The notes beneath the pieces are model-generated. The model made no database searches and was not told the origin of the DNA. It was given only the letters and a program-made list of their open reading frames with translations. Shown one piece after another: positions 1 to 64,000 of a stretch of DNA of 64,000 bases; the stretch's first letter is position 1, and the number at the start of each line of letters is the position of its first letter. The DNA comes from a virus (taxonomy: Duplodnaviria > Heunggongvirae > Uroviricota > Caudoviricetes), in IMG/VR virus record IMGVR_UViG_3300026484_000600; one strand, written 5' to 3'. Made by a program: the position numbers and the translations under genes.

Positions 1-6
1 CATAAT

Positions 7-999
7 TTGATGGTGGATATATTTAAGTATATATCGGAAAGAATTCCAAGTAAAAGAGGGGTGGTAGCTTTAATATCATTTATTGGTGGTGTATTACCAA
101 TACCCGGTAGAGTAACTGTTTCTGCAGGCATTTTATCAAATTTAGCTCCATGTTGTAGTGAAAATGATTGTAATCAGGGAGAAAGAAATTGTAGGAAGTC
201 TAGGTCCAAATTCGGTATTATTGATTATTTATCAACACATCATTATTATTTGTGGTCGCCTTTAGAGAAAACGGTAATTTTACCAATGGCTGCATTAGGA
301 ATAAGCTGGGGTGTATTTATAGGTTACGTATGGCCCTTAATTATAATTACATTTGTGTATATTGGTTGGTATATATTTTGGAAATTTGATGAAGATGATA
401 TAATATTAGACATATCATTTTTTGATAACTATGATATTAAACGTTTTATAACTGGTGCACTACCCTTAATTTTAAGTATAGGTCTATTAGCATTTGGTTT
501 TAACGGTGCTATAATATTTGGTATCCTTACAATTTATTATATTATACTAACAAAATCATATAATATTAAAGAATTATTTGGATATGTAAATTGGTGGTTG
601 GTATTATTATTAAGTATGATATTAATATTATCGGTATTCTTTAAAAGTCATAATACAGAAATTATAGAATTTATTAATACTCATAAAAATATATTTGATA
701 TTAATACTATGTCTGGATTAATAGCGATAAGTAGTTTTGCATTTATTTCGAGTTGGTTAATGGGTAGTAGTGGAAAGTTTGCAGGGATTGTAGCATTATT
801 AACAACTATTTATGGTGTACAATATTTAGTATGGTTTTTAGTTCTTGAATTTTTTGCTTATAACATTTCGCCAATGCATAAATGTTTATCTATTGGTAGT
901 GGATATTTTGGTACTCCAATACGTCGTTATTTTGAAGCTATAATTGGTTGGCAAATTTTATTATTGATATGGGCATTTATTACAACATTCATTGTATAA
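7..999 (+). CDS. Multi-pass membrane protein of unknown function. The N-terminus may be slightly misplaced near the window edge.
   Basis: 330-aa ORF with several long hydrophobic segments and Trp/Tyr-rich TM helices. No recognisable catalytic motif. Confidence 0.45.
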   Translation: MMVDIFKYISERIPSKRGVVALISFIGGVLPIPGRVTVSAGILSNLAPCCSENDCNQGERNCRKSRSKFGIIDYLSTHHYYLWSPLEKTVILPMAALGISWGVFIGYVWPLIIITFVYIGWYIFWKFDEDDIILDISFFDNYDIKRFITGALPLILSIGLLAFGFNGAIIFGILTIYYIILTKSYNIKELFGYVNWWLVLLLSMILILSVFFKSHNTEIIEFINTHKNIFDINTMSGLIAISSFAFISSWLMGSSGKFAGIVALLTTIYGVQYLVWFLVLEFFAYNISPMHKCLSIGSGYFGTPIRRYFEAIIGWQILLLIWAFITTFIV

Positions 1000-1035
1000 T
1001 ATATATATATAATAAGTTTTTAATGGAGTTATTAA

Positions 1036-1325
1036 TGAAAGATTTTGAAATAGGTATGCAAGTTTGGTATCAAGATGAGTGGTCTGGAAAAATTTCTACT
1101 GGAATAATTTTAAGGATTACAAATAAATTTTGTATTATTGATGTTGGTCGAGGAAATACAAAAAGAAAATCTAAACACCTATTGAAAAAATCAGAAGATG
1201 AAGCTATGTTAAAAACTATATTGGATATTAACAAGGTTATTGAAGAACAATTTAGAGTAAATATTAATGAACTTTATAAAATGTTTACTAAAATGTTGGA
1301 AAAATATCCTGAAAAATTTGTATAA
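1036..1325 (+). CDS. Hypothetical small protein. The annotated 948 start is probably an upstream extension.
   Basis: The 948..1325 ORF has an internal ATG at about 1036 (MKDFEIG...) preceded by a GGAG at about 1024. The upstream part overlaps the end of the preceding gene. Confidence 0.4.
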
Positions 1326-1348
1326 TAAAATAAAAAAAAGGAATTAAA

Positions 1349-1624
1349 ATGAATTTTGAACCATTAGGAACTAGAGTAGCAGTAAAAGTAGAGGAAGCTC
1401 AAAAAACAACAGCAAGCGGTATTATTATCCCTGATTCATCAAAGGAAACTCCATCATTTGGTAAAATTGTAGCATGTAATGATGATACTAAAGAGGATTT
1501 TGGTGTTGATATTGGAACAACAGTTGTCTTTGGAAAATTTTCCGGTACTGAAATTGAATTAGATAAAGAAAAATTACTAATTATTGAAATGGATGAAATA
1601 TTTGGTATCATTCGTAATGATTAG
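1349..1624 (+). CDS. groES: GroES / T4 gp31-like co-chaperonin (Hsp10)
   Basis: The 91-aa product aligns by eye with E. coli GroES along its whole length (MNxxPLxxRVxVK...SGIIIPDS...G.VxA.G...VKVGDxVxF). RBS AAAGGA upstream. Confidence 0.85.
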   Translation: MNFEPLGTRVAVKVEEAQKTTASGIIIPDSSKETPSFGKIVACNDDTKEDFGVDIGTTVVFGKFSGTEIELDKEKLLIIEMDEIFGIIRND

Positions 1625-1632
1625 AAATAAGG

Positions 1633-1640
1633 TATAAATA
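1633..1640 (+). promoter_or_regulatory. TATAAATA element (T4 late-promoter consensus) 27 nt upstream of the 1667 ATG
   Basis: Exact TATAAATA at 1633-1640, followed by a GGAG RBS and ATG at 1667. Confidence 0.35.
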
Positions 1641-1666
1641 AGCATAATAACTTAAATGGAGATATT

Positions 1667-2497
1667 ATGCTTGAAATTAAAATTGTAAAATTTGAGGATT
1701 TGCCTCAAAAATTAAAAGATGAAGTGATTGCTAATTTTCAGGAGGATGAATTTTTAGTTCCTGAAGATTGGTATACGTGGATTTTTGATGATTTCGTTGA
1801 TAATTTAAAAAATACTTATGGAATTGATATTGATGATGATACTTTTACATTCGATCTTTATAGAAATGAATTAGAGTTTAGGGGTACAATCGATGATAGT
1901 CATAAATTTATTAAAGATATAATGTCATCAAGATTAAAAAAATATGAAGCTGATGAATGGGTATATGATTTACCATCATCTTTTGAAAATTATGAATTGG
2001 AAACTGAAGATTATTCTATTGATATTGATGTTATTGATGAATACATTAAATCTAATATTTTTTTAAATCCATTAGAAAATGATAGTAAAATAGAAATAGA
2101 GTTTGATATTGAACAGGCAATCGATAAATGGTTGAACGGATTAGATTATGAACCCGATTATAAAAACCTATTATTATCTGTTAAAACTGGAATTGCAGCT
2201 TCAAAAATGTTTTTCCAAGATGTTTATAATATGAATGTTAATGAATTTTATGATTTAACTTCTGAGATACATGCTGAAATAGAAAGTCAAATAGAAAATG
2301 AAATTGAGCTTTATGTTGAAGAAATTAATAAATTTTTAGAAGAAAAATATGATGAATTACAAACAGCATTACAATCATCATGGGATTATTTTTATAGTGA
2401 TGAATATGCAGAAGAAAATTTAAACGGTAGAGAATTTGAAGTTGAAGTTGATGAAGATGGTAATCAGGAATTAATTAGTTTTGATCCGATAAATTAG
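1667..2497 (+). CDS. Acidic hypothetical protein
   Basis: 276-aa ORF, strongly D/E-rich. Good RBS (AATGGAG). No known motif. Confidence 0.5.
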   Translation: MLEIKIVKFEDLPQKLKDEVIANFQEDEFLVPEDWYTWIFDDFVDNLKNTYGIDIDDDTFTFDLYRNELEFRGTIDDSHKFIKDIMSSRLKKYEADEWVYDLPSSFENYELETEDYSIDIDVIDEYIKSNIFLNPLENDSKIEIEFDIEQAIDKWLNGLDYEPDYKNLLLSVKTGIAASKMFFQDVYNMNVNEFYDLTSEIHAEIESQIENEIELYVEEINKFLEEKYDELQTALQSSWDYFYSDEYAEENLNGREFEVEVDEDGNQELISFDPIN

Positions 2498-2522
2498 AGA
2501 GGAATTATACCTCTCTAATTTT
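2496..2522. terminator. Bidirectional intrinsic terminator hairpin between convergent genes
   Basis: agagagg-aattata-cctctct, a perfect 7-bp GC-containing stem flanked by A/T runs. It sits exactly between the + gene ending at 2497 and the - gene ending at 2521. Confidence 0.6.
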
Positions 2523-4020
2523 AAAGTATGATTGATTCAATTTCTTTAATTAAAAAATCTTTATCATCCCATAATTTTGGTATGATTTGAAGCATACTAT
2601 CTGAAAAACCAGCTACTTCAAAAATATCAGATGTTTTTTCAATATCCAATGGTGAACCACCGCCATATCCTTCTAAATTCCAAAATAAAACTTTTACATT
2701 TGGATTGATTTCTTTACGATATGTTTTTAAATAATTTTTGAGTTGGTCACCAATATTACCCCAACTACCATACATTTGCATGTCACTAAAGACCACAATT
2801 TTATCAACATATGTTTTTGTTTTGATTAGTTCTTTTAGTGGAGCAGAAACATCAGTACCACCACCTCTAGTATTTAAATTATTGATAAAATCAAAAGATG
2901 ATAGACCTTTTATATCTCTTCTTGTACATGTATCAGCCCAAGTATAAAACAAACATTTATCATCATTCATACCTACTTTCATAGCAGCTGATAAAACTTT
3001 ACCAATATAAAATGGTGTTTTACGGTCATTACTTGAATAGCCACCCATAGAGCCTGATTCGTCAAGTAAAATAGCCACTTTTTCATCATCGGAAACAATA
3101 TTTGTATTTCCAGCTGAAAGGGCAAATGCTCTTTCAAGTGCCTTTTTAACGATATTCTTCTTAAATTCATCAATAGATAAATCTCTTACTGCATTCCATG
3201 CATCAATAAATCTAAATGGTAATACCATTGATTTTTGTACTCTTTTAGGATCAGTTATAAAATTAGACCAATGTTTTAGGTTATCTTCTGAAATATTACT
3301 TTCCATCAATGTTCTAATATTTTTTAACGCTGCCATATAACCCATTTTACCAGATTTAATTTCTTTCATATACGCTTTAACCCTATCTTCACCAGTTTTA
3401 GAGGCATTGATAGTTTGTGCTGTTTCAACGGCTTTTAATTGGTCTTCAATAACTCTTTTAAAGATAGTTTCATCATCAAAATTTTTAGGTGATGGATGTG
3501 CTAATTTAACTACATCTTTTAATTTCACTTTTGATTTTGGTTGTGCATATTTACGAAATTGATATTCATCAAATTTGGTTTCTAATGCTTTCTTAAAGGC
3601 TCTTCTAAGTGAATTTGGTACCATTTTATTTGGGTTTCTTGTATCCCAGAGTGCTAGCATTTCTGTCATATCATCTGGTCTTACAATAGCTTTTGTTAAT
3701 GCTGGACGTAAAAAATCACTTCCTTTCACATTTTCCGCCAGAATATTAGCCATAAAATGTGAAATGCTTCTAAGTCGACCGTTAGTTCTAGTGAAAACCA
3801 TAGCTTTTGCTACAAATTCAGCATCAGATTTTGATGTAGTAATAAGAGTTTCAATTCTTTTTAAACGTTCGCCTTCTTTTTCATAATATGAATCACCATT
3901 AAGCATAGAGTTTAAAACAACAGTTGCAACTTCTTTTTTTATAGGTCTATCATACGAAACACCCCCAGCCATATTAGTATTAGTTGGAATACTTTTAGTA
4001 CCTTGGTTAAATTTTGCCAT
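2521..4020 (-). CDS. rsr: Ro60-like (TROVE domain + C-terminal vWA/MIDAS) RNA-binding protein, Rsr orthologue
   Basis: The N-terminal region parallels the Ro60 N-terminus (GDSYYEKEGERLKRIETLI vs the human GGTYYIKEQKL..AEALIRLI pattern). The C-terminal vWA has a MIDAS DxSxS motif (LLDESGSMGG). Length 499 aa, typical of bacterial Rsr. Confidence 0.7.
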   Translation of the reverse strand: MAKFNQGTKSIPTNTNMAGGVSYDRPIKKEVATVVLNSMLNGDSYYEKEGERLKRIETLITTSKSDAEFVAKAMVFTRTNGRLRSISHFMANILAENVKGSDFLRPALTKAIVRPDDMTEMLALWDTRNPNKMVPNSLRRAFKKALETKFDEYQFRKYAQPKSKVKLKDVVKLAHPSPKNFDDETIFKRVIEDQLKAVETAQTINASKTGEDRVKAYMKEIKSGKMGYMAALKNIRTLMESNISEDNLKHWSNFITDPKRVQKSMVLPFRFIDAWNAVRDLSIDEFKKNIVKKALERAFALSAGNTNIVSDDEKVAILLDESGSMGGYSSNDRKTPFYIGKVLSAAMKVGMNDDKCLFYTWADTCTRRDIKGLSSFDFINNLNTRGGGTDVSAPLKELIKTKTYVDKIVVFSDMQMYGSWGNIGDQLKNYLKTYRKEINPNVKVLFWNLEGYGGGSPLDIEKTSDIFEVAGFSDSMLQIIPKLWDDKDFLIKEIESIIL

Positions 4021-4334
4021 AGGACAATCTCCTTACTTATTTAAATTTTGTAATATATTATATCCAAAAATACCTTATAATTAAATTAAAAATTGTAAAA
4101 TAAATATATAAGAGATTTAAATTACTCTTTAAATTTTATCTTAGAGATTGACCTAGAGAAAATAACTCTTCTGAAATGTTTTTATCTTAATTGATAACGC
4201 TCTAAATTACTCTACAAGTAAAAAAGATAAATTAATATCATAATTGTTTTTATTTAAGAGGTTCTTTATTACCTTGGGTATAAAATAAAGGTATTATTAT
4301 ATCAGTATATATTTTTATATGCTGGTATTTTTAT

Positions 4335-4715
4335 GGGTCCGAATTGGGATCGATGTTGCTAAAAGAAATTTAAATTGCAAGTAGAGTGATGACTTAATCA
4401 TCAAAAAAGCTTAAATGCAAACACAAAACTTTATATTCCACAGACTGCGAGAGTAGCTGCTTAATCCTCCCTTTGGGAGCCTGGAATCACTCGGTTTATT
4501 AGTTGTCTATTTACTGATAAATAATGGGTGTATAATAAAAATAGATAAGCTGAAGTTAAACTTGATACCTTTAGACGAAAATTATATCGAGTACCTTTAA
4601 TACAGATTTGTTTGGTTATCTAAGTATTAAAGTATTAAGAATCAAACTAAACTTGTAAATGAGATTTAGATGGAAGTAGTGGCAGACCCGAGTTCAATTC
4701 TCGGCGGATCCACCA
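4335..4715 (+). ncRNA. ssrA: tmRNA (SsrA), one-piece, about 381 nt
   Basis: The 5' GGGUCCG pairs with the 3' CGGAUCC-A-CCA, giving a 7-bp acceptor stem with G3:U70 and a CCA end at 4713-4715. A T-arm lies at 4688-4704 (ccgag-UUCAAUU-cucgg). A GGAUCGAUG 5' element resembles the E. coli GGAUUCGACG. The internal tag ORF starts at resume codon GCA (4417) and runs to UAA (4462-4464), encoding ANTKLYIPQTARVAA, followed by a CUCCC...GGGAG hairpin. SmpB is encoded at 23006-23455. Confidence 0.8.
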
Positions 4716-4867
4716 TTAATAAAAATAACCTTATTATATATATTTTTATTATCATTTGTATTATTATTATTATTATTTGATAATTTAGGGATAGCAACTG
4801 TTGCTGAAATGCCTAATATTACAATTACAAAAATCAATTCAATCATACTAAATCCGTAAGATTTCAT
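4694..4867 (-). CDS. Small type IV prepilin-like peptide (57 aa) with a class III signal peptide
   Basis: Unlisted short ORF. MKSYG|FSMIELIFVIVILGISATVAIP carries a prepilin leader ending in Gly, Phe+1, Glu+5 and a hydrophobic helix, then a poly-Asn tail. GAGGA RBS. The ATG is 2 nt after the RnlA stop, suggesting translational coupling. The 3' end overlaps the tmRNA 3' end antisense. Confidence 0.4.
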   Translation of the reverse strand: MKSYGFSMIELIFVIVILGISATVAIPKLSNNNNNNTNDNKNIYNKVIFINGGSAEN

Positions 4868-4869
4868 AA

Positions 4870-6273
4870 TTAATCATCCTCAATTTTTATTTCAAGCTCT
4901 TTGTCAAAACCTAATTTTTTAAGGTATTGTTTAGCCATTTCTAAACGTCTACATTCAAATTTAACTCTATCTATAACTTGTTTTTCAACTTCTTCAATAT
5001 TTTTACCATTTGCGAAACTCATTATATATGGGAAAGAACCTTTATCATCCTTAAATTTTAATGCTAAATCCTTTTTATTTCCATTCCATGAATTTTTAAA
5101 TTTGGTTTCTGCATCAGACACTATATGATTGACATGATTAACTATAATTTCAGAGATGCTATCAATAAAATCCCGTTCTTCTACATTTTCTTCTGGTATC
5201 ATTGCTATAGTATCATCGATTGTTTCATCTAAAACTTTTTCAACAATTTTATGTTCTTTTAAACCATCAGTTAAAATACCATGTAGTGACATATACCAAT
5301 CAGTTTTTACTTTAGCCATCTTACCATTTTCAAATGTGATTACCCAACCTTCTTTATCTTCAACAGTTTCTTTTAATTTAAGTAACTCATCTAATGTATA
5401 TAAAGGTTCTTGTTCAGCTGTTAATACATTGAATGCTTTTACTAATGTATGATCATATATATTTAGATATAAACCGTCATTATTTTCATCCCGTAGTTGT
5501 AGTAATTTAAGTGATGTTTCAGGATATGATAACACTATCTTATTAAACGGAGAAACTATTTCAAAGATTGCAGCATAGCCAAATTCTAAGGTTGCTAAAA
5601 TAAATGCTTTAAGTTTAGGATCTTTTTCAACTATTTCCATAGCTAATTTACATTGTTCCGCTTCAAATGAAAATTTTGTTTTAGCTACTAATTCTCCTTC
5701 TATTAAAAGAAATCTAATTGCAGAACCATCCTCTTTATTTGCAACTCTCACTATTTCTAAATCTTTTACATCTTCATACATCCAAGAATTTTCAGGCTTC
5801 AATGTTGGTAACACCTTTTTATCTAATGATAAAATCTTAAAAAAGTCTCCGTGAGTCTCGTTGTTTCTATCAAATTCAGCAACAGTCATATTTAATTTTA
5901 AATCTATTGCTCTATACGTTTTATCGTTTTCATCAACAAAAAGTTTATTAATATTACAAATTTCAGAATGATTATTAATAGAAAGTTCCATATTTGTTAT
6001 ATTAGTTCCATTTGTTTGACCAATATTAAAAAATTTATCGATGAATAGATATGTTTTCCAATCGGAATTTTGAGCTTTTACAAATGTTATACCTCTTAAT
6101 TCTGTGGCTCTAACCATAGAACCATCTAATTTTGCATCAAAAAAATCACCTGCATTTGCTAAAAAATAAGTACACATTGCAATTTCTGTATTGCCTATTT
6201 TTTGATGTTTCATTTTGAAAGTTTCATTTATTTTTGTGATTTCTAATACTTCATTGTAAGTTAATAAAGCCAT
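4870..6273 (-). CDS. rnlA: RNA ligase 1 (T4 RnlA family, tRNA repair ligase)
   Basis: ELRGITF and KFFNIGQ match T4 Rnl1 ECRGIMF and KFFNLNE. Nucleotidyltransferase motif I KEDGS (T4 K99 EDGSL). 467 aa. Confidence 0.75.
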   Translation of the reverse strand: MALLTYNEVLEITKINETFKMKHQKIGNTEIAMCTYFLANAGDFFDAKLDGSMVRATELRGITFVKAQNSDWKTYLFIDKFFNIGQTNGTNITNMELSINNHSEICNINKLFVDENDKTYRAIDLKLNMTVAEFDRNNETHGDFFKILSLDKKVLPTLKPENSWMYEDVKDLEIVRVANKEDGSAIRFLLIEGELVAKTKFSFEAEQCKLAMEIVEKDPKLKAFILATLEFGYAAIFEIVSPFNKIVLSYPETSLKLLQLRDENNDGLYLNIYDHTLVKAFNVLTAEQEPLYTLDELLKLKETVEDKEGWVITFENGKMAKVKTDWYMSLHGILTDGLKEHKIVEKVLDETIDDTIAMIPEENVEERDFIDSISEIIVNHVNHIVSDAETKFKNSWNGNKKDLALKFKDDKGSFPYIMSFANGKNIEEVEKQVIDRVKFECRRLEMAKQYLKKLGFDKELEIKIEDD

Positions 6274-6358
6274 TTTTAAGACCCTTTATTTTAAATATAT
6301 ATGAATTATATCTAAAAAAGTCTTAAAAAAATATAAAAGGGTGATAATTTTTTAGTGT

Positions 6359-7510
6359 TTATTCGGTTCTGTAAATATAAAAATTTTCAGTTTCTCCGTT
6401 TAATGATACGGTTTCTTCATATTCCTCACCGTCATATGATGCAATATTAGTACCTCTACCATCTGTATCGACAATCCATTCTATAAAAGCATCTTCGTCT
6501 AATAATCCATGTTCTTTTACTATATCAGAAATATCACCGATATTATTTTTCCAGTATTCAACACCATCTTCATCATCAACTCGTGTTTCTGCAAATTCTT
6601 CAATATTATTATCAATATCATCTTCTAAATCTGATTTATATTCTTCTTTTTCACGTTCCCAAGCTTCAATCGCATCATCATATTCCTCTTGAGCTTCTTC
6701 TTCTAAACGATCTTGTTCTTCTTCCCACTCTTCTTCTGCATTTGATAATTCATCTTCCCATTTACTATGCGCTTCTTCCCACTCTTCTTCAGTTTCATAA
6801 TCATTTTTTACCGGTTCATTATCATAAAAATCTGAACTATCAAATTCCTCTCTTTCATAGGTATAATCTGATTCATCTGGTTCTTCGGGCCATTCTGGTT
6901 CAGAAAGAATGCCTAACTCTACCATTTCCTCATGTAATCTATTAATGTATTCATCGGAATTTGTACCTTCGTGTTTGATATCTTCAGCATAACTCATACT
7001 CATTTCAATTTTTGCATCATCAAACCAATCAGTATCAATAAAATTATCTAATGCATGATCCCTAGCCCATTCACTAAATCCATCAAATCCCACATCATCT
7101 AATAAATTTTCAACTCGTTCTTTAGCTATTTCATCAGCTTCATCATCAGTTAAAACTAAATATTTTTCTCTTCCAGATGTAAAAGTATATGGGTCTCTAT
7201 CTTCTTCTATATCTACAAAATCATATCCAGAATATTGATGTAATGCTAAGGCTCTCATAGGATCTGAAAAATCACTTAATGTAACAAAATTTTTTAATTC
7301 ATCAACTAAATCATCATCAATATTGTGGTCAGTCATATCAATTTCATCATCTGAAAAAAATAATTTTCCGGCTTCAATCCATTTTCCTAAAAATTCACCT
7401 AATTCTGTTGAAATTTCTAAATCATCAGGAATAAACTCGCCTTTATCTATTCTTCCTGATACTTCTATATCCCCATACTCTGTTTTTATTAATATATTAT
7501 CAACTCGCAT
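6359..7510 (-). CDS. Highly acidic hypothetical protein
   Basis: 383 aa, extremely D/E-rich with repeated EEWEE/DDxDD segments. No catalytic motif. Confidence 0.5.
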   Translation of the reverse strand: MRVDNILIKTEYGDIEVSGRIDKGEFIPDDLEISTELGEFLGKWIEAGKLFFSDDEIDMTDHNIDDDLVDELKNFVTLSDFSDPMRALALHQYSGYDFVDIEEDRDPYTFTSGREKYLVLTDDEADEIAKERVENLLDDVGFDGFSEWARDHALDNFIDTDWFDDAKIEMSMSYAEDIKHEGTNSDEYINRLHEEMVELGILSEPEWPEEPDESDYTYEREEFDSSDFYDNEPVKNDYETEEEWEEAHSKWEDELSNAEEEWEEEQDRLEEEAQEEYDDAIEAWEREKEEYKSDLEDDIDNNIEEFAETRVDDEDGVEYWKNNIGDISDIVKEHGLLDEDAFIEWIVDTDGRGTNIASYDGEEYEETVSLNGETENFYIYRTE

Positions 7511-7769
7511 CGTATTGATCTCTATTTAAAGAATATTCTAAGATATTAATTGAATCGCCGCCATTATCATCAAATGAAACTCTTAGATTATCTGATGTCT
7601 CTCTACCAATCCATATCGCATCTTTAAGATTCTGTCTTGGTCCTTCGCCTATAAACTCAAGAAAAATTTCTTCACCCTGGCTTCTAAATGATATATCTTG
7701 AGATAATTCTTTTTTTGATTTAATTTTTTTTAATGTCTCTTCCATTTCTTTTACTGTTGAAAATTTCAT
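7500..7769 (-). CDS. Hypothetical protein
   Basis: 89-aa ORF in the operon, overlapping its upstream neighbour by 11 nt. Confidence 0.4.
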   Translation of the reverse strand: MKFSTVKEMEETLKKIKSKKELSQDISFRSQGEEIFLEFIGEGPRQNLKDAIWIGRETSDNLRVSFDDNGGDSINILEYSLNRDQYDAS

Positions 7770-7807
7770 AAATATTCTCCATATTCTATTTTTAATATAT
7801 TTATACT

Positions 7808-8329
7808 CTAAATCATAAAATGGTTTAATCTTTTTAAAATTTTAGAGACTGTCTTTTCAGTTAGACCTATGTATGGATTTGTTTCAAAAACTCTATCTCT
7901 AAATATTTCCCTCATATTATTACTAACAAATTCAGAATTTCCAGTAATATCAAATAATTCATCATCTAAAATAATAAAATCTTTCACTTTGAAATATTCA
8001 ACAGCATCTAAAATTTGTTTGCCCCTACCATAAGATTTTCTATCTGTTCCACCAATAATTCTATTAGTATATTTAAATCCAAAGTTTTCTAAAGCTTTAA
8101 CTGTATTAACTGAATAATACCACGAACTCGAGATTATTACTTTCCAATCATTATTTTCAAGGATTTTATTTAATAAAGTGACTTTATCATAATCCATACC
8201 CATTAATCCATTCCATTTATTTTGAGTACCTTTAACTGGATTTTGTATATATCCATTTGGAAAAGTAAATGATTTTTGAAGATGATAATTATTTAAAACG
8301 CCGTCAATATCTAAAAATAACGCGTTCAT
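7808..8329 (-). CDS. HAD-superfamily phosphatase (possible polynucleotide/nucleotide phosphatase)
   Basis: HAD motif I FLDIDGVL, motif II IISSS, motif IV ILDDE. 173 aa. Confidence 0.55.
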   Translation of the reverse strand: MNALFLDIDGVLNNYHLQKSFTFPNGYIQNPVKGTQNKWNGLMGMDYDKVTLLNKILENNDWKVIISSSWYYSVNTVKALENFGFKYTNRIIGGTDRKSYGRGKQILDAVEYFKVKDFIILDDELFDITGNSEFVSNNMREIFRDRVFETNPYIGLTEKTVSKILKRLNHFMI

Positions 8330-8475
8330 TCAACTACTTCAATAGTAAAATCTTTATGATTTTCATAAAATGCTGATATGATGTTTAAGTCATGAACAGA
8401 CAAACCACATTCCCAAATGTTAAGTATTTTAAATTCGCCTGTTTTAATACAAGTTATTTTTAATTCATCAAACAT
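8326..8475 (-). CDS. Small hypothetical protein (49 aa)
   Basis: Unlisted short ORF with a strong TAAGGAG RBS. Its stop overlaps the ATG of the HAD phosphatase gene (ATGA). Confidence 0.35.
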   Translation of the reverse strand: MFDELKITCIKTGEFKILNIWECGLSVHDLNIISAFYENHKDFTIEVVE

Positions 8476-8917
8476 AGTTGCTCCTTAGTAATTGATTTAT
8501 TTTATTGAATCTATCATTGATTTTTGTAACAATCAAACGTTGGTTTTGAGAAATTGGTGGTATTTCATTTAAATTAAACCATTTCAATTCAAAAACCTCT
8601 CGTTTATCTAATTTAATTCGATTATATAAATATTTATCCCAATGAATAAAGTATAGTTCAATATTTTTCTTTTTATTATTTTGTTTGACGGAAAAATCTA
8701 AATCTTCTTTAGCGATCGATATACCTATTTCTTCCTGAACTTCTCTCAAACAACATTCAATTTTAGTTTCGTTTGGTTCAATTTTTCCTTTAATGAAATC
8801 AAAATTGTCATTTTTTCTAGATGATTTCATTAAAAGAATAGAGACGCCGTTGTTAGATAGTAAATAAGGTATAATTCCAATGGATATAGGTTTCATATGG
8901 TTCACTTTATATAGCAT
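8468..8917 (-). CDS. Nudix hydrolase
   Basis: Nudix box GKIEPNETKIECCLREVQEEIGI (Gx5Ex7REUxEExGU). Confidence 0.7.
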   Translation of the reverse strand: MLYKVNHMKPISIGIIPYLLSNNGVSILLMKSSRKNDNFDFIKGKIEPNETKIECCLREVQEEIGISIAKEDLDFSVKQNNKKKNIELYFIHWDKYLYNRIKLDKREVFELKWFNLNEIPPISQNQRLIVTKINDRFNKINQLLRSNYV

Positions 8918-9185
8918 TATTAGTACGGTTTAATGTTTTGTGCGCAAGTTTTATAAACTCAAATGACACATCATCAGGATGAATTTTAAAACCATATTCA
9001 TCTTCAAATTTTTTAGTCCATAAACTATAATGATTTCTTAATTCCATACCTAAACTAAAATGGTATATTATTAAATCGTTTTCATCGGTATTAATAAAAT
9101 CATTTAGTGGTTTAAAATCTTTAAGGTCATCTGATAGTAGAAGTTTCACAACCTCTACTAAATCTTCTGGAGGATTAGAAATCAT
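8907..9185 (-). CDS. Hypothetical protein
   Basis: 92-aa ORF, operon context. Confidence 0.4.
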   Translation of the reverse strand: MISNPPEDLVEVVKLLLSDDLKDFKPLNDFINTDENDLIIYHFSLGMELRNHYSLWTKKFEDEYGFKIHPDDVSFEFIKLAHKTLNRTNNAI

Positions 9186-10324
9186 TTATATTTCCTAGTA
9201 ATAATTTCCACTTTGTCGTCTGAAAATTGAGTAAGTTTTTCAGTCCAAGTAATAATTCTAGAGCGTTCTACAAATTCATTTTGAGCATAATCCATAGTTC
9301 CTTCAGAAATAGGTTTCAGGTATTTTTCTTTTTTAACTAAAATACCGTATTTAAATTTATCTTCGACTTCTTCCCAATCTTTACCAGTAGTTTCTTTACA
9401 GTATTTGACCTGTTCAAGACCATTTTTTCCTAATAGAGATTTATGAGAACAGTATGTTTGAGCATACATTGATCTAGAGTTCTTCTCAGAATCTCGAATT
9501 CGCCACATGATACTATTAAATGCTTCTTCTTTGGATGATACACCATAAACTCTGGCATCAAACCATGCATTGCCTACTTTTTCTTCCATAGTTTTAATGT
9601 ATTTCATAATATCTGGATTATTGGTATCAATTTCTCTATTTTCTAATTTTTGATCATATTCTTCAAACTTTTTTTCTAAAAAATTAGAAAAATGCTTATT
9701 AAACTGCATAGTAGTATAGGCCGCTATTAAAGAAGTTAATTTCTGAATTCTACCACCAAAAATCTGTTCATTTGTTGTCTCTACTTTTTTAATAATATAT
9801 TTTGATAGTACTTCTAATGATTTAGTTTCTGTTTGTATGTTTCTATTTTGCCAACAACATCGATCTATAATTTCGTCATTAGTATCAGAAACTATCCAAA
9901 AGTTGATACTAAAATATTTATCCTCCGTATCTTCATAAATTATATCTAATGAGCCAAGTAAGTTATACTCTTTATCATAAACTTTATATGATACTTCTTC
10001 TTCATCATTAAGAAAAAATAAATCTTTAACTTCAATAGGTATTAATCTTTCTTTGAATTGAGGAGCAAATACTAATGAAATTTCATCTGATTGTGTGTAA
10101 CCTGTTACTGCTCCAAATTTTTCAACGAGATTTTTGGTTGTTTCTTCCATTGTATTAGATAATATGTCATCAAATGGTTTTTTCATACCTTTTGTGTATT
10201 TACTAAATTTATGACCATCGATTCTACAAATGATAAAATCTCTTGGATCAATTACTGATTCAAATTCTTTTTCATAACCTTTAAGCCTAGTTCCTAAAGA
10301 TTCCTCTCTCATACTTTTTTTCAC
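9182..10324 (-). CDS. Thg1-like protein (tRNA-His guanylyltransferase family, 3'-5' polymerase) with a C-terminal extension
   Basis: The N-terminal 250 aa track Thg1: FIICRIDGHKFSKYTK (the RIDGxxFxxF motif), KPFDD, GYTQSDEISLVF (Thg1 GESDEYSF). 380 aa total, about 130 aa longer than Thg1. Confidence 0.7.
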   Translation of the reverse strand: MKKSMREESLGTRLKGYEKEFESVIDPRDFIICRIDGHKFSKYTKGMKKPFDDILSNTMEETTKNLVEKFGAVTGYTQSDEISLVFAPQFKERLIPIEVKDLFFLNDEEEVSYKVYDKEYNLLGSLDIIYEDTEDKYFSINFWIVSDTNDEIIDRCCWQNRNIQTETKSLEVLSKYIIKKVETTNEQIFGGRIQKLTSLIAAYTTMQFNKHFSNFLEKKFEEYDQKLENREIDTNNPDIMKYIKTMEEKVGNAWFDARVYGVSSKEEAFNSIMWRIRDSEKNSRSMYAQTYCSHKSLLGKNGLEQVKYCKETTGKDWEEVEDKFKYGILVKKEKYLKPISEGTMDYAQNEFVERSRIITWTEKLTQFSDDKVEIITRKYK

Positions 10325-10333
10325 AGTTATCCT

Positions 10334-10537
10334 TTACCAAGTATTTTCTTCTTGTTCCTCTAAAAGACGTTCATACATTAAATCTATCTCATCTTTAACT
10401 TGTTTAAATGAAACCTTTTCAACCATATTAATTTTTTTTGTAAAACGTATAAAACCTTCTAGGGTTTTATATTCGTTAAATTTTGTATTTAGGTTTTCTA
10501 CTAAATTGTTTAATTTTGTCAATTCATTATGTGTCAT
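10334..10537 (-). CDS. Hypothetical protein
   Basis: 67-aa ORF, operon context. Confidence 0.35.
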   Translation of the reverse strand: MTHNELTKLNNLVENLNTKFNEYKTLEGFIRFTKKINMVEKVSFKQVKDEIDLMYERLLEEQEENTW

Positions 10538-10550
10538 ACTATTTCCTTTT

Positions 10551-10871
10551 TTATATAATTATTTTTAATAATTTTGATATTTTATTTGAAATTTCTATTT
10601 TATTATTTTCAACAAATTCAAATATTAGGATATTCAGCCACGTTTTGCTGGTTTCCACCTCATTTATTTTTATAAATGATTTATTATCTTCTTCTATTAA
10701 TTCATAAGATTTAATATCAATATCTAAGGGTTTATCTTCACCAAGTAATAAAATGGATAATTTTATGGATTTACTATCTGGATCTATTTTGATATTTAAC
10801 ATATGTCCTATCCTTTGTATTTTAAAATTAATAAACGTAGATATAAATTTTAATTTTAAATTATTTAACAT
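10551..10871 (-). CDS. Hypothetical protein
   Basis: 106-aa ORF. Confidence 0.35.
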   Translation of the reverse strand: MLNNLKLKFISTFINFKIQRIGHMLNIKIDPDSKSIKLSILLLGEDKPLDIDIKSYELIEEDNKSFIKINEVETSKTWLNILIFEFVENNKIEISNKISKLLKIII

Positions 10872-10900
10872 AATGTATTATAATGTAATTATACTTAAAA

Positions 10901-11239
10901 TTATATAAAAAGTTCTGGATTTGATTTTGAAAGAGAATTTAATATAGATTCTGCCGTTGTTAATTTTTGTATTTCTGATTTATATTGGTCTTCAATAAAT
11001 TTTTTCCGTTTATTATAAATATCTTTATAAATTTTCCAACCTTCACTTAAACTATCAGTTAAGATATACCCAGATGCTTTACTAGGATATGGGTGTTTAC
11101 TGTCATCATCCCAATATACAAATTTTTTACTTAGTTTTTTAATTTTAAAAACTGGTAAAGCTAAATGTGAATATACGGCATATAACTCAATATTTTCTCT
11201 ACGAGCAATAGTTAATTTTTCTCTATCAGTATAAATCAT
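10901..11239 (-). CDS. Hypothetical protein
   Basis: 112-aa ORF. Confidence 0.35.
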   Translation of the reverse strand: MIYTDREKLTIARRENIELYAVYSHLALPVFKIKKLSKKFVYWDDDSKHPYPSKASGYILTDSLSEGWKIYKDIYNKRKKFIEDQYKSEIQKLTTAESILNSLSKSNPELFI

Positions 11240-11408
11240 TATTTTTTTCAGATTTTTTTCTTGGGTCTAAATTAAACAATAAGTTGTCATATGCATTTTG
11301 TAAACTTTCAGCATAGCTATCCCATACATCTAAAGAATTTATTTTATTATTAAGTGATAAAAGTTTCTCTTCCCATTCTTTATATTCTTTTGTATCTTCA
11401 ATTTTCAT
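11226..11408 (-). CDS. Hypothetical protein
   Basis: 60-aa ORF overlapping its downstream neighbour. Confidence 0.3.
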   Translation of the reverse strand: MKIEDTKEYKEWEEKLLSLNNKINSLDVWDSYAESLQNAYDNLLFNLDPRKKSEKNNDLY

Positions 11409-11559
11409 AATGTCCTCTTTTTATTTTATTTTTGATTAAATTCATTTCTAAACCGATGATCAATCCATTAAAATCAGTAACTATTCTACCACTAGAATCT
11501 TCTAGTGGCGATAAATATAATTTTTTATTATCAAATTTATCTATCATGACCGTAATGTA

Positions 11560-12534
11560 TTAATAGATACCTATTTGAGTACGAGTAAGATTTGTTGTTC
11601 CGTTTCTCTTGTAACCAAGACTTTCATATCTACTAATTACATTGGCTACTTTTTGAGCACTATCAATATCAGTTGCAACCATACTAAAAAGTTTAGATTT
11701 GAACCAAGCTTTTCTCTCATCTGGAACATTAAGTGTGCCAAGGTAAATACCCATAATAGTATCTACTTCTTTGTAACTTGCTCCTAGTTGAGCTTCATCA
11801 GTATCATCTTCAGTAACCATAAGACCATCTGATGGTGGTTGGGAAATAATATCTTCTCTAACTCCAAGAGCTTTAGCGATTGCTGGAAGCTCAAAACCCT
11901 TACCAATATTTTGGATTGGTCCAAAGTCACCAACATCACCACAAATAGTCCAAAAACCCATTTGAAATTCTGAAAGGTTGTCTGTTGAAAGTACCATACC
12001 ATTTGTCTTTCTAGCAAGGTCATAAAGAGTAATCATTCTAAGTCTTGCTTTAATATTACCTTCAAGTATATTAGTTGGAAACTCTTTCGTTTTAAACCCC
12101 GCTTTCTCAGCAAGTTTATCGGTCATTGAAACGGTATTAAATACTTCCGACATCATATTAGTAGGGTCATCAAATGCTTCTGCTTCTCCACTTGTAAAGT
12201 AATCTGCATCCCAACTTTTGAATTCTTCAAAAGCCGTACAATAGTTATCTCCAACCCATTGAGCTTGTTCTTTGTGTTCATTACTTGAACTCATTGGAAT
12301 AGATATACCAATTAGAGGTACTCCTGTAAATTCTTCTTGACAAAGTGCTGCAACAACGGCACTATCAAGACCACCACTTACTCCAAGAACAAGTGATTTA
12401 AGGTTGTTCCTTTTAACATAATTTTTAACTTGTGCTCTAATATTTGAAATGACCATATTCGCCTTTTGTGTACTAGGCGTAGTTATTTCGTCTATTTTAG
12501 TTACTAGATCATTAAACGATTTGATATTATTCAT
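11560..12534 (-). CDS. nadE: NH3-dependent NAD+ synthetase
   Basis: PP-loop ATP pyrophosphatase motif LVLGVSGGLDSAVVAALC. Length and overall pattern match NadE. Confidence 0.8.
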   Translation of the reverse strand: MNNIKSFNDLVTKIDEITTPSTQKANMVISNIRAQVKNYVKRNNLKSLVLGVSGGLDSAVVAALCQEEFTGVPLIGISIPMSSSNEHKEQAQWVGDNYCTAFEEFKSWDADYFTSGEAEAFDDPTNMMSEVFNTVSMTDKLAEKAGFKTKEFPTNILEGNIKARLRMITLYDLARKTNGMVLSTDNLSEFQMGFWTICGDVGDFGPIQNIGKGFELPAIAKALGVREDIISQPPSDGLMVTEDDTDEAQLGASYKEVDTIMGIYLGTLNVPDERKAWFKSKLFSMVATDIDSAQKVANVISRYESLGYKRNGTTNLTRTQIGIY

Positions 12535-13435
12535 AATTCTGTACCTCTACTTTTTGTTTTTTGTTTTTAAGATAATCTTGCACAAACCATAATTGCCCAC
12601 ATCCGCCGCCAATATCATCTTGTCCAGCAGGATCAAATATTCTAGTATTATATCCGTCCGTTAAAAATGATTTTTCAAAATCTCTAATAGTATCTAAATT
12701 TCTACATGCACTATCTTTCATTGTTTCATCAGCTTCACAAATAACACTAAATGTGAAATTAAAAACAACTGGTGAAAATAAGTTTTTGAGATTATCTATA
12801 TCTGAAATAGAATTATTTGTTCCATCAACACAATAATTCAGATAAACTTTTCTACCTGTTTCTTTATTCCAAAGAATACCTCTATCTCTGATTTCTCTAA
12901 GAGTGTATTTCTTTTTAAATGGAATCAAGTCATTTCTTTCATCGTCATTTGATTTATGAATGCTAAACTGCAAACCCACTTTGTTAATTTCGGTTGATAA
13001 TTCGATAAAATCATTAAAAACCTCATCATTATCAATACCGATAGTTGAAATTAATAGATCGGCATTAGGATAAAGTTTATTCAATTTAATGATAGCCTCT
13101 TTAACGTTTTCATAATTAAGAAATGGTTCTCCCATACTCATAAACATTATTTGTAGTTTTTCACATCGACTGTTTATATCTTCAATATTTTTATCTTTAA
13201 AAATAGTTGTTATCTGTTCAACTATTTGATCCGACGAAATATTTTTTAAGAAATTTTTACCAGTCCCACAAAAGGTACATCCAACAGGACAACCACTTTG
13301 TACAGAACAACAAATAACAGTTCTTTTATCGAATGAACCATATTTATATAGCACACTTTCTAAAACTATTTCATCATCATTAAAAATATATTTCCAAACA
13401 TTCTCTTCTGAACTTTCTATTACTTTCATGATCAT
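12527..13435 (-). CDS. Radical SAM enzyme of the RlmN/Cfr family (rRNA/tRNA adenine C-methyltransferase-like), N-terminally truncated
   Basis: ICCSVQSGCPVGCTFCGTG matches RlmN CVSSQVGCALECKFCSTA (CxxxCxxC), with the following ISSDQIVEQI (RlmN VSEIIGQV). The C-terminal GGGCGQL matches the RlmN catalytic AACGQL. 302 aa versus about 380 for RlmN. Confidence 0.65.
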   Translation of the reverse strand: MIMKVIESSEENVWKYIFNDDEIVLESVLYKYGSFDKRTVICCSVQSGCPVGCTFCGTGKNFLKNISSDQIVEQITTIFKDKNIEDINSRCEKLQIMFMSMGEPFLNYENVKEAIIKLNKLYPNADLLISTIGIDNDEVFNDFIELSTEINKVGLQFSIHKSNDDERNDLIPFKKKYTLREIRDRGILWNKETGRKVYLNYCVDGTNNSISDIDNLKNLFSPVVFNFTFSVICEADETMKDSACRNLDTIRDFEKSFLTDGYNTRIFDPAGQDDIGGGCGQLWFVQDYLKNKKQKVEVQNYE

Positions 13436-14070
13436 TTTGCATCTCCAGAAAAGGTTACGCCTCTATTTTTCATAATATTAATATTTGTTTGGAAACTATC
13501 ATCTATTGATCCATCTGGAAATGATTTTATTCCTTCAACAGCATCCGAAAGAATATTAACTGTATAACCATTTTTGATTAAACCCATAACATTCATAAAT
13601 ACACAGTAATTTGTGGCTACACCCACAATGTCTATAATTGTTTCCTCTGGTTTAAAGGTATTTGTAAAAATAGATTTAAAGTTTGAATTTCCTTGCCAAA
13701 TATCAAAAACATCTTTTGTAAAAAACATTTCCGAATCAACTATAAATGTGTTAAATGGTATAGTTCCTTTATTGCCTCCACCATTTGCAATAAAGTTATC
13801 CCAATTTTTATATCTTGGTTTAATTTTATAAAAATTCCATCCAGTCGTCCCAAATTCACAATGAATTGAAGGAAAAATTTTAGATTCATCAGAACCACTA
13901 TATTTATCAGATGTGTGTGTATCAAAAGTATAAATTACATTTTCATATGATTCATCATGGATATAAGATTGGATATTATCAACTAATTTATCAGCATTAG
14001 GTACTGATAGAGCCCCTGTTGGGCTAGCAAAGTCAAATTGGTAGTCTACTACTATAAGTATTTTTTTCAT
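13432..14070 (-). CDS. pncA: Nicotinamidase / isochorismatase-family hydrolase (PncA-like)
   Basis: N-terminal IVVDYQFDF (catalytic Asp). Catalytic Cys context VGVATNYCV. Confidence 0.65.
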   Translation of the reverse strand: MKKILIVVDYQFDFASPTGALSVPNADKLVDNIQSYIHDESYENVIYTFDTHTSDKYSGSDESKIFPSIHCEFGTTGWNFYKIKPRYKNWDNFIANGGGNKGTIPFNTFIVDSEMFFTKDVFDIWQGNSNFKSIFTNTFKPEETIIDIVGVATNYCVFMNVMGLIKNGYTVNILSDAVEGIKSFPDGSIDDSFQTNINIMKNRGVTFSGDAK

Positions 14071-14151
14071 ATTAGTTCTCCTTAGTTATTCGTTCTAACT
14101 TATGTTAGATTCAATAACAGTTTTAATAATACACTAAGTGTGTTTTTATTT

Positions 14152-14171
14152 ATATTATATTATACAAAAAA
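14152..14171 (-). promoter_or_regulatory. Recurring extended -10 promoter-like motif (TTTTTGTATAATA on the minus strand)
   Basis: + strand tattatattatacaaaaaat equals minus-strand TTTTTGTATAATATAATA, upstream of the pncA-nadE operon. Confidence 0.35.
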
Positions 14172-14204
14172 TATACTTAAATATAAATAAAGAAAAATAA
14201 GTGA

Positions 14205-14597
14205 GTGAGTAATAAAATGTCTAAAAATAAAGAAATTAGTGATTCATTATTTGATAAATTTAATAAAATGACAAATACGGTTGTTGCCTTATATAGTTTT
14301 TTATCTTTTATTATTACGATTGGTATTGGTGGATATATTAGTTATGAAGGGATATTAGATAGTATATCGGAAAATACTGAACGAATAGAAATCACCCAAA
14401 TGATGATATTAAAAGATATAGTGCGTCGTTCTGAACATAATCCTTGTGCAGTAAGTGATACGGAATGGGATGAGTATTTGGAAAATTATAGTACTTTACA
14501 GTCTCTTAAAAAAAAATATAAAAAAATAAGTAGGAACGCTAAATGGGAACCGATAGAAAGATTAATGGAGGATACTGAACAATGCAAAAGATACTAG
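14205..14597 (+). CDS. Hypothetical membrane protein
   Basis: 130 aa with one TM segment (VVALYSFLSFIITIGIGGYISY). Confidence 0.4.
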   Translation: MSNKMSKNKEISDSLFDKFNKMTNTVVALYSFLSFIITIGIGGYISYEGILDSISENTERIEITQMMILKDIVRRSEHNPCAVSDTEWDEYLENYSTLQSLKKKYKKISRNAKWEPIERLMEDTEQCKRY

Positions 14598-14920
14598 TAA
14601 TATTACTTAGTATAACAATTTTAAATGCTGATAATCATTGGAGTAATATATCCGATGAGATTTCATACATCGAAAATAAAATATTGATAGTTGATCAAAG
14701 AAATATTAAGCAAACATGTTTGACATATAAAAAAGAAGTAATACGTTTTTTATATAAAATCAATAATGTAAAATCGTATGAATTACAAAATAGATATTTA
14801 GAAATATCAAATCAATTTTTAAAAAAGTATGATACTTGTGTGAATGATTCGTTAAAAAATAAAGTTTACAAAGGTTATCGAATAAACCCTTTAATATCGG
14901 ATGATAATCATATTAGATGA
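14582..14920 (+). CDS. Hypothetical secreted or lipo-protein
   Basis: The N-terminus MQKILVILLSITILNA looks like a signal peptide. 112 aa. Confidence 0.4.
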   Translation: MQKILVILLSITILNADNHWSNISDEISYIENKILIVDQRNIKQTCLTYKKEVIRFLYKINNVKSYELQNRYLEISNQFLKKYDTCVNDSLKNKVYKGYRINPLISDDNHIR

Positions 14921-15195
14921 AATTTCATCCGATAAATATACAAATCATGTTACCATAGTGATTTGACTTCTATTTTTTCTTTTTATACCATTTTATTATA
15001 TAGGAGATTATTATTAAACTCATAAATCGCCTCCTAAATCAAAGATATTTTTTATAGAAGATTCAATAAATGAATTTACGTAAATAATATCCGAGTAAAA
15101 ATAAAATTTAAATAAGATCTACTAATTGAATGTAACATAATTATCTCCTTCTGTCGATATGACTAATTATTTATTAAAATTATACAAAAATGTTA

Positions 15196-17886
15196 TTATA
15201 ATCTTGGGTCGACACTTTCTTCTTTTTCATTTTCAAATAATAGATTGGCTATAATTTGTATTTGTTCTTTACTACCCATAGGAGCTTTAAGCATTTCTTC
15301 TCCTAATTTATACTCTGATATAGAAAGTCTTAATTTTTTAGAAATATTTTTTTGATTTAATAATCTATTAAATTTAATAGGGAATTTATAATCGTATCCA
15401 TAAATAATAGAAAGATATTCTTCATTTCTCACTTTTAAATATGGTGCAATCCAAGACTCTAATAATTTCACTTCGGGTTTTATTACGCAACCCTCCATAT
15501 TTTGATTTCGCACCAAATTATCATACCATTTTTCAGCTTTAATCAAATAATTTTTATCATCAAAATCAACAATATGTATATTATCTGAATTTAATAATTT
15601 AAAGTGTTTACTAGGAGTTAAATCCAAATTAATTATATTATTGTTTGATATTGCTTTCAATAATCTAAAACCTTTAAAATCAGTATTTGTATCTTCTCCA
15701 TAAAGGGTTATTTGTTTATTAAAAATTTTCCAAGCTTTTTTGTGGTCACTTAAAGGTATAAATCTATCAATTTCAAATTTTAAATCTTTATAAGAGTGAT
15801 ACTTGTGTCCATATTTTTTAACCAACTCTTTTTTAGCTAAAATATTCTTATCTTTTAAAAATTCTGATTTGTTAAATTCATCCTTTAAACTTATAAAAGC
15901 CTTATCAAATCCATTATCAAACAGAAAGTCAATTTCTGTTTGAATAGCTATATCCGCAGTCTTAAAATGGGTATCAATCAAACCTTTTCCTAAAAGAGCC
16001 CATGGTAATAATTCGCCATCTATAATTATCTCATCAGCATTATACATATCAAAAATATGCTTGTATTCTACTAATTTAGATGAGAATAATTCGGTTAAAT
16101 CTTCTCTTATTTTATATCCATTTCTACTTGTAGCATAACATTTTTTAATATTATCTTTAAAGAGATATAGTTGTGCTCTGGAACCCATATATTTAGGTTG
16201 TAGCACTACACTATCTACTTTATCCTTAAAATAATTGAGACCCATTTCTAAAGATTCTAGTGAATTATTTTCGATATTTTTATTTGTAGGGGAAATAGTA
16301 CCTCCTATATAACCTATACCATTTTTTACTATGTAATCTAATCTTCTTTGGTTATATGGATTTAAATCTTCAATAGATACTTCTTTCATAGCTTTACCTA
16401 TATCTTCAAACAGATTATTTCCAAAGTCGTTTCTTGCACTCTTAGGAGATAATGATTTTACACTTTGAATAAATGCTTTGCCATAACCTATACTATATCC
16501 AGTTAATTTTCCACCATATACACAACCTGTATCAATACAAACCTTATTTTTAAAAGATCTAACAGATGACTGACCCATATGACCGAATATATGAACCGGA
16601 TGGTTATTAATTGCTTCTTCTTTCAAATATGATGTTAATTCATCATTAGTCTTATCTTTGTTTTTACTTCTACTAGCACATTTATATTGGTGTTTTAATG
16701 AAATTCGATCCATCTTTTCAAGATATTTAACTTCACATGGTGCATGAGTAACTATAAAGCCTCTTTTATTTAATCCTATAAATTTAACCCATCCTTTCAT
16801 ATTATGAAAAATATCTAAAAACATAGATTTTAGCTCTTCATTTTTCTCTAGTAAAATTGCTGTATTATAGTATCTTTTTTTCTGATCTAATCGTTCTGGA
16901 GTAATTTCTAAATCTTTGTGATTTGTTATCCATTTCCAAACCATCTCTTCATGATTGCCCAATATTAATTGAAATCGATCTTGAAATTTTATCATATTTT
17001 TGTGTATGAATTTTATAGTTTCAGTTAAATCTTCTTCTGATGATTTATCTATTAAATCACCTGCAAAAATTAGTCCTATATTTTTTGTTTTAACAGTATC
17101 TATAATTTCATTGTCTTTAATTATAAAACCATATTTTTCAAGTAATTGTTTTAATTCTTGAATACATCCATGAACATCACCAATAGTAATCCAATCATAA
17201 GTACTATTTACTATTCTGTCAGTATATTTTTTCCAATCCCATACATCTACACTATAAACAGGCTTTAACATTGTAGGTGTTAAATCATATCGATTTTCCT
17301 GTTCCACTTCCAAAAGAAAATCTTTATTTTTAATTTTATGAATATTTTTATATATCCCTTTTTTTAATGTTTTTAATGTCTCCGTTTTTAATCTTTTTAT
17401 ATGTTTAGAAATAATTTTCCCATTGGTACTTGGACGTTGATATAGGCTTTCAGAAAAATTCTTTTGGTATTCATCAATATTTTTATAATCGAAAACTATA
17501 ATATCTACATTATAATTATTATCTTTTGCTATATCTAACACGTCGTTTCTAAATTTTTCGCTTAATCCGGTTGTATCTAAAATAACAAATTCTGCATTGA
17601 TTGGATAACTGGTAACAGCTCTTAATTTTGTAAATAGTATTTCGAATGCTTGTGTTGAACTCTCAGTCATAATTTCATCTATTTTACCATAGTTATAACC
17701 CAAAATATCTTTTCTAATATTATCGGAACTAATATATTGTATATTTGTCTTTAAATTATTATTAACATTGCCTTTATATTTTTGTAATGAAGGTATTAGA
17801 ATTTCATTAGCAAACGTCGTTTTACCAGAACCACTAGGTCCGACAAGCATTATTATGGTATGTACTTGGGTTTTAATTTTATTCAT
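15196..17886 (-). CDS. pnkp: Bacterial-type polynucleotide kinase-phosphatase Pnkp (kinase + metallophosphoesterase + ligase domains)
   Basis: N-terminal P-loop kinase (VGPSGSGKTTFAN). Central calcineurin-like phosphatase motifs (GDVHG, GDLIDKS, GNHE). C-terminal about 450 aa with a KYMGSR lysine motif, consistent with the Pnkp ligase domain. 896 aa. Confidence 0.7.
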   Translation of the reverse strand: MNKIKTQVHTIIMLVGPSGSGKTTFANEILIPSLQKYKGNVNNNLKTNIQYISSDNIRKDILGYNYGKIDEIMTESSTQAFEILFTKLRAVTSYPINAEFVILDTTGLSEKFRNDVLDIAKDNNYNVDIIVFDYKNIDEYQKNFSESLYQRPSTNGKIISKHIKRLKTETLKTLKKGIYKNIHKIKNKDFLLEVEQENRYDLTPTMLKPVYSVDVWDWKKYTDRIVNSTYDWITIGDVHGCIQELKQLLEKYGFIIKDNEIIDTVKTKNIGLIFAGDLIDKSSEEDLTETIKFIHKNMIKFQDRFQLILGNHEEMVWKWITNHKDLEITPERLDQKKRYYNTAILLEKNEELKSMFLDIFHNMKGWVKFIGLNKRGFIVTHAPCEVKYLEKMDRISLKHQYKCASRSKNKDKTNDELTSYLKEEAINNHPVHIFGHMGQSSVRSFKNKVCIDTGCVYGGKLTGYSIGYGKAFIQSVKSLSPKSARNDFGNNLFEDIGKAMKEVSIEDLNPYNQRRLDYIVKNGIGYIGGTISPTNKNIENNSLESLEMGLNYFKDKVDSVVLQPKYMGSRAQLYLFKDNIKKCYATSRNGYKIREDLTELFSSKLVEYKHIFDMYNADEIIIDGELLPWALLGKGLIDTHFKTADIAIQTEIDFLFDNGFDKAFISLKDEFNKSEFLKDKNILAKKELVKKYGHKYHSYKDLKFEIDRFIPLSDHKKAWKIFNKQITLYGEDTNTDFKGFRLLKAISNNNIINLDLTPSKHFKLLNSDNIHIVDFDDKNYLIKAEKWYDNLVRNQNMEGCVIKPEVKLLESWIAPYLKVRNEEYLSIIYGYDYKFPIKFNRLLNQKNISKKLRLSISEYKLGEEMLKAPMGSKEQIQIIANLLFENEKEESVDPRL

Positions 17887-17895
17887 AAGAATCCT

Positions 17896-18489
17896 TTATT
17901 TGAATGTATAACCATCTAACTGATAAATCGTTTGTATTTCGTCATCAGTCCATGATTTATATCTTTTCTTTACTACTTTTATTTTTTTATCAAGGTAGCT
18001 AGCTTTCATACTATTATAAGAATCACTAGAACCGCCTCTATCGATTAGAAGAGGTTGTTTTTCACCTTCTACTATCAAAATAAATATACTGTGGTTGTCA
18101 TTATACATAAGAGAAACATTTTTATCAAATGGTATTTCTTCATCAATTCGTTCTGAATGATAATAGTCATGAATTGCAGGGGATATAGCAAATGGGTAAA
18201 AAATCCCAATTAATATTATTGGCAAACCAATAATAGCAAACCAATTATAATATGCTTCATTATCCCAATGTAAATCATAATTATATTTTGAGTGTTCATT
18301 TATTCCCACATAAATAAAATGTGCAATAACGCCTATAATTAGGAATGATAAATATACTCCCCAACTACCATCCGAAAACCATGTTATAATGCCTATAACC
18401 AATGTTATGATAAATGGTATTGTGTATAGTTTTGTTCTTAGTAACGATTTGGTTTTAAACTTAGATGTTACATTGCTTTTGATATTCAT
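17896..18489 (-). CDS. Membrane protein of unknown function, encoded between hen1 and pnkp
   Basis: 197 aa with three to four predicted TM helices. Confidence 0.45.
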   Translation of the reverse strand: MNIKSNVTSKFKTKSLLRTKLYTIPFIITLVIGIITWFSDGSWGVYLSFLIIGVIAHFIYVGINEHSKYNYDLHWDNEAYYNWFAIIGLPIILIGIFYPFAISPAIHDYYHSERIDEEIPFDKNVSLMYNDNHSIFILIVEGEKQPLLIDRGGSSDSYNSMKASYLDKKIKVVKKRYKSWTDDEIQTIYQLDGYTFK

Positions 18490-18498
18490 TACAAGCCT

Positions 18499-18795
18499 TT
18501 ATATAAATTTTTCTGGAAACATCTCAATAGCTTTATCAAATGCTATCTGTGCTTCTTCAATTGTGATATTATATTTAATAGCAACTTTATCTATACTTAA
18601 ATGATTTTTCTTATTTCTAAAAATTGATATATTTCTTTCTTCGGCGGTTTTATACAGTTTATGTTCCAACGGTACTATGATATTGGTATCTTGACCTTCT
18701 ATTGAAATTGATTTCAGAAAAGAATTTCCGCTATTTTCTTCAATACCCTCAAAGAGTTCATTCTTTATAGTAATACCATAAACTAAATCAGCCAT
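18499..18795 (-). CDS. Hypothetical protein
   Basis: 98-aa ORF between hen1 and pnkp. Confidence 0.4.
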   Translation of the reverse strand: MADLVYGITIKNELFEGIEENSGNSFLKSISIEGQDTNIIVPLEHKLYKTAEERNISIFRNKKNHLSIDKVAIKYNITIEEAQIAFDKAIEMFPEKFI

Positions 18796-19673
18796 TCTGG
18801 AAATCTCCTAATAATTCTTTCCCAAACATCTTCAGGAATCTCTGATTGAAAATCATTTTTTAATGCGAATTTAATATTCTTTTCAGTCATCCATAAAAGA
18901 TCTACATCTTCTTTTTCAAAGCGCTCATATAAGAATGGACTAGCCCAAACTATAATTCGATCATCTTTTATTAAATATCCATTATTTGCAGCTTCTATAT
19001 ATTCTAAATATTCAAAAATTATATCTTCACGATCTATTCCTTTTATTTCAAGAATATTAAAAGAGTTTTTAAAATGTCCTAAAAGTTTTTCTTTTCCATC
19101 ATATTGTATCTTATCTTCAACATAGAAAATACTTTGATGGAACCCTTTACCATAGGTATCCATAACATCATAATTCATTTCGAGGGGTATATTATTGTAA
19201 AAAATATCAGTAATTACAATGTCTCCAGTACCGATATAATCTGTATCTTTTGCCTCTATTACTAATAAATCTTTATTAAAATCGTCGGTATTTTTTAAAA
19301 TTTCTGTTTCAAAAAAAATACCTTTTTCTATTGATACTGATGAAATATACCAACCATCAGATAAAAAATTATCATCATTAATATTAAGGGTTAAATCACT
19401 AATATTAATAGTATCATATTTTGAATATTCGTATTCATTAACATTAATAGAAATACTACCATCAATAGCACAACTGGAAATATGTTCTATATCATCAAAA
19501 TCATAATATTGTCTTTCCCATCCACTACTACTGAATAATGTATCAAAATGGCCAATAATTTCATTGTAATCAAAACGTCTAAGAAGTTCTTTTATATTGT
19601 TGATATGGAGCTTATTGAGCTTACCACAGCAATATTCTCCACCATATCCACCAAATGTTAATACCATTTTCAT
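18783..19673 (-). CDS. Hypothetical protein
   Basis: 296-aa ORF between hen1 and pnkp. No motif recognised. Confidence 0.45.
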   Translation of the reverse strand: MKMVLTFGGYGGEYCCGKLNKLHINNIKELLRRFDYNEIIGHFDTLFSSSGWERQYYDFDDIEHISSCAIDGSISINVNEYEYSKYDTINISDLTLNINDDNFLSDGWYISSVSIEKGIFFETEILKNTDDFNKDLLVIEAKDTDYIGTGDIVITDIFYNNIPLEMNYDVMDTYGKGFHQSIFYVEDKIQYDGKEKLLGHFKNSFNILEIKGIDREDIIFEYLEYIEAANNGYLIKDDRIIVWASPFLYERFEKEDVDLLWMTEKNIKFALKNDFQSEIPEDVWERIIRRFPEWLI

Positions 19674-20923
19674 ACCCTTTTAATTATACAACCAATACTT
19701 GTAGATATACCATTGATATTATCGCCTATTTCTATAAATTCAAAGGATAGGTTATCATTATTAAAATTAGACATAAAACTTTTAAATTCATCAAATGTAG
19801 GTTCCCAATCATGATCATCATGTCGCATTTCTCCACCTAATTCGTAAAATACGTTAAAGTCTTTATTTGGTACTGTAATGATAAACGTATCAAAATTAAT
19901 AGATGTTAGCACTAATTCTATTAATCTTTTTGATTCAACTTTTGGCATATGTTCGATAACTTCGGTTAGTATTACATCTACTAACTCATTATCGTAATCT
20001 TTTATAAAATCTTCTAGACTATTAAAGAGATTAATATTTGTAATTTCTTTTTTTGAAGCTTTTATCTTGACTGACTCTAATAGATTAGGATTAATATCAA
20101 TGGCGTTATAAAAATATTTTTCTATTTTTTTAGAAAAATCTATTGCATAAAATCCTTCTCCACACCCAATATCAATAATCGATTTATTAAATGATAATAA
20201 ACGCTCTATTCTATCTTTTCGTTGCATAGCCGTATTACCATAAGCCATATTGATATTATATCTTTTTGATTCTTCAAGTAATTGTTTATATTTTTTAAAT
20301 TGATTTTTACTTTTAATAAGATTTCTACTTACTAAATAACGTATAAAGAATGGTGCATCTAATCGATTCATAGCATTTAGGTATTTTTCAATATTTGAAT
20401 TATCTAAATGTACATAGTCGTTACTTGATAATGCAATAAAAATCATCATAAGATTAATATAATTTAATAACATGAACCAACTATTTTCAGTTGTCACCTT
20501 AATAGTATAGTTTTTCCCTACTTGTTCAGTAATTTCAATTTCAAAATCAGGGAAATATTTCTTAAAATCCATTAACTGTTTTATTCTTTTAATTTCGAGT
20601 AAATTAATATAAAAATATTTCGGGTTTTTTATATCTAATTCTGATTCTTCTCTAACAGTACTTGAAAAAAATTCACTTATTGCATTGATAATAAACATGG
20701 GCGAGTTGTATTTAGAAATATTTAGATAATCAAATTCTTGTGATCCAAAGGATACATCATTATCAGCATCCTTAAAATAGATATTAAAGTCGGTACCATT
20801 ATGAGAGTACCAGGTAAATGCAGTACCTTTACGTATACTTCTTATTTGCATAGATGAATTTGGATTTTTTTTAATAATGTATCCAAAATTTGGATCATCA
20901 GAATGTAGCTGTAAAATAGCCAT
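19670..20923 (-). CDS. hen1: Hen1-like RNA 3'-terminal 2'-O-methyltransferase (C-terminal Rossmann MTase)
   Basis: SAM-binding motif I IIDIGCGEGFYAIDF in the C-terminal half of a 417-aa protein. Bacterial Hen1 has the same architecture and partners with Pnkp, which lies 1.8 kb downstream in the same orientation. Confidence 0.55.
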   Translation of the reverse strand: MAILQLHSDDPNFGYIIKKNPNSSMQIRSIRKGTAFTWYSHNGTDFNIYFKDADNDVSFGSQEFDYLNISKYNSPMFIINAISEFFSSTVREESELDIKNPKYFYINLLEIKRIKQLMDFKKYFPDFEIEITEQVGKNYTIKVTTENSWFMLLNYINLMMIFIALSSNDYVHLDNSNIEKYLNAMNRLDAPFFIRYLVSRNLIKSKNQFKKYKQLLEESKRYNINMAYGNTAMQRKDRIERLLSFNKSIIDIGCGEGFYAIDFSKKIEKYFYNAIDINPNLLESVKIKASKKEITNINLFNSLEDFIKDYDNELVDVILTEVIEHMPKVESKRLIELVLTSINFDTFIITVPNKDFNVFYELGGEMRHDDHDWEPTFDEFKSFMSNFNNDNLSFEFIEIGDNINGISTSIGCIIKRV

Positions 20924-20977
20924 ATAATATTCCTTGTATAATTTTATACATAATTATAAAAGAAATAAACTTAAAAA

Positions 20978-21397
20978 TTAATTAACAAACCATTTATAAC
21001 CAGATTCTAATTCTTTTAATATTTTATCTGGATTATTTTCAATTATATTTGTAAATTTTTCATTAATTTTATTATTTAAAACATAATCATTTAATGGTTT
21101 AAAGACTTGCATCAAGCTGAAAATAATAAAATTTTCAGCTTCTTCTTTTGTCCAGAAACGTTTTAATTCAGTACTATAAACCGCATTATCAAAAGTTACG
21201 TTATTTGTATTATCGGAATATAAAGCAAAATTGATTTTTGGTTCTATAATTTCAAAATTGAAATTAGAATTTTTTAAATTGAATCTAACATCACATTCCC
21301 AAAATTCTAATTTCTGTTTGTATGGCTGTTTTTTAGCAATTTTACTAATTGTGGCTAACGATATTTGTGAATAAAACTGATTTTGTATTAAAGCCAT
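20978..21397 (-). CDS. Hypothetical protein
   Basis: 139-aa ORF. Confidence 0.4.
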   Translation of the reverse strand: MALIQNQFYSQISLATISKIAKKQPYKQKLEFWECDVRFNLKNSNFNFEIIEPKINFALYSDNTNNVTFDNAVYSTELKRFWTKEEAENFIIFSLMQVFKPLNDYVLNNKINEKFTNIIENNPDKILKELESGYKWFVN

Positions 21398-21405
21398 GTT
21401 AGGTT

Positions 21406-21672
21406 TTACTTATTCAATTTATTTTTAATCAATTGTTCTAAAGAATACCAAAATTCATTAAATTGACACAAATATTTGATATTTTTTTCACACATTACTT
21501 GACTAATTACAATAAATATCATATAAGCAGTATATAATACTATAGCAGTTACCATTTGGTTAGACAATACTAAATTAAACATTAAACTTAGAATACATCC
21601 TAAAACGGCTGCACCAATATAACCCAAAAAACTATTATTCGTAGAATTTAATAAATCTGATTTATAACTCAT
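21406..21672 (-). CDS. Small hydrophobic membrane protein
   Basis: 88 aa, two hydrophobic helices. Confidence 0.4.
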   Translation of the reverse strand: MSYKSDLLNSTNNSFLGYIGAAVLGCILSLMFNLVLSNQMVTAIVLYTAYMIFIVISQVMCEKNIKYLCQFNEFWYSLEQLIKNKLNK

Positions 21673-21699
21673 TTTGATCCTTTTTATATATTATACAAA

Positions 21700-22485
21700 T
21701 TATCTTAAATATGTTCCATCTTGTGGACAATATTGAAATGAACTTTTATATTTTCGTCCACAAGATGGGCATTGCTTTTTTGTTTTAACGGTTATAGGCT
21801 CGGAGATCTTTTCATTATTATTTATGCCAACTAGTTTAAGAATTATTGAATATGATTCTTTTTCCAAATAACCAATATTACCTTCTTGGAACTTTTGATT
21901 AGTAGCACTTCCCTCTACTGTAATTCCCAAATCAATATTGCCTAAAGAATTTGTAGTGATAGTATTAGATAATTTAGTACTACAAAATACTTCATTTGAT
22001 GAAACACTTGTTGTACCGTATGTAGGTATAGGTGGTGTTTCAATAAATCCCGGTCCAAAATTTTGGTTAGTATGATTTGTATAAATTGTATCATCAGAAT
22101 ACCAAAAATCTCTAAGTTTATTAGTGATAGATTCTTCTTCAAATTGATATGTAATTTTAACAAGACCATCTTCTGGTTTATCACCTCTAAATTCACTAAT
22201 CTCTTGAGTTTTTTCTATAAATTTAAAAGCTCTATTATCTTTACTACCATTTATATCTCTGACAAAACCTTTTAGTTCCATATTTTTACCTGGAGACAAT
22301 AATAGTTTACTACCATTTAAGACATCTTCACCATCAATAGAAATAGATATTTCAACCTTTTTATCATTTTCATTTTTAAGAAAAATTTGGTACTCTGTAC
22401 CAAATGGAAGATATACATTATCCCCTTGTTCTCTTAAAATTTTACCGTCAGCTTTTATACAAGCTATTAATTTTTTGTTATACAT
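21700..22485 (-). CDS. Hypothetical protein with a C-terminal zinc ribbon
   Basis: C-terminal CPSCGRKYKSSFQYCPQDG (CxxC...CxxD). Confidence 0.45.
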   Translation of the reverse strand: MYNKKLIACIKADGKILREQGDNVYLPFGTEYQIFLKNENDKKVEISISIDGEDVLNGSKLLLSPGKNMELKGFVRDINGSKDNRAFKFIEKTQEISEFRGDKPEDGLVKITYQFEEESITNKLRDFWYSDDTIYTNHTNQNFGPGFIETPPIPTYGTTSVSSNEVFCSTKLSNTITTNSLGNIDLGITVEGSATNQKFQEGNIGYLEKESYSIILKLVGINNNEKISEPITVKTKKQCPSCGRKYKSSFQYCPQDGTYLR

Positions 22486-22698
22486 GATTTTTTCCTTTGT
22501 GATAGACTAACACAATTATTTTTTAAAGTCTATAAAAATATTTTTGAGGATTAACCTCCGTATATTAATGGATATACTTTGATATTAACATACGGAGATC
22601 AATATAATATATTGTTGATTTAATGAAGTGATGACTGAACACTTAAAATTTTTAAAGTCATTTTTTTATTTAATATGATTTTATTTTACAATAAAAAA

Positions 22699-22965
22699 TT
22701 ATTTTTTTAATGGTTTCATATGAAAGCTAGATTGAACATCCTCTGGCTCTTCAAATAAAACTTTTTTACCTTTTTTCTCAAGTATTTTTCTTGCTAAATC
22801 ATTTGATACCATAGCATAATCTGTAATTGCAATATTATCAAAATTATTAGTTACCTCTTCTTCAGTTACTTCAACAACTGGTACTTCTACTTCTTCTTGA
22901 ACTTCTTCAGTTACTTCAACAACTGGTACTTCTACTTCTTCTTGAACTTTTTTCTTTCTTGCCAT
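22699..22965 (-). CDS. Hypothetical acidic protein containing an in-frame 45-nt tandem repeat
   Basis: 88 aa. The 15-aa unit VQEEVEVPVVEVTEE is duplicated. Confidence 0.4.
   Translation of the reverse strand: MARKKKVQEEVEVPVVEVTEEVQEEVEVPVVEVTEEEVTNNFDNIAITDYAMVSNDLARKILEKKGKKVLFEEPEDVQSSFHMKPLKK
22863..22952. repeat. 45-nt direct tandem repeat, 2 near-identical copies
   Basis: cagttacttcaacaactggtacttctacttcttcttgaactt repeated head-to-tail. Confidence 0.7.
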
Positions 22966-23005
22966 TTTATTGCTCCTAAGATTATTTTATAATTATTTAT
23001 ACCTA

Positions 23006-23455
23006 TTAGAATTTTTTTAATGTTCTTTCCATATCTCGCTTGATATCACGCTCTTTAATAGTTTGTTTTTTATTATATGTTTTTTTGCCCTTAGCTAATG
23101 CCAACTGTACTTTTATTTTTTTTGTACCTTCTCGTTGATAAATTGATAAAATAATTAAAGTCAGTCCCTGTTCTTTTAATTTGCTTTTGAGTTTTAAAAT
23201 CTCTTTCTTATGCATTAATAATTTTCTATCTTGCACTTCATCAAATATTGCATAGGATGGTATGTATGTTGGATTTGAAATATGAGCTTGAGTTAAAAAT
23301 AACTCATTATTTTTCATTTTGACGTAGCTTTCTTTAAGAGAAATCGTACTATCTCTTACAGCTTTTACTTCACCACCCGACAGTACAATCCCTGCTTCAA
23401 ATGTTTCTATGATTTCATAATTAAATCTAGCTTTTTTATTTTGAGCATAAGTCAT
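23006..23455 (-). CDS. smpB: SsrA-binding protein SmpB
   Basis: NKKARFNYEIIETFEAGIVLSGGEVKAVR matches E. coli SmpB [29 protein letters not shown]. The C-terminal LALAKGKKTYNKKQTIKERD matches VAKGKKQHDKRSDIKERE. 149 aa. Confidence 0.85.
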   Translation of the reverse strand: MTYAQNKKARFNYEIIETFEAGIVLSGGEVKAVRDSTISLKESYVKMKNNELFLTQAHISNPTYIPSYAIFDEVQDRKLLMHKKEILKLKSKLKEQGLTLIILSIYQREGTKKIKVQLALAKGKKTYNKKQTIKERDIKRDMERTLKKF

Positions 23456-23655
23456 TTTTCTACCTTTTTCACTTTTGTTATGATAGTACTAGTACTTCCA
23501 GCAGCCCACTTACAACTTTCAACATATACTTCAGTATCTTCTAAAATAAGTGTGCCATGAGTTTTGTATTCTAATAATAAATCATCAGGAGTTATATTAA
23601 TATATTTATTTACCTTTAATACATGACAATTAAATCTTATAATTTCAGTAATCAT
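23452..23655 (-). CDS. Hypothetical protein
   Basis: 67-aa ORF. Confidence 0.35.
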   Translation of the reverse strand: MITEIIRFNCHVLKVNKYINITPDDLLLEYKTHGTLILEDTEVYVESCKWAAGSTSTIITKVKKVEK

Positions 23656-23945
23656 TAATCTAATTCCACCGAGAAATAATTTAATAGATATACCATATAT
23701 TCAGCTTCAAATTCATATTTATCATCGGAATGAATTAATTGATATAGCTTCTTAAATGGCAATTCATTTTTATTTGTCTTTATTTTATGTAAATCCTTAA
23801 ATTTATCTCTGTGCGTTAATTGAAATAAACTAAAAATTTTATTTGTCAAGAATGCTTGTTCTTCATATGATAAAATTCTATTTTTATAGATTATTTGTGG
23901 AAAATCATCTATGGATTTATCATAGCCATTTGTCCATAACTTCAT
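23655..23945 (-). CDS. Hypothetical protein
   Basis: 96-aa ORF. Confidence 0.4.
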   Translation of the reverse strand: MKLWTNGYDKSIDDFPQIIYKNRILSYEEQAFLTNKIFSLFQLTHRDKFKDLHKIKTNKNELPFKKLYQLIHSDDKYEFEAEYMVYLLNYFSVELD

Positions 23946-24490
23946 AATTCACCTTTTATAATGTCTTTATATTTTTTAATTAACTTACTATCTAATTTCA
24001 CTCGTATTTTAGTTTCGCCACCTAGACACTTACCTGCACCAGTCGATAAATTTAATAAGCCATTTCTATTTTCAAAAGCAGCTTCAACAGCACCCAATTG
24101 ATAATCTCTTAATATTACAGGATTACCATCAAATTCATAGTCTGAGAATATATCGTCTTTTATACCATCTTCAAAAAAATCATTTAATGGTAAAAAATGT
24201 TCCATTACTTCACTACTCATAGTAACTTTCTTTTTTTGTACTTCTGTTAAATATTCTACAACTTCTGAGAATAAACCCATTGGGAATGATCCATCGGCCT
24301 GTACTAATTTAACTTGAACTCCTTTGATTCCCATAAGCCTAAACCTAGGCTGAAATTTATAACCCGGTGGTAAGAATGCAAATTTTTGTTGGACATGATA
24401 TAACATACTAGACGAAATTTTATTTAATACAAATGTTGCTGAATCTCTTTTTGTGATATGGATTGGAATATTTTTCTTTTTTTTAGCCAT
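23942..24490 (-). CDS. uvsW: UvsW-like SF2 helicase N-terminal fragment (N-extein ending in Walker A GAGK) fused to a 28-aa split-intein N-fragment
   Basis: GYKFQPRFR matches T4 UvsW GYRFNPRFR. LRDYQ...GLLNLSTGAGK matches UvsW HWYQ...ILNLPTSAGKS. The ORF then continues CLGGETKIRVKL... (intein block A, Cys1) for 28 aa and stops. Confidence 0.75.
   Translation of the reverse strand: MAKKKKNIPIHITKRDSATFVLNKISSSMLYHVQQKFAFLPPGYKFQPRFRLMGIKGVQVKLVQADGSFPMGLFSEVVEYLTEVQKKKVTMSSEVMEHFLPLNDFFEDGIKDDIFSDYEFDGNPVILRDYQLGAVEAAFENRNGLLNLSTGAGKCLGGETKIRVKLDSKLIKKYKDIIKGEL
23945..24028 (-). mobile_element. Short IntN (block A only) of an atypically split intein inserted in the helicase P-loop
   Basis: CLGGETKIRVKLDSKLIKKYKDIIKGEL immediately after GAGK. 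The partner IntC is at 41995-42414. Confidence 0.65.
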
Positions 24491-25091
24491 TTTTCTCTCT
24501 CCATTTCTTAATATCTATAAAACATTTATTTAAAATCGCTCTACGTTTTAAATTTATATCTAAATTTTTATTAGCTATTCTAATTGCATTTTCAATGCAT
24601 TCCTGAATACTCGAACTATCTTTACACCAATCTACAAAATAGTTAGATGACAATTTGATACTCTGTTCCCACGAAACTTTATTAAATTTATTATCGTATG
24701 ATGTATATTTTTTATGTATTTGTTCCTCAGAAGATATTATATAATCCTTTAATAATTTTTTTTCTTCTGAAGAAAGAAATTTATACTCTATTATAAAATC
24801 TTTATTAATTAATATATCGGGCAAAATACTATTTAATAATCTTAATTTTTTATTTTTTAATACTGATTTTATAAATTTATTATTTAAAATTCCAACTAAT
24901 TTTATATTACTATTTTTATTATTAAACCATTCCCCAAATAATATATCTGATTGTTTATTTAATAAAAAGATTATTGTACCTTTGTTTAAAATTTTTTGCT
25001 TTGGAATATTAATAATAATAATAGACTGATAAAAATCCATTTTATATATGATTTTATCTTTGACTGTTGAAATTAATGTTTTGAGTTTCAT
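24483..25091 (-). CDS. Hypothetical protein
   Basis: 202-aa ORF. Confidence 0.4.
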   Translation of the reverse strand: MKLKTLISTVKDKIIYKMDFYQSIIIINIPKQKILNKGTIIFLLNKQSDILFGEWFNNKNSNIKLVGILNNKFIKSVLKNKKLRLLNSILPDILINKDFIIEYKFLSSEEKKLLKDYIISSEEQIHKKYTSYDNKFNKVSWEQSIKLSSNYFVDWCKDSSSIQECIENAIRIANKNLDINLKRRAILNKCFIDIKKWREKNG

Positions 25092-26113
25092 TCTTTATTT
25101 CGACCTTTTCTGATTTTATTTAAGAAAGCAGTATTTTTAGAACTTGATTTATTTTTTTTGGGTGTACCTCTTGCTGCAGAAAATATTTCTTCTTTAGTTA
25201 TTTCTCTCGGATTTTTATCTGCTGGAATGCCTAAACATAATTCTTTAAAATCACACCATGCACAAAGTTGCGATAATGTTTTATTAAAAGTTGTGTCTTT
25301 CTCAATACTATTTATTTTATTTAAAAACTTTTTTTTGAGTATAGGAATATCTTTAGATTCAAAGGTATATTTAGCCATATGATTATGCTCCACATAAACA
25401 AATGCAGTTTCTATGTAGTCAGCGCCATAAACTTCATGAGCCCAAATAGCATATAATTCTAATTGATCTTTTGATTTAGGCCATTTTTTGAGAGCCTCTT
25501 TAGATTTACCACCAGTTTTCCAATCGAAAATATAACATGCACCAGCTTCTGAATCCCAAATTATCAAGTCTATAAAGCCCCGTATTAAAGAATCTTCTAA
25601 ACATTTTACTGGTTCAAGATTTGGTCCAAGAAACATTTCTTGTTCTGGTACTTTTTCACCTTTTAAACTTTTAATCCAATGGTAAATCTCTGAATTTTCT
25701 GAAAATTCTAATGCTTGGGTAATAATTTTTCCACAATCATCACGAGTTAATGCTTCAAAATTATCAGGAATATCAAAATCATCAAGTTTATCCACCATAT
25801 CAAATTCTAATACGGCGTGAAATAAAGTTCCTTTTTCTAAAATAGGACTGGGTGTAGATTCTCTAGGAGGACGAATAATATAATTAAATTCAAATTTTTT
25901 AGGACAACTAACCCATGTTTCCATTTTTGAATGACTGAATGGGGCATGGTTAAAACCTGGGATTTTTCTTTTTTTAAAATGTTTATAGGTTGTTCCGGAA
26001 TCCATTACCCCAACACCATCAATTATATAACCGTCATTTGTTTTTTCAATATTTATTATATCGCCTACTTTACTTCCTGTTGGTGGAAAATCCAATATAC
26101 ATTCATATTTCAT
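25088..26113 (-). CDS. Cas4/RecB-like PD-(D/E)XK exonuclease with a four-Cys cluster
   Basis: Nuclease motifs GFIDLII / IFDWKTG / QLELYA (QxxxY). One N-terminal Cys (WVSCPKKF) plus C-terminal CAWCDFKELC (CxxCx5C), as in Cas4. Confidence 0.6.
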   Translation of the reverse strand: MKYECILDFPPTGSKVGDIINIEKTNDGYIIDGVGVMDSGTTYKHFKKRKIPGFNHAPFSHSKMETWVSCPKKFEFNYIIRPPRESTPSPILEKGTLFHAVLEFDMVDKLDDFDIPDNFEALTRDDCGKIITQALEFSENSEIYHWIKSLKGEKVPEQEMFLGPNLEPVKCLEDSLIRGFIDLIIWDSEAGACYIFDWKTGGKSKEALKKWPKSKDQLELYAIWAHEVYGADYIETAFVYVEHNHMAKYTFESKDIPILKKKFLNKINSIEKDTTFNKTLSQLCAWCDFKELCLGIPADKNPREITKEEIFSAARGTPKKNKSSSKNTAFLNKIRKGRNKE

Positions 26114-26161
26114 TTTAAGCCTTCATTTGATTATAATAATATTTTACATTTTATTTAAAAA

Positions 26162-26716
26162 TTATCGAACACGCTTATAATCGATTTCAGTTTGTAATAG
26201 TGGTAATGTTTTATGCTTGTCATAATACTGTTGTAATAAATCCGTTTCAGCTTCAAGACAGAATTCTGGTGATACAACATGAAATTTATGTGTTACATTT
26301 TTTAATTCATCCACTCCAAACTTTTCTAGAAATGATAAAGCGTTACCGTATGGATTTTTAACGGTTCCATTGCTTAATGCTGTACTTCTAAAATCTCCTC
26401 TTCTTGCCCACATACCATTTCTAACTTTATGGTCTTTGGTACTTAATGAACCATCACATCTAGTTTCTCCAATATATATAAGTTTTTTCTTATGGTATAT
26501 TTTATATACGCCTGAACGTTTAAATTCAGAAATATCATCCAAAGAATTAGCATGATCCATAATATTAATATGATCACTCCATTTATCCCATGTTGGGTAT
26601 TCTTCTATTTTAAGTGAAGTATCCATATCATTTTCTAAAAAAGTAAGTATCTTTTCCATTTCTTCTTTAGAGCAGTTCAATAGATTTAAATTATTTCTAT
26701 GTTTTTTAATTGTCAT
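26162..26716 (-). CDS. GIY-YIG nuclease family protein
   Basis: GVYKIYHKKKLIYIGET (the GIY...YIG motif), with downstream conserved Arg and Glu (EAETDLL). Confidence 0.55.
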   Translation of the reverse strand: MTIKKHRNNLNLLNCSKEEMEKILTFLENDMDTSLKIEEYPTWDKWSDHINIMDHANSLDDISEFKRSGVYKIYHKKKLIYIGETRCDGSLSTKDHKVRNGMWARRGDFRSTALSNGTVKNPYGNALSFLEKFGVDELKNVTHKFHVVSPEFCLEAETDLLQQYYDKHKTLPLLQTEIDYKRVR

Positions 26717-26822
26717 ATTATGCCTTTAAAATATAGTTCTTTTAGATTACTTTACAAAAAAATAAACTTTTTTAGCATTAAAACATATTTTTTTAATAAA
26801 TAAAAGAAAAATAGGATTAAAA

Positions 26823-27065
26823 ATGTTATTAAAAGATATATTGATATTAGATGAGTCTAAAATAAACGACATTGAACATTATTTCACTAATAATGGTTTG
26901 AAAGTTAAATATTTTAAAAAGCGAGACGGTTATGAAATTGATGTGTCATTACCATCAAATAAAGTTAAAAATATAGTTGATGATATGAATTCCATTCCAT
27001 CATTAATAAAAAAATATAATATTTCGTATATGGGCAGTAATAGTATAATAATACAGGAAATATAA
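26823..27065 (+). CDS. Hypothetical protein
   Basis: 80-aa ORF. Its stop overlaps the next start (ATAATG). Confidence 0.4.
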   Translation: MLLKDILILDESKINDIEHYFTNNGLKVKYFKKRDGYEIDVSLPSNKVKNIVDDMNSIPSLIKKYNISYMGSNSIIIQEI

Positions 27066-27619
27066 TGGAAATTATCAATAATTTAGGTACGTTTCCTAGT
27101 AAAAATATACAAGACTTTTATTTGAAAAAATCAAAAGAGGAATTTTTAGTTCAAGTAGATAATGCTTTTAAAGATTATAATATTAGTATTGAAGAAATAG
27201 AACTTAGAACAGGTTGGAATGATACATTAGATATAATTTATGAATTTTCAGCATTTTCAGATAATAATACATTAGAAATATATTTTAAGTTTGGTATATC
27301 AGTTACTAGGATGGGGTCAGCCTTTAGATTGCCTGGAGAAAGATATTTAAAAGGGTCATTGATGTTTGGATCTAAATTAGGTTCAAGATCAAATAATCAA
27401 ATTATGAATGCTATTTATAATAAACTAGATACAGAATCTCTTTATTTATTTGAAGGTATAGAAGATAGACCTGAAGAAGAACAAGTAAACAAAATGATTG
27501 CTGAATCAAAAATACAGATAGATAAATTTACAAGTCTGGTATATGAAAATTTAAATATTCTTATTTCTGATGATATTGCAGAGTTAATACCAGAAATTAA
27601 AGAAATATTTATATTTTAG
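27065..27619 (+). CDS. Hypothetical protein
   Basis: 184-aa ORF. Confidence 0.45.
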   Translation: MEIINNLGTFPSKNIQDFYLKKSKEEFLVQVDNAFKDYNISIEEIELRTGWNDTLDIIYEFSAFSDNNTLEIYFKFGISVTRMGSAFRLPGERYLKGSLMFGSKLGSRSNNQIMNAIYNKLDTESLYLFEGIEDRPEEEQVNKMIAESKIQIDKFTSLVYENLNILISDDIAELIPEIKEIFIF

Positions 27620-27647
27620 GAGTACAAAATGAAATTACAATAATTAA

Positions 27648-27809
27648 ATGAGTGTGGTGGGCGGGTGGGCTCAAGACATATCCAAATCTATGAAAAAGAA
27701 AGGTACCGTTGGAGCTTTCACTCAACAATGTAAGGATATGGGTTTTAGAAAAGCATCTTATAATTGTATTAAAGCAGCTATTGAAAAAGCTGATAAAATT
27801 ATAAAATGA
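27648..27809 (+). CDS. Small hypothetical protein (53 aa) with an unusually GC-rich 5' codon run
   Basis: Unlisted ORF MSVVGGWAQDISKSMKKKGT.... The DNA segment gtgtggtgggcgggtgggctc stands out in this AT-rich window. Confidence 0.3.
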   Translation: MSVVGGWAQDISKSMKKKGTVGAFTQQCKDMGFRKASYNCIKAAIEKADKIIK

Positions 27810-27927
27810 TCCTAAAGCTTTAAAGAAAAATTATGATGAAGCCGTTTTGTTAAAAAAAAGAGCAACATTAGCTAAATCATTTAAGAAAATGAGTAAAAAA
27901 AAGAAAATTAAATAAGGAGAAGAAGAA

Positions 27928-28209
27928 ATGAAATTAAAAGATTTACTAGAGAATACTGGTGTAGAAGTTGAAAATGACTATGAGGGAGTAGAAGAGGTTA
28001 AGGCTGATATAAAAGATAGTTTGACTGAGTATGCTGAAGAATTAGGTATCGAAATTAAAAATTTGAAATTTAAAACTAAAGGTAATACATTAAGATGGAC
28101 ATTTATTCAAGATGGTGAATATAAAGAGGATTCATTATTTGCAGGTGATACAGATTCATCTGAAGGGACAATAACGATTGATTGCATGCCATTCAGATAT
28201 AATGGATAA
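27928..28209 (+). CDS. Hypothetical protein
   Basis: 93 aa, GGAG RBS (AAGGAGAAGAAGAAATG). Confidence 0.5.
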   Translation: MKLKDLLENTGVEVENDYEGVEEVKADIKDSLTEYAEELGIEIKNLKFKTKGNTLRWTFIQDGEYKEDSLFAGDTDSSEGTITIDCMPFRYNG

Positions 28210-28227
28210 AGGTTTTATGCCTTTATC
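28205..28227. terminator. Bidirectional terminator hairpin between convergent genes
   Basis: gataaagg-ttttatg-cctttatc, a perfect 8-bp stem spanning the + gene stop. Confidence 0.5.
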
Positions 28228-29137
28228 CTAATAATATTATTTTATGTTGATAATCTGAAAGATTTTCTTCTTTCATAATGTCAATAAGTTCGTTTACTGT
28301 ATCTGATTTTTCTACTTCAATTCTACATCCCATCAATTCATAACCAAAATCTGTTGCGATATATTCTTCATATTTTTCAAGAGCTTCGATAACTTGACTA
28401 GCTTTGTGTACTGCCGGAACAATAAAACCGTTATCTTTAAGTATCTGATAAGTTTTTGAAGTATTTTGCCATTTACCATCAGTAGTAAGCCATTCATACG
28501 GTATAAATACTAAATTACTATCATCTTTATTATCCGCAAACATTATTGAATTAACGGCTGATGTAACGGTTTGACCTTTATTCTTTTTTGAAGGATCTTT
28601 AAGAGAAACTACACCTCTAACAGCTATATTTTTCTTAACTGAAATTTCTTGGGGAATAGATGATAAGTCCATCATATTAATAATCATTTCTGCATCATCA
28701 CCATCACCTTTATTAAGTACTCTTACGAGTTTCCCTTTTTCATATTCGCAAGAAATCATAGATCCCTCAATAGCTGGTGTTACTACTAATCCACCTAATA
28801 AACCTTCTTGAAGCCCTTCAAAATGGTCGAATACATTATTTACCCAATCAATAAAACCTGATACATCATCCACCGTATTTTCAATATAAAATGGGTGAGA
28901 GTGTTTAAATTTTTGCTGCATAGCGGAATATTTTAGATAATCAATTGGATAATTTAATTCTAAAATTTGTTCTGCTGCTTTAACAATAACGGCTTCCGGT
29001 GAATATTGTTCATTCCAATCCATTAGTTCTGCTAATTTTTCTTTGATATTTTTATTTGACCATTTGAAAAGCTTAATTTCTTCTGTCATATTTAATTTGT
29101 ATTCAAGATTTTTGAATATGTTTTGAATTACTGCCAT
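28223..29137 (-). CDS. Hypothetical protein (contains a KGDGD element; nucleotidyltransferase identity not established)
   Basis: 304-aa ORF. Only a weak KxDG-like motif. No supporting downstream ligase motifs seen. Confidence 0.4.
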   Translation of the reverse strand: MAVIQNIFKNLEYKLNMTEEIKLFKWSNKNIKEKLAELMDWNEQYSPEAVIVKAAEQILELNYPIDYLKYSAMQQKFKHSHPFYIENTVDDVSGFIDWVNNVFDHFEGLQEGLLGGLVVTPAIEGSMISCEYEKGKLVRVLNKGDGDDAEMIINMMDLSSIPQEISVKKNIAVRGVVSLKDPSKKNKGQTVTSAVNSIMFADNKDDSNLVFIPYEWLTTDGKWQNTSKTYQILKDNGFIVPAVHKASQVIEALEKYEEYIATDFGYELMGCRIEVEKSDTVNELIDIMKEENLSDYQHKIILLG

Positions 29138-29173
29138 AGTAAGTCTCCTTTTATAGTATGTTTTTTAATTTAT

Positions 29174-29785
29174 TTATTTAAAATCTAAATAAGATTTTGA
29201 TTTTTGTGGGCCTTTTTGATTTGTATATTTGCCTTGATAGTATTTTTTCATACCAATTAATTTGTTTCTGTCATTTTCATCAACTTGATGAAAATAGACT
29301 TGTCCTATTCTACAATTTGGATATATTTTTGTCTTATGTATTACAGTTATTTCTAACGTCCAATAACTTTTAAAGAAAATATCACCAAAACCGGCTGAAA
29401 CATGAGATTGAATACCTAATCGTGCCATAGAACTACGACCTTCATACATAGGGATATAAAAATCGCTTCCTGCTTTTTCATTTGTACATCCCAAATATAA
29501 TATATTTGGTGAAAGTACTAATCCCTCTTCTGGAATTTCTAATTCGTATATTATATTTTCTTTAGCCATATCGATGATAGGTTCCCGATACCCAAATATT
29601 TTTGCAGGTACAACTGTATATTCTCCATCAATTTTTCTGATTTCACAATGCTCATAAGTAATTAATTTGTTTGCTAATGTTATATCGATAGAATTTGGTC
29701 CTACAAAAGATTCATTAAATGGTTCTATAATGATTTTCCCATTAGATACCTCTTTTATAATTTTACTTCCAAGTAAAACACTCAT
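29174..29785 (-). CDS. dcd: dCTP deaminase / dUTPase-superfamily protein (Dcd-like)
   Basis: IIIEPFNE...PNSIDITLANKLITY and GRSSMARLGIQSHVSAGFGD align with E. coli Dcd (LSINPRP...ATVDVRLGNKFRTF; GRSSLARLGLMVHVTAH). Confidence 0.65.
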   Translation of the reverse strand: MSVLLGSKIIKEVSNGKIIIEPFNESFVGPNSIDITLANKLITYEHCEIRKIDGEYTVVPAKIFGYREPIIDMAKENIIYELEIPEEGLVLSPNILYLGCTNEKAGSDFYIPMYEGRSSMARLGIQSHVSAGFGDIFFKSYWTLEITVIHKTKIYPNCRIGQVYFHQVDENDRNKLIGMKKYYQGKYTNQKGPQKSKSYLDFK

Positions 29786-29787
29786 AG

Positions 29788-30060
29788 TTACAAACCTATT
29801 TTATTAATTATTGGTGCAAGATATTTTGCTATTATTGATTCTGTAAATGGAAATGGAGAGTTATTATCAGAAAGTAATTTATATTGGTCAATTACTTTCA
29901 ATGCTTTTAATCCTGCATTTTTCCCATCGCAAATAGCTGATTGAGTTGTATCATCAATAGTACTTATAATAACTTCATAATCACATTTAGTTGCTAAAAA
30001 ATCCAATGATGAATCATCATCATATTTTGAAATTATCTTGACCATATTTTTATCCTTCAT
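29788..30060 (-). CDS. Hypothetical protein
   Basis: 90-aa ORF. Confidence 0.4.
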   Translation of the reverse strand: MKDKNMVKIISKYDDDSSLDFLATKCDYEVIISTIDDTTQSAICDGKNAGLKALKVIDQYKLLSDNNSPFPFTESIIAKYLAPIINKIGL

Positions 30061-31165
30061 ATGAATTTATTAAATCATCGATTGATGTGCCCAAATCTTT
30101 ATCTTTCTTTTTTTGAGCTGATGCTACTAGTTCATCACAAAGATGACAGTCCCAACATTCAAATTGACAGGTTCTAATATGTTTTCGCCATAATTGTAAC
30201 TTATTTTGGTCAACTTTTAAATCTTCAATTTGCCCTCTAATCGAAATATCATGTAATTCTTCATCGCCGTTAATATAACTTTCAATAAATTTTATAGTAT
30301 CATTTAATAAACCAAAGCCTTCTCTACCATGTGTTTTTATTACATCTACATACTCTAAAAGTCTTTCAAAGTCTTCCCGATATGGTGGTATATTGCCTAT
30401 TTTAAATGAATAAGCTGGGTCTTCTAATCTCCATTTTGGACAACTAACTTCACTAATTTTTTGATAAAAATACGGTTTATCCGTTCCTGGTTGTTTACTA
30501 CCACTAGCATTATTAATTGTATAATGTTCGTTCATTACCGGGCATTTACCTCTACATCCTTCATTAGCAAGTAATGCAATAGGTACATATTTTCCAGTTT
30601 CTTTTTCAAATTTAAGTTGAGCTTTTTTAATTCTCTTTAGCATTTCTTCATCGCGCAAAAGAATTCTATCAATGTTAATATAATCGTATCCTGCTTCACA
30701 TGCAGTCCAAAAGTCTTGAGCTGTTGCTACTCTTTTTAAAACCGTATTTTTTACTTGTAATTCTGGAAATTTTTCTTTAAATACACCAGTCATCATCCAA
30801 TGATTATGGGGTTGTGTCATGCTTCTCAGACCAGCATCATATAAAAATTGTAAGTTAGAACAAAAGATTTCTAAATTTTCAGCAGTAGGCGGTACATTTA
30901 CATTATTAAAAGTAGCAGAAACTCTAACTCCAGTCGCTTGTTCTAAGGCTAAAGCATTATTAAACATTTGAACTAATGCATCATTATCAAAATTTGCTCC
31001 CATCGCATCTTGCATGAATGGTGGAATTCTACTTGTAAAATAAACATCATAAATCCAATCAGCATTCTTTTTTAAGAATGGTACAAAAATATTTTCAAAG
31101 TCTTCTTTTGAAGTGTATGGGTTAAGTGGGATAGAAAAAATTTTTTTCTTTTTTGGTATTGCCAA
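30050..31165 (-). CDS. Cys-rich protein with a peptidase U32-like N-terminal region (RlhA/TrhP-like RNA hydroxylation family candidate)
   Basis: The N-terminal pattern (SIPLNP...NADWIYDVY...RVSATFNNVNVP...KEKFPELQVKNTV) parallels the U32/YhbU ELLSPAG...GADAVY...KFYVVVN...REHFPEMPIHLSVQANAVN. There are multiple Cys clusters (CRGKCPV, CQFECWDCHLC), but the canonical U32 Cys signature is not exact. Confidence 0.35.
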   Translation of the reverse strand: MAIPKKKKIFSIPLNPYTSKEDFENIFVPFLKKNADWIYDVYFTSRIPPFMQDAMGANFDNDALVQMFNNALALEQATGVRVSATFNNVNVPPTAENLEIFCSNLQFLYDAGLRSMTQPHNHWMMTGVFKEKFPELQVKNTVLKRVATAQDFWTACEAGYDYINIDRILLRDEEMLKRIKKAQLKFEKETGKYVPIALLANEGCRGKCPVMNEHYTINNASGSKQPGTDKPYFYQKISEVSCPKWRLEDPAYSFKIGNIPPYREDFERLLEYVDVIKTHGREGFGLLNDTIKFIESYINGDEELHDISIRGQIEDLKVDQNKLQLWRKHIRTCQFECWDCHLCDELVASAQKKKDKDLGTSIDDLINSYEG

Positions 31166-31204
31166 AATATACTCCTTATTTGTTTCTCTTTATTATACAA
31201 TTTT

Positions 31205-31399
31205 TTACGTTAAATATTGTCTAATTTGAGAAGCAGACCATTGAGGAATTTCGCTATAACCAATTTTAATCATTTCTTCAAATTCATTTTCTAATTTAAA
31301 AATTTTATAAATATTCTTGAGTTTCTGTTTGTTGATTTCTACTTCAATACCGCAAGGAAATGTTAAAATATTATTTTTGTATGTGAATTGTTTTTTCAT
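31205..31399 (-). CDS. Hypothetical protein
   Basis: 64-aa ORF. Confidence 0.3.
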   Translation of the reverse strand: MKKQFTYKNNILTFPCGIEVEINKQKLKNIYKIFKLENEFEEMIKIGYSEIPQWSASQIRQYLT

Positions 31400-31508
31400 T
31401 CTATATGTCCATATTTTTAATTTATTTATATAGAATTATTAGGGTGTATAAAGATAAAAAGAGAGAGGATTTATCTAGGTTAAAAACCTAGATATTTAGT
31501 TATAAGGA

Positions 31509-32471
31509 TTATTTCATATCCATAATAAATTGTGATTTTTCTCCACCAACATAAGTAGGTACCGATCCATTCCATTTTTCAACAGTTTGAATTTTGATAA
31601 CCTTGTCAGTTAATGATGAACTAAGTAATTTGTTTGCTTTTGATTGTGCGTTTGCTTCAACCAAAATAGCATCAGCTCTACCTTGAGCAGCAATTTTAAC
31701 TGCATTAGCTTCACCGTGTGCTTTAGCTTCTCTTGCTTTGGCTTCGTTTTGTGCTTTCTTAATCAGCTCTTCCGATTTTAGAGCATCTTGTTTGGCTGCC
31801 TGCACTTCCAACATTTTATTAGCAATTTCCTTTGGTACTATAATATCTTTAAGATTGATATTTACCAATTTAAAATAAGGATTTTTAGAGTAACTTTCAT
31901 TAAGTTTTTCTGTAAGATATTTTTCCACTTCTGGTCTTTTATCCATAATGGTGTCAACACTAAATCTCGAAATTGTAGCCTGAACTGCTTCTCTGTTTAC
32001 CTGCTTAACTTTCTTATAAAAAGCATTTTCAAAATCACCATCATTTTTGTACATTTCAGCTAATTGGTCTGCTACAGGTTTTACCTCAATGCTCAATGCT
32101 AACTTAATTGGAATACCTTTTTTATCTAAGCCCTGCAATACTGGCTCAAAAATAAGTAATTCAGAATCCTCTTTATTTGCTTCTGTTCTTGAATAATTGA
32201 TAAGCTTTGGACGAATTGTGTCTATCTCAATACTCTGATAGATTGGTATAAAGAAATGATAACCGGGTTGTATTTCCGTCATATCATATTTTGTACCTGT
32301 CTTCATAACGCCCCGTTCACCGTCATTTACGATTGCAAATCCAGTTTTTGTGACTGCCATAAATCCTAAGATTATAACAAGTCCAATACCAATAACTACT
32401 GTCCAACCAGCCGTCTTCATAAGCTTTTCCATTTTAACTCCTAAATTTTTATTAGGATTTATTATACACAA
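31509..32471 (-). CDS. SPFH/band-7 (HflC/stomatin-like) membrane protein
   Basis: N-terminal TM helix, then the SPFH core (GERGVMKTGTKYDMTEIQPGYHFFIPIYQSIEIDTIRP) and a coiled-coil Ala/Lys/Glu-rich tail. Confidence 0.6.
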   Translation of the reverse strand: MCIINPNKNLGVKMEKLMKTAGWTVVIGIGLVIILGFMAVTKTGFAIVNDGERGVMKTGTKYDMTEIQPGYHFFIPIYQSIEIDTIRPKLINYSRTEANKEDSELLIFEPVLQGLDKKGIPIKLALSIEVKPVADQLAEMYKNDGDFENAFYKKVKQVNREAVQATISRFSVDTIMDKRPEVEKYLTEKLNESYSKNPYFKLVNINLKDIIVPKEIANKMLEVQAAKQDALKSEELIKKAQNEAKAREAKAHGEANAVKIAAQGRADAILVEANAQSKANKLLSSSLTDKVIKIQTVEKWNGSVPTYVGGEKSQFIMDMK

Positions 32472-32489
32472 AAAAAACTTATAATCAAC

Positions 32490-34667
32490 TTAAATATTAT
32501 TTTTTATGAATTTTTTAAGATTATCTAATGTTAAGGGTTTTGAAAAATAATAACCTTGATAAAAATCACAACCTAATCTATCAAGAATTTCTTTTTGTTT
32601 TGAATTTTCAATTCCTTCCGCTATAATAATAGTGTTGAAAATTTTACTCATTTTAATAATTACTTCAGCCATACTTTTAGAGATATTATCATGTACAATA
32701 TCATCAACAAATGCTTTATCAATCTTTATTTCATCAATAGTTAAATTTTTAACAGATGATAATGATGAGTATCCTGTTCCGAAATCATCAATAGATATTT
32801 TCACTCCTAATTGATGTAACCCATCTATTATTTGTTCCATATGAGTTAAATCCAAAATAAATAGATTTTCGGTTACTTCTAATGTAATATTATGTGGGTT
32901 AATATTAAATTGATTCATTTTATTTTTAATTTTTTGGACAAAACCATCTTCCATAAATTGTTTGATTGAAATATTGATTGAAATATTAAAATCCTTTGGA
33001 ACTATTTTTTTAAATTTATTAATATCATTAAATACATAATCTAAAATATAATCACCCAAAATAATTATATTTTCATTCTTTTCAGCAATTTTAATAAATG
33101 TTTCAGGACTTATTTGACCTAATTTTGAATTGTTCCATCGAACTAATGCTTCTACACCCACTATTTTATTTTTAGTATTTAGTTGTGGTTGATACACCAT
33201 GAATATCTCTTTTAAAATAATACCTTCCAATAATTTATTTTCTATTAAATGTTCTTCTTTAAAGGTTTCTTCTATATTTTTATCATAGAATACAATAGTA
33301 TTTTGTTTTTCTTTTGCTTTATATAAAGCTAAATCAGCTTTATATTTTACACTATGAAGATCTTCAAATCCCTCACATTGTGCAATACCAATACTCATAG
33401 TAGTTTTATGTTCATATTTGAATTTATCATTAGTTATATTTAATAAACTTTTAGCAAAACTTATCACCTTTTCTTTGTTCATTTCTCTAGTAATAATTAT
33501 AAATTCATCTCCACTAAAACGTATCAGCAAATCATCAGAAGAAATATTTTTTTTAAGTTCTGTTGCTATGGAAATCAAGAAATTATCACCGTAATTGTGT
33601 CCAAAGTTATCATTTATAAATTTAAAATTATCTAAATCTAAAAACAACATACTATAATGTTTATAATTGACTATTTTTTTATTTAGGTAATATCTATTTC
33701 CAACGTGTGTTAATGGATCATGAATAGAAATATATTCTAATTCATTTTTTCGTTCATTATTAATTTTATTAATAATGAACATCATTATAATAAAACTTAT
33801 ATTAAAAGCAAACCAAATAGATACTGCATTTATTAACCAATCATTTTTTAAAGAATCTATAATTTTTGAAGGGAACCCTATAACGAGCCATAGATCATAT
33901 CTTTCAATAAATTTTACACCGACCTTATATTTTGTATTATTTAATGATGTAGTGGTTAATGATATTTGATTTGTTTTTTTAAATAAATTATGTACATCGA
34001 TTTTTATAATAGAATCTATTTTAAAATCATTAATATTTGAATATTGAATTCTAGAGGAATTATTTTTAATTAATAAAATTATAGAATCATTGTGTATTTT
34101 ATTTGTAAATAAATTAGAAAATGACTTATTTATATTAATATCTACTGCAAGTACACCATACACTTTTGAATTTTTCCTAATACTTTTTCTTATTGGGATT
34201 ATTAGTTGGTTTGTTGGTCTAAATAAATATGAACGTCCTAAAATTGATGACTTGCATTTTAACGTTTTAAGAAATGACTCTTTAGTTTTTGGATTGGAGA
34301 TAAAATTAGGTATCTTTTTTACATCAACATTCGACGAATTTATTAATATGTCTCCATCGGGCGATATAAAACCATACCCTACTGCATCAGGTTCCAATTC
34401 TAACGCCATATTCAAATATTTTTGCTTATTGGGATAGGTTAAAATATTATTTCCTAACATTGTAAGTATGTTATTATATTTGTTAAATACATCTTCGGAT
34501 GCAATAGACAAAATACTTAGTTCGTGAAGAATCTTATTATCAATTTCATCCATAATATCTTTATTATTTGATTTATAACTAAAATAAAATATAATAGAAG
34601 TAGATATAATAACAAAAGCGATAACTAATAAACTTCCTAATTTTTCTAAAAAATATTTAATATTCAT
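32490..34667 (-). CDS. Membrane sensor protein with GGDEF (degenerate SGDEF) and EAL domains (c-di-GMP phosphodiesterase, possibly also cyclase)
   Basis: N-terminal TM, a periplasmic-like region and a second TM. The GGDEF region carries LFLDLDNFKFINDNFGH and RFSGDEFIII. The EAL domain carries YQPQ, EALVRW, DDFGTGYSSL and KIDKAFV signatures. Confidence 0.75.
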   Translation of the reverse strand: MNIKYFLEKLGSLLVIAFVIISTSIIFYFSYKSNNKDIMDEIDNKILHELSILSIASEDVFNKYNNILTMLGNNILTYPNKQKYLNMALELEPDAVGYGFISPDGDILINSSNVDVKKIPNFISNPKTKESFLKTLKCKSSILGRSYLFRPTNQLIIPIRKSIRKNSKVYGVLAVDININKSFSNLFTNKIHNDSIILLIKNNSSRIQYSNINDFKIDSIIKIDVHNLFKKTNQISLTTTSLNNTKYKVGVKFIERYDLWLVIGFPSKIIDSLKNDWLINAVSIWFAFNISFIIMMFIINKINNERKNELEYISIHDPLTHVGNRYYLNKKIVNYKHYSMLFLDLDNFKFINDNFGHNYGDNFLISIATELKKNISSDDLLIRFSGDEFIIITREMNKEKVISFAKSLLNITNDKFKYEHKTTMSIGIAQCEGFEDLHSVKYKADLALYKAKEKQNTIVFYDKNIEETFKEEHLIENKLLEGIILKEIFMVYQPQLNTKNKIVGVEALVRWNNSKLGQISPETFIKIAEKNENIIILGDYILDYVFNDINKFKKIVPKDFNISINISIKQFMEDGFVQKIKNKMNQFNINPHNITLEVTENLFILDLTHMEQIIDGLHQLGVKISIDDFGTGYSSLSSVKNLTIDEIKIDKAFVDDIVHDNISKSMAEVIIKMSKIFNTIIIAEGIENSKQKEILDRLGCDFYQGYYFSKPLTLDNLKKFIKNNI

Positions 34668-34704
34668 ATTTAATTAAGCCCACTTTTTAAAATATTTATA
34701 GTTA

Positions 34705-35223
34705 TTAAATAAATAATTGGGGGTTTACAAATGAAAAATTTTTAGTATTTAGTTGCATAATTTTATCGTCATATTCAAATAAAAATTCTTGTGGGTTTTT
34801 AATATAATACCAAATCCCCAACCAATAAATATCATTTAAAATTTGTGTTTGGAATTGTTCAATATAGGTACTACCATATTTATTAGATTGTCGTAATTTA
34901 CTAAAATATATAGCAGCTTTAAATTCTATATAATTTTTTGGGCGAATCTGATTTATCATTTCAACTGCAGACATTACTTCTTCATCAAAGTCTTCTGAAG
35001 TTAAGTGATTATTTTTTATAAGTGTCCATAAAATAAATCCAAGATCATTTTTTAGTGATTTAATATTTGATTCTTTAATGTCAAACCCAAATTTCATGGG
35101 CATTTTGAATTCTTGACCTATTAAATATTCAAATCCTTGTATATTTTTTAATTGATTTAACTCATTTTTGGTTTTTTTCAGTTCATGTTCTAATAGCTGA
35201 TATTCAAATTTACTCACACTCAT
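34705..35223 (-). CDS. Hypothetical protein
   Basis: 172-aa ORF overlapping the SAH gene by 14 nt. Confidence 0.4.
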   Translation of the reverse strand: MSVSKFEYQLLEHELKKTKNELNQLKNIQGFEYLIGQEFKMPMKFGFDIKESNIKSLKNDLGFILWTLIKNNHLTSEDFDEEVMSAVEMINQIRPKNYIEFKAAIYFSKLRQSNKYGSTYIEQFQTQILNDIYWLGIWYYIKNPQEFLFEYDDKIMQLNTKNFSFVNPQLFI

Positions 35224-35734
35224 TTTTTTGAAACTCCATACATGCGTTTTCTATCTCATTTATAATTTTTAATTGTCGTTCGGTTATATCGGGGCGATTT
35301 TTTTTAAGAAAATCCATCATATTTAATGTTTTTTTAACATATGATATCCCTGGTTTATCTAAAATATTTGAAAGTCGATCTATTAATTTTATTATAAAAG
35401 CATATTTAGACATTTTAATCATTTTTTGTTTTAAGTATTCATTCTTACCCAATTGTTTGATTGCTATAGGATCTGATGTTAATTCCACAACTATTGATGC
35501 TACTAAGGGACCAAATTCTCGTTCTAATTCAGAATATGTACACTCCGTATCTTCTAAAACATCATGTAGTAAACCAGCACATTGTAATTCATCTAACTTT
35601 TTAGAACCATTTTTATATTTAGCAATAAGTTGAGATACGATAATTGGGTGTGTTACGTAGGGTAATCCAGAACCTCTCCGTTCTTGACCTTTGTGCTTTT
35701 CAGCTGCAAATTGTATGGCTTTAATAACTAACAT
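35210..35734 (-). CDS. Small alarmone hydrolase (RelA/SpoT-type HD-domain (p)ppGpp hydrolase)
   Basis: AIQFAAEKHKGQERRGSGLPYVTHPIIVSQLI...AGLLHDVLEDT aligns with the SpoT hydrolase-domain core (AHEGQTRSSGEPYITHP...AALLHDVIEDT). 174 aa, hydrolase-only. Confidence 0.7.
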   Translation of the reverse strand: MLVIKAIQFAAEKHKGQERRGSGLPYVTHPIIVSQLIAKYKNGSKKLDELQCAGLLHDVLEDTECTYSELEREFGPLVASIVVELTSDPIAIKQLGKNEYLKQKMIKMSKYAFIIKLIDRLSNILDKPGISYVKKTLNMMDFLKKNRPDITERQLKIINEIENACMEFQKNECE

Positions 35735-35785
35735 ACTCTGCTCCTTGTATTATATTTAAAAATAATATCCAAAATATACTTAAAA

Positions 35786-35974
35786 TCATATTAATTTTTC
35801 TATCTGATCAACCCAACAATAATTTTCCCAGCATGCGAAGTCTGGTTCTTCATAATTAACATAATCTTTCCAAAAACGTTGATAAACTTTTTGTATTCCC
35901 CATTTCTTAATACCAAAGAATGTTTTTGGAAAGATAAATAATCTAGTTTTTAATCTAAAAGTTCCATTTTTCAT
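35786..35974 (-). CDS. Hypothetical protein
   Basis: 62-aa ORF, downstream of an extended -10-like motif. Confidence 0.3.
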   Translation of the reverse strand: MKNGTFRLKTRLFIFPKTFFGIKKWGIQKVYQRFWKDYVNYEEPDFACWENYCWVDQIEKLI

Positions 35975-36129
35975 TTAAATAAATAACTCAGGATTACTAT
36001 TTAATAAGTGTTCTTCAAAACGTTTAAGTAATTTATTATTCATAATTTTATTATACAATTAACTAAATTAATAAAAAATACCTTTTTATACTATAAATAA
36101 TATAGTAATAAAGAAGATAGGAAATAATT

Positions 36130-37866
36130 ATGAAAATAAAAGATATATTGGATATATTTTATCCTAATGGACTTGATAGACCCTATAACAAGAATGTATT
36201 GAGAAAACAACCAGAATTAAAACAAATATTAATTAAGAAAACTGATTTTTTAAAAAAGGAAGCGACTATTTCAGAACGTCTTTATGTTTTAAGACATAAT
36301 ATTTGTGTATCGCCAATATGTCTTGAGTGTGGATCACCAGTAAAATTCAAAAGTCCTAAAGAAGGTTATGCAAAATTCTGTTCTAAGAAATGTACTTCAA
36401 AATCATCAATAACTAAAATAAAAAGAAATAATACGTTTAACGAAAAATATGGTGGTATTGGTTTTGGGTCAAAAGAAATTTTAGATAAAGTATATGAAAC
36501 CAATTTAGATAGATTTGGGACATCTATTCCACAACAAACAAATATAATAAAAGATAAAATTAAAAATTCCTGGAAGGATTTAGATAAAGAAATTATTTTA
36601 AAAAAGAGAAGAGAAACTAACTTAGAAAAATACGGGACAGAATATCATCAACAGAATAGTGACCAAAAAGAAAAATTACTTAAATCAATGATTAAAAATA
36701 ATGGTGGTATTGGTCTTTCTTCAGATAAAATCAAATCTAAAGTTAAAGCGACAATGCAAAAAAAATATGGTGTAGACAATCCCATGCAGTCGGATAAAAT
36801 CAAATCTAAAGTTAAAGCGACAATGCAAAAAAAATATGGTGTGGATAATTACAAAGAATTAGATAATGATGCATGGAATAATTTTAAAAAATATTTTGAT
36901 CCAGAAACATTTCAATTAGACTTATCTTTGCAAGAAATGGAAGAAAAATATCAAGTGCGATATTACACCATATCTAATTTTTTGCAGAAGTATGGTTTTG
37001 AATTTTCAAAAATATCATCATATGAACAATCATTACGTAATATATTACCTGATGATTTTGAATTTAATAACCGAACAATTTTAGATGGTAGAGAACTAGA
37101 TTTTTATTCAAAAAGTCGAAATTTAGCTATTGAATTTAACGGACTTTTATATCATTCTGAAAAATATGGAAAAGACAAGAATTATCATAAATCAAAGACG
37201 GATGGATGTATATCTAAGGATATATCATTGATACACATATTTGAAAATGAATGGTTGTTTAAACGTAATATCGTAGAATCTATAATTAATACCAAGTTGA
37301 ATAATTTTTCTCATAGAATTTATGCTAGAAAATGTCAAATTAAAGAACTCGATACCAAGATTAAAAATGATTTTTTAGAAGAAAATCATATTCAAGGAAA
37401 AGATAGCTCCAAAGTAAAATTAGGATTATTTTATGAGGGTGATTTAGTACAAGTTATGACATTTGGTCATTCTCGATTTAATAAAAAATATCAATATGAA
37501 ATGCATAGATCTTGTTCAAGAATTGGTTATCAAATAATCGGCGGATTAAATAAATTGTGGTCATACTTCATTAAAAATTATAAACCTAAATCTGTTGTTA
37601 CGTATGCTGATAGAAGATATTTTGATGGGAGGAGTTATTTAAAATTAGGGTTTAATTTTTCTCATACCTCACCATCTAATTTTTGGATATTTGGTCCTGG
37701 TATAAAAGGTGTTGATTCAAGATTAAATTGGCAAAAACACAAGCAGAAAGATAAATTAAAAAAGTTTGACCCAACTTTAACAGCATGGGAAAATATGATT
37801 GATAATGGTTATAATAGAATATGGGATAGTGGGAATAATGTATATATTTGGAAAGCGGAAGAGTAA
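36130..37866 (+). CDS. Putative free-standing homing-endonuclease-like protein (Zn-ribbon, tandem KYG repeats, C-terminal Vsr/DUF559-like PD-(D/E)XK domain)
   Basis: N-terminal CLECGSPVKF...FCSKKC. Repeated KYGG/KYGV modules, including an exact 23-aa duplication. A C-terminal RELDFYSKSRNLAIEFNGLLYHSE motif (the DF...AIEFNG..H endonuclease signature). Convergent with and abutting the intein-bearing gp41 gene. Confidence 0.45.
   Translation: MKIKDILDIFYPNGLDRPYNKNVLRKQPELKQILIKKTDFLKKEATISERLYVLRHNICVSPICLECGSPVKFKSPKEGYAKFCSKKCTSKSSITKIKRNNTFNEKYGGIGFGSKEILDKVYETNLDRFGTSIPQQTNIIKDKIKNSWKDLDKEIILKKRRETNLEKYGTEYHQQNSDQKEKLLKSMIKNNGGIGLSSDKIKSKVKATMQKKYGVDNPMQSDKIKSKVKATMQKKYGVDNYKELDNDAWNNFKKYFDPETFQLDLSLQEMEEKYQVRYYTISNFLQKYGFEFSKISSYEQSLRNILPDDFEFNNRTILDGRELDFYSKSRNLAIEFNGLLYHSEKYGKDKNYHKSKTDGCISKDISLIHIFENEWLFKRNIVESIINTKLNNFSHRIYARKCQIKELDTKIKNDFLEENHIQGKDSSKVKLGLFYEGDLVQVMTFGHSRFNKKYQYEMHRSCSRIGYQIIGGLNKLWSYFIKNYKPKSVVTYADRRYFDGRSYLKLGFNFSHTSPSNFWIFGPGIKGVDSRLNWQKHKQKDKLKKFDPTLTAWENMIDNGYNRIWDSGNNVYIWKAEE
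36721..36858. repeat. 69-nt direct tandem repeat (2 copies) inside the homing-endonuclease-like gene
   Basis: gataaaatcaaatctaaagttaaagcgacaatgcaaaaaaaatatggtgt occurs twice with a 69-nt period. It encodes SDKIKSKVKATMQKKYGVDN twice. Confidence 0.75.
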
Positions 37867-37877
37867 TCTACTCTTCC
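37857..37877. terminator. Perfect 9-bp hairpin spanning both stop codons of convergent genes
   Basis: ggaagagta-atc-tactcttcc. The + gene stop TAA and the - gene stop (CTA on +) both lie inside the stem. Confidence 0.4.
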
Positions 37878-39289
37878 TTCGATGTAATTAATTTATCGCC
37901 AACTTTAAGTGAAGCCATAATACAGTCTTCCACTATTTTTCCATCATCTAAGACTTTTGGAAAAATATGTCTTCCAGACACTTTGATAGTTTTTCCACTT
38001 TTTAAAGTGATTTCATATACTTCTTGTTCTTCTGGTTCAGTAACGGCTGTTACAGTTCTAAATTCATTATTAGTTCCAAGAACTTTATCACCTACATTGA
38101 TTTCTTCAATATTTATTTTACCGCTTGGGGTTGTTACTTTTTCTCCAAATGCTAGACATCGGTTGTATTGGTCTGCCGTCCATACAATAGTGTCAAAGAG
38201 TGTTGCTACAGCTCTTAATTCTTCAGATACATATTTATCTTTTTCAAACATTCCCTGCCAATTTTTCCCATTTGGTGTCATTAGACCCGCATAATCTAGA
38301 ATAATAATAGGGACAGTATTATATTTTTGTAGATAATTTCTTACAAATAATTCCAATTTCATTGCACTTAGTGTATTGGGTTGATAAAAATGAACGGTAA
38401 ATCTACCATAGCCTTTATTATCACATTTCTTTAGATGATTATAAATTTCCATTTCAGATTTTTCAATTTGGTGTGTTGGTATTTTAGTCGAATGTGTTAT
38501 ATATCTTTTCATGATTTTTTCTTCTTTTAGTTCCAACGAAATATATATAACATCTCTTTTCATTTGGATATAATTCCATGCTAAATTTATTAATCCTATT
38601 GATTTACCACCGCCTGATTTAGCTAGTAAATAATTTAAACTAGGAATTGTTACACCTCCATCTAATTTATCATCTACGTTCCACCATCCAGTAGGAATTG
38701 TAGCTTCAGTTGATGTCAGCATTTTAAATAAATCTCGAAAATTATCTTTATCAGTATCTATGGTTACACCTAGTTTTGTATCGATATCAACATTTACTGC
38801 TTCTTTAATTTTCTTTTCAATAGTTCCATAATCTTCTTCTTCTAAAAGCTCGATACTATCTTCGATTGCACCTTTCATACTCATATTTTTTATAAATGCA
38901 TTTAGATAATCTTCAAGATATTCTGTTGGCCAAGGTTTATTTATATCTAACCAGTCATCATGCACATTATCTAAGTTTAACTCTAATAATATAGCATCTT
39001 CTGGAGGAATACTTTTATATAAATCATAATAATCGATCATGAAATCAACTATTAATTTATTGATTTTTGACTCAAAAAAATCTTTATCTAAAAATGTTAT
39101 ACCCTTAACAAATAACTCTGGATTATTAATAAGTTGAGCAAGTAAAACCCGTTCTTTATCTTCAATATCTAATAGTTTACCTTCCGAACGTTCAACATTC
39201 TTTTTTTTCTTTTTCTTTTTCGATGATGATTCTGCTTCTAATTCGGCTAAAGCGTCTTCATATTCTGTATCATCTATTTGCTCATCCAT
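37868..39289 (-). CDS. gp41/DnaB-family replicative helicase whose ORF terminates in a 96-aa split-intein N-fragment
   Basis: DnaB motifs IPTGWWNVDDKLDGG, Walker A LAKSGGGKSIGL and the arginine-finger region DQYNR. Then CLAFGEKVTTPSGKINIEEINVGDKV (intein block A, Cys1) and a SGRHIFP block-B-like segment, followed by a stop. No C-extein follows. Confidence 0.75.
   Translation of the reverse strand: MDEQIDDTEYEDALAELEAESSSKKKKKKKNVERSEGKLLDIEDKERVLLAQLINNPELFVKGITFLDKDFFESKINKLIVDFMIDYYDLYKSIPPEDAILLELNLDNVHDDWLDINKPWPTEYLEDYLNAFIKNMSMKGAIEDSIELLEEEDYGTIEKKIKEAVNVDIDTKLGVTIDTDKDNFRDLFKMLTSTEATIPTGWWNVDDKLDGGVTIPSLNYLLAKSGGGKSIGLINLAWNYIQMKRDVIYISLELKEEKIMKRYITHSTKIPTHQIEKSEMEIYNHLKKCDNKGYGRFTVHFYQPNTLSAMKLELFVRNYLQKYNTVPIIILDYAGLMTPNGKNWQGMFEKDKYVSEELRAVATLFDTIVWTADQYNRCLAFGEKVTTPSGKINIEEINVGDKVLGTNNEFRTVTAVTEPEEQEVYEITLKSGKTIKVSGRHIFPKVLDDGKIVEDCIMASLKVGDKLITSKEE
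37871..38158 (-). mobile_element. Split-intein IntN (blocks A and B) at the end of the gp41/DnaB gene
   Basis: 96 aa starting with Cys directly after the helicase QYNR motif. The gene ends without blocks F/G or a C-extein. Confidence 0.6.
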
Positions 39290-39345
39290 TACAAAACCTT
39301 ATTTTTTTATATCAATTTTACAATTTTTATTACATAAATAAAAGT

Positions 39346-39876
39346 ATGAAACAATTAATACAATTAAAACAAAAAAATATAAAAGAATTAAAAGAAAAAT
39401 TATGGTTGGAAAATAATAAAATCTGTCCATTATTAGGAATTGAGGTTGAACTTGATAAAATGGTGTTAGATCATATTCATAAATTAAAAAATGAAGAATG
39501 TTCTGAACAAAAAGGAACGATTAGGAATGCTTTAGAGTTCAGAGCGAATGCAATGGAAGGAAAAATCACGAATAATTGGAAAAGGTATTTTGGTTCAAAT
39601 GAAACTAATCACCCAATTAGTTTACCAGATTTTTTACGAAATTTAGCAGATTATTTAGAAGCTGGAGCATATCAAGATAAAGAAGGGAATTTTTATATAC
39701 ATCCTTCAGAAGAACCAAAAGCTCAAAAAGTATCTAAACGAAATTATAATAAATTAAAAAAAGAATATGATTTGAGTGGTCGAAAGAAAAAATTTCCTGA
39801 ATTTCCAAAGTCAGGAAAATTAACAGTAGGATTAAAGGCTCTATTTGAAGAATTCAGCATAGAGCCTTATAATTGA
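39346..39876 (+). CDS. Recombination endonuclease VII (T4 gp49 family, Holliday junction resolvase)
   Basis: NKICPLLGIEVELDKMVLDHIHKL...KGTIRNALEFRANAMEG parallels T4 EndoVII GKCLICQREL...LDHDHEL...VRGLLCNLCNAAEG. Start chosen at the internal ATG (MKQLIQL) to avoid overlap with the DnaB gene start. Confidence 0.6.
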   Translation: MKQLIQLKQKNIKELKEKLWLENNKICPLLGIEVELDKMVLDHIHKLKNEECSEQKGTIRNALEFRANAMEGKITNNWKRYFGSNETNHPISLPDFLRNLADYLEAGAYQDKEGNFYIHPSEEPKAQKVSKRNYNKLKKEYDLSGRKKKFPEFPKSGKLTVGLKALFEEFSIEPYN

Positions 39877-39878
39877 AA

Positions 39879-40088
39879 TTAATAATCTAGAGTTGTTCTA
39901 AACTCTTTTACAATAGCTGTTAGTTCTTTAGCTGTAAAGGGCATATCAGGAAATTTATGTTTCAAGTATGCTTTTAAGTCGTTTGCTCTAGTTTTACCTG
40001 ATTCTGCCATTGCTTGTCGTAATACATCTTCTGTGATGTTTGAATTTTCATTTAATGCGTTTTTATTTAATAGTTCACTTAATTTCAT
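39879..40088 (-). CDS. Hypothetical protein
   Basis: 69-aa ORF. Confidence 0.4.
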   Translation of the reverse strand: MKLSELLNKNALNENSNITEDVLRQAMAESGKTRANDLKAYLKHKFPDMPFTAKELTAIVKEFRTTLDY

Positions 40089-40131
40089 AGTAACTCCTTA
40101 TTTTTTTATATTTTTATTTATATTTAAAATA

Positions 40132-40512
40132 TTAATTTATTAGATCTTTTTCAATGTCAGTATCTGTATATGCATGTGATTGAATACCCTCTGTTTTATC
40201 TCTGCTTGCTACATCCCAAGTTGGAGTTTTTAAACCGTTAGTTCCAGGGTTGAAAACTTCACCATCAAACATATCAATTTGTTCAAGATATGGAGTCATA
40301 TTTTCGATTTCCTCAAACACAATAATATATCCAGCTATTTCTATAGCTTTTAGTTCATAATTAATACCAATTGGTGAAAAACTTAAAGCGTTAATTCTTA
40401 CTAAATTAACATCTTCAATATCCTCGAGAGCATCTCTATCTACGGTTCTTAAATTACCATTGATGATGTTTGATATACCTGCTTTACCTTTTTCAAATTC
40501 TATCCGTACCAT
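40132..40512 (-). CDS. Hypothetical protein, paralogue of the next gene
   Basis: 126 aa. C-terminal motif HAYTDTDIEKDLIN is shared with the 40512..40868 product (HTYEDTNVEQDLIN). Confidence 0.45.
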   Translation of the reverse strand: MVRIEFEKGKAGISNIINGNLRTVDRDALEDIEDVNLVRINALSFSPIGINYELKAIEIAGYIIVFEEIENMTPYLEQIDMFDGEVFNPGTNGLKTPTWDVASRDKTEGIQSHAYTDTDIEKDLIN

Positions 40513-40868
40513 TATGCGTCACCATTAATTAAATCTTGTTCGACATTAGTATCTTCATATGTATGATTCATAATTTTACCTGTAGGTATTTTATCATAAT
40601 GCGGATCTTCGGCAAGACCACTAACATAAGGATTATATGGGTTTGACGTTGCTAATTCCATTTGTGTAGAATATATATGTAAACTATCAAGAGATGAAAA
40701 ACTGATTTTAATATCAGTTGTACCTAAAAAAGTTAGAATATTATTATCTCTGTCAATACTCCATCCCATAGATCCTGTCGTCACAACATTAATCATTTCA
40801 AATTCAATATTTGATGTTTTAATTGATTCAATATTTGGATCCAGGTCTTTATCAAAATTTATAACCAT
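40512..40868 (-). CDS. Hypothetical protein, paralogue of the previous gene
   Basis: 118 aa. Shares the conserved C-terminal YxDT[DN][IV]E[KQ]DLIN motif. Confidence 0.45.
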   Translation of the reverse strand: MVINFDKDLDPNIESIKTSNIEFEMINVVTTGSMGWSIDRDNNILTFLGTTDIKISFSSLDSLHIYSTQMELATSNPYNPYVSGLAEDPHYDKIPTGKIMNHTYEDTNVEQDLINGDA

Positions 40869-40890
40869 GAAAACCGTCCTTATTTTTCTT

Positions 40891-41835
40891 TTATTTATTC
40901 AATGTAATTAAATTATTATTAATAATTTTTTTAACGACTTTCATACGTTCTTTAACTTTTGTATAATATTGTGTGTTGTTCCAACCACCATTATATCGAC
41001 CTATTGCCTTTTTAAGGGGGTTTTTAAAATGTTTTTTCTTAGCTTGTTCATAGCATAAAAGAAGATAATGTCCTGCAATCTCAGCACCAAAATTAAAATC
41101 GCTCAATAATTTATTAACTATTAATACATCTTTATCTACTTTTCTCTTCATTTTTATATATTGTTTTTTTACCTCTTTAAGATATACTAAATCTTTTGGA
41201 TATTTTTCTTTTAATTTGAGTGTTAATTTTTTAATATTATTTTTATGAATTGTTTTATGATATTTTAACTCTTTTTTAGCCCATTTAAAAGTTCTTATTG
41301 CTCTTTTTTCTCCGGCTTTATACCTTTTAATCCAAATAGGATTATTTAAAATTGATTCATAATATAATATTTTATCATAATTTTTATTATTTAGTAGGCA
41401 TGAAGCTTTGGCTTCAAGATAGCTATTGAAACCATCTGACGTAATAGATTTTAGATAAATATAATCTGATTTGTATTTTGCAAACTTATCATAATCTATT
41501 TTTCCATCATAAATTAAATATGAGTATTTCTTTTTTAAATGTTGAAATTTTTTAATTGTGATTTTTGCTGTTTCTAATTTTACCTGGAAATTTCCTAATG
41601 ATGAATCATAAAGTGGTTTTAATTTTCCATTCTCCCACTTATCGCCAACAACATATCGTCCCCAAGAACTTTCTTGACCCATAATACTTGCTAAACTATA
41701 ACCAAAAGTCATCCCATCTTTAGCTTTTATATTTTTACCTGTTTTATACGCTGATTGTATTTTGTTTATTTGTTCTACATTTAATGCTTGTAGAGAAGAT
41801 AATATGATAAATAAAAAAGTAATCATAAATTTCAA
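40891..41835 (-). CDS. Secreted lytic transglycosylase (SLT domain)
   Basis: Signal peptide MKFMITFLFIILSSLQA. SLT catalytic region LASIMGQESSWG (the ES motif) and GNFQV (GLMQ-like). Confidence 0.5.
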   Translation of the reverse strand: MKFMITFLFIILSSLQALNVEQINKIQSAYKTGKNIKAKDGMTFGYSLASIMGQESSWGRYVVGDKWENGKLKPLYDSSLGNFQVKLETAKITIKKFQHLKKKYSYLIYDGKIDYDKFAKYKSDYIYLKSITSDGFNSYLEAKASCLLNNKNYDKILYYESILNNPIWIKRYKAGEKRAIRTFKWAKKELKYHKTIHKNNIKKLTLKLKEKYPKDLVYLKEVKKQYIKMKRKVDKDVLIVNKLLSDFNFGAEIAGHYLLLCYEQAKKKHFKNPLKKAIGRYNGGWNNTQYYTKVKERMKVVKKIINNNLITLNK

Positions 41836-41994
41836 TTTGAATTCCTTTTAATGGTGTATTTCATATTTATTATACCTAATTATAATTTAAATATAAATTA
41901 AGAAAAAATGTATAATTAATATATTATGTGATAACCAATCGTCTTTAGTGGTTGGGTTTTCTCAGTTAGGTATATAACAATTTTAGGAAAGTAA

Positions 41995-42414
41995 ATGGAA
42001 GAAATAGAATTAACTTTTGAACAATTATTTAAAATAATATCATTAGAAGAAAATATTGCGTTTCGTAGAGATGAAGAATATTTTCAACAAACACCAATAC
42101 AGATTCAAAATGAATATGGTGAGTGGATTGATATAAAAGGTCTTATTGTAAAAGAAGATAATTTAATAAAATTAGAAATTAATGCGACAGAGTATATAAT
42201 AACTACTGACAATCATATTTTGATGCTTGATGACCACACCTTAAAAAAGGTCAATAAATTGTCTATAGGTGATAGATTATATAATATTGATGAAAATCAT
42301 ATGGCTGTAGTTACAAATATAGAGAATTTGTATGAACAGGGCTTATTATATGATGTTGAAGTTGATTCTGAAAATCATTTATATCAAATAGCAAATGGTA
42401 CCATTCATCACAAT
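41995..42414 (+). mobile_element. Long IntC of an atypically split intein
   Basis: 140 aa ending ...NGTIHHN|T. It complements the 28-aa IntN at 23945-24028. The reconstituted junction reads GAGK-T (Walker A). Confidence 0.65.
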
Positions 42415-43404
42415 ACGTTATTAACGTCGGCTATTGTTAAATATGCCAATAAACTAAATATGAAAACGATTGTTATTGTTCCATCATCATCATTATTAAA
42501 GCAAACTTATGATTATATAAAACAATTTGATATTCCAGTTGGTATGTTTGGTAGTGGTAAAAAAGATGATGAAGTTAATATTGTGGCTACCTGGCAAACG
42601 TTACAAAATAATAAACATTTTATTCGTGATTTTGAATGTGTTATATGGGATGAGTGTCATAATGCCAAAGCGTATGTAGCTCAACAAATTATGAATGAAG
42701 CAAAAAATTCATATCTTCGAATAGGTTTGACTGGTACCGTGCCGAAAGATCCATTAGATAAAGCTAATTTAACAGCTGGTTTTGGACCAGTAGTTTATGA
42801 TATAAAAGCTCATGAATTACAAAAGAGAAACATATTATCTTCAATAGATATTAATATTTTTGAACTAGTTTATCCTAAAGAATATTTGGGTTCATTTATT
42901 GATTGGCATGAAGAAACTGTTTTTTTACAAAGTAATGAAATGTTTCAAAAATTAATGAAAGCAATTGTTGACTCATTAGAGGGTAATACATTGATATTAA
43001 TGAAGAATATAGATCCAGCTGAGGATTTATCAGAATTTTTAGAGTGTGAATATATTAGCTCGAAATTATCCGTTAATAAAAGACAGGAAAAATTTAATGA
43101 ATTTGTTTATGGTGGTAATTTAATAACTGTTGGTACATATTCATTACTTAGTACTGGAATTGATATTGTTCATATTAATAATTTAATTCTTGCACCAACA
43201 CCTGGCAAAAGTTTTACTAAAGTTATACAATCGATTGGTAGGGGTCTTAGAAGAAAGGAGGGACAAAAAGAGCATGTTACTGTAATCGATATGACATCCA
43301 ATTTGAAATATGATAAAAAACATATAAAAGCTAGAAAAGATTTTTATAAAGAGGCTCAATATCCATTTGAAGTTGAAAAGATAGAATTAAAAAACTTTAA
43401 ATAA
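41995..43404 (+). CDS. uvsW: Split-intein C-fragment (about 140 aa, blocks B/F/G ending HHN) fused to the C-extein of the UvsW-like SF2 helicase
   Basis: The N-terminus carries TDNH (block B), LLYDVEVDSENHLYQIANG (block F) and IHHN (block G). After +1 Thr the sequence is TLLTSAIVKYANK...IVIVPSS (motif Ia), VIWDECHNA (motif II), LTGT (III), LLSTGIDIV (V) and QSIGRGLRR (VI). It aligns with T4 UvsW. Confidence 0.75.
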   Translation: MEEIELTFEQLFKIISLEENIAFRRDEEYFQQTPIQIQNEYGEWIDIKGLIVKEDNLIKLEINATEYIITTDNHILMLDDHTLKKVNKLSIGDRLYNIDENHMAVVTNIENLYEQGLLYDVEVDSENHLYQIANGTIHHNTLLTSAIVKYANKLNMKTIVIVPSSSLLKQTYDYIKQFDIPVGMFGSGKKDDEVNIVATWQTLQNNKHFIRDFECVIWDECHNAKAYVAQQIMNEAKNSYLRIGLTGTVPKDPLDKANLTAGFGPVVYDIKAHELQKRNILSSIDINIFELVYPKEYLGSFIDWHEETVFLQSNEMFQKLMKAIVDSLEGNTLILMKNIDPAEDLSEFLECEYISSKLSVNKRQEKFNEFVYGGNLITVGTYSLLSTGIDIVHINNLILAPTPGKSFTKVIQSIGRGLRRKEGQKEHVTVIDMTSNLKYDKKHIKARKDFYKEAQYPFEVEKIELKNFK

Positions 43405-43407
43405 AAT

Positions 43408-43848
43408 TTATTTAAAGTTTTCTTTTAAATCTATCACAGCTTTATTTATTTCATCAAATAAATTAGTATTTAATTTAATTAATTCATCGATAAAATCTTC
43501 ATTTACAGTATTTTTTTTTGGGTAAATTATTTGTTTATTAAATGTATCTGTTAATCTTTTAATTTTATTAAATAATTTATGACCATCAATACCGCTATTT
43601 ATTTTATTTGGTTGGATCTGAAATCCAATTTTTTTAGCATTGGGACTTATACCAAGATATATATAATATTTTGTACTATTTGGTCCGACTTTTATTGTCC
43701 AAATTTCGTTATCATCTTTTATATTGATTCTATATTTTCCAGAACCAGTTCCAAAACCTAATCTATTTGGCTGAATCTCTATAATATGGTTATTTAAACC
43801 TTTCCATCTTCTTTTTTTAGCTTCTAATAGAATATTTCTTATTTTCAT
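43408..43848 (-). CDS. Hypothetical protein
   Basis: 146-aa ORF convergent with the helicase fragment. No motif assigned. Confidence 0.4.
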   Translation of the reverse strand: MKIRNILLEAKKRRWKGLNNHIIEIQPNRLGFGTGSGKYRINIKDDNEIWTIKVGPNSTKYYIYLGISPNAKKIGFQIQPNKINSGIDGHKLFNKIKRLTDTFNKQIIYPKKNTVNEDFIDELIKLNTNLFDEINKAVIDLKENFK

Positions 43849-44018
43849 TATTAATGCCTTATCTTTCTTTTTATTTATATAATATACATAAAGTAATTTT
43901 TATTATTTGTTAATAGTCAAATATTTGAAAAAGATATAAATGGGGGAAATATTTCATAAATAAAAATGAGATTGGAATTATTCCTATCCGTTTAAATGTC
44001 AAAAAGGAGACTTTATTT

Positions 44019-45443
44019 ATGACTAAAAAATTTGAAAAAGTATTTTGTTTGGATACAAATATAATACTTGACGATGCAAAAAATCTATTTACATTATCGG
44101 ATAATGGTAAAAATCTTATTATTTTACCAGAAACGGTGCTAGATGAAATAGATAGTAAAAAAAGTGGTTGGGATGAAATAAATTTCCAAGCAAGAGAATT
44201 CGGTAGAATGTTATTTGATGCGGAAATTAAAGATAAAAGAGTTATAAAAGCAAACAATGACAACAATAAATCATTTGATATAGTTTTGATTGAAACTAAA
44301 GTAGATAATACTGTTATTCATATTATATCCAAAGAATTATATAAAGCTGATTCCGATAATACGAGTAATAGTATTAGAAATGATAGAAAGATTCTAGAAA
44401 TTACATTGGATTTAATACATAATACGGATGACATAAACTATGAACATATTAAATTTATATCATTAGATGTAATGGCTAGAACCAGAGCTATAAGTTTAGG
44501 ACTGGAGACAGAACCATTAAATTTAGGAAATAAAGAGGTTTCTTTAGATTTTATTAAAGAAATTGATTTAAATGGACAGGAAGTAAGAGAAGGAGATAAT
44601 ATTTTAGATTTTAACTCTGAACATAAACCAAATAATTTTAATTATATTTTTAACAAAGATGGGCAAAAAATACTTGCTTATATAATTAATAATAAAATAC
44701 AATTTTTAGATGAAAAAGAATTACGTAAACAGAATGTAAATCCTATGAATGTTGAACAATTATTTTTTAGTAATGCATTATTGGATGATCACTATAATAT
44801 TATTGTGGCTGAAGCAAAGGCTGGATCAGGTAAAACCCTTTTAGCTATTAGTGCAGCAATGGAATTGATTAAATGTAAAGAATATCAACGTATAGTTTAT
44901 ATTAGGAACTCAGTAGAATCCTTAGCTAAAGGAGAAGATGTAGGCTATCTTTCAACAAATGAGGCAAAATTTGAAATATATAATTTTCCATTGTTTGACA
45001 CCATTGCTTATATTGCAGGCCAAATGCTAAAAAAATCAAAAGAAAATAAGCCTGGTAAGGGAGAAACTGTAACTGAAGAACGAATATCTGAAAAAGTCCA
45101 AGAGTTAGTAGAACGTTATCAAGTTGAAACAATGTGGACAGGTAGTATGAGAGGACGGACACTTTCAAATGCTATCGTAATTATTGATGAAGCTCAAAAT
45201 ATGAGCAATTCTACATTACAGCTGGTACTAAGTCGAATAGACTCTTCTTGTAAAGTTATTGTACTAGGTTCAAATAGACAGATTGATAATCAATATATTA
45301 CACGATACACTAATGGTTTAACAACTCTTTTAAATGCCACAAAAGAAGACCATGAAGAAGTAAATTTATTTGGTATAGAATTACAAAAAGTTCTTAGAGG
45401 ACCTGTCACTCAATTTGCAGAACGAATTTTTTCAAAAGATTAA
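44019..45443 (+). CDS. phoH: PhoH-like ATPase with an N-terminal PIN domain (YlaK-like)
   Basis: N-terminal PIN signature VFCLDTNIILDD. P-loop AEAKAGSGKTLLAI and IIDEAQNMS Walker B. RBS AAAGGAG. Confidence 0.7.
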   Translation: MTKKFEKVFCLDTNIILDDAKNLFTLSDNGKNLIILPETVLDEIDSKKSGWDEINFQAREFGRMLFDAEIKDKRVIKANNDNNKSFDIVLIETKVDNTVIHIISKELYKADSDNTSNSIRNDRKILEITLDLIHNTDDINYEHIKFISLDVMARTRAISLGLETEPLNLGNKEVSLDFIKEIDLNGQEVREGDNILDFNSEHKPNNFNYIFNKDGQKILAYIINNKIQFLDEKELRKQNVNPMNVEQLFFSNALLDDHYNIIVAEAKAGSGKTLLAISAAMELIKCKEYQRIVYIRNSVESLAKGEDVGYLSTNEAKFEIYNFPLFDTIAYIAGQMLKKSKENKPGKGETVTEERISEKVQELVERYQVETMWTGSMRGRTLSNAIVIIDEAQNMSNSTLQLVLSRIDSSCKVIVLGSNRQIDNQYITRYTNGLTTLLNATKEDHEEVNLFGIELQKVLRGPVTQFAERIFSKD

Positions 45444-45501
45444 GGTGGGCTCCTTTACCTTGCCTATAAAAAGGAAAAAATTGAAATAGGATTCTCCTAT
45501 T

Positions 45502-45999
45502 TCAATTAATTTTTTCTGCATGACATTTTAATGTTTTGCCTAACATAATTGTATTGATTTCAATAGCATTAATGCATGTAAAACCAAATTTTTTAAATAT
45601 TTCTAAATTCTCTTCTTTATCATCAAAAGCAAGAAATGGTTTTAGGTCTGTAGAAGCAAATAATTCATCCAATTTTCTACTTTTAAGTATGTGGTCTAGC
45701 TCAATACTATCTTCTCTATGCAGGATCATATCAAAATGTAAGTCATGTTGTTTTAAAAATTCATAATCTGCATTAGTCATTTCTCTTGCAGTTACAGCGA
45801 TATTCGAAAAATTTGTTTTTTTAAATTCTTGAAAAACCTCTACTAAAGGTAAAAGTTTATCTTTGTTTATGAACTCTGATATTGAATGATCAACCCAATA
45901 GTCTAAATCTAAACCTTTATTTGGATCCCCAAATTTATTTAATCTGTGGGAGCTATCTATTAGTGTACAATCTAGATCAAATACATTTACGAATTGCAT
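45502..45999 (-). CDS. HAD-superfamily phosphatase
   Basis: Motif I VFDLDCTL, motif II IAVTARE, motif IV AFDDKEEN. Confidence 0.55.
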   Translation of the reverse strand: MQFVNVFDLDCTLIDSSHRLNKFGDPNKGLDLDYWVDHSISEFINKDKLLPLVEVFQEFKKTNFSNIAVTAREMTNADYEFLKQHDLHFDMILHREDSIELDHILKSRKLDELFASTDLKPFLAFDDKEENLEIFKKFGFTCINAIEINTIMLGKTLKCHAEKIN

Positions 46000-47036
46000 A
46001 ATAAATTCTTTTCATCTAATATTGAAACGCCGCCGATAACTTCATGTTCATCTTCATAGTATCCTTCTTCTTTTAAAATATCCCTTTTTCTATATAATTT
46101 TCTTAAAAATCTTTCTGTGAAATCAATAAGTTCTATAAGATTATCATCTTGTGAAGCGTGTCCTTGTGGTGCCCAATTTTTTCTAAAGATATTAAAAATT
46201 AGTAAGGTAATAATAAAATCTGATATAGTTTTATTTATTTCATCATTAGAGCTTAGAGTGTATGATGATCTCACTATCTTTTCTAGTTTGCCAAATGCGT
46301 GTCGATCAACACTTTCATAACTTCTTAGATATGATAACATGTTGCCCCACTTAGATGCTTTAGATTTTAATTTTTCACCACCCCATAATGAGTTTCTATC
46401 TTGAAATAAAAGTTCTATGAGTGTATCTTTTTCTTCATCACTTAGATTATCATCTTTTAATTTTTCTCTTATTTCGGTTTTATTTAAATTAGAATTATTA
46501 TTTACTAAAGTATTTAAAAATTCTTGTACATCATATTGTAAGTCTATATATTTTACTTCTCTATATTCGATTACTTCTTTCATAGCATCATAGGCATCAC
46601 AATCAAAAAGCATAAATGAAAATGTTTGTTCAGATTTTCCACTGCCAAAAGAATTTGTACTTAGACTTAAATAACCCCGTTCAATGAATTTTAAAATGGC
46701 TTCAGCACTAGTAAATTTTTCACCGTCATAACCTATTTCTTCATTATTAAAATAATTTTGTTTTGCAACTTCTTCCGATATAACAAGTTTATTTTCATTT
46801 ATTAATTCATTGAATAATAATATCAAAGATTTTGTTGCAAACGTATCTTTGATATTTTCGATAGAACCATAATCATCATAAGTACCTTCTATTAAAAAAG
46901 AAAAAGGTTTAGCCATTCCATTAGCATAGCATGATTTATATACTGCATTTTCATTTAAAATAATTACAGCATATACTAGTTCACCATAGCTAATAGATTT
47001 TTGTGATAACCCGCAAGTTTCATTCCAACATCCCAT
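45987..47036 (-). CDS. Hypothetical protein
   Basis: 349-aa ORF. Confidence 0.45.
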   Translation of the reverse strand: MGCWNETCGLSQKSISYGELVYAVIILNENAVYKSCYANGMAKPFSFLIEGTYDDYGSIENIKDTFATKSLILLFNELINENKLVISEEVAKQNYFNNEEIGYDGEKFTSAEAILKFIERGYLSLSTNSFGSGKSEQTFSFMLFDCDAYDAMKEVIEYREVKYIDLQYDVQEFLNTLVNNNSNLNKTEIREKLKDDNLSDEEKDTLIELLFQDRNSLWGGEKLKSKASKWGNMLSYLRSYESVDRHAFGKLEKIVRSSYTLSSNDEINKTISDFIITLLIFNIFRKNWAPQGHASQDDNLIELIDFTERFLRKLYRKRDILKEEGYYEDEHEVIGGVSILDEKNLLCNS

Positions 47037-47045
47037 AAGTTTCCT

Positions 47046-47414
47046 TTAATCAATTTTTATAAATTCATTAGGCATTGAATGATTTATTTGTGAACTAAAT
47101 TCTATCACTTTAAATGGTAAATTTTCAAAGTCACTTTTTTTGAGTGTTAATGATGCTCCATCTATACGAGATAATACGATTAAACCATCTTTACTATTGA
47201 GCTCTAAATTCTTTTCCATATCATCAGAATAATCTAGTCGAGCTCCATCAATTAACATGCATTTTGTATCAAAATAATGTTCGTTTTCGTCATCATCATT
47301 TTCTTTTACAATAGATTCAAAGAAAAATAACCCTTCTTTGTTGTGTAATCTAGCATGTGTAAAAATCCAATTTGGATCTATATTATTTTCATTCATAATT
47401 TCTAAAAGTGTCAT
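47046..47414 (-). CDS. Hypothetical protein
   Basis: 122-aa ORF. Confidence 0.4.
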   Translation of the reverse strand: MTLLEIMNENNIDPNWIFTHARLHNKEGLFFFESIVKENDDDENEHYFDTKCMLIDGARLDYSDDMEKNLELNSKDGLIVLSRIDGASLTLKKSDFENLPFKVIEFSSQINHSMPNEFIKID

Positions 47415-47809
47415 TGGTTATCCTTAATTTCAATAGGTATTGATAGTTTTCTAATTTTAAGTTTATCTGCTCCAATTTTAAGAGCTATTTCCGGATATTC
47501 ATCATTAATCTTATCCATTATTTTTTTATGTAATTCATCTTTACTTAAAATATCTTTTTTTAATGATATTATTAAATCATCATCAATAATAATTGGTGAT
47601 TTAGTTTGCCATTTTTCTACAATGTAAATTTCCTGTTCATTTGGATCTTTATCTCCAATAATTAACGGATTGCCATTATTCGATACAATAGTTGAATTAT
47701 CAAATGATGGATCTTGGCAAGATCCATCATGTAAATTACTACTTAAAATGTTTAAATCACCATCTATCGTATAGTCTGGAGTATTGATAGTTACAATATT
47801 ATCCATCAT
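47411..47809 (-). CDS. Hypothetical protein
   Basis: 132-aa ORF. Confidence 0.4.
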   Translation of the reverse strand: MMDNIVTINTPDYTIDGDLNILSSNLHDGSCQDPSFDNSTIVSNNGNPLIIGDKDPNEQEIYIVEKWQTKSPIIIDDDLIISLKKDILSKDELHKKIMDKINDEYPEIALKIGADKLKIRKLSIPIEIKDNQ

Positions 47810-48044
47810 TTTCCTTTTTAAACATCATAGATTTATACAGTATCCAAGTAACTACATTATCTAGTTCTACTAAGTTTGCATCTGGGAATTTATTAGAAAA
47901 TTTTTCTATTAAATCCGGTTGTAGAGTAAATTTTATTGAGTCTTTATTTTCATTTAATTCTGTATGTGAAATAAGGTCATTTAGCCCATTTTTAACTAAA
48001 CTTAATACAAAATCAGCTTGATTTTCATTTATAGACGGCAACAT
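47799..48044 (-). CDS. Hypothetical protein
   Basis: 81-aa ORF. Confidence 0.35.
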   Translation of the reverse strand: MLPSINENQADFVLSLVKNGLNDLISHTELNENKDSIKFTLQPDLIEKFSNKFPDANLVELDNVVTWILYKSMMFKKENDG

Positions 48045-48829
48045 TAAATTTCCTTTACACCTGCTAAATTTATTAATTTAGCTTTTGAAACGCCAAATTT
48101 TTTAGCAATTTCTTGAATTGAATAGCCTTCAAGAATCATAGAAGCTATTTCTTTTTGTGTTATATCTTCTAATTCATTAATATCAAATTCTTCTTCTATA
48201 TCAATATTATCAGCATCATCATTTAAGGCATCAAAGATATTAAAATCTTCATTGTCGCCGTTTTGAAAGCCACTTGCTGATGTAACAATTAGGTGTTGGC
48301 CATTATTGTACAGTTTATTAGCCATTTTTTGGGTGTATAAATTATATAATTCTTTAGTAAATTCTTTTTCACCATCTAAACTGTGTAATTCATTAAATTC
48401 CGGATCTTTAGTTACTTTTCTTTCTTGGAGTTGTTTGAAACTTTCATCATTCTTTCTTCTAAGCCAATTTTTTGCATCTACATTATTTTTGTATTTTGGT
48501 AACATTTCACACAAGTATAGATCGATTTGTCTTTCAATTCTGTTATGCGAGAAAGTAGTAAATTTTGCAGTATTAGCATCCCAATCTCTATATGCCCATG
48601 CAAGACCTATGTTTGCTGCTCCGATCAAATCTTCATATGAAACGCTTGCATTACAAAAAACTTTATATTTGTTCGCTATTTTATACTTCATACCTTCAAC
48701 AGATTTGTAAGCCTCCTCCATACTCATAGTTTTATAACCACTAGCAGTAACTTTTTCCCCTTTTTTTAAACGTCCTCTTCTTTTCTTTGGAGGTGTATTT
48801 AAATTAGGTTCGGGTTGAGTAATATTCAT
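48044..48829 (-). CDS. Sigma-70 family RNA polymerase sigma factor (regions 2 and 4)
   Basis: Region 2 DLIGAANIGLAWAYRDWDANTAKFTTFSHNRIERQI (DLIQEGxxGLxxAxxxFDP..FSTYAxxxI pattern). C-terminal HTH ILEGYSIQEIAKKFGVSKAKL. Confidence 0.6.
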   Translation of the reverse strand: MNITQPEPNLNTPPKKRRGRLKKGEKVTASGYKTMSMEEAYKSVEGMKYKIANKYKVFCNASVSYEDLIGAANIGLAWAYRDWDANTAKFTTFSHNRIERQIDLYLCEMLPKYKNNVDAKNWLRRKNDESFKQLQERKVTKDPEFNELHSLDGEKEFTKELYNLYTQKMANKLYNNGQHLIVTSASGFQNGDNEDFNIFDALNDDADNIDIEEEFDINELEDITQKEIASMILEGYSIQEIAKKFGVSKAKLINLAGVKEI

Positions 48830-48895
48830 AATTGATTCTATCCATTTGTATTTTTTCCATATATAAAGTTATATGGTACTTTTTTAGTAGTAATT

Positions 48896-48915
48896 TAATT
48901 ATTATACAAAATTAA
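48896..48915 (-). promoter_or_regulatory. Extended -10 promoter-like motif (minus strand TTTTGTATAATAAT) upstream of the sigma-factor gene
   Basis: + strand ttaattattatacaaaatta. Same motif family as at 14152, 15177, 36046, 55099, 60871 and 63636. Confidence 0.35.
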
Positions 48916-48940
48916 TAATTAAAGGTAAACGAAAAGGTTT

Positions 48941-49126
48941 TTATCTTAAAGAAGGTGGGACCAAATCCTTAACTTGCTTTAAATATCGTTCATCAAATAA
49001 AATTGATGATGCTGTTAAACGATGGGAAATATTACGTTTTTTAAGTTCTTTAACTAAATCAGTTTTCTCATTATCAGAAAACTTATTAAGTGAAATTTTT
49101 TGAAATCTTATATTTTCTAAAGACAT
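48941..49126 (-). CDS. Hypothetical protein
   Basis: 61-aa ORF. Confidence 0.3.
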   Translation of the reverse strand: MSLENIRFQKISLNKFSDNEKTDLVKELKKRNISHRLTASSILFDERYLKQVKDLVPPSLR

Positions 49127-49189
49127 AATGCTATCTCCTATTGGTCTATACTTATTTATGTGGGGAATATCCCCACTATTAAAAAAATC

Positions 49190-50404
49190 CTAGTCGATTG
49201 AGAGTTTTTTAACTCTTTTTACGATTCTTCTAAAGATTTCTTTTTGAGGTGTAATTTCTGCAAGATTATCGTATCTTTTAGAATTATTCTCTTCATCCTC
49301 AACTTGAATTTCTTTAATAACTGCTGCCAACTGTTCAATTGGTAATGCATGTAGATAACAAATTAAAGGTTTTGCATCTTCAAACTTAACTTTGCCTTCA
49401 TCATTAAGATATTTTTCTACTAAGTTGGCACTTAATTCTTTTAGAAGTGGAATTTCCAATTCATTAATCTCTTTTGCAATTTTTTTAGCTACCATATCAC
49501 ATGCTTCAACTGTAGCATCGCCATATTTTTTAACAGCTGAAGGCCATGCTTTTTTAGTAATTTTTTCAATATCTTCAACAGAAACAATTACAGAGTTTTC
49601 TTTATAATATGTCATAAATTGAGCACCAACTGTATAACCGATTTTACCAGTAATAAGATTATGCATCAATGCTTGATTGTCAATATTTTTATCTTCATAT
49701 GAAAGAAGGAGCTCACTTAATTTTGTCCAACTTCTTGGTGTTGGAAAGATTGCCGCATTTTCATCACGTACATACAACTTATCTTTACTATTGGCGATAT
49801 AACTGATAATAGTTTTATGTACTCCATTTTCAGAAGCCCAATCTAACCAACTATCGGCATTTACTGTAAGTTTAAAATGTAAAAATCTATCCATTAGTGC
49901 TGGATCAAGTTCATCAACTTGATAGAAACCATCTGCAGGATTAACTGCTGCAACGACAAATGATTGGAAAGCTACCCCATTTACAACGGTGTCTGGCAGT
50001 TTATGTTCATGAATCATTTTATCAAGTACAAGTTGTAGAGCAGCTTGTCTTACTTCAGTTTGTGCTCTATTTAATTCGTCTAAGAATAGAATAGTTCTTT
50101 GTCCTCTTGCAGCTGCTTCTTCCATTCTATGAAGCCAAATAGGTTTTGACCATGTTGTAAGTGGTTGTCCATTTTCATCTCTCTCAAGTGTTGGAATACC
50201 AATTAAATCGGCAACTTCTTGGTGTGATAGAAATAAAGGTTCCACATGAAAATTGTTTTTCTTAGCAAATGCATAAACACTTTCAGATTTACCAATACCA
50301 TGATCACCTTCAACAATAACAGATACACTTGTATCACACGCTACTTTATACAGATTCTCTAATTGAGAACTATTTTCAAACTTACTTGCATTTAATTGAC
50401 TCAT
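49190..50404 (-). CDS. AAA+ ATPase (MoxR/AAA_5-like)
   Basis: Walker A VEGDHGIGKSE. Walker B ILFLDELNRA. Sensor region QAALQLVLDK. Confidence 0.55.
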   Translation of the reverse strand: MSQLNASKFENSSQLENLYKVACDTSVSVIVEGDHGIGKSESVYAFAKKNNFHVEPLFLSHQEVADLIGIPTLERDENGQPLTTWSKPIWLHRMEEAAARGQRTILFLDELNRAQTEVRQAALQLVLDKMIHEHKLPDTVVNGVAFQSFVVAAVNPADGFYQVDELDPALMDRFLHFKLTVNADSWLDWASENGVHKTIISYIANSKDKLYVRDENAAIFPTPRSWTKLSELLLSYEDKNIDNQALMHNLITGKIGYTVGAQFMTYYKENSVIVSVEDIEKITKKAWPSAVKKYGDATVEACDMVAKKIAKEINELEIPLLKELSANLVEKYLNDEGKVKFEDAKPLICYLHALPIEQLAAVIKEIQVEDEENNSKRYDNLAEITPQKEIFRRIVKRVKKLSID

Positions 50405-50466
50405 TTTTTAATTCCTTATATTGTTTTTGAATAATGTATTATAATCTAAACTATCTTAATTTAAGA

Positions 50467-50913
50467 TTAAAATTTATCTTTGTTTTTTTTGATATATATC
50501 AATAATTCATTAAGAATATCTTGCTGGTTTCTAAAAATCATAGGTAAATCGTCTATATCAAAGAATTGAATATAATCATTTTCATCATCATGGTATTCAA
50601 CAACCCCATCATTTCTAATTTTTGATTTATTATGGTCTGTATCAAGAACTGTTGCAGGCCAAATATGAATTAATTTTTTTGGATTATTCTGTGTAAAAAA
50701 CAACTCTTTATCTATCAATTCAATATCTAGATCGCCGCTTTCTTCTGCAAATTCACGTAATGCGGCATTTAAATCCGTTTCATTATTTTCTACCTGGCCT
50801 TTTAAAAACCCCATACCATAGAAACCACCATTGATTGGTTGTCCTAAAAGAATTTCTATGTGTCCATTATTATTTCTTATTGGTACAATACCACAAGATG
50901 TCACCTTAACCAT
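50467..50913 (-). CDS. Nudix hydrolase (second copy)
   Basis: Nudix box GFLKGQVENNETDLNAALREFAEESG. Confidence 0.65.
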   Translation of the reverse strand: MVKVTSCGIVPIRNNNGHIEILLGQPINGGFYGMGFLKGQVENNETDLNAALREFAEESGDLDIELIDKELFFTQNNPKKLIHIWPATVLDTDHNKSKIRNDGVVEYHDDENDYIQFFDIDDLPMIFRNQQDILNELLIYIKKNKDKF

Positions 50914-50922
50914 TTTATCTCC

Positions 50923-51570
50923 TTATTTTGTTGCTAAATCTGGATTTTCAATTTGTATATCTTCTAATTTAGTAAAGTAATCAGTATTTTGGATTTCTTC
51001 AAAATATTTTTTAACTTCATCTATGCTAAACGCCACTTTATTAGTAATACCCGACTTAATATCATCTTCTGCCTCTTTAGATATAACTTCACCTTTATCA
51101 CTTGTATCCGTTTTTTTCTTTTTAAAATTTGAAGATTTGTCATCATTTGAGTTTTTAATTTCATTATTTTTTAAAGCCTTATAGACACCGGCCATTTTTT
51201 CTGCTAATCTATGTAGTCTAATTAGTTTGTTGTATGTAGCCATTTGTGCATCGATAAAAATACCATACGAAATATATTCCTCAGGTTTATTTTTTGCTTT
51301 TGAAACCTTTTCAACGTATACTTCATTTTCAGCATCAGGGTAACGTTTATCAAAAGATATAATGTCTGCAAACCGTTTATTTTTAAGTTTATTTACCTTT
51401 TCGAATCTTATAACTTTATTATCCCAATCTTTAACACGATATTCTACGTATTTAATACTTAAACCTAATATTTTCTGCTTTGATCTATCTATTTTTGGAT
51501 TTTGTATAACGAAGTAAGATTTAAATGGATCTTGTTTCCAAGCATTTTCAATTGTAAGCTTATTAACCAT
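50923..51570 (-). CDS. Hypothetical protein
   Basis: 215-aa ORF. Confidence 0.4.
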   Translation of the reverse strand: MVNKLTIENAWKQDPFKSYFVIQNPKIDRSKQKILGLSIKYVEYRVKDWDNKVIRFEKVNKLKNKRFADIISFDKRYPDAENEVYVEKVSKAKNKPEEYISYGIFIDAQMATYNKLIRLHRLAEKMAGVYKALKNNEIKNSNDDKSSNFKKKKTDTSDKGEVISKEAEDDIKSGITNKVAFSIDEVKKYFEEIQNTDYFTKLEDIQIENPDLATK

Positions 51571-51627
51571 AATTATCCTTTTATTTTTGATAATTATATT
51601 AAAATAAAACTTAATTTTAAATAAATA

Positions 51628-52065
51628 TTAATCTACATTACATATTTTAGCTATTAATTGAGGATTTGACCATTTCGATCGAGCTAATGGTGAAAATGTA
51701 ATATCTTTTATAGAATTAAGATATATTTCATAGCCATAAGCTAATATTTCAGTATCATTTTGTACAATGATACTTTCGATTATAAAATCATGAGCTTGAT
51801 TAGTAACTCTTAGAAAGTTATTTAACATTTTTATCATAATACGTATATTATCTAATGGTTTTGTATTATAAGGTATTAAAATATGTCTAGGGTTTTTTTG
51901 CTGTAATTTAATCAGCTCATTGAATTCAATGTTTTTATTTAGTAAAATTGTTTCCTCAAAGGTACATACTATATCAAAAATAACTGATTCATGCTTAATC
52001 ATTGTATTGTCATTAATAGTCTCGAAAATCACAGTTACATTATTGTAATATTTTTTCAATCTCAT
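51628..52065 (-). CDS. Hypothetical protein
   Basis: 145-aa ORF. Confidence 0.4.
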   Translation of the reverse strand: MRLKKYYNNVTVIFETINDNTMIKHESVIFDIVCTFEETILLNKNIEFNELIKLQQKNPRHILIPYNTKPLDNIRIMIKMLNNFLRVTNQAHDFIIESIIVQNDTEILAYGYEIYLNSIKDITFSPLARSKWSNPQLIAKICNVD

Positions 52066-52074
52066 AATTTACCT

Positions 52075-53262
52075 TTAAGGAGTATTATCAATACAAATAA
52101 AAATTTTTTTGTTTGGGTCATTGAATACTCTAACATATATATCATTTAAACTACTAAATGGCGAGTTATTAGCTATATCACATAGATAATCTTTAAACTC
52201 ATTGTCATAAATCGATTGATCAATAGCATTATTACTATATCCTTCTTTACCAAAATATCCACCAATAAGTTCAAATCCATACGTCTGAGGATTTTTAAGA
52301 ATAGTATTAAGAAGTATTGGTAAACGTTCTTTATACATAGTTAATTCCTCATATTCAGTATTTAGACGTAGAGTATCATTATATTTTTCAGCTTCTTCAA
52401 CATTTGCATATCTATTAGAAATTGAAAATATTGTGTTGAATCTATATGAAACTAAGGCAGATTTTAGATTTTTTTCAACCCAATCTGTAATTTTTTGAAA
52501 ATTATCAAACCAATAGTAGTAGTTTATTTTTATTATTATTTCATCGAAATAACCATTAGTAAAGTATTCGTTTGCTATAATGTTTAGATACCTATCATTA
52601 TTAGAATCATAAATATCATAATCATTAATAGTCAACGCGAATGAAAATTTTTCCCAATATTTACTAGATATAGAATTAAATGGTTCAAACCAAAAAGTAT
52701 TAGTATCGTATGATATGTTGTTGCTTGCATTATACGCTTTTAGCATCTCTTTTTGATTTGTATTTGATGTATCATTCCATAATTTAAATATTGATATAAT
52801 ATCTTCAATTATAATTTTATGAACTGGATTATTTGTATCGTCAGCATAGTATAAAAAAATATCATCTAAATATTGATCCCATAATTCTTCAGTAACGGTA
52901 TTGTATGATAGAGCTTCAACTACTAATGGTAATTTATATTCTAATTCATTGATTTGGTTATTTAATATACTCAAATTGGTAGCATTAGGAATTATTATCG
53001 AGTCAGTAATATAATCTTTAATATTATCATAGTTATATTCGCCACTTGTTAAGTAATGCATAATAGGATCTGTTGAAAATTCCCTAATATTAATCATATC
53101 TTCAGAATCAACAAAGCTCTTAATAGTATTTAAAAAAAAACTTCTAATTAATATTGTATTGGACAAAATACTATCTGCGTTATCTCCATAAAGAGGTATT
53201 AAAACCTCTTCGTACAATGTACTTGTATTATTATTTGAGTCTGCTATCTGTGTAATTGCCAT
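52075..53262 (-). CDS. Hypothetical protein
   Basis: 395-aa ORF, Asn/Tyr-rich. Confidence 0.45.
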   Translation of the reverse strand: MAITQIADSNNNTSTLYEEVLIPLYGDNADSILSNTILIRSFFLNTIKSFVDSEDMINIREFSTDPIMHYLTSGEYNYDNIKDYITDSIIIPNATNLSILNNQINELEYKLPLVVEALSYNTVTEELWDQYLDDIFLYYADDTNNPVHKIIIEDIISIFKLWNDTSNTNQKEMLKAYNASNNISYDTNTFWFEPFNSISSKYWEKFSFALTINDYDIYDSNNDRYLNIIANEYFTNGYFDEIIIKINYYYWFDNFQKITDWVEKNLKSALVSYRFNTIFSISNRYANVEEAEKYNDTLRLNTEYEELTMYKERLPILLNTILKNPQTYGFELIGGYFGKEGYSNNAIDQSIYDNEFKDYLCDIANNSPFSSLNDIYVRVFNDPNKKIFICIDNTP

Positions 53263-53310
53263 TTATAATCCTACTGATATTTTTACTTTATTTATTCCTA
53301 CGATCAAATA

Positions 53311-54684
53311 TTATTTGGCAAATTTCTTTTTGACTTCTTTTAGTTCATTTATAAAAATATTTTTTTGAAGATCTACATCATCTATAATTTTGTTATATTC
53401 TGTATTTTGTTCTTCTAATTCAGCAATTTTTGTTTTAGCTTTATCATATTCTTCTTCTGTAAATCTATAAACTGGTAAAGATGCGATATATTCTATATCA
53501 ACAACATCGATACTTTCAATAAATTTTATTAAATCTGCTTTATTTTTAATATTTTTAGCTTGTCCACCTAAATTATTATCGATTGCCAAAACTATATCAT
53601 TTAATCTACTAATTTCTGCTAGATTTAGTTGTATAAATCGTTCATATCTTCTTGGAAAAAAGCTCAATCTCCATTCTGTATAATCTTTAATAAATTGTGC
53701 AGCATCATCATATTCTACTACGGCTTTAGATTCTTCTGAATCTAAAACAATTATTCTTTCAGTCATTCCTGCAGAAAGTTTTAATTTTCTTGCAGCAAAC
53801 TCACCATTTTTATTTTTAAGAGCTGCACGTTTAAAGTTTACTGTTATGTCAATATCAGTTTTAGATTTATCTGTGTAGTCAACAATTTGCCCTTTATCAA
53901 CCATTTTCGCTAATGATTCAACAACCTTAGCATGTGTCATCCCAAATGGCAATTTAGTAATTTTTGCACTACTAGTATCAATAATTTCACACTCACCTAA
54001 GAATGTATATTTATTAGGGTTATCCTCATGTCGAATAGCCCAGTTATCAATGGGTTTAGAGTATGGTAAAGGATTATCAATCTTTTGACCTTTTAATACT
54101 TTTATTTGTCTATCAATTACGTCTTTAGGGTCTCTAGGTAAAATCGTTGTAGAATAACCTGTGGCAATACCCTGAATACCATTCAATAATAGAAGAGGAA
54201 TTAATGGAAGTAGTAACGTTGGTTCCATATCCGTTTCATCATATGTTGGTTGTAATTCTACAATCTCCCAATCTTTAAATATTACTTCTTTTGCAAATGA
54301 ACTAAATTTCGCTGATACATATCTTGGACTACCAAATGCTGTTGGATTAATTCTTGTTCCAAATGCACCATGACCATCAAAAAATGAAATATTATTACAG
54401 TATGGTCCAGCCATCTGATTTATTGAATCTGCTATTGAAGCGTCACCGTGTGGGTGAATACTCATAACTTGACCGGTTAGTTTTGCAACTTTTTCATATT
54501 TGCTAGTTCCTCTTAATTGCCAAAGACATCTTTGTTGAACAGGTTTCATTCCATTAAAGAAAGGTATTGCTCTTTGCTGTAATGTATAAATTGCAAAACT
54601 TCTATGTTCTGCTTCAAGATAGGAACTTACTTTTTCACTACCTATATTTTCTATTATTTCTGGTACATTAAAAATTTCACTCAC
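53311..54684 (-). CDS. DNA topoisomerase II medium subunit (T4 gp52 / GyrA-ParC N-terminal breakage-reunion domain)
   Basis: NGMKPVQQRCLW matches gp52 DGFKPVQRFVI. FFDGHGAFGTR...PRYVSAKFS...LLLNGIQGIATGYSTTILPR matches gp52 LLDGQGNFGSR...SRYIFARVS...VLLNGVSGIATGYATYILPH. 457 aa. Confidence 0.8.
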   Translation of the reverse strand: MSEIFNVPEIIENIGSEKVSSYLEAEHRSFAIYTLQQRAIPFFNGMKPVQQRCLWQLRGTSKYEKVAKLTGQVMSIHPHGDASIADSINQMAGPYCNNISFFDGHGAFGTRINPTAFGSPRYVSAKFSSFAKEVIFKDWEIVELQPTYDETDMEPTLLLPLIPLLLLNGIQGIATGYSTTILPRDPKDVIDRQIKVLKGQKIDNPLPYSKPIDNWAIRHEDNPNKYTFLGECEIIDTSSAKITKLPFGMTHAKVVESLAKMVDKGQIVDYTDKSKTDIDITVNFKRAALKNKNGEFAARKLKLSAGMTERIIVLDSEESKAVVEYDDAAQFIKDYTEWRLSFFPRRYERFIQLNLAEISRLNDIVLAIDNNLGGQAKNIKNKADLIKFIESIDVVDIEYIASLPVYRFTEEEYDKAKTKIAELEEQNTEYNKIIDDVDLQKNIFINELKEVKKKFAK

Positions 54685-54727
54685 TTTTACTCCTTGTGAT
54701 ATATTATAGTTATTTTACAATTTTTTT

Positions 54728-55081
54728 TTAAATGGCGTATTCGGGATAATCAATTATAAGTTTTTCAAAGGTTTGTTTGATATTTTTAAATGTATTTGGA
54801 AAGAAGAATTCACCACCATTCTCTTTCAATTCGGCTAATTTTAAAGAATTAAGGATTATTGCAGCATGATTTTTATTTTTAAATTTTAATTTTTTATCAA
54901 TCTTGAATCTATTACCCTCAAATTCGATATAATTAGATGACTCATTAATCCAAAAATTTATAGATTTGTCGCTGTCATCAAATAAAAAATATCCTTCCTT
55001 AAAGGGTAGAGTGGTGCCATTGGCATAAGATATTTCCGGGGATTTATTTATTGTTTTGTTTGAGCATAGAATATAAAACAT
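54728..55081 (-). CDS. Hypothetical protein
   Basis: 117-aa ORF immediately downstream of an extended -10-like motif. Confidence 0.4.
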   Translation of the reverse strand: MFYILCSNKTINKSPEISYANGTTLPFKEGYFLFDDSDKSINFWINESSNYIEFEGNRFKIDKKLKFKNKNHAAIILNSLKLAELKENGGEFFFPNTFKNIKQTFEKLIIDYPEYAI

Positions 55082-55131
55082 TAATAACCTTTTTATATTT
55101 ATTATACAAAAAGGTAAGAAATGTTTAATGA

Positions 55132-55932
55132 TTAAACTGCAGAAAGAAGCATTAAAATTATAGATTGAGTTCCAGCACCTAATGTACTCAAACGTTTTTG
55201 ATTTTTATTTTTATCAATATAATATAGTTCAGATTTTTCATGATCCATTTTTATATCAACTAACTCATCATCTAACAACTCGTTACCACCAGGCATTTGA
55301 TTTATAAAGTTTATTAAATTCTTTGCATCATTGAATTTTTGTAGAAGTGATTCAATAGCCAAAATATCATAGATTTTAAAATAATCGGATAAAGCAGTAA
55401 TACTATTCCAAGATTCTATTTCTTGAAGATTTAATAATTTTTTAATTTTTAAATATTTTTCAATATTAGAAAAATCTCTTGCTTCTTTTGATAGGTAGAT
55501 GATCGGTCCCATTGGCTTAGCTTTATTAGGAAAATCAATAACAAGATCATATACTTTTCCATTTTCTAATCTATATTCTAATTTGTAAAATGCAACTTTT
55601 ACAATTTCATCTCTTGATGAATAAGTAATATTACCTTCAAATGTTTGATCATCAAAAGTATTATTTAGGATTGTTTCTAAAATTTCTTCATCGGACATTT
55701 CTTCATCGGGTAATGAATTGAATTTTTGAATAATTTTTAAATTCATAAAAAAAGTACTAGCCCATAGAAGTTTATTTGTCAGACTTTTACCAACATTATT
55801 TTCGCCCGATATTAGATTTAATGCTCTCATTTCCATTTTAGCTGTTAAATTCATAGGTTTAGTTAAATTATAATCGGCTTCACTAAAGCCAGAAAATTCA
55901 CCAATTTCTTCATCAAAAGTTTTATCGCTCAT
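55132..55932 (-). CDS. P-loop NTPase-like protein (AAA_15/ABC-like Walker A only; possibly degenerate or fragmentary)
   Basis: ALNLISGENNVGKSLT Walker-A-like element. No clear Walker B or D-loop. 266 aa. Confidence 0.35.
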   Translation of the reverse strand: MSDKTFDEEIGEFSGFSEADYNLTKPMNLTAKMEMRALNLISGENNVGKSLTNKLLWASTFFMNLKIIQKFNSLPDEEMSDEEILETILNNTFDDQTFEGNITYSSRDEIVKVAFYKLEYRLENGKVYDLVIDFPNKAKPMGPIIYLSKEARDFSNIEKYLKIKKLLNLQEIESWNSITALSDYFKIYDILAIESLLQKFNDAKNLINFINQMPGGNELLDDELVDIKMDHEKSELYYIDKNKNQKRLSTLGAGTQSIILMLLSAV

Positions 55933-55986
55933 TTTAATACCTTTTTTAATTCAATAATGTAATTATATCTGAACGAAACTTAATAT

Positions 55987-56880
55987 TTAATAAAGGTTAT
56001 TTAAATCTATTATTTCGATAGAAACATTGGTATTTTCAGATTTATATCCTAATGGATTTGATACCATCCATGTATTATTAACTTTCCATTCATATTTTGT
56101 ATGAGTGTGTCCAAAAATCCATAATTTAGGAGCTTTTTCATTCCAGAGGTAATGTTCCCCATCAAAATAATAAAAACCTGTATCAATATTCATATATTTT
56201 GATTCTAAATTGGGTGGAATAGCTGGACCGAAATGTGAAACAAAAATATCAACCTCATCAATTATTTTTAACAATTTGTCTTTTTCTGATTCAAAAAATA
56301 GTAGTGGATCGAAAGTATAAATTTTAGTTTTCCCGTATGAATACATCGATCTAACTTCATTCAAACCTAAGTGGTCAGTACCATAAATATAGTTGGCATC
56401 ATTCATAACCTGTTTCCATTTTTGTAACATATGAAAATCATTCATATTAAAATTTTTTTTGCCATATGAATAGTCATACCACATTGCACACCCACCTATT
56501 TTAATTCCGTCTACATCAATTATATTACCATCTAAAAATTCAACATCATCAATATCATTGCATATTTGTTTCATTTCAGCAATTTTATTAATAGAAATCT
56601 TATAATCATGGATTTGTTTATTTGAAATTAAATATAAATCGTGATTGCCATACGTAACAAATATCTTTTTAAATAATTTTAATTCTGTTAGTTTCATAAG
56701 GAGTTTTTTAAATTGTTGATTGTAATGTGAGTTATCCCCAGCAATAATAAGGATGTCGGCTTTTTTAGGCTTTAAAACATATGATATAAATTCATCTAAT
56801 TGTTTATTTTCTTTTTGTCCAGTTAATTTAATAGAAATCCAAAAATCGAGATGTATATCTGAAATAAATGCTATTGTCAT
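55987..56880 (-). CDS. Calcineurin-like metallophosphoesterase
   Basis: Motifs SDIHLD, IIAGDNSH, GNHDLY and IFGHTH. Confidence 0.6.
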   Translation of the reverse strand: MTIAFISDIHLDFWISIKLTGQKENKQLDEFISYVLKPKKADILIIAGDNSHYNQQFKKLLMKLTELKLFKKIFVTYGNHDLYLISNKQIHDYKISINKIAEMKQICNDIDDVEFLDGNIIDVDGIKIGGCAMWYDYSYGKKNFNMNDFHMLQKWKQVMNDANYIYGTDHLGLNEVRSMYSYGKTKIYTFDPLLFFESEKDKLLKIIDEVDIFVSHFGPAIPPNLESKYMNIDTGFYYFDGEHYLWNEKAPKLWIFGHTHTKYEWKVNNTWMVSNPLGYKSENTNVSIEIIDLNNLY

Positions 56881-56931
56881 AGTCGTCTCCTGTATAATTG
56901 TAATTATACAGAAACCAACCTTAAACTATTA

Positions 56932-57993
56932 TTATTTAGTGAATCTAATAGTAATCCAACCACCAGCATTACCGATTGAAACTGTAGCATTTGATCCAGC
57001 TATTGATTCAATTTTATCTTGAATTTCTGCCTTGTACTGTTTTACTTGTTTCCCCCATGCAGTTTTAGTTCCTGTCCATGAATCCGGTACTTCACTTGCT
57101 TTTAATCCCTCTAAACCTAATGATTTAACTACTTTATCAAGGTGTAACTGAACAAGAACTGTAACTTTACCATGTCTGTAAGAATCAATTTTAATTACAT
57201 AATCATTTTTTGGTAATGATTCCCCGGCCATTTTACGATTTAACATTTCTTTAGCTTTTTCTTTAGCATTTCTTGCTGCTTTAGACATAGGCTTAATTAA
57301 TACATCGATAATATATTTTTTAGCTTCTTCCTCTGATTTTGGAATGAATGGTTCTTTTAATCCAAATTCTTTACAAATTTTCGCAGTTTTATTTCTAGCT
57401 TCAACTACAACTTTTGCTGCATCAGTTGCATATTTTTCTATTTTATTTTCTGCCGATTTAACTGTGTAAACTTTATCTTTAATTTTTATAGCAAAAAGAT
57501 TAGTTAAAGTTAATGTTTTATAGTCGCCAGGTGTTTGACTAGCTTTATAAGTAATTTGGTTGGGCGATAATGTTTTAGGTTTAGATTTACCTTCTGCTTC
57601 ATTTTTCTTTATAATTTCTAAATCTGCTTTAGTAATATTATAAACGCTGTCTTCAATAGGTTTACCGCCTTTATATATTCCTTTTGCAGTATCTTTAATA
57701 CGTTGTTCTTTTTTGCCTCTACCTGTTAAATATCTTACTTTTGCTATTAATTCGGCTCTAGTTTTTGGATTTTTTTTCATAGCATCCTTAATGATTTTTC
57801 TTGCTTTTTCACGTAATACTTTAAGTGATTTAACGTACACTATGTTTTCATTACTTGTAGTTGCAATATTTCTAGCCTCTAATAATTCTAATTCGTCTAC
57901 TATATTTTCAAGTAAATCCGATTCCTCAAGTTCTAAGATAAATCCTTCATCAATTTCCAATGAGTTATCCATAATGACATCTATCAATTTCAT
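56932..57993 (-). CDS. Lys-rich hypothetical protein
   Basis: 353-aa ORF. Confidence 0.45.
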   Translation of the reverse strand: MKLIDVIMDNSLEIDEGFILELEESDLLENIVDELELLEARNIATTSNENIVYVKSLKVLREKARKIIKDAMKKNPKTRAELIAKVRYLTGRGKKEQRIKDTAKGIYKGGKPIEDSVYNITKADLEIIKKNEAEGKSKPKTLSPNQITYKASQTPGDYKTLTLTNLFAIKIKDKVYTVKSAENKIEKYATDAAKVVVEARNKTAKICKEFGLKEPFIPKSEEEAKKYIIDVLIKPMSKAARNAKEKAKEMLNRKMAGESLPKNDYVIKIDSYRHGKVTVLVQLHLDKVVKSLGLEGLKASEVPDSWTGTKTAWGKQVKQYKAEIQDKIESIAGSNATVSIGNAGGWITIRFTK

Positions 57994-58041
57994 TTTTAAC
58001 CTCTTTTTTATTTTTATTTTTATTTATATTATAAATTCAAA

Positions 58042-59352
58042 TTAAAATAAAATATTTGAGAAATCATTATCCTTCTCAAATATTTCTAATTTTATATTTT
58101 GTGTTTTATTTACATAATCTTGCCATTCATAGAAATCATCTATATCATCTATTTTTTCTAATTGACTGAATAATTCTAAATCCTTACCTTTAAATATATC
58201 TGATAATTCTATATTGTCCTCTAAAAAATCTTCAAGAACCATAGCATACTTATACACATTATAAAAAATAAAATACTGTTCCTGTGTTAAATATTTTAAT
58301 GATTCATTAATATCATCAGTTTCATCATGACGAGCTTTTGCACTTTTGATACCTCTACTATTCCATTGAGAGTTTTCTAATAAATCTTCCCAATCTTTAA
58401 AATTACAATTGGGTGCATCTTTCCAGAATTCATATAATTCTTTATAGTACTCTTCAACTTCTTTAGTTCTTTCTTTCCCCAATTCATATTTTCTATTATT
58501 GATTAAATCGTTAGTCGATTTTATAACATTGCCCATTACATATGTCATAGATATTGAGGAACTATCGAATGAAAGTATCTTCATATCTTTTATTAATCCA
58601 CTTTTAAGTATCATTATCATAGGTATTATTCTTTTATAACCACTCATACCAAGCATATGATAATGATTTAAAAATTGTTTTTTGAGTAATGGATTTGTAT
58701 ATATATCTATTGCTCTTTGTGCCGTTCCCCATATTGATGAACTTTGAAATCCTGCAGCCAACATATCAAATTCATTCCATATATTTTTACAACTTGTCAT
58801 TAAACCTTGAGTAAATAGATCTGTATCTTTGTATCCCCAGCCTTGAATAATTGGTACAATTTTTGTATTAGATTCAGCCTCTTTAAAAAAATTATATTGT
58901 TCAAGTAAATTCTCTCCAGAAATAATACCACACTTATATACTGTCTCAGGCTTATAATATTTTTTCTTATCTATGAAAATACCAGGAATTTCATCAAAAC
59001 TCATAGCATGGCTTGCATATTTTATTTGTGTATCATAAATTTTTTTTCTTTGTGATTCATCAACTGTATGTCCTAGTGTCATCATTTGTAATCCACCACT
59101 ATCAGCATAGAGGTTACTACCAATAATAGATTTCATACCTGTAAATCTATTAGATGCATTTCTAGCACAATCTTCCTCTGTATATGCATTAAATAAAGCA
59201 CTTACAGATACATTATCTTTAAGTTTTGATCTCATATATGCTATTGATGTTTGTACTGATTGTGCTGTTGCTTTATACATCTCACCTTGTTGTCTACACA
59301 TTTTCATATAATGAGGAAAAGCTGAAAAAACGAATTCTAAATTTGTCGTCAT
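58042..59352 (-). CDS. tRNA-guanine transglycosylase (TGT/DpdA)-superfamily protein, paralogue A
   Basis: YADSGGLQMM matches the TGT substrate motif TDSGGFQVF. AMSFDEIP matches IFDECT. HMLGMSGYKRII matches YLMGVGKPEDLV. No CxCxxC...H zinc motif visible. Confidence 0.5.
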   Translation of the reverse strand: MTTNLEFVFSAFPHYMKMCRQQGEMYKATAQSVQTSIAYMRSKLKDNVSVSALFNAYTEEDCARNASNRFTGMKSIIGSNLYADSGGLQMMTLGHTVDESQRKKIYDTQIKYASHAMSFDEIPGIFIDKKKYYKPETVYKCGIISGENLLEQYNFFKEAESNTKIVPIIQGWGYKDTDLFTQGLMTSCKNIWNEFDMLAAGFQSSSIWGTAQRAIDIYTNPLLKKQFLNHYHMLGMSGYKRIIPMIMILKSGLIKDMKILSFDSSSISMTYVMGNVIKSTNDLINNRKYELGKERTKEVEEYYKELYEFWKDAPNCNFKDWEDLLENSQWNSRGIKSAKARHDETDDINESLKYLTQEQYFIFYNVYKYAMVLEDFLEDNIELSDIFKGKDLELFSQLEKIDDIDDFYEWQDYVNKTQNIKLEIFEKDNDFSNILF

Positions 59353-59364
59353 ATTATATCCTAA

Positions 59365-60696
59365 TTAAAATAAAACATTAGCCACTTTATTAATATCAAA
59401 AGGTGATTCGTTAATAGTGGTGCTATTCTGAACTTTATAATTTGATGCAGCATAATTTTCCCAATCATATAATTCATCAAGAGTATATACGTTTTGTAAC
59501 GGTTGAAAAATTTTTAGAGTTTTTTTACTGTGTAGAATTTGCTCCATAGTAAGTTCATCAGTCATAAACTTATTTAAAACTTCAAAATATTTGTACATAT
59601 TTAAAAAAATATAATTTTGAATAATATTAACATTTTTTTTATAAGCTTCTACATCTCGTTCAGCTAGTTGTCTATTCGGTGTATTAATTTTATCTTTATC
59701 CCAAGATGAATATTTAAAATAATCATCAAATGTATCAATATTGTATGTAGGTGCATCCTTCCAAAAGTCATCTAATTCTTTAAAAAAGTCTTCCGTCATT
59801 TTATTGCGTTTTAAACCTAATTTATCATCTTGCATACCATTAATACACCAATCAACACTTTTTTGAAGATTTCCAAAAGCGTACGTTTTTGCATGGTAAC
59901 TACTATCAAATGAAATTTTTTCTGTATGCTTAAATAAACCATTTTTAACCAATTGAAGAATCGGAATCATTCTATCAAAACCCGTTACTCCAAGTAAGTG
60001 AATATGTTTTTTAAACTTGTTATCAATATTTTTCATAGATAAAAATGTACTAGTAGATTGTAATAAACCAAAACCATTTCCATGAGCATTACCCATAGCA
60101 AAAGCTTCAATATATTTTAAATCCTCTTTGGATATTTGGGATAACATGGCATTCGTAAACTCAGTTATTTGTTTTCTTCCTCTACCTTGAACAATAGGTA
60201 ATGCTTTTGTATGAGATTCACTATTCTTTATAACTTTCAACAGAGTATTTAAATTCTGACCTGTTTTTTCACCATATGGTTTTACCCATTCATTTACAAA
60301 AACTCTTGTATCATCGATATTATAAGATGGTATTTCATCAAAGATAAATGCAAAGTCTGCATATTTTGCTTGATTTTGCATTATATTTTTTTTAATCTCT
60401 TCAGTAATATTTAAATTTTGTTTCATCATCTGAAGACCACCACTATCAGCATAGACATGTTTGTGCCCACAACTTGGATCACTTAATCCACAATCTAAAA
60501 TACGTTCATACTGTTCAGGTTCATAAAATGCATTATAAAGTCCAGAAAATTCAAAAATATTATTTTCTAATTTACTCATCATATATTTTAAATTTGCAGT
60601 ATAATTTTCAGAAGCCCATTTTAATAATTCTGGGTCTTTTGAATTTAGGAAGTTAAAATTCATCCAAGCACTAGCAACATATTCTAATGTAATCAC
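59365..60696 (-). CDS. TGT/DpdA-superfamily protein, paralogue B (GTG start)
   Basis: Same motifs as its neighbour (YADSGGLQMM, FIFDEIP, HLLGVTGFDRMI), with about 30% identity by eye across the length. The ORF begins with GTG, which overlaps the stop of the upstream small ORF. Confidence 0.5.
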   Translation of the reverse strand: MITLEYVASAWMNFNFLNSKDPELLKWASENYTANLKYMMSKLENNIFEFSGLYNAFYEPEQYERILDCGLSDPSCGHKHVYADSGGLQMMKQNLNITEEIKKNIMQNQAKYADFAFIFDEIPSYNIDDTRVFVNEWVKPYGEKTGQNLNTLLKVIKNSESHTKALPIVQGRGRKQITEFTNAMLSQISKEDLKYIEAFAMGNAHGNGFGLLQSTSTFLSMKNIDNKFKKHIHLLGVTGFDRMIPILQLVKNGLFKHTEKISFDSSYHAKTYAFGNLQKSVDWCINGMQDDKLGLKRNKMTEDFFKELDDFWKDAPTYNIDTFDDYFKYSSWDKDKINTPNRQLAERDVEAYKKNVNIIQNYIFLNMYKYFEVLNKFMTDELTMEQILHSKKTLKIFQPLQNVYTLDELYDWENYAASNYKVQNSTTINESPFDINKVANVLF

Positions 60697-60857
60697 TCTT
60701 GCATCCCTTTTATTAGTAGTGCGATTTCAGAATTTAAACTAGAACTCAAATTAAAGAAAAAAGCAGCTTCATTATATTTTTCTTCTTGCAGTAAGCTTAC
60801 AGCTTTATTTGTAAAGTGCTGGATTTTTTCTAATAATTCTCGAATTTTATAATCCAT
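60693..60857 (-). CDS. Small hypothetical protein (54 aa)
   Basis: Unlisted ORF MDYKIRELLEKIQ.... It lies downstream of an extended -10-like motif, and its stop overlaps the GTG start of TGT paralogue B. Confidence 0.35.
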   Translation of the reverse strand: MDYKIRELLEKIQHFTNKAVSLLQEEKYNEAAFFFNLSSSLNSEIALLIKGMQE

Positions 60858-60905
60858 ATTATTCCTTTTTTATTATATTATACAAAATCAAATTATATTA
60901 ATTTA

Positions 60906-61853
60906 TTAACTTTCTAACCATTTTGAATCATGAGTGATTCTAGTATCATAAATGCTAAATTCTATTACTTCTTTTTCTAATTCAAAATTATCTGTAATTA
61001 GGCATTTTTTAATCCATTTCAAACTATCTTCAAAATCTTCAAACACCTGATCATAACTACGATAAGTCATCATAATTGTAAAGCTACCATCATCAAAAAC
61101 TTTAAATTTATTTTTAGATAAATGACAATTTGTATTTTTTGCAATAGTTGAAAGTAAAGGTAACTTTTCATCAGTACAAGCTACATTTAGGTGACATTCA
61201 AAGTAACACCCTTCAGGCATTTTAGTATCACCATCGGCTTTAAAAGGTGCTTTAGCGTGCCAATAACTAGCTTCAATCTTTTCTCTAATTACATTATAAC
61301 CATGCTGAGTTAATTCATTTGAAATCCTTTTCATCTCTTCAAATGCTTCACCATTGTTTCCTACAATTTTAGATGAAGTCATCACATCATCCATAACAGG
61401 TTTACCAGATTTATCTTGTAGATCGAGAATAATAGGTTTAACTCCAATATCTTTGCAATCTTGTTTGTATTTTTCTACATCAATACCATTTTCTGCATTA
61501 ACTGTAATATGGATTTCATAAGGCATTAAATCACTTTTTGCCAATGCTCTATCTTCTTTAACTTGTAACCCATTCCATACTTGAGCTTTCTTTAAAACCA
61601 TATCATTAAATTCTTCATCAGTAAATCCAGCACTATATAGAATACTTTGATTTACAAGAAAAACATCGGCGCATTCTTCAAGAATCTTTTGTTTATTAAT
61701 AACTCTATGATTAGTAGCATATGCACCTTCAAAAGGTAATACAACTTTAGCAAGTTCCCCACCTTCTTCAAATAGTTTTGTGACTTTTTGAATTAGTGTT
61801 TTTTTATCATTGATTGATAATTTTTTAATATAATTTAATAATTTTTCAGTCAT
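60906..61853 (-). CDS. Protein with an N-terminal MazG-like nucleotide pyrophosphohydrolase domain
   Basis: EEGGELAKVV ... EECADVFLV, the two EExxE/D helices of the MazG/HisE family. 315 aa. Confidence 0.45.
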   Translation of the reverse strand: MTEKLLNYIKKLSINDKKTLIQKVTKLFEEGGELAKVVLPFEGAYATNHRVINKQKILEECADVFLVNQSILYSAGFTDEEFNDMVLKKAQVWNGLQVKEDRALAKSDLMPYEIHITVNAENGIDVEKYKQDCKDIGVKPIILDLQDKSGKPVMDDVMTSSKIVGNNGEAFEEMKRISNELTQHGYNVIREKIEASYWHAKAPFKADGDTKMPEGCYFECHLNVACTDEKLPLLSTIAKNTNCHLSKNKFKVFDDGSFTIMMTYRSYDQVFEDFEDSLKWIKKCLITDNFELEKEVIEFSIYDTRITHDSKWLES

Positions 61854-62367
61854 TGTTATCCTCCCAATCTAAATTTAATTCTTCTTCATATTCTCTTGTT
61901 AAATAAATTTCTTTTGGTAATAATGATTTGAACTTCTCATTAATTGCTTGTTTTCTATCTTTTTCATTATTCATATAATCTTCTAAATCATAACTCAATG
62001 TAATGTGTGGTATGTATTCAGGAAAATCATAAGTTGCACCGTGTTCTTTCATTAATTCTTTGTGTCTTTTAACTAAATCAGGTGAATTCAATTTAAGAAC
62101 AAGAATATCTTTACCATCTTGTCCATTAAAAATATGAAATTCCGTTGGATAAGACCAAATATCTAAACTATCAGCAGGTTTATAATTTGGTAAAACTTTT
62201 CTGCTATATAGGAGAGTGATATGAATATCGTTTCGTGGAATAGGATTTGGGATTCCCATTTCTTTTACTATGGAGATGATTCTATCTTCATCATCTTGAC
62301 TCAATAGAACACCGGCATAAGTACCCTTAGCTTCTTTTTCTTCATTAATTAATTTTTTTAATTTCAT
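61846..62367 (-). CDS. 2H phosphoesterase superfamily protein (LigT-like 2',3'-cyclic phosphodiesterase / 2'-5' RNA ligase)
   Basis: Two HxT/Sx motifs (DIHITLLYS and IPHITLSYD) about 85 aa apart. 173 aa. Confidence 0.6.
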   Translation of the reverse strand: MKLKKLINEEKEAKGTYAGVLLSQDDEDRIISIVKEMGIPNPIPRNDIHITLLYSRKVLPNYKPADSLDIWSYPTEFHIFNGQDGKDILVLKLNSPDLVKRHKELMKEHGATYDFPEYIPHITLSYDLEDYMNNEKDRKQAINEKFKSLLPKEIYLTREYEEELNLDWEDNND

Positions 62368-62369
62368 TC

Positions 62370-62807
62370 TTATACATCCTTAACAAATTTAATAATTTTT
62401 TTAACTGTATTTGGGTTTAGTGATCCTCTACCTTTTTTCATCACTTCTCTCATTATCTCTGTACCATTTAAAGTTCGAACCTCCTTATTATTTTTTGAAG
62501 CTTCTTCAATAGCTTCAACCATAAATCCCAAAACATTATACACTAAATGTATCTCTGATTCTGGAAATGTACCTTTATGCTCAAAAAATATTGAAGATAA
62601 TTCATCAGATTTCTCTTGTAGTGTCGGAGCTTTAATTGTATTAATTTTTTCATCTGTACATTTAACAGAAATTTCTTTATAATCATGACTAAAGGCATGA
62701 TCGATCTTTGTTCCACAATCATAAACTATTGTATAAGCATGAGTTCCAGGCTGCGGTTGTTTTTCATCAGGTAACACTCTACCTTTATTACAAATTGGGC
62801 ATATCAT
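62370..62807 (-). CDS. Hypothetical protein with an N-terminal CxxC zinc-binding motif
   Basis: MICPICNKGRV...YDCGTKIDHAFSHD. Confidence 0.4.
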   Translation of the reverse strand: MICPICNKGRVLPDEKQPQPGTHAYTIVYDCGTKIDHAFSHDYKEISVKCTDEKINTIKAPTLQEKSDELSSIFFEHKGTFPESEIHLVYNVLGFMVEAIEEASKNNKEVRTLNGTEIMREVMKKGRGSLNPNTVKKIIKFVKDV

Positions 62808-63205
62808 TAATTACTTCCTTCAAAATTAAAATAATTTTCATCATTTAGAACCCTATTAGTGGCTTCTACGTCAAAAAGATCAAAAGTCAAATTGATAGTT
62901 TCTATCTCACTATCATATTCATACCCGTAATCTGTCCAAGATTTATTAGAGTGTAATTTGAATTCCCATAATACACCATACACTTCATTTTCTTTAGGAT
63001 TGATTGCCCAGTCAAAATCTTTTAAATCGTATTCAAGGCGAATATCAAAATCAGATTGAGATAAGAATTCCCCATTCTTTTCTAGGTAATTAAAAAAGAA
63101 TTCTTCTTGCAGAACTTCAAAATTTAATTCATTATCTGTAAAGTGAATAATCCCTTTTATAAACATAGATTTTGGTACTATATTTGTCGATAGTTTTTCA
63201 AACAT
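62807..63205 (-). CDS. Hypothetical protein
   Basis: 132-aa ORF. Confidence 0.4.
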   Translation of the reverse strand: MFEKLSTNIVPKSMFIKGIIHFTDNELNFEVLQEEFFFNYLEKNGEFLSQSDFDIRLEYDLKDFDWAINPKENEVYGVLWEFKLHSNKSWTDYGYEYDSEIETINLTFDLFDVEATNRVLNDENYFNFEGSN

Positions 63206-63626
63206 TATTAGCCTTTTTTAAATCTCCTGCGGTAATTTCTTTTTTTTCACCTGTATTAGAATCATATTGGATAATAATAGTATCATCGTAGTCATCCATA
63301 TTTACATTACAACTTTTTACTTGGTCAAATAATAAACTTATAGGAAAATGAGTTTTTTTCCCTGAAATAGGATCTATTTCATGATCAAATACATCATTTA
63401 CTTGTGTACCTACTAGATCTGGATTTTTAGCATAAACAATTTTTGCCTCAGAGCGCTCATTATAATCCCAATCAGATTCGTGTAAGTAATGACAATAACC
63501 ATCTTCTTGTGGAGGGTATTCGCCACTTTTTAATTCCCAAAATGGGCAGTTTGCATCGTTATAATAACAATAATCACCGTGTGGAATATATTTTTCTGGA
63601 GTTTCAAGCATTTCAATTATGGTCAT
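63198..63626 (-). CDS. Hypothetical Cys/His-containing protein (start moved to the ATG with an RBS)
   Basis: The listed ORF starts at TTG (63653). An ATG at 63624-63626 with AAAGGA spaced 6 nt upstream is the more likely start (MTIIEMLETPEKY...). Confidence 0.4.
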   Translation of the reverse strand: MTIIEMLETPEKYIPHGDYCYYNDANCPFWELKSGEYPPQEDGYCHYLHESDWDYNERSEAKIVYAKNPDLVGTQVNDVFDHEIDPISGKKTHFPISLLFDQVKSCNVNMDDYDDTIIIQYDSNTGEKKEITAGDLKKANNV

Positions 63627-63635
63627 TAATAATCC

Positions 63636-63653
63636 TTTTATAATATTATACAA
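63636..63653 (-). promoter_or_regulatory. Extended -10 promoter-like motif (minus strand TTGTATAATATTATA)
   Basis: TGTATAAT lies about 12 nt upstream of the RBS of the 63198-63626 gene, between groEL and that gene. Confidence 0.35.
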
Positions 63654-63680
63654 AAAGGATTATTAAATGAAAATTAATTA

Positions 63681-64000
63681 TTAGCCATGTACAGCTGTTG
63701 CTTGATTTTGTTTCATTAAGATAGTTTTTGATGTTAGTAATAATGTAGCAACCGATGCTGCATTTTTAAGAGCAGATTTAGTTACTTTTACTGGGTCAAT
63801 AATACCCATCTCAAAAAGATTACCATACTCTTCGGTTGCTGCATTGAAACCATATCCTTCTATATTAGTATTTCTAATAACAGTTTCGGAAACAAAATCT
63901 CCACTTCCTCCACCATTTTCAACAATTAATTTAAGCGGTTGTTTGATGGCTTCTAAAATAATTTGGACTCCAGCTGCTTCATCAGAATTAGCAATGTTTA
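63681..64000 (-). CDS. groEL: Chaperonin GroEL (Hsp60), C-terminal part; the gene continues beyond the window end
   Basis: The minus-strand translation ...[42 protein letters not shown]... matches the E. coli GroEL C-terminal equatorial domain ([41 protein letters not shown]). Confidence 0.8.
   Translation of the reverse strand, partial: [105 protein letters not shown]

Follow-up and report, generated by a model that had tools for sequence, protein, structure and literature searches.

What do genes for a membrane-anchored GGDEF-EAL protein, an SPFH protein and an RSH-type hydrolase do side by side in a phage genome, and do they form the second-messenger module proposed when the sequence alone was read? 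The enzymes are of known kinds, found here in an unusual viral context. The window, the 64,000-nucleotide stretch analyzed here, is part of a 221.5-kb phage contig, and its region 31509-35734 holds four co-oriented minus-strand ORFs, encoding a small alarmone hydrolase (SAH), orf172, the GGDEF-EAL sensor and the SPFH protein (Table 1). The three genes named in the sequence-only reading are present as minus-strand ORFs with Pfam matches far beyond chance; the HD and GGDEF-EAL genes flank a fourth, orf172, that had been missed. The reading we favor, at a probability of about 60%, is that of an accessory block in which a captured dCache-TM-SGDEF-EAL phosphodiesterase lies between an ancestral SAH gene and an SPFH gene.

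Table 1. Coordinates of the block and its features (positions in the window)
Feature	Position	Strand	Basis or remark
orf62	35786..35974	-	Small conserved ORF, first gene of the co-oriented block
SAH, stand-alone RelA/SpoT-type HD hydrolase, 174 aa	35210..35734	-	Pfam HD_4, HD
orf172, 172 aa	34705..35223	-	ORF between the SAH and GGDEF-EAL genes
TM–dCache-like–TM–SGDEF–EAL protein, 725 aa	32490..34667	-	Pfam EAL 1.5e-64, GGDEF 1.4e-31
Periplasmic sensor domain, double-Cache-like fold, aa 32-276	33840..34574	-	Pfam dCache_1, profile, AF2
GGDEF domain, S385GDEF motif	33258..33731	-	Pfam GGDEF; without RxxD I-site
EAL domain	32493..33257	-	Pfam EAL; full catalytic signature
SPFH/Band-7 (prohibitin/HflK-C-like) membrane protein, 307 aa	31509..32432	-	Pfam Band_7 7.6e-21
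Palindromic hairpin	31472..31494	.	ATCTAGGTT-TTT-AACCTAGAT, 15 nt past the SPFH stop codon

The genome, of ~221 kb and 27% GC, is that of an uncultured jumbo phage, and the block sits within its region for replication and nucleotide metabolism. We assign the DNA to a phage because the 221.5-kb contig has the same protein, a 224-kb IMG/VR contig carrying the same gene block (the sister phage) is syntenic with it, and the flanks are phage-type, encoding a DnaB-like helicase, a homing endonuclease, topoisomerase II, PhoH, RNA ligase, and tmRNA with SmpB. The genes are tightly packed or overlapping and lie on the same strand as the DnaB gene. Together they are probably a co-transcribed run of accessory (host-takeover) genes in one orientation.

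Purifying selection acts on all genes of the block. Between the window and the sister phage (dS ~0.5-0.8), dN/dS was 0.03-0.13 for every gene: 0.03 for SPFH (96% identity), 0.05 for SAH, 0.06 for orf62 (90% identity), 0.10 for orf172 (88% identity) and 0.13 for the sensor (83% identity). Each sensor region is also constrained when taken singly, with values of 0.17 for the sensor domain, 0.10 for GGDEF and 0.12 for EAL. The GGDEF domain is constrained no less strongly than the EAL domain, which fits a catalytic as well as a regulatory role.

The HD protein had been described as a hydrolase-only RSH, and the alignments bear this out. It matches Pfam HD_4 (E=3.7e-13) and HD (E=3.5e-8), TIGR00691 spoT_relA covers residues 6-125 only, and its top PDB hits comprise MESH1 (3nr1, 5e-16), N-terminal domains of Rel and bacterial SAHs. 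When aligned to human MESH1 and Rel N-terminal hydrolase domains (E ~1e-15 to 1e-16), it has the full set of MESH1 catalytic positions (R19, H29, H57-D58, E61-D62, D119 and N123). An AAGGAG Shine-Dalgarno sequence lies upstream of its start. SAH is an ancestral, widely conserved gene in this phage group. At least 189 metagenomic homologues share 55-94% identity with it, many on phage-like contigs, and the Vibrio phage pv27 group and BcepSaruman have homologues at 59% and 46% identity, respectively.

That phage SAHs antagonize toxSAS toxins and alarmones is already known (PMC7229694; PMC7824862). Phage SAHs neutralized all the toxSAS toxins tested (PMC7229694), an "HD-alarmone PDEase" has been recorded in jumbo phages (PMC7824862), and MESH1 and ATfaRel restore pyrophosphorylated tRNA (bioRxiv 10.1101/2021.04.30.441581). 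The substrate of phage SAHs may be (p)ppApp or 3′-pyrophosphorylated tRNA instead of ppGpp. The proposal that the phage degrades alarmones and c-di-GMP is still the best-supported reading, with this proviso as to the SAH substrate.

These precedents also favor a different role, which we regard as a tentative possibility: SAH could be an RNA-repair or counter-defense enzyme, not an anti-stringent-response one, and have no functional tie to c-di-GMP. It would then remove the tRNA 3′-pyrophosphate left by toxSAS of the CapRel/PhRel/FaRel2 type, or degrade (p)ppApp. Thg1-like and NUDIX genes within 4-6 kb of SAH in two relatives (L090 and L091) fit such a role. So does the content of the window, where an Rnl1-like RNA ligase, tmRNA with SmpB and a PNK/phosphatase fusion make for a wealth of genes that repair RNA or rescue translation. 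However, substrate specificity is not readable from sequence, the catalytic core would suit ppGpp hydrolysis just as well, and no toxSAS is known for the host. This explanation also covers one gene only and is compatible with our preferred reading, which includes the same substrates. In that preferred reading, SAH would strip the 3′-pyrophosphate off (p)ppGpp, (p)ppApp or toxSAS-modified tRNA, and its activity would dampen the stringent response or abortive-infection defenses built on RSH enzymes.

The sensor has two hydrophobic segments and the layout TM1 (~aa 9-31), dCache-like domain (~32-276), TM2 (~277-300), SGDEF (~313-470) and EAL (~471-725). In an AF2 model of the full-length protein (mean pLDDT 85), TM1 is followed by two PAS-like modules and by a TM2 that runs on as a helix into GGDEF. 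The periplasmic domain is modeled as a long N-terminal helix and then alpha/beta modules at 95-187 and 196-266. Scanned alone, this domain matched dCache_1 over profile positions 23-236 of 240 (E=1.1e-5) with 25.5 bits, a score under the gathering score of 45. Thirteen of 14 family members match dCache_1 (best E=8e-11), and among solved structures a family profile finds both the KinD sensor (4jgo, 5e-5) and the ligand-binding domain of a chemoreceptor (4xmq, 1e-4). The phage sensor is ~25 residues shorter than its bacterial homologues.

As had been claimed, the EAL domain carries a complete catalytic signature: E506-A-L-x-R510, N565, E597xxE600, D627-D628-FGTGYSS (which includes the loop-6 motif DFGTGYSS), K648, E684-G-x-E687 and Q704. 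The whole set is identical in the window and sister copies. All of these residues except E687 are identical in 114 of 114 bacterial homologues; E687 is found in 113, the remaining one having a gap. On alignment, then, neither the EAL nor the HD domain lacks any catalytic residue. The EAL model superposes on the BifA EAL domain with an rmsd of 1.6 Å and a TM score of 0.94, and the modeled GGDEF-EAL and EAL parts superpose on solved PDE structures. PDB matches of the sensor include the GGDEF-EAL structures of PA0575, MorA and DosP, and in NCBIfam it most resembles phosphodiesterases, namely GepA, DibA, DosP and the PRK10060 c-di-GMP phosphodiesterase model. From motifs and model, we predict that the EAL domain is a catalytically competent c-di-GMP phosphodiesterase.

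The GGDEF domain is indeed the SGDEF variant (S385-G-D-E-F). S385 is common to 29 of 114 bacterial homologues, indicating that it was inherited within the family. D344, D346, N352, D361, R383 and K452 are conserved, and the metal- and guanine-binding residues are intact. Three differences are found in the phage proteins. At residue 370, where 94% of bacterial homologues have Arg, the window and sister copies both have Glu. Residue 455 lines up with the phosphate-binding Arg that follows the conserved "AK" motif and is K or R in 89% of bacterial homologues; the window has Q here and the sister L. The Pro after residue 431 is missing through a phage-specific one-residue deletion. Judged by these residues, the GGDEF domain probably has a regulatory role or weak cyclase activity. 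Because two phage-specific substitutions at conserved positions accompany the family-inherited SGDEF, we predict that the sensor is a signal-gated c-di-GMP phosphodiesterase and not a cyclase. The earlier suggestion that the phage possibly makes c-di-GMP is the less likely half of that proposal.

An alternative is that the sensor is on balance a diguanylate cyclase, or a bifunctional enzyme that its ligand switches. The phage would then at times raise c-di-GMP, for example to immobilize the host, induce matrix or exclude other phages. The conserved GGDEF residues and the strong purifying selection on this domain agree with such an activity, SGDEF motifs support cyclase activity in some proteins, some SGDEF and AGDEF proteins being active cyclases, and the closest solved tandem, MorA (4rnh), was deposited as a "tandem diguanylate cyclase - phosphodiesterase". 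We nonetheless consider it unlikely, given the replaced first Gly of the signature motif, the changes at residues 370 and 455, the phosphodiesterases that head the NCBIfam similarities, and an EAL domain that is fully intact, since GGDEF-EAL tandems with an intact EAL usually act as PDEs.

Under the phosphodiesterase reading that we prefer, the sensor would enter the host inner membrane during infection, where its periplasmic dCache domain would bind a small ligand. TM2 and the unbroken helix that follows would relay the signal to the GGDEF-EAL tandem. There, SGDEF would serve mainly as a dimerization or nucleotide-sensing regulatory domain, and the intact EAL domain would hydrolyze c-di-GMP to pGpG as the net output. 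Lower c-di-GMP might keep the infected cell motile, without matrix production and metabolically active.

We found this GGDEF-EAL gene only in the window phage and its sister. For this reason it looks like a recent capture into an ancestral SAH/SPFH neighborhood, as seen in a handful of metagenomic contigs. The nearest bacterial relatives, which include a Halarcobacter/Arcobacter cluster, are 36-39% identical to the sensor, and one near relative lies on a bacterial contig of 26.7% GC, near the 27% of the phage. No insertion scars were found at the locus. The lineage of the phage and its sister would have taken up a complete bacterial gene between SAH and SPFH, from a donor perhaps akin to Arcobacteraceae or other marine low-GC bacteria. 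A host assignment would draw on GC content and the nearest homologues of one gene only. A full-length GGDEF-EAL sensor had been called unusual for a phage, which holds among curated phage genomes, where none of 50,697 records matches the 725-aa sensor over 80% or more of its length, but is less true of IMG/VR, where at least 428 stretches, unvetted and some on contigs of at least 100 kb, code for relatives.

Comparison with other genomes does not support the term "module". We find no conserved three-part system, since SAH adjoins SPFH with no GGDEF-EAL gene between them in two related phage contigs (L172 and L174), SAH occurs without either gene in three other relatives (L089, L090 and L091), and bacterial GGDEF-EAL homologues have no SPFH neighbor. 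An integrated second-messenger takeover module, in which SAH, orf172, GGDEF-EAL and SPFH act together and their adjacency is functionally required, therefore seems improbable to us. SPFH might, for example, scaffold or protect the sensor while the two hydrolases jointly reset ppGpp and c-di-GMP. Such a module would suit the co-oriented, tight or overlapping genes between the DnaB gene and a conserved hairpin, the retention of the entire block under purifying selection in the sister phage, the recurrence of SAH-SPFH proximity in L172 and L174, and the membrane location of both SPFH and the sensor. Against it, besides the absence of GGDEF-EAL from these same two contigs, SAH is also found without SPFH in pv27 and BcepSaruman, a further contig (L173) has SPFH without SAH within the 12.9 kb fetched around SPFH, and among 79 other viral GGDEF-EAL loci, an SPFH gene lies near just one and is divergently oriented there. 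An orf172 homologue (51% identity) also lies in an unrelated context, contig L088, with neither SAH nor GGDEF-EAL alongside. The three genes are neighbors, not a proven functional unit.

That the GGDEF-EAL gene is non-phage bacterial DNA, from mis-assembly, a prophage flank or a mis-binned fragment, is very improbable: most "phage" database matches to the sensor are mislabeled bacterial contigs or unannotated fragments, and many IMG/VR matches are presumably isolate-genome proviruses, judging from their identifier format, but the gene order is the same in four independent assemblies (JGI 221.5 kb, Logan SRR7968107, IMG/VR 224 kb and ENA 140 kb), phage genes syntenic between the two phages flank both sides, the gene's GC content (22.6%) does not exceed the phage average (27.1%), and the 83% identity between the phages contrasts with at most 39% to any bacterial protein among 5.8 billion.

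The SPFH protein, a putative membrane scaffold, is conserved within the phage subgroup that also has SAH. It matches phrog_200 (3.9e-38), has one N-terminal TM (~aa 3-36), and scores far under the HflK equivalog cut-off (37.7 versus 159 bits). Proteins 66-86% identical to it occur in four other viral contigs, and 85 curated phage records have SPFH proteins. The ATG at 32432 is its most likely start, being preceded by an AGGAG Shine-Dalgarno sequence and yielding the same 307 aa as the sister phage gene call; a TTG at 32471 (ORF 31509-32471) is less likely.

The first 14 nt of orf172 are also the last 14 of the SAH gene. This ORF has only four close homologues, and a profile search retrieved 78 representatives, mostly of 115-145 aa; no family match was found in Pfam, PHROG or PDB, and its AF2 model (pLDDT 47) is unusable. 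orf62 had no Pfam, PHROG, NCBIfam or PADLOC match. The DnaB stop codon and the start of orf62 overlap in the sister phage. At the other end of the block, the hairpin is the sole terminator-like site within 30900-36300. Its T-run is displaced, which rules out a canonical intrinsic terminator. The hairpin letters are unchanged in the sister phage, whereas the surrounding intergenic sequence has diverged, and the hairpin is a probable 3′ end or stabilizer of the transcription unit.

The block consists of five tightly packed ORFs on the minus strand (31509-35974; Table). The sequence-only reading had placed these ORFs exactly save at two points: it had overlooked orf172, which lies within its interval between the HD and GGDEF-EAL genes, and it had given the SPFH gene a less plausible start. 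The ATG now assigned is preceded by AGGAG, and the same start is called in the sister phage, a syntenic 224-kb IMG/VR contig carrying the same block. No intergenic gap inside the block exceeds about 57 nt. The sister-phage orf62 overlaps the stop codon of DnaB, and both phages share, 15 nt past the end of the SPFH gene, a hairpin of identical sequence between diverged flanks. The block genes are very likely co-transcribed. A homing-endonuclease gene of ~1.9 kb (phrog_3339/559), present in the window and missing in the sister phage, is inserted on the opposite strand between DnaB and orf62. A sigma-70 promoter scan gave fewer matches than shuffled sequence and was uninformative in this AT-rich DNA. 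No c-di-GMP or ppGpp riboswitch reached the Rfam gathering score anywhere in the window, none was found at E<=1 in 31000-36200, and PADLOC returned no defence-system family matching any block gene.

Table. Positions of the block genes and of other features named in the text; coordinates are those of the window unless another contig is given.
Feature	Coordinates	Strand	Remark
orf62	35974-35786	minus	62 aa
HD protein (small alarmone hydrolase, SAH)	35734-35210	minus	174 aa
orf172	35223-34705	minus	172 aa; start 14 nt ahead of HD gene end
GGDEF-EAL protein	34667-32490	minus	725 aa
SPFH protein	32432-31509	minus	307 aa
Homing endonuclease	36130-37866	plus	578 aa
DnaB-like helicase ORF	37868-39289	minus	intein-N-like end
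Cys-rich protein	30050-31165	minus	371 aa
Ligase-like protein	28223-29137	minus	304 aa
tmRNA	4335-4715	plus	
SmpB-like ORF	23006-23455	minus	149 aa
RNA-repair/RNA-handling genes	2521-4020, 4870-6273, 8468-10324, 15196-17886	minus	
Adjacent paralogues	58042-59352, 59365-60696	minus	~440 aa each
ORFs with C-terminal motif, window	34705-35223, 10901-11239		first is orf172
ORFs with C-terminal motif, contig L172	6679-7485		
ORFs with C-terminal motif, contig L174	3598-8875		
Flagellar switch genes, contig L089	12396-14531		not in window

The GGDEF-EAL protein has two hydrophobic segments (about residues 9-31 and 277-300) with a 245-residue periplasmic region between them. An AF2 model of the full-length protein, built with 20 homologues (mean pLDDT 85), contains a long N-terminal helix and two alpha/beta modules, one at residues 95-187 and a less confidently modeled one at 196-266. 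Residues 267-315 form a helix that crosses the membrane and leads directly into the GGDEF domain; there is no HAMP domain. Searched alone, the periplasmic domain aligned to 214 of the 240 positions of the Pfam dCache_1 profile (E=1.1e-5), scoring 25.5 bits where the cut-off is 45. Of 14 family members, 13 matched dCache_1. In the PDB, a family profile of the domain retrieved the KinD sensor (5e-5) and a chemoreceptor ligand-binding domain (1e-4). Profiles and model support a double-Cache-like fold, at a score short of the curated threshold. Architecture and length agree with those of bacterial dCache-GGDEF-EAL proteins (~750 aa; TM, dCache_1, TM, GGDEF, EAL). Unlike members of that family, the protein is phage-encoded, shares no more than 39% identity with any bacterial protein and has a periplasmic domain ~25 residues shorter.

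Pfam assigned the cytoplasmic half to EAL (1.5e-64) and GGDEF (1.4e-31). We compared it with the solved tandems of P. aeruginosa PA0575 (5m3c), MorA (4rnh) and RbdA/PA0861 (5xgb) and of E. coli DosP (9cmf); it aligned with PA0575 and MorA at E about 1e-66 and 31-33% identity, and the modeled EAL domain superposed on that of BifA at 1.6 Å. Studies of TBD1265 and RocR are said to have defined the metal, substrate and general-base residues of EAL enzymes: the EAL Glu, the EALxR Arg, the NxS Asn, ExxE, DD, the KxD Lys, the EGxE Glu and the QG Gln. In a family alignment of 116 near-full-length members (the two phage copies and 114 bacterial homologues), E506, R510, N565, E597, E600, D627, D628, K648, E684, and Q704 are identical in both phage copies and all 114 homologues. 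E687 is shared by 113 of the 114 and falls in a gap in the other. Loop 6, DFG(T/A)GYSS, is needed for dimerisation and activity and is intact here (D628-F-G-T-G-Y-S-S635). The EAL signature motifs, described as complete from the sequence alone, proved so on alignment to the homologues, PA0575 and MorA, where they meet the same motifs, and a check for missing catalytic residues found all of them in both the EAL and the HD domains. By sequence, the EAL domain is predicted to be a competent c-di-GMP phosphodiesterase.

The GGDEF domain reads S385GDEF in both phages rather than the canonical GG(D/E)EF, as had been noted at the outset. This variant is no phage peculiarity: 29 of the 114 bacterial homologues have it, most of the closest included. 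The Mg/guanine-binding residues D344, D346, N352, D361, and R383 are conserved, as is K452. Other positions have changed in the phages. Both copies carry R370E, where 94% of homologues have Arg, and both have lost the conserved Pro after residue 431. Position 455, which is K/R in 101 of 114 bacterial homologues (89%), is Q in the window and L in the sister; it aligns to the Arg of the "AKxxGR" phosphate-binding segment, whose PleD equivalents we take to be K442/R446. The RxxD allosteric I-site, which typically lies five residues upstream of the motif and is not required for activity, is absent from this domain, where the sequence is S376-S-D-D379 and the Arg is missing. These differences, which include a one-residue deletion, set the phage domain apart from its bacterial relatives. 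Because of the phage-specific changes and the missing I-site, we expect the domain to have little or no cyclase activity and to act as a regulator. Thus, of the two possibilities raised for c-di-GMP, degradation is the best-supported, given the complete EAL residues, and synthesis is less likely, given the GGDEF changes and the SGDEF motif.

The outcome predicted here, that a virus alters the c-di-GMP levels of its host during infection, has precedents. Phage peptides bind the cyclase YfiN (PMC8085984), and phage Dap1 inhibits the phosphodiesterase DipA (as cited in PMC12846349). Unlike these small binders of host enzymes, the window phage would bring its own complete sensor-enzyme. In addition, c-di-GMP-dependent surface glycans can act as phage receptors (PMC8669472). 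Findings of this kind make it plausible that selection would favour a phage able to lower c-di-GMP.

We obtained Nei-Gojobori estimates of dN/dS between the window and the sister phage (dS about 0.5-0.8). The ratio was 0.13 for the whole GGDEF-EAL gene (sensor domain, 0.17; GGDEF domain, 0.10; EAL domain, 0.12), compared to 0.06 for orf62, 0.05 for the SAH gene, 0.10 for orf172, and 0.03 for the SPFH gene. Every part, including the periplasmic sensor, is kept by selection in the phage. This purifying selection argues against a decaying passenger gene.

The sensor protein is present as an identical copy on a 221.5-kb contig and as an 83% identical version on the 224-kb contig, and the gene order is the same in the JGI, ENA and Logan assemblies. 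Its flanking genes encode a DnaB-like helicase, a homing endonuclease, a dCTP deaminase, a ligase-like protein, topoisomerase II, PhoH, an Rnl1-like RNA ligase, a PNK/phosphatase fusion, SmpB, and a tmRNA, and GC content is 24-30% throughout the window. These findings support a phage origin for the block. A near-identity search of the block DNA against 50,697 phage records gave no match. Three window proteins have counterparts in Vibrio phage pv27, at 51% identity for a Ro-like RNA-binding protein, 39% for an ATPase and 59% for the SAH, which makes the window phage distantly related to that ~190-kb phage group.

The closest bacterial relatives (36-39% identity) show the complete architecture and include proteins of Sulfurimonas, Hydrogenovibrio and a Campylobacteraceae MAG, and one homologue cluster is named Halarcobacter/Arcobacter. 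The bacterial contig that carries one close homologue has 26.7% GC, near the phage value of 27%; for the sensor gene alone the value is 22.6%. From these sequences, a marine host resembling the Arcobacteraceae would be a reasonable guess and nothing firmer, and the Halarcobacter/Arcobacter lead offers a concrete host group for isolation attempts. A contig scan for host inference was uninformative, yielding, among the matches listed, generic cytoplasmic-domain relatives from many phyla. We also discarded a neighbor-joining tree of the 116 homologues as unreliable, since it placed the phage pair among partially aligned long-branch sequences.

Whether a full-length GGDEF-EAL sensor is unusual in a phage, as the sequence-only reading held, depends on the collection. 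Among curated phages the claim stood: no record covered >=80% of the protein, and the 121 partial matches were mostly mislabelled bacterial contigs or unannotated gut fragments. It held less well in IMG/VR, where at least 428 stretches carry relatives, some on contigs of 115-259 kb with ORFan surroundings. The PHROGs family phrog_11823 is itself GGDEF-EAL (E=4e-120 over residues 191-723). On large phage-like contigs, then, GGDEF-EAL genes recur. The contigs in this size range (L012, L027, L058, L025, L064, L072, and L085), unvetted for host contamination, encode GGDEF-EAL proteins whose N-termini differ from that of the window sensor, containing PAS domains, multi-TM regions, or neither. On L012, L027 and L058, the gene is flanked mostly by ORFans; L012 also has a tail-fibre-like gene 4.5 kb upstream. 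No phage-encoded GGDEF/EAL enzyme was described in the literature searched, a weak negative given its incomplete coverage.

The HD protein matched Pfam HD_4 (3.7e-13) and HD (3.5e-8) and no other Pfam domain. Its best solved relatives are human MESH1 (3nr1, 5e-16), the Rel hydrolase domains of several bacteria, and bacterial SAHs. Residues R19, H29, H57-D58, E61-D62, D119, and N123 align to the MESH1 catalytic positions, which we take to be R24, H35, H61-D62, E65-D66, D122, and N126. As the protein covers only positions 1-120 of TIGR00691 (spoT_relA), and the Pfam scan found no synthetase or TGS/ACT regulatory domain in its 174 residues, we classify it as a SAH. The assignment to a SpoT-type hydrolase core is borne out by the alignment, in which the RelA/SpoT metal site, ED diad and upstream Arg are all present. 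With these core residues in place, alarmone degradation is the best-supported enzymatic reading; the substrate may be ppGpp, ppApp or tRNA-PP, among which the sequence does not decide.

This part of the earlier proposal is correct and not new, as the class is already characterised in the literature. Like the phage SAHs of PVP-SE1 (PbcSpo; a Salmonella phage) and SSU5 (PaSpo), the window SAH is a stand-alone protein of ~170-180 aa with a RelA/SpoT hydrolase core, and those two SAHs neutralise every toxSAS (toxic small alarmone synthetase) toxin tested (PMC7229694). SAHs can remove the pyrophosphate that toxSAS place on tRNA 3′ ends (bioRxiv 10.1101/2021.04.30.441581), and an "HD-alarmone PDEase" is listed among the counter-defence genes of jumbo phages (PMC7824862). 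The protein also resembles the "metal-dependent phosphohydrolase" of large lytic-type phages, with 59% identity to that of the pv27 group and 46% to that of BcepSaruman. SAH matches occurred in 243 records of the curated phage collection, 128 of them over >=80% of the protein. At least 189 homologues in the protein collection are 55-94% identical, and several lie on phage-like contigs, one of 496 kb. Ordinary when taken alone, the SAH is one more member of a well-populated class of anti-stringent/counter-defence enzymes. Unlike the characterised phage SAHs, it adjoins an SPFH gene and a c-di-GMP enzyme, a context not described for those.

The SPFH assignment likewise holds, as the protein scored 75.4 bits against Band_7 (7.6e-21; Pfam cut-off 23.6) and has an N-terminal membrane anchor (hydrophobic segment at ~residues 3-36). 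It is not an HflK or HflC equivalog (37.7 bits versus a cut-off of 159.4 for HflK; 15.5 versus 427 for HflC). By Pfam scan, the block contains a single SPFH gene, with no paired second subunit, and the scanned neighbors include no NfeD-like partner. The protein resembles the phage SPFH/Band-7 proteins of phrog_200, annotated as "lipoprotein", "prohibitin family" or "HflC/HflK family", which occur in 85 curated phage genomes with many hosts and have an N-terminal TM segment, an SPFH domain and a coiled-coil-like, Ala/Lys/Glu-rich C-terminal region. It differs from the curated phage SPFH proteins in being only 22-26% identical to them.

The genes had been proposed to form a second-messenger module. 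Comparative evidence speaks mostly against a conserved three-gene module, as SAH, GGDEF-EAL and SPFH genes occur together only in the window and the one sister phage. Among 5.8 billion proteins, only the sister-phage copy exceeded 39% identity to the sensor. Its bacterial homologues have no adjoining SPFH genes, and none of 79 other IMG/VR GGDEF-EAL loci has this arrangement of SAH, orf172 or SPFH; one of the 79 has a distant, divergently oriented SPFH gene. SPFH homologues at 66-86% identity are present on four other viral contigs. On two of these (L172 and L174), the SAH gene lies 0.4-1.1 kb upstream of the SPFH gene with two to four tiny ORFs and no GGDEF-EAL gene between them. On three others (L089, L090, and L091), a 72-81% identical SAH is followed by small ORFans or by homologues of genes that in the window lie 24 kb away, and SPFH is absent. 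Relatives thus have SAH with SPFH, SAH alone or SPFH alone.

In the simplest history, the position of SAH beside DnaB would be old, its proximity to SPFH would be common to a subgroup, and the GGDEF-EAL gene, perhaps with orf172, would have been inserted between the two in the last ancestor shared by the window and sister phages. A search for direct and inverted repeats around the GGDEF-EAL gene found only short AT-rich chance matches and no insertion scar. Close relatives that have the SAH/SPFH neighborhood without the sensor constitute a natural experiment.

Neither orf172 nor orf62 matched a Pfam domain. Searches of PHROGs, NCBIfam, PADLOC and PDB profiles also gave no match for orf172, and its AF2 model was unusable (pLDDT 47). 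We rejected a small alarmone synthetase, since the PDB match had E=0.33, judged to be chance, and orf172 has no synthetase motif such as EVQIRT. The 111-118-aa genes that follow SAH on L089, L090 and L091 were also rejected as orf172 homologues (hhalign probability <1%). A homologue at 51% identity on contig L088 has unrelated neighbors. Many otherwise dissimilar small ORFs of this phage group end in a C-terminal motif, NP[EQ][YLF]F[IL] or HPE[YF]F[IL]. There are two such ORFs in the window, including orf172, at least three in L172 and at least eight in L174. Among 78 remote relatives of orf172, the tail is found in only the six closest.

Neither the SAH nor the SPFH gene is out of the ordinary for a phage. 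The interesting element is the complete predicted dCache-GGDEF-EAL sensor, apparently captured recently and kept under selection in a jumbo phage. We tentatively propose, with a probability of about 0.3, that a virulent jumbo phage deploys its own extracytoplasmic receptor, in which a chemical cue in the periplasm, received through the dCache domain by the virus rather than by its host, would lead to c-di-GMP degradation and steer the infected cell between motility and attachment, while the co-transcribed SAH would hold off stringent arrest. A phage clade that manages host motility would fit the presence of FliM, FliN and FliG on L089. On this contig (ena:ERZ27262662:k141_1123239, 24.5 kb), Pfam matches to FliM, FliMN_C (two genes) and FliG_M lie ~5 kb downstream of the SAH gene. 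Its SAH is 81% identical to that of the window, and its DnaB pieces are 81-83% identical.

If the predictions hold, the sensor would clearly exemplify the import by a large phage of a whole bacterial signaling protein, with receptor, transmembrane relay and enzyme output. Virus-encoded sensing has so far been best known from quorum-sensing receptors on temperate phages; the proposed reading, if true, would carry it over to environmental chemoreception by a jumbo phage. As small soluble domains, the SAH and an EAL fragment would lend themselves to quick assays.

Several other genes in the window are of note. The DnaB-like helicase ORF has an intein-N-like end (...ADQYNR|CLAFGEKVTTPSGK...) with no C-extein after it, and in the relative L089 the helicase is split over two separate genes, which points to a helicase that is split or interrupted by an intein. 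Within the neighborhood, conservation is highest for the gene of the Cys-rich protein (phrog_1458, 5.5e-92; no Pfam match), which is 99% identical to its sister-phage counterpart with a dN/dS of 0.012. A homologue lies downstream of SPFH on contig L173. We considered the window protein as a counterpart of the ~385-393-aa proteins that follow SAH in pv27 and BcepSaruman; they are not homologous.

Genes for RNA repair and RNA handling are dense in the window. They include those for the Ro-like RNA-binding protein (phrog_850), the Rnl1-like RNA ligase (phrog_562), the 896-aa polynucleotide-kinase/metallophosphatase fusion, and Thg1-like and NUDIX proteins, assigned by homology to L090 and L091 genes that have those Pfam matches. 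On L090 and L091, SAH adjoins this Thg1/NUDIX group. The tmRNA is full-length, with the ARAGORN tag peptide ANTKLYIPQTARVAA, and is confirmed by Rfam (RF00023, 114 bits). The sister-phage counterpart of the 149-aa ORF carries Pfam SmpB; tmRNA and SmpB would make a virus-borne trans-translation pair. The ligase-like protein corresponds only to the adenylation part of an NAD-dependent DNA ligase (phrog_3359; Pfam DNA_ligase_aden in the sister phage) and is far shorter than full LigA. Finally, the two adjacent paralogues both match phrog_10773.

Follow-up and report, generated by a model that had tools for sequence, protein, structure and literature searches.

Split inteins seldom occur naturally and are highly valued for ligating proteins; AceL-TerL and VidaL are atypically split inteins, with a short IntN and a long IntC. 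The gp41-1 and gp41-8 inteins splice very fast (PMC11168065), and the gp41-8 junction reads LNR/SAY (PMC7090010, supplement; here and below a slash marks the junction or insertion site). In the fractured-gene layout, the N-half, an endonuclease and the C-half are contiguous and on one strand, whereas the halves of cyanobacterial DnaE are encoded at separate loci, and a terminase intein has an atypical split with a C-part of 122 aa (Dassa 2009, PMC2677866). We analysed a 64-kb stretch of DNA (the window) from an uncultivated, large, AT-rich (27% G+C) phage and found a helicase gene that stops inside an intein. Probably this gene encodes the N-terminal piece of a phage replicative helicase that is made in two pieces, with the partner encoded far away and the adjoining endonuclease gene a later insertion. 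The gene has the following parts.

37868..39289, minus strand: N-fragment open reading frame, 473 aa, made up of helicase aa 1-377 and a 96-aa IntN
38159..39289, minus strand: N-extein, gp41/DnaB-type replicative helicase aa 1-377, from Pfam, PHROG and Foldseek
37871..38158, minus strand: IntN, a 96-aa class-1 split-intein N-fragment (aa 378-473) with blocks A and B and the canonical split point
37868..37870, minus strand: TAG stop codon of the N-fragment gene; relatives stop at the equivalent position

The gp41/DnaB-type assignment, first made in a sequence-only reading of the window, was borne out by structure: T4 gp41 (8GAO/8DTP) gave the best structural matches of the N-extein model, at E about 1e-15, with 8GAO at the top of the Foldseek results (E=3.8e-15; AlphaFold model, mean pLDDT 64) and DnaB helicases following. 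PHROG 19 'DnaB-like replicative helicase' matched the ORF at E=3e-46 and Pfam DnaB_C matched aa 198-377 at E=4.8e-14, with a weak Pfam match to the DnaB N-domain (E=0.02). The N-extein contains an N-terminal helical domain, Walker A (AKSGGGKS), Walker B (IIILDYAG) and the QYNR motif, and its top matches among GenBank phages include PA5oct-like phages, Atu_ph07, Vibrio 2.275.O and Phosso. However, the ORF lacks the last part of the ATPase core. The DnaB_C match covers only positions 2-180 of the 255-position profile, and the GGISK...K.R segment, which is kept in all full-length relatives, is absent, as is expected of a piece that needs completion. The missing C-terminus had been put at about 70 aa, a figure that fits the conserved core but falls short of the roughly 100 aa that intein-free relatives have past the junction.

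In place of this segment, the ORF continues into an intein, and the junction region reads ...WTADQYNR/CLAFGEKVTTPSGK...SGRHIFPK...LKVGDKLITSKEE followed by the stop. The block A nucleophile Cys378 comes directly after QYNR, and block B is S438-G-R-H441, which aligns with SEEH of gp41-1 and SANH of gp41-8. None of these three residues (Cys378, S438, H441) varies among 14 close relatives, and Ser replaces Cys at intein position 1 in three diverged alleles (P0026, P0029 and P0053). The IntN ends about 9-10 aa past LKVGDKL, the canonical split point, without blocks F and G; the IntNs of gp41-1, gp41-8 and about 35 relatives terminate at the same point. Its best sequence match among solved structures is the gp41-1 intein 6QAZ (E=9e-7), and it also matches the 2LWY intein-like domain (E=1e-4). 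Over aa 374-471 there are matches to five Pfam HINT/intein families (E 8e-6 to 6e-2), none of which reaches its gathering score, as would be expected of half a domain. The insertion site is that of gp41-8, between the R of xNR and the next Ser (QYNR/C in the window). At this same site, four contiguous alleles (P0065, P0071, P0072 and P0074) carry a complete mini-intein reading xNR/C...THN/S, with INR/C...THN/SG in P0065 and P0072, and the intein-free relatives P0055-59 read QFNR/SGAGENDDVSEENIQGG. The ORF thus does end as the split-intein N-fragment that had been described from the letters, with Cys1, an S-x-x-H block B, a length of 96 aa and the canonical split point, and the helicase-IntN gene is a real, conserved member of a known split-intein class.

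The truncated form of the helicase is neither an artefact nor a pseudogene. The window protein has about 35 relatives of equal length (P0002-P0035), which are 50-84% identical to it with 99% query coverage and terminate without exception a few residues past LKVGDKL. Truncation of a contiguous intein-containing gene through a frameshift, a sequencing error or misassembly is contradicted by this common stop position and by the identical N-fragment protein in independent ENA, Logan and JGI assemblies. Moreover, the DNA past the stop is an opposite-strand endonuclease gene here and an unrelated 62-aa gene in the related locus L016, and no frame downstream of the stop has intein or helicase similarity. 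We found no point in support of such an error and regard its probability as negligible. We also weighed a decaying pseudogene of an intein-containing helicase, in a phage that uses a host or other helicase and for which no partner exists. The partner was indeed not found in 84 kb of DNA, nor by pattern scans on the 224-kb contig of a relative, as described below. Yet some 35 diverged relatives have an intact ORF with the same split point, and the gene is under purifying selection: in comparisons among the window, L016 and L003, dN/dS was 0.01-0.11 for the extein and 0.16-0.28 for the IntN, values that are rough with dS near saturation (0.7-2.4) but far below 1. The catalytic Cys1/Ser1 and S-x-x-H residues are conserved, and C-fragments of a fitting class exist, in samples that also contain the N-lineage. 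A pseudogene is therefore most unlikely.

The stop codon had been said to lie 1 nt from a convergent neighbour, and exactly one base (37867) separates it from the end of the adjacent ORF at 37866. The neighbour and the segment that contains it are as follows.

36130..37866, plus strand: free-standing homing-endonuclease gene, 578 aa, from PHROG 3339, PHROG 559 and DUF7487
35975..37904, no strand: segment specific to the window relative to L016, comprising the endonuclease gene, 155 bp upstream of it and the last ~12 IntN codons

The resemblance of this neighbour to homing endonucleases, suspected from its sequence, is strong, with matches to PHROG 3339 'homing endonuclease' (E=3e-115), PHROG 559 'HNH endonuclease' (E=3e-92) and Pfam DUF7487 (E=5e-16), and a weak match to the Vsr-related DUF559 (E=0.06). 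In the protein, a Zn-ribbon and repeated 'KYG' DNA-binding modules (DUF7487) are followed by a segment with weak likeness to Vsr/DUF559 and by a C-terminal part resembling Mom; a sequence search against solved structures gave no match. Genes beyond the endonuclease are unrelated (a 62-aa ORF, an HD-domain gene and a GGDEF/EAL gene), and a scan for promoters and terminators around the junction gave background levels. In L016, the closest relative with an extein 99% identical, the endonuclease is absent, the junction reads ...GTTAGTGATAAAATATGA... and the helicase gene overlaps, at its stop codon, the beginning of the unrelated 62-aa gene that comes next. The two loci align by blastn on either side (window 45431-37905 with L016 3896-11384, and window 35974-29000 with L016 11419-18366), with 34 nt of L016 in place of window 35975..37904. 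The last ~12 IntN codons cannot be aligned between the two, and the sliding identity is 64-78% inside the IntN but 92% directly past the segment. The endonuclease is an insertion polymorphism, and since L016 lacks it and is nevertheless split, the split does not depend on this copy. We propose that the endonuclease gene is a later mobile insertion directly adjoining the IntN coding sequence at its 3′ end, that it probably brought in or sped up the divergence of the adjacent intein by co-conversion, and that it is not what keeps the helicase gene split.

The IntC and the C-terminus of the helicase had been reported missing from the adjacent DNA, and our searches agree. We searched about 84 kb directly, comprising the 25-38 kb on each side of the gene within the window and 10 kb beyond. 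Across the window, tblastn with five C-extein/IntC queries gave nothing better than E=0.11, hmmsearch --max with C-extein and IntC+C-extein profiles over six-frame segments gave at most 7.7 bits, and an HN[CST] regular expression over the open frames gave chance matches only. Neither part was found in the 10 kb beyond either window end (loci L124, L126 and L127), nor by tblastn and profile within 10 kb of the N-fragments of relatives (L003, L006 and L016). The small ORF that the sequence-only reading had suggested as a check, an IntC of about 35 aa ending in HN plus the DnaB C-terminal segment, is thus not present in the window or the 10 kb at each end.

We extended the search to larger assemblies. 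Three pattern scans detected no C-fragment like that of locus L015 on the 224-kb contig of the closest relative (3300026521_000471), although such scans are fragile, since they depend on finding degenerate motifs exactly and would overlook an intron-broken gene like those in L136/L223. This contig was likewise absent among the matches listed from IMG/VR scans with two peptide-pattern sets and two degenerate DNA patterns. A broad C-fragment profile (A2) gave 2417 protein matches dominated by the abundant gp41-8-like lineage, and none of the 120 listed was tied to an N-lineage contig. A search for L015-like C-fragments (A4) gave 49 matches, with 0 on the 221,509-bp JGI contig carrying P0001, and a profile search of the representative library with cluster look-up linked no C-fragments to the contig of the window. 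GTDB genome scans found no member of the N-lineage; for the C-lineage, the matches listed comprised only a 2.7-kb Guaymas MAG scaffold and others that were weak or limited to the IntC segment, mostly in Chloroflexota MAGs.

By sequence, the L015-like C-fragments are the best candidate class of partners for the window IntN. Their IntC ends ...ILTHN/SAAGDV..EENIQGGISK, keeping the terminal HN and the Ser+1 nucleophile. The L015-like extein is the closest split relative of the intein-free P0055-59, and so is the window N-extein. When compared with GenBank phages, the L015 C-extein matches 15 records only, which are PA5oct-like phages, Atu_ph07, Vibrio 2.275.O and Phosso, and in PA5oct the alignments of the window N-extein (146959-148026) and the L015 C-extein (147937-148161) abut. 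Joining the window IntN to the L015 IntC in silico raised the Pfam Intein_splicing score to 42.2 bits, above the cut-off of 35.8, from 26.1 bits for the IntN alone; in the helicase spliced in silico, the DnaB_C match did not extend beyond position 182, the C-terminus of this family being too diverged from the profile. Against a link to this genome, P0241 is the only L015-like protein in the collection with the source set of P0001 (jgi, lgn, ena). On the other hand, the two samples that contain the N-lineage P0036 (ERZ27262662 and 3300026544) are also those of the C-fragment piece P0286, and a metagenome scan has Ga02568xx co-occurrences of N and C among the matches listed. The sole IMG/VR contig of the N-lineage (3300026521_000471, 224 kb) shares its metagenome, 3300026521, with the L015 contig (3300026521_000003, 290 kb); in no other metagenome did we see both halves on large contigs. 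The tetranucleotide correlation of the L015 contig with the window is 0.993-0.995, compared to 0.988-0.997 for the window's own thirds and flanks and 0.90-0.987 for other relatives.

We therefore favor a mechanism in which the product of the N-fragment gene, which lacks the last part of the ATPase core, must pair through its IntN with a separately encoded IntC-C-extein protein. The partner gene would be distant and most likely resembles MILDEIVNIEKIGIEKTIDIEVDGDHLFYCNGILTHN/SAAGDVADVSEENIQGGISKIQAADN...KTRDS..., and trans-splicing would join ...ADQYNR to S... to give a full-length gp41-like helicase. Alternatively, the intein halves could only dimerise the fragments without splicing, which we consider improbable. 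Sequence alone reads the same for splicing and for association, and the Ser at intein position 1 in the three diverged alleles may point the same way. Against it, Ser1 inteins are known to be active, all residues for the N-terminal splicing steps are conserved, the candidate partners retain the terminal HN and Ser+1, and the close homologues gp41-1 and gp41-8 are very fast splicers (PMC11168065). A precedent for association exists in phage Aeh1 NrdA, which a mobile endonuclease has reportedly divided and whose parts come together again non-covalently (PMC3045599).

The distribution of the halves also bears on genome structure. We tentatively consider that there may be one genome of >500 kb that assemblies split into an N contig (221-262 kb) and a C contig (141-306 kb), placing the partner >75 kb away. 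This would refine rather than contradict trans-splicing with a distant partner. Four N-lineage peptide patterns and a lineage-specific neighbour gene match only contig _000471, every L015-like probe matches only _000003 and two other contigs, and each large contig carries one half and not the other, in the same metagenome and with matching tetranucleotide composition. Additionally, N and C groups both carry unusual GGDEF/EAL and FliM/FliN/FliG homologues. However, no contig joins the halves, tblastx of the N-locus and C-locus flanks found no shared genes beyond domain-level GGDEF/EAL and FliN similarity, such a composition is also common to phages of one host, and a genome of >500 kb would be exceptional. 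A search for shared repeated 13-mers as a genome signature of N and C contigs gave none that were usable. The complementary distribution over large contigs and the co-occurrence in samples could also reflect two replicons (co-infecting phages, a phage and a satellite, or a bipartite genome), both needed for a working helicase, but a fragmented assembly is the simpler account, we are aware of no other essential replication protein of a phage that is divided in this way, and we judge this highly unlikely. A mutually dependent system of ~224-kb N-bearing and ~290-kb C-bearing molecules, with trans-splicing enforcing their co-presence, is likewise very unlikely. Its less radical version would be the single genome of >500 kb, in which the helicase would be made from 2-3 dispersed pieces using two types of split intein and a group I intron. 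Either arrangement, with the halves on separate molecules or in one genome of >500 kb, would if true be of much greater interest.

The window contains a second fractured helicase gene.

41995..43404, plus strand: UvsW/ResIII-type helicase C-fragment (ResIII E=1.6e-12, Helicase_C E=9.5e-9)
41995-42414, plus strand: long IntC of the UvsW-like gene, ~140 aa, ending NGTIHHN/T (Intein_splicing)

That the phage carries two independently fractured helicases had been proposed, and this ORF does start with an intein C-part ending in HHN/T. Its Intein_splicing match spans aa 103-140 (profile positions 120-155 of 155), the intein is inserted just after the P-loop, and no N-fragment matching it was found in the window. 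The two fractured helicases differ in their split, which is canonical with a long IntN in the gp41-like gene and atypical with a long IntC in the UvsW-like gene. By tblastn, the latter IntC is homologous to the long IntC of gp41 middle fragments, and in three-piece gp41 relatives split at the P-loop, the IntC measures about 140-155 aa and the IntN about 23 aa (P0054). A LigA-like ORF (28223..29137, 304 aa) was considered as a third fractured gene and rejected, as it has no intein signature.

What is new here is a gp41-8-site split intein only ~40% identical to the characterised ones, with dispersed halves. The lineage thus offers a new pair for protein ligation and, with an atypical long-IntC pair in the same genome, the two inteins might be orthogonal. 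The case suggests that an essential helicase gene can persist in far-apart pieces in a phage, in a DnaE-like manner and not as contiguous fractured genes. Precisely at the broken end, the endonuclease is present in one phage and absent from another, and divergence is raised locally, a pattern relevant to the proposed pathway in which endonucleases break intein-containing genes.

Among known systems, gp41-8 from the GOS metagenome (Dassa et al. 2009, PMC2677866) is the closest, with the same type of host protein, the same site after xNR and a canonical split in which the IntN, about 88-96 aa long, ends after LKVGD. The window differs from it in IntN sequence (40% identity, with matching ends) and in helicase clade (~30% identity to the gp41-8-like lineage, represented by P0061-P0120 and P0065), and whereas an endonuclease and the C-half directly follow on the same strand at the gp41-8 locus, the C-half is remote here. 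The gp41-1 intein (PDB 6QAZ/6RIZ), from T4-like cyanophages, has the same split point and an IntN 39% identical, but its site is three residues further downstream in the helicase (SGY/SSS). The likeness to fractured genes drawn earlier holds in that a homing endonuclease adjoins the gene and that, in the relatives L223 and L224, a related DUF7487-type endonuclease abuts the IntC end. It fails in that the endonuclease is convergent, on the opposite strand, and absent from L016, the next genes are unrelated and at least tens of kb separate the gene from its C-half; N-half, endonuclease and C-half do not follow one another on one strand. The atypically split inteins find their likeness in 41995..43404 and not in the gp41-like gene. 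The Ssp and Npu DnaE inteins are cellular, reside in another host protein and have only marginal IntN similarity (1ZD7, E=0.38), but they share the arrangement that we propose for this phage, an essential replication protein with halves encoded at distant loci that would be joined by trans-splicing.

We find that the helicase ORF of the window encodes a true N-fragment of a gp41-type helicase, ending in a split-intein half and maintained by selection. The sequence-only reading had described a helicase running to QYNR, an intein tail and a 1-nt gap to a convergent gene, and was right in every detail.

Helicase N-fragment and its convergent neighbour in the window
37868..39289, minus strand: helicase N-fragment ORF, 473 aa
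36130..37866, plus strand: convergent endonuclease (PHROG 3339 'homing endonuclease', E=3e-115)

Pfam DnaB_C matches aa 198-377 of the N-fragment (E=4.8e-14) and covers only profile positions 2-180 of 255, while PHROGs assigns aa 32-377 to the DnaB-like replicative helicases (E=3e-46). With 14 relatives as input, AlphaFold gave a model (mean pLDDT 64) whose top structural matches are T4 gp41 (8GAO, 8DTP; E about 1e-15), followed by DnaB helicases. The helicase ends ...WTADQYNR and continues as CLAFGEKVTTPSGK...KVSGRHIFPK...LKVGDKLITSKEE up to a stop codon; 1 base lies between it and the stop codon of the convergent gene. This 96-aa tail starts with Cys, carries block B as S438-x-x-H441 and ends ~10 residues past LKVGDKL; the solved structure that matches it best is 6QAZ (E=9e-7), the gp41-1 intein of cyanophage-like origin. 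Five Pfam HINT/intein families match aa 374-471, none of them reaching its gathering score, which is what half a domain should give.

A frameshift or sequencing error concealing a contiguous intein and C-extein, which the sequence-only reading had named as a refuting case, is contradicted by identical copies of the protein in JGI, ENA and Logan assemblies and by profile searches of the frames downstream of the stop, none of which resembles an intein or a helicase. A pseudogene, its other alternative, is at odds with 34 further clusters (P0002-P0035; 50-84% identity, query coverage 91-100%) that all have the same stop position, and with C378, S438 and H441, which are unchanged in 14/14 aligned relatives. 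Intein position 1 is Ser in three diverged alleles. Values of dN/dS (Nei-Gojobori) are low, at 0.01-0.11 in the extein and 0.16-0.28 in the IntN, rough figures given that dS is near saturation; both parts are clearly constrained.

The IntC and the helicase C-terminus are absent from the adjacent DNA, as had been claimed. In the 64-kb window, tblastn gave a best match of only E=0.11 and profile searches with filters off gave <=7.7 bits; neither part was found in the 10 kb past either window end, or less than 10 kb from the N-fragment at the relatives' loci L003, L006 and L016, the last being the closest. Peptide and DNA pattern scans revealed a distinct C-fragment class, first in loci L013 and L015, that reads MILDEIVNIEKIGIEKTIDIEVDGDHLFYCNGILTHN/SAAGDVADVSEENIQGGISKIQAADNVIGFIP...KTRDSSGVG... 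(slashes mark junctions). Such scans found no C-fragment of this type on the closest large relative, IMG/VR contig 3300026521_000471 (224,467 bp; N-fragment 94% and extein 99% identical).

The L015-like class is the likely candidate partner of the window N-fragment. Its extein, like the window N-extein, is the split sequence nearest to the intein-free proteins P0055-P0059, and the junction SAAGDVADVSEENIQGG gives a gap-free alignment with SGAGENDDVSEENIQGG of P0056. Among GenBank phages the L015 C-extein matches just 15 records (PA5oct-like Pseudomonas jumbo phages, Atu_ph07, Vibrio 2.275.O and Phosso), which also rank among the best hits of the window N-extein; in PA5oct both alignments fall in a single gene, directly next to each other. 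A single metagenome holds both the sole IMG/VR N-lineage contig and the L015 contig, 3300026521_000003 (Ga0256828_1000001, 289,880 bp), and P0036, a relative of the three-piece kind, has both of its samples in common with P0286, a C-fragment piece. The tetranucleotide correlation of the L015 contig with the window is 0.993-0.995, compared with 0.988-0.997 for the window's own thirds and flanks and 0.90-0.987 for other relatives and for further AT-rich phages from the same project. On Pfam Intein_splicing, the window IntN alone scores 26.1 bits and its in-silico fusion to the L015 IntC 42.2 bits (cut-off 35.8).

N-lineage probes (four peptide patterns and the neighbouring 126-aa gene) match only contig _000471 and C-class probes match only contig _000003 and two others; each large contig therefore carries one half. 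This fits a single genome >500 kb assembled in two pieces. Two replicons would also place one half on each large contig, and are much less probable. An L015-like C-fragment (72% identity) also occurs on the 2.7-kb scaffold QMNM01000334.1, which has been binned with a Cloacimonadota MAG from the Guaymas Basin; the scaffold hints at a hydrothermal-sediment habitat, and its binning is probably spurious.

The convergent neighbour is homing-endonuclease-like, in agreement with the sequence-only reading, and carries 'KYG' repeats (DUF7487) together with a segment weakly similar to Vsr/DUF559. L016 is without it: the stop codon of its N-fragment gene overlaps the start codon (ATG) of the 62-aa gene that is found beyond the endonuclease in the window. 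Nucleotide identity between the window and L016 is 88-96% in the extein, 75-78% and then 64% in the IntN near the endonuclease, and 92% just past it; protein identity is 73% for the IntN (37871-38158) and 99% for the extein, with dS of 1.09 vs 0.74. The IntN divergence suggests a trace of intein-allele exchange or co-conversion during endonuclease homing. Endonucleases were also observed beside two C-fragment genes and upstream of the window helicase gene.

Further endonucleases
L223 6994-8391 and L224 640-2037 (C-fragment loci), minus strand: DUF7487 endonuclease, 465 aa (Pfam E=2.8e-55)
Window 39346-39876, plus strand: endonuclease VII/HNH-type protein, 176 aa (PHROG 423, E=7e-25)

The L223/L224 endonuclease lies on the opposite strand, flush upstream of the IntC-C-extein gene at its IntC end, and its own end is weakly phage endonuclease I-like. 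Its Zn-ribbon and KYG-repeat module also occurs in the window endonuclease (27% identity across the DNA-binding part, E=3e-11). The L223/L224 endonuclease is absent from the IntC end of the L015 and L013 C-fragments. With endonucleases at the IntN end in the window and at the IntC end in L223 and L224, both broken helicase ends thus attract such elements. The endonuclease VII/HNH-type gene, divergent and directly upstream of the helicase gene, is conserved in L016 and is therefore probably core rather than mobile.

The gp41-type helicase gene family is a mobile-element hot spot. Middle fragments (P0036-P0053) consist of a ~155-aa IntC ending HHN/S just past the P-loop, a middle extein and a canonical IntN of the window type, and a matching first piece (P0054) ends GGGK/CLSFQTLINIKVSRELYEKMLMV with a ~23-aa IntN; some relatives thus assemble the helicase from three non-adjacent pieces with two kinds of split intein (L006 10001-11218), a C-piece completing the protein. 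C-fragment genes in L136, L220, L223 and L224 have an extra interruption after the ...HN/SAAG codons, an insert of ~350-640 bp with no long ORF (about 8750-9400 in L223); the L136 insert (575-923) matches group I intron RF00028 (E=1.7e-7, 37 bits, under the Rfam gathering score of 50). Short protein calls such as MRRLLKDSRNQ-GISKIQ... (P0268, P0270, P0274) suggest that the gene can also be interrupted at a second point, within GGISK. P0420 (298 aa, JGI) has an IntC, a 14-aa extein (SFNTSSPGMESVAE) and then a second complete intein at the expected GG.SK position, by its sequence yet another intein site within the family.

The claim of two fractured helicases in the window also stands.

Second fractured helicase and other window genes
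41995-43404, plus strand: UvsW/ResIII-type helicase C-fragment, first ~140 aa an intein C-part ending NGTIHHN/T
32490-34667 and 35210-35734, minus strand: bacterial-type signalling/motility genes (also in L003, L006, L124, L126, L129, L131, loci of relatives or flanks)
1349-1624, 2521-4020, 4870-6273, 9182-10324, 11560-12534, 53311-54684, and 7900-9525 of flank L124: auxiliary genes

The UvsW-like ORF opens with a long IntC, inserted directly after the P-loop and homologous to that of the middle fragments, and its intein is by sequence atypically split. A short partner IntN of about 23 aa is expected; the 64-kb window holds no N-fragment for this ORF. The signalling/motility set of the phage and its relatives includes GGDEF/EAL, HD phosphohydrolase, HD-GYP response regulators, MCP and FliM/FliN/FliG homologues; the auxiliary set includes Cpn10, Cpn60, TROVE/Ro, T4-type RNA ligase, Thg1, NAD synthase, NAPRTase, a topoisomerase IV-type subunit, Acb1 and PhoH-PIN. 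Very large phages typically have so rich an auxiliary set. Among the window ORFs compared with family libraries, none was recognised as structural.

Published junctions are LNR/SAY for gp41-8 and SGY/SSS for gp41-1 (PMC7090010 supplement), which places the window intein at the gp41-8 site, after xNR. At this site P0055-P0059 are without an intein (QFNR/SGAGEN.. or QFNR/TGLGD..), and P0065, P0071, P0072 and P0074 carry a contiguous mini-intein (..NR/C...THN/S/C.., the last residue being S or C). In global alignment the window IntN is 40% identical to gp41-8 IntN (sequence from the same supplement) and 39% to gp41-1 IntN, with C-termini in register. Published fractured genes have the N-half, endonuclease and C-half in one contiguous same-strand run (PMC2677866); the likening of the window to them holds only in part, since its endonuclease is convergent and this layout is lacking. 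With the window N-fragment, a large, AT-rich, uncultivated phage contributes a new allele at the gp41-8 site. It belongs to a class already known, and the dispersed halves and the polymorphic convergent endonuclease vary themes that are known as well.

Follow-up and report, generated by a model that had tools for sequence, protein, structure and literature searches.

What is the function of two adjacent genes for zinc-less TGT-like proteins in a large phage, and on which nucleic acid and with which base would they act? Modification of DNA with 7-deazaguanines is widespread among phages as a defence against restriction, and DpdA enzymes are its hallmark. The genes studied here lie within a 64,000-nt stretch of Caudoviricetes DNA (IMG/VR record IMGVR_UViG_3300026484_000600), hereafter the window, and had been proposed from sequence either to exchange a different kind of base or to act on tRNA.

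Two adjacent paralogues under purifying selection

Both genes are on the minus strand. Paralogue A (58042-59352) encodes 436 aa from an ATG start and paralogue B (59365-60696) encodes 443 aa from a GTG start, leaving a gap of 12 nt between the two ORFs. The original prediction of a tandem paralogous pair of ~440-aa proteins was borne out: its coordinates were exact, and A and B shared 33% identity across 421 residues (BLASTP, E = 2e-68), far above chance. Both genes are under strong purifying selection (dN/dS ~0.05 for A and B; A, 0.051). A small ORF of 54 aa (60693-60857, minus strand) ends in a TGA that shares bases with the GTG start of B (GTGA); it was kept upstream of B in relatives and is probably co-translated with the pair. 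A megablast search with the A/B locus against 50,697 phage records returned no match.

Fold and family of the paralogues

AF2 models of B and A (pLDDT 91.6 and 89.3, respectively) displayed the same order of secondary-structure elements and the (beta/alpha)8 TIM-barrel of the TGT type. The best Foldseek match was DpdA (7ui4), and QTRT2 was also among the best structural matches. When compared with E. coli TGT, a broad family profile aligned with 94% probability (hhalign), with the DSGG, FDE, QG and LLGVG motifs in register. The broad profile was needed here, the profile of the A clade only giving a weak match (probability 17%). The TGT fold suspected earlier was confirmed by both the profile alignment and the match to 7ui4. 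Scans of A and B against Pfam and NCBIfam (E up to 0.1), including the PF01702/TGT models, gave no match, and PDB sequences searched by phmmer and profile gave none either.

Homology to phage proteins was detected. A matched PHROG 10773 (E = 5e-37), and tblastn matched VH7D, KVP40-like phages and pf16 at E values of 1e-22 to 5e-29 (VH7D/KVP40-like, 27-28% identity, E about 6e-24; pf16, E = 5e-29). The best match in BFVD was a 464-aa protein of Vibrio phage nt-1 (E = 2e-22, TM 0.75), presumably nt-1 DpdA2. A and B belong to the known phage DpdA2 family as divergent members, and the analogy first drawn with phage DpdA was correct in this respect.

Catalytic residues and the absent zinc site

The TGT signatures described at the outset (DSGGxQ, FDEIP and LxGxxG) were present in both proteins, the last of these corresponding to HxH(L/M)LG(V/M)(T/S)G. 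Three motifs occupied the same residues in A and B, namely DSGGLQ (84-89), FDEIP (119-123) and I(I/V)QG (168-171). DSGGLQ (minus strand; B, 60430-60447; A, 59086-59103) carries Asp84, the putative general acid/base, which in B aligned with Asp89 of E. coli TGT. FDEIP (minus strand; B, 60328-60342; A, 58984-58998) carries Asp120, the putative base-recognition residue, which in B aligned with Asp143 of E. coli TGT. The sequence SFDSS was also found in both proteins (FDSS, minus strand; B, 59899-59910; A, 58558-58569), and its Asp (Asp264 in B, Asp263 in A) is, judging by the position of the motif, the predicted covalent nucleophile. This position was invariant in 33/33 aligned sequences and [FYIL]DS[STVA] was found in 141/141 family representatives. 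All three active-site Asp residues (D84, D120 and D263 in A or D264 in B) were invariant family-wide.

The base-contacting position is occupied by Gln170, within IVQG in B (60184-60195, minus strand) and IIQG in A (58840-58851, minus strand). Gln was invariant here among 33 aligned members, and two paralogues of the array described below, 1 and 3, had His instead. The position appears equivalent to His196 of 9g and His181 of bDpdA, so that A and B would carry Gln in place of the conserved His of DpdA1/bDpdA.

In TGT and bDpdA, a CxCxxC...H zinc site is described as conserved (PMC10164549). As predicted, A and B had no CxCxxC; nor was it found in any of the six array paralogues, and beyond the nucleophile Asp each protein of the pair had a single Cys (C316 in A, C284 in B). 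However, the zinc-less state is not special to the pair but is DpdA2-wide, as 0/250 family members examined possessed CxCxxC.

The pair forms the end of an array of about six paralogues

The genes had been described as a duplicated pair. They are not an isolated duplication: B and A are the last two members (5 and 6, respectively) of an array of about six paralogues. In the 224-kb phage genome IMGVR_UViG_3300026521_000471, which was 94-97% identical, six paralogues were found within ~31 kb (about 97.9-129.3 kb). Paralogues 1-2 and QueD/QueE are known from this relative rather than from the record of the window itself. On the contig of the window, the part of paralogue 3 that was read comprises the C-terminal 227 residues (97% identical), and paralogue 4 (P0047) was covered in full, making it the third paralogue there. 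All six retained the catalytic residues. Conserved radical-SAM, FAD-oxidoreductase, SDR and glycosyltransferase genes were interleaved with the array. The arrays of related phages comprised three to five paralogues, or more, together with a QueE-like gene, and one such array also contained QueC. Every published case examined had a single DpdA per virus, whereas three to six divergent, apparently active DpdA2 proteins occurred in the low-GC large phages here; a multi-paralogue DpdA2 array in one large phage is undescribed in the literature searched.

This arrangement bears on whether A and B form an obligate heterodimer like QTRT1/QTRT2, where one subunit catalyses and the other holds the nucleic acid. 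Duplication would then reflect subunit specialisation and not new specificities. TGTs are dimers with QTRT2 close in structure, A and B are adjacent behind a translationally coupled small ORF, and paralogues 2 and 3 likewise sit side by side. However, no catalytic residue is missing from A, B or any other of the six paralogues, in contrast to QTRT2; B-type and A/C-type genes also occurred singly on other phage contigs; and Salmonella DpdA is a monomer (PMC10164549). We consider both an obligate A/B heterodimer and the subunit specialisation it implies improbable.

Genes for 7-deazaguanine biosynthesis

The lack of preQ0 biosynthesis genes remarked on in the original prediction held for the 64-kb window but, judging by a relative, not for the genome. 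In the 94-97% identical genome, a QueE-like radical-SAM gene was located inside the array (NCBIfam top five all QueE, E = 4e-20; PHROG 2076, E = 5e-56) and a QueD-like gene ~7 kb upstream of it (PTPS domain, E = 4e-19; C-x4-HGH motif). These genes are 26-36 kb upstream of the pair and 23-33 kb past the end of the window. The search for folE, queD, queE and queC that had been suggested for the rest of the genome was therefore fruitful in part: phmmer searches with proteins of E. coli, PG216 and pf16 and with the L123 QueC detected neither FolE nor QueC in the 132 of 224 kb covered (contig positions 63.8-196.2 kb), and the identity and source of the base are uncertain for this reason. On either side of the PG216 and pf16 homologues lie QueF, FolE, QueC and Gat genes. 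Given the QueD-like and QueE-like genes of the 94-97% identical genome, and the QueC of a related phage, another kind of base need not be postulated.

Several other candidates were rejected. The radical-SAM gene at 12527-13435 was RlmN/Cfr-like and that at L014:3910-4659 MoaA/SPASM-like, and neither was accepted as QueE. A PP-loop gene (11560-12534) considered as QueC was NadE, and a 131-aa ORF upstream of the QueE-like gene, considered as QueD, was a small membrane protein.

Neighbouring genes and the likely substrate

The MazG-like neighbour (60906-61853, minus strand) was recognised as such by PHROG 1247 (E = 4e-41); it encodes a pyrophosphatase with an extra C-terminal domain and had no match in Pfam or NCBIfam. 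The adjacent 2H phosphoesterase gene (61846-62367, minus strand) does have the 2H fold, but is specifically the anti-CBASS phosphodiesterase Acb1 (Pfam PF23474, E = 1e-36; 126 bits against a gathering cut-off of 27, full length) and not a partner enzyme. Acb1 was also found beside the array in relatives and is probably an independent counter-defence gene, unrelated to the pair. Counter-defence-like NADAR and NAPRTase genes were also located nearby.

With Acb1 two genes away and NADAR and NAPRTase in the vicinity, the paralogues might themselves act in counter-defence on other targets, either excising or exchanging bases in host DNA or hindering CBASS type IV Cap9/Cap10 or Dpd immunity. Such activity would be without precedent, Cap10 scored below TGT and DpdA, and the QueD, QueE and QueC genes linked to the paralogues speak for base synthesis and insertion, making this the reading to which we attach the least credence, close to none.

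The conserved C-terminal tails of both proteins may point to DNA. B ends in the acidic/hydrophobic KVANVLF (59368-59388, minus strand), a candidate sliding-clamp-binding motif, and A in DFSNILF (58045-58065, minus strand), a candidate clamp-binding epitope. Residues 437-443 of B had pLDDT <50 and are predicted to be disordered. The tail motif occurred in 81/109 and 95/141 family members compared to 5/87 ORFs of the window. The reference for a sliding-clamp-binding epitope is the T4 gp43 tail, ...SLDFLFG (PMC6212786), and the resemblance of ...NVLF and ...NILF to it is what suggests clamp binding; if genuine, it would favour DNA over tRNA as the substrate. T4 queries of the covered region for the phage's own gp43, gp45 and gp55, whose tails would serve for comparison, recovered only a gp41-like helicase and neither clamp nor polymerase.

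The window is also rich in RNA-repair genes (Ro60/TROVE, Rnl1-like ligase, Thg1-like, Pnkp, Hen1, SmpB and tmRNA), and an aspartyl-tRNA synthetase (AspRS) gene lies beside the array. Both leave room for an RNA substrate, counting against DNA modification, and part of the early proposal that tRNA might be the target survives to that extent. On this reading, tRNAs of host or phage, or another RNA, would receive a queuosine precursor from the paralogues, or damaged tRNAs would be restored by them, as one arm of a large RNA-repair repertoire; tRNA-Asp is among the tRNAs that carry queuosine. However, the closest characterised relatives, nt-1 and VH7D DpdA2, modify DNA (PMC10516641), and the full-length architecture fits nt-1 DpdA2 and not TGT. 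A and B have no Pfam TGT match, zinc subdomain, PUA or other tRNA-binding domain, and their tail resembles a DNA-clamp ligand. Action on RNA is, in our judgement, very unlikely.

Proposed function

As an overall explanation, we consider it likely, by analogy with characterised enzymes, that A and B are catalytically competent zinc-less DpdA2 enzymes that put 7-deazaguanine into phage DNA. As in TGT and DpdA, Asp84 would protonate the leaving guanine, whilst Asp263 (A) or Asp264 (B) would attack C1' of deoxyguanosine in double-stranded phage DNA, so that enzyme and DNA become covalently linked in an intermediate, and guanine would then give way to a free 7-deazaguanine base. This is probably 7-carboxy-7-deazaguanine or one of its derivatives, which the phage QueD-like and QueE-like enzymes would make from dihydroneopterin triphosphate of the host; with QueC supplied by the host or encoded in the unread part of the genome, preQ0 would be inserted instead. 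DNA modified in this way may resist host restriction.

With Gln or His at the base-contacting position, the approximately six paralogues may each serve a particular DNA sequence context or a particular base, so that together they would replace a larger share of G. Through the C-terminal tail they may be anchored to the phage sliding clamp where DNA has just been replicated, and a clamp ligand at this position would account for a coupling of base exchange to replication. If target-motif or substrate specificity is split among them, the paralogues could constitute a natural set of DNA base-exchange enzymes with different sequence specificities, and the DNA could have a high modification level or a new modification. 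A further-reaching version, that a low-efficiency DpdA2 enzyme has given rise to a clamp-tethered battery of about six paralogues, specialised for context or base, which together swap nearly all G, in any context, for a CDG-derived base, possibly decorated by products of the interleaved genes, is one we entertain but doubt. If true, DNA would be fully modified by a new route, and perhaps with a new 7-deazaguanine derivative.

Comparison with known systems

Bacterial Tgt and QTRT1/QTRT2 differ from the paralogues in that A and B lack a PF01702 match and the zinc subdomain, have a different C-terminal domain and belong to phage-encoded arrays. Bacterial DpdA (Salmonella Montevideo, 7ui4) and phage DpdA1 share with A and B the TIM-barrel TGT fold, three invariant Asp residues and, we infer, double-displacement exchange of guanine in DNA. 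However, bDpdA has a CXCX2CX22H zinc site and a base-contacting His and needs the DpdB ATPase (PMC10164549), none of which applies to A and B.

A similar gene pattern occurs in DpdA3 phages, as CP220 and phiST have FolE, QueD and QueE but no QueC (PMC10516641). A third phage, immuto_2-6A, also encodes QueC and QueF, and G is completely replaced in CP220, phiST and immuto_2-6A (PMC10516641). DpdA3 membership, considered for the low-GC host and the QueD/QueE without QueC pattern, was rejected for lack of homology: no Campylobacter, Cellulophaga or Flavobacterium phage was among the 71 tblastn matches, and a phiST protein of unconfirmed DpdA3 identity matched only at Foldseek E = 0.03.

The closest system is that of nt-1 and VH7D DpdA2, which insert preQ0, preQ1 or CDG into DNA in E. 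coli (PMC10516641, PMC6884629). Assayed DpdA2 enzymes modified only 0.01-0.1% of G in phage DNA (PMC10516641), a level that makes the protective value of the modification uncertain. A and B resemble the nt-1 and VH7D enzymes in full-length homology (VH7D, E = 6e-24; nt-1, TM 0.75), membership of PHROG 10773, catalytic motifs, Gln in place of His and the missing zinc site, as well as in length (about 420-460 aa), helical C-terminal domain and occurrence in large myoviruses. Their clade is only 23-28% identical to these assayed enzymes and forms a separate superclade. The phage studied here also differs in that, in place of a complete FolE-QueD-QueE-QueC(-QueF/ArcS) cluster, only QueD-like and QueE-like genes were found, and in that it carries about six DpdA2 copies per genome instead of one, with two array members having His at the Gln position.

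A tandem pair of zinc-less DpdA2-family transglycosylases

Two minus-strand ORFs in the AT-rich window (GC about 27%), A (58042–59352, 436 aa) and B (59365–60696, 443 aa, GTG start), are separated by 12 nt, and the GTG start of B and the TGA stop of a conserved 54-codon ORF (60693–60857) overlap. As originally predicted, they are adjacent paralogues resembling TGT/DpdA (33% identity across 421 residues, E 2e-68). Both carry DSGGLQ (84–89), FDEIP (119–123), I(I/V)QG (168–171), HxH(L/M)LG and SFDSS. The predicted absence of the zinc motif was also borne out by inspection of the sequences, with no CxCxxC in either protein and a single cysteine downstream of the SFDSS aspartate in each. Both are under strong purifying selection, with dN/dS of 0.051 (A) and 0.052 (B) against the relative IMGVR_UViG_3300026521_000471.

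Curated libraries were blind to A and B. Pfam and NCBIfam scans returned no matches, nor did a PDB sequence search, family profile included. AlphaFold2 models, built from alignments of metagenomic homologues, had a pLDDT of 91.6 and pTM of 0.90 for B and 89.3 and 0.88 for A, with secondary-structure elements in the same order, and the best Foldseek match was DpdA (7ui4). Alignment of the family profile to E. coli Tgt with hhalign (94% probability, E 1e-7) paired DSGG with Tgt Asp89, FDE with Asp143, IVQG with IIQG and HLLGV with YLMGVG. In bacterial DpdA, the corresponding aspartates serve as general acid/base, base-recognition residue and nucleophile, and mutating the general acid/base or nucleophile Asp abolishes exchange (PMC10164549). 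All three were invariant among the aligned homologues, and 141/141 family representatives had both DSGGxQ and [FYIL]DS[STVA], the motif of the nucleophile. A and B are best read as guanine transglycosylases that act on DNA by the double-displacement chemistry of TGT/DpdA.

Both proteins fell into phrog_10773, annotated 'unknown function'. Searching 50,697 phage genomes with tblastn matched 71 records (26–29% identity, E 1e-18 to 5e-29), namely Vibrio KVP40-like Schizotequatroviruses (VH7D among them), Pseudomonas phage pf16, and phages of Stenotrophomonas, Xanthomonas, Acidovorax and Synechococcus. In Vibrio phage PG216, QueF, FolE and QueC genes flank the homologue, and in pf16 it is followed by QueF-like, QueC and amidotransferase genes. 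The family is thus DpdA2, a subfamily whose definition rests on Vibrio phage nt-1 (PMC6884629), and the analogy with DpdA drawn in the original prediction holds. In E. coli, DpdA2 of nt-1 and VH7D inserted preQ0, preQ1 and, weakly, CDG into DNA (PMC10516641). The best viral structural match to the B model was a 464-aa nt-1 protein (E 2e-22, TM 0.75), presumably nt-1 DpdA2. A Cellulophaga phiST protein, presumably DpdA3, matched at E 0.03 only. An exhaustive profile search of 1.84 billion representatives recovered only 597 clusters; the family is thus a small one, set sharply apart from canonical TGT. None of 250 family members examined had CxCxxC, so loss of the zinc site, of which we found no mention in the accessible DpdA2 papers, is a trait of an already known family and not an oddity of this pair.

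Six paralogues in one array

The pair is not an isolated duplication. Several family members in the homologue tables lay on contigs of identical length. ENA contig ERZ27262648:k141_204592 carries A and B at 100% identity together with a third paralogue, P0047, which lies ~13 kb upstream of B, is 465 aa long and shares 44% identity with A. The relative (224,467 bp, 94–97% identical), covered from 63.8 to 196.2 kb, encodes six at about 97.9–129.3 kb. The array opens with paralogue 1 (517 aa), followed by a QueE-like gene, paralogues 2 (449 aa) and 3 (529 aa), seven further genes, paralogue 4 (P0047 type) and ~13 kb of other genes, and closes with B and then A. At least two phages that are more distantly related also carry arrays: a Logan contig has three paralogues, two in tandem, and on ENA contig ERZ930063:k127_74205 four lie within 11 kb, with a further copy of B type.

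Pairwise identity among the six was 26–47%. Adjacent pairs could possibly work as heterodimers, although DSGGLQ, FD(E/V)(I/M)P, HxHLLG and FDS(S/T/V) were kept in 6/6, and this full conservation of catalytic residues argues against that model. Paralogues 1 and 3 have His in place of the base-contacting Gln of IxQG. Given this difference, and that single DpdA enzymes have target motifs while tested DpdA2 enzymes were inefficient (PMC10516641), we infer that the six copies are specialised by sequence context or by base.

Biosynthetic and neighbouring genes

That no preQ0 genes are in view was correct for the 64-kb window, where FolE, QueD, QueE and QueC were all absent, but not for the genome as read in the relative. 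For the gene separating paralogues 1 and 2 there (254 aa), the top NCBIfam matches were the five QueE models (E 4e-20, full length, below equivalog cut-offs), and it matched PHROG 2076 'QueE-like' (E 5e-56). A 200-aa PTPS-family protein ~7 kb upstream of paralogue 1 (Pfam E 4e-19) has a C-x4-HGH motif of the QueD-like rather than the DpdL-like type. QueE-like orthologues adjoin the arrays of both distant phages, and that of ERZ930063 also has QueC (PF06508, PP-loop SGGLDS, CxxCxxC tail). A phmmer search with a handful of queries, which divergent versions could escape, detected neither FolE nor QueC in the 132 of 224 kb covered for the window's lineage.

The block between paralogues 3 and 4 (L019:10725-18675, about 103.6–111.5 kb of the relative) encodes an FAD oxidoreductase, an SDR reductase, a GT-B glycosyltransferase, a MoaA/SPASM-like radical-SAM protein, an 826-aa unknown protein, a 117-aa protein and a second GT-like protein, and could hypermodify the inserted base. 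A similar radical-SAM protein lies beside the array of a distant phage (L012:5910-8700). Directly upstream of the array is an aspartyl-tRNA synthetase (L019:1529-3379; tRNA-synt_2 E 2e-96, with GAD and anticodon-binding domains); tRNA-Asp is among the queuosine-modified tRNAs.

Of the neighbours originally named, the MazG-like gene (60906–61853) stood, based on PHROG 1247, and the 2H phosphoesterase (61846–62367) is more exactly Acb1, an anti-CBASS cyclic-oligonucleotide nuclease whose gene also belongs to the core set of KVP40-like phages (PMC12028318). A functional tie of either to the transglycosylases is not needed. Near Acb1 and the array lies a nucleoside 2-deoxyribosyltransferase-like protein (L003:2265-2765; L008:398-1087; PF15891, faint here and solid in a relative). 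An N-glycosidase-type enzyme near base-exchange genes might supply or scavenge free base.

Other genes of the phage

A tmRNA (4335–4715, plus strand, ARAGORN; tag peptide ANTKLYIPQTARVAA) and SmpB (23006–23455, minus strand, Pfam E 2e-47) form a complete trans-translation pair in a phage. A dense RNA repair and quality-control block (2521–20923) comprises Ro60/TROVE with a vWA domain (2521–4020), an Rnl1-like RNA ligase (4870–6273), a HAD 'Swiss Army Knife' RNA-repair domain (7808–8329), Nudix (8468–8917), a Thg1-like tRNA-His guanylyltransferase (9182–10324), a truncated RlmN/Cfr-like radical-SAM methyltransferase (12527–13435; rejected as QueE), a Pnkp kinase-phosphatase-ligase (15196–17886) and Hen1 (19670–20923). 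NadE (11560–12534), the PP-loop gene rejected as QueC, an isochorismatase/nicotinamidase-like gene (13432–14070) and, just outside the window, NAPRTase-like and NADAR genes (L014:12690-14054) may be an NAD-reconstitution counter-defence set.

The phage also encodes c-di-GMP turnover enzymes, namely a 725-aa membrane GGDEF-EAL protein (32490–34667, minus strand, EAL E 2e-64) and, upstream, a GGDEF-only protein (L003:1-489). Intein fragments (Intein_splicing matches) lie C-terminally in a DnaB-like helicase ORF and N-terminally in a ResIII/UvsW-like helicase ORF; the N-terminal part of UvsW is encoded at a distance of ~18 kb, and nearby is a gene resembling DUF7487 homing endonucleases (37868–39289, 41995–43404, 23942–24490, 36130–37866). 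These look like replication genes that are split or interrupted by inteins. Small ORFs at 948–1325, 10901–11239, 18499–18795 and 34705–35223 have similar C-termini (YPEKFV, NPELFI, FPEKFI, NPQLFI), which may be a shared short motif or mark a small paralogous family.

A candidate clamp-binding tail and comparison with known systems

All members of the window's superclade end in [ST]x[DN][DSN]LF (KVANVLF in B, DFSNILF in A), and other clades in SLLDLFG, SLVDMFE, SLDTFF or SLDQFFDD. The pattern occurred in 81/109 and 95/141 family members versus 5/87 window ORFs, two of the five being A and B, and the tail was the sole low-confidence segment in both models. Its likeness to the acidic-hydrophobic epitopes by which T4 gp43 (EKASLDFLFG), gp55 (SLDFLYEAND) and T4 ligase (LDFLF) bind gp45 (PMC6212786; PMC2988020) makes it a candidate clamp-binding motif. 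The phage's own clamp and polymerase were not located in the covered region. If a clamp ligand, the tail would bring the enzymes to replicated DNA, which would speak against a tRNA substrate.

Neither this tail nor DpdA2 paralogue expansion is described in the searchable literature. New here are the expansion of a divergent DpdA2 superclade, with three to six paralogues in each phage genome interleaved with QueE(/QueC) and uncharacterised radical-SAM, oxidoreductase and glycosyltransferase genes, and the family-wide candidate clamp-binding tail. In the proposed mechanism, the phage's QueD-like and QueE-like enzymes would make the base as far as CDG at least, the remaining steps would come from FolE and perhaps QueC of the host, and A and B would insert the 7-deazaguanine into DNA. 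A similar pattern of QueD and QueE without QueC is known from Campylobacter phage CP220 and Cellulophaga phage phiST, in which the unrelated DpdA3 brings about complete replacement of G (PMC10516641).
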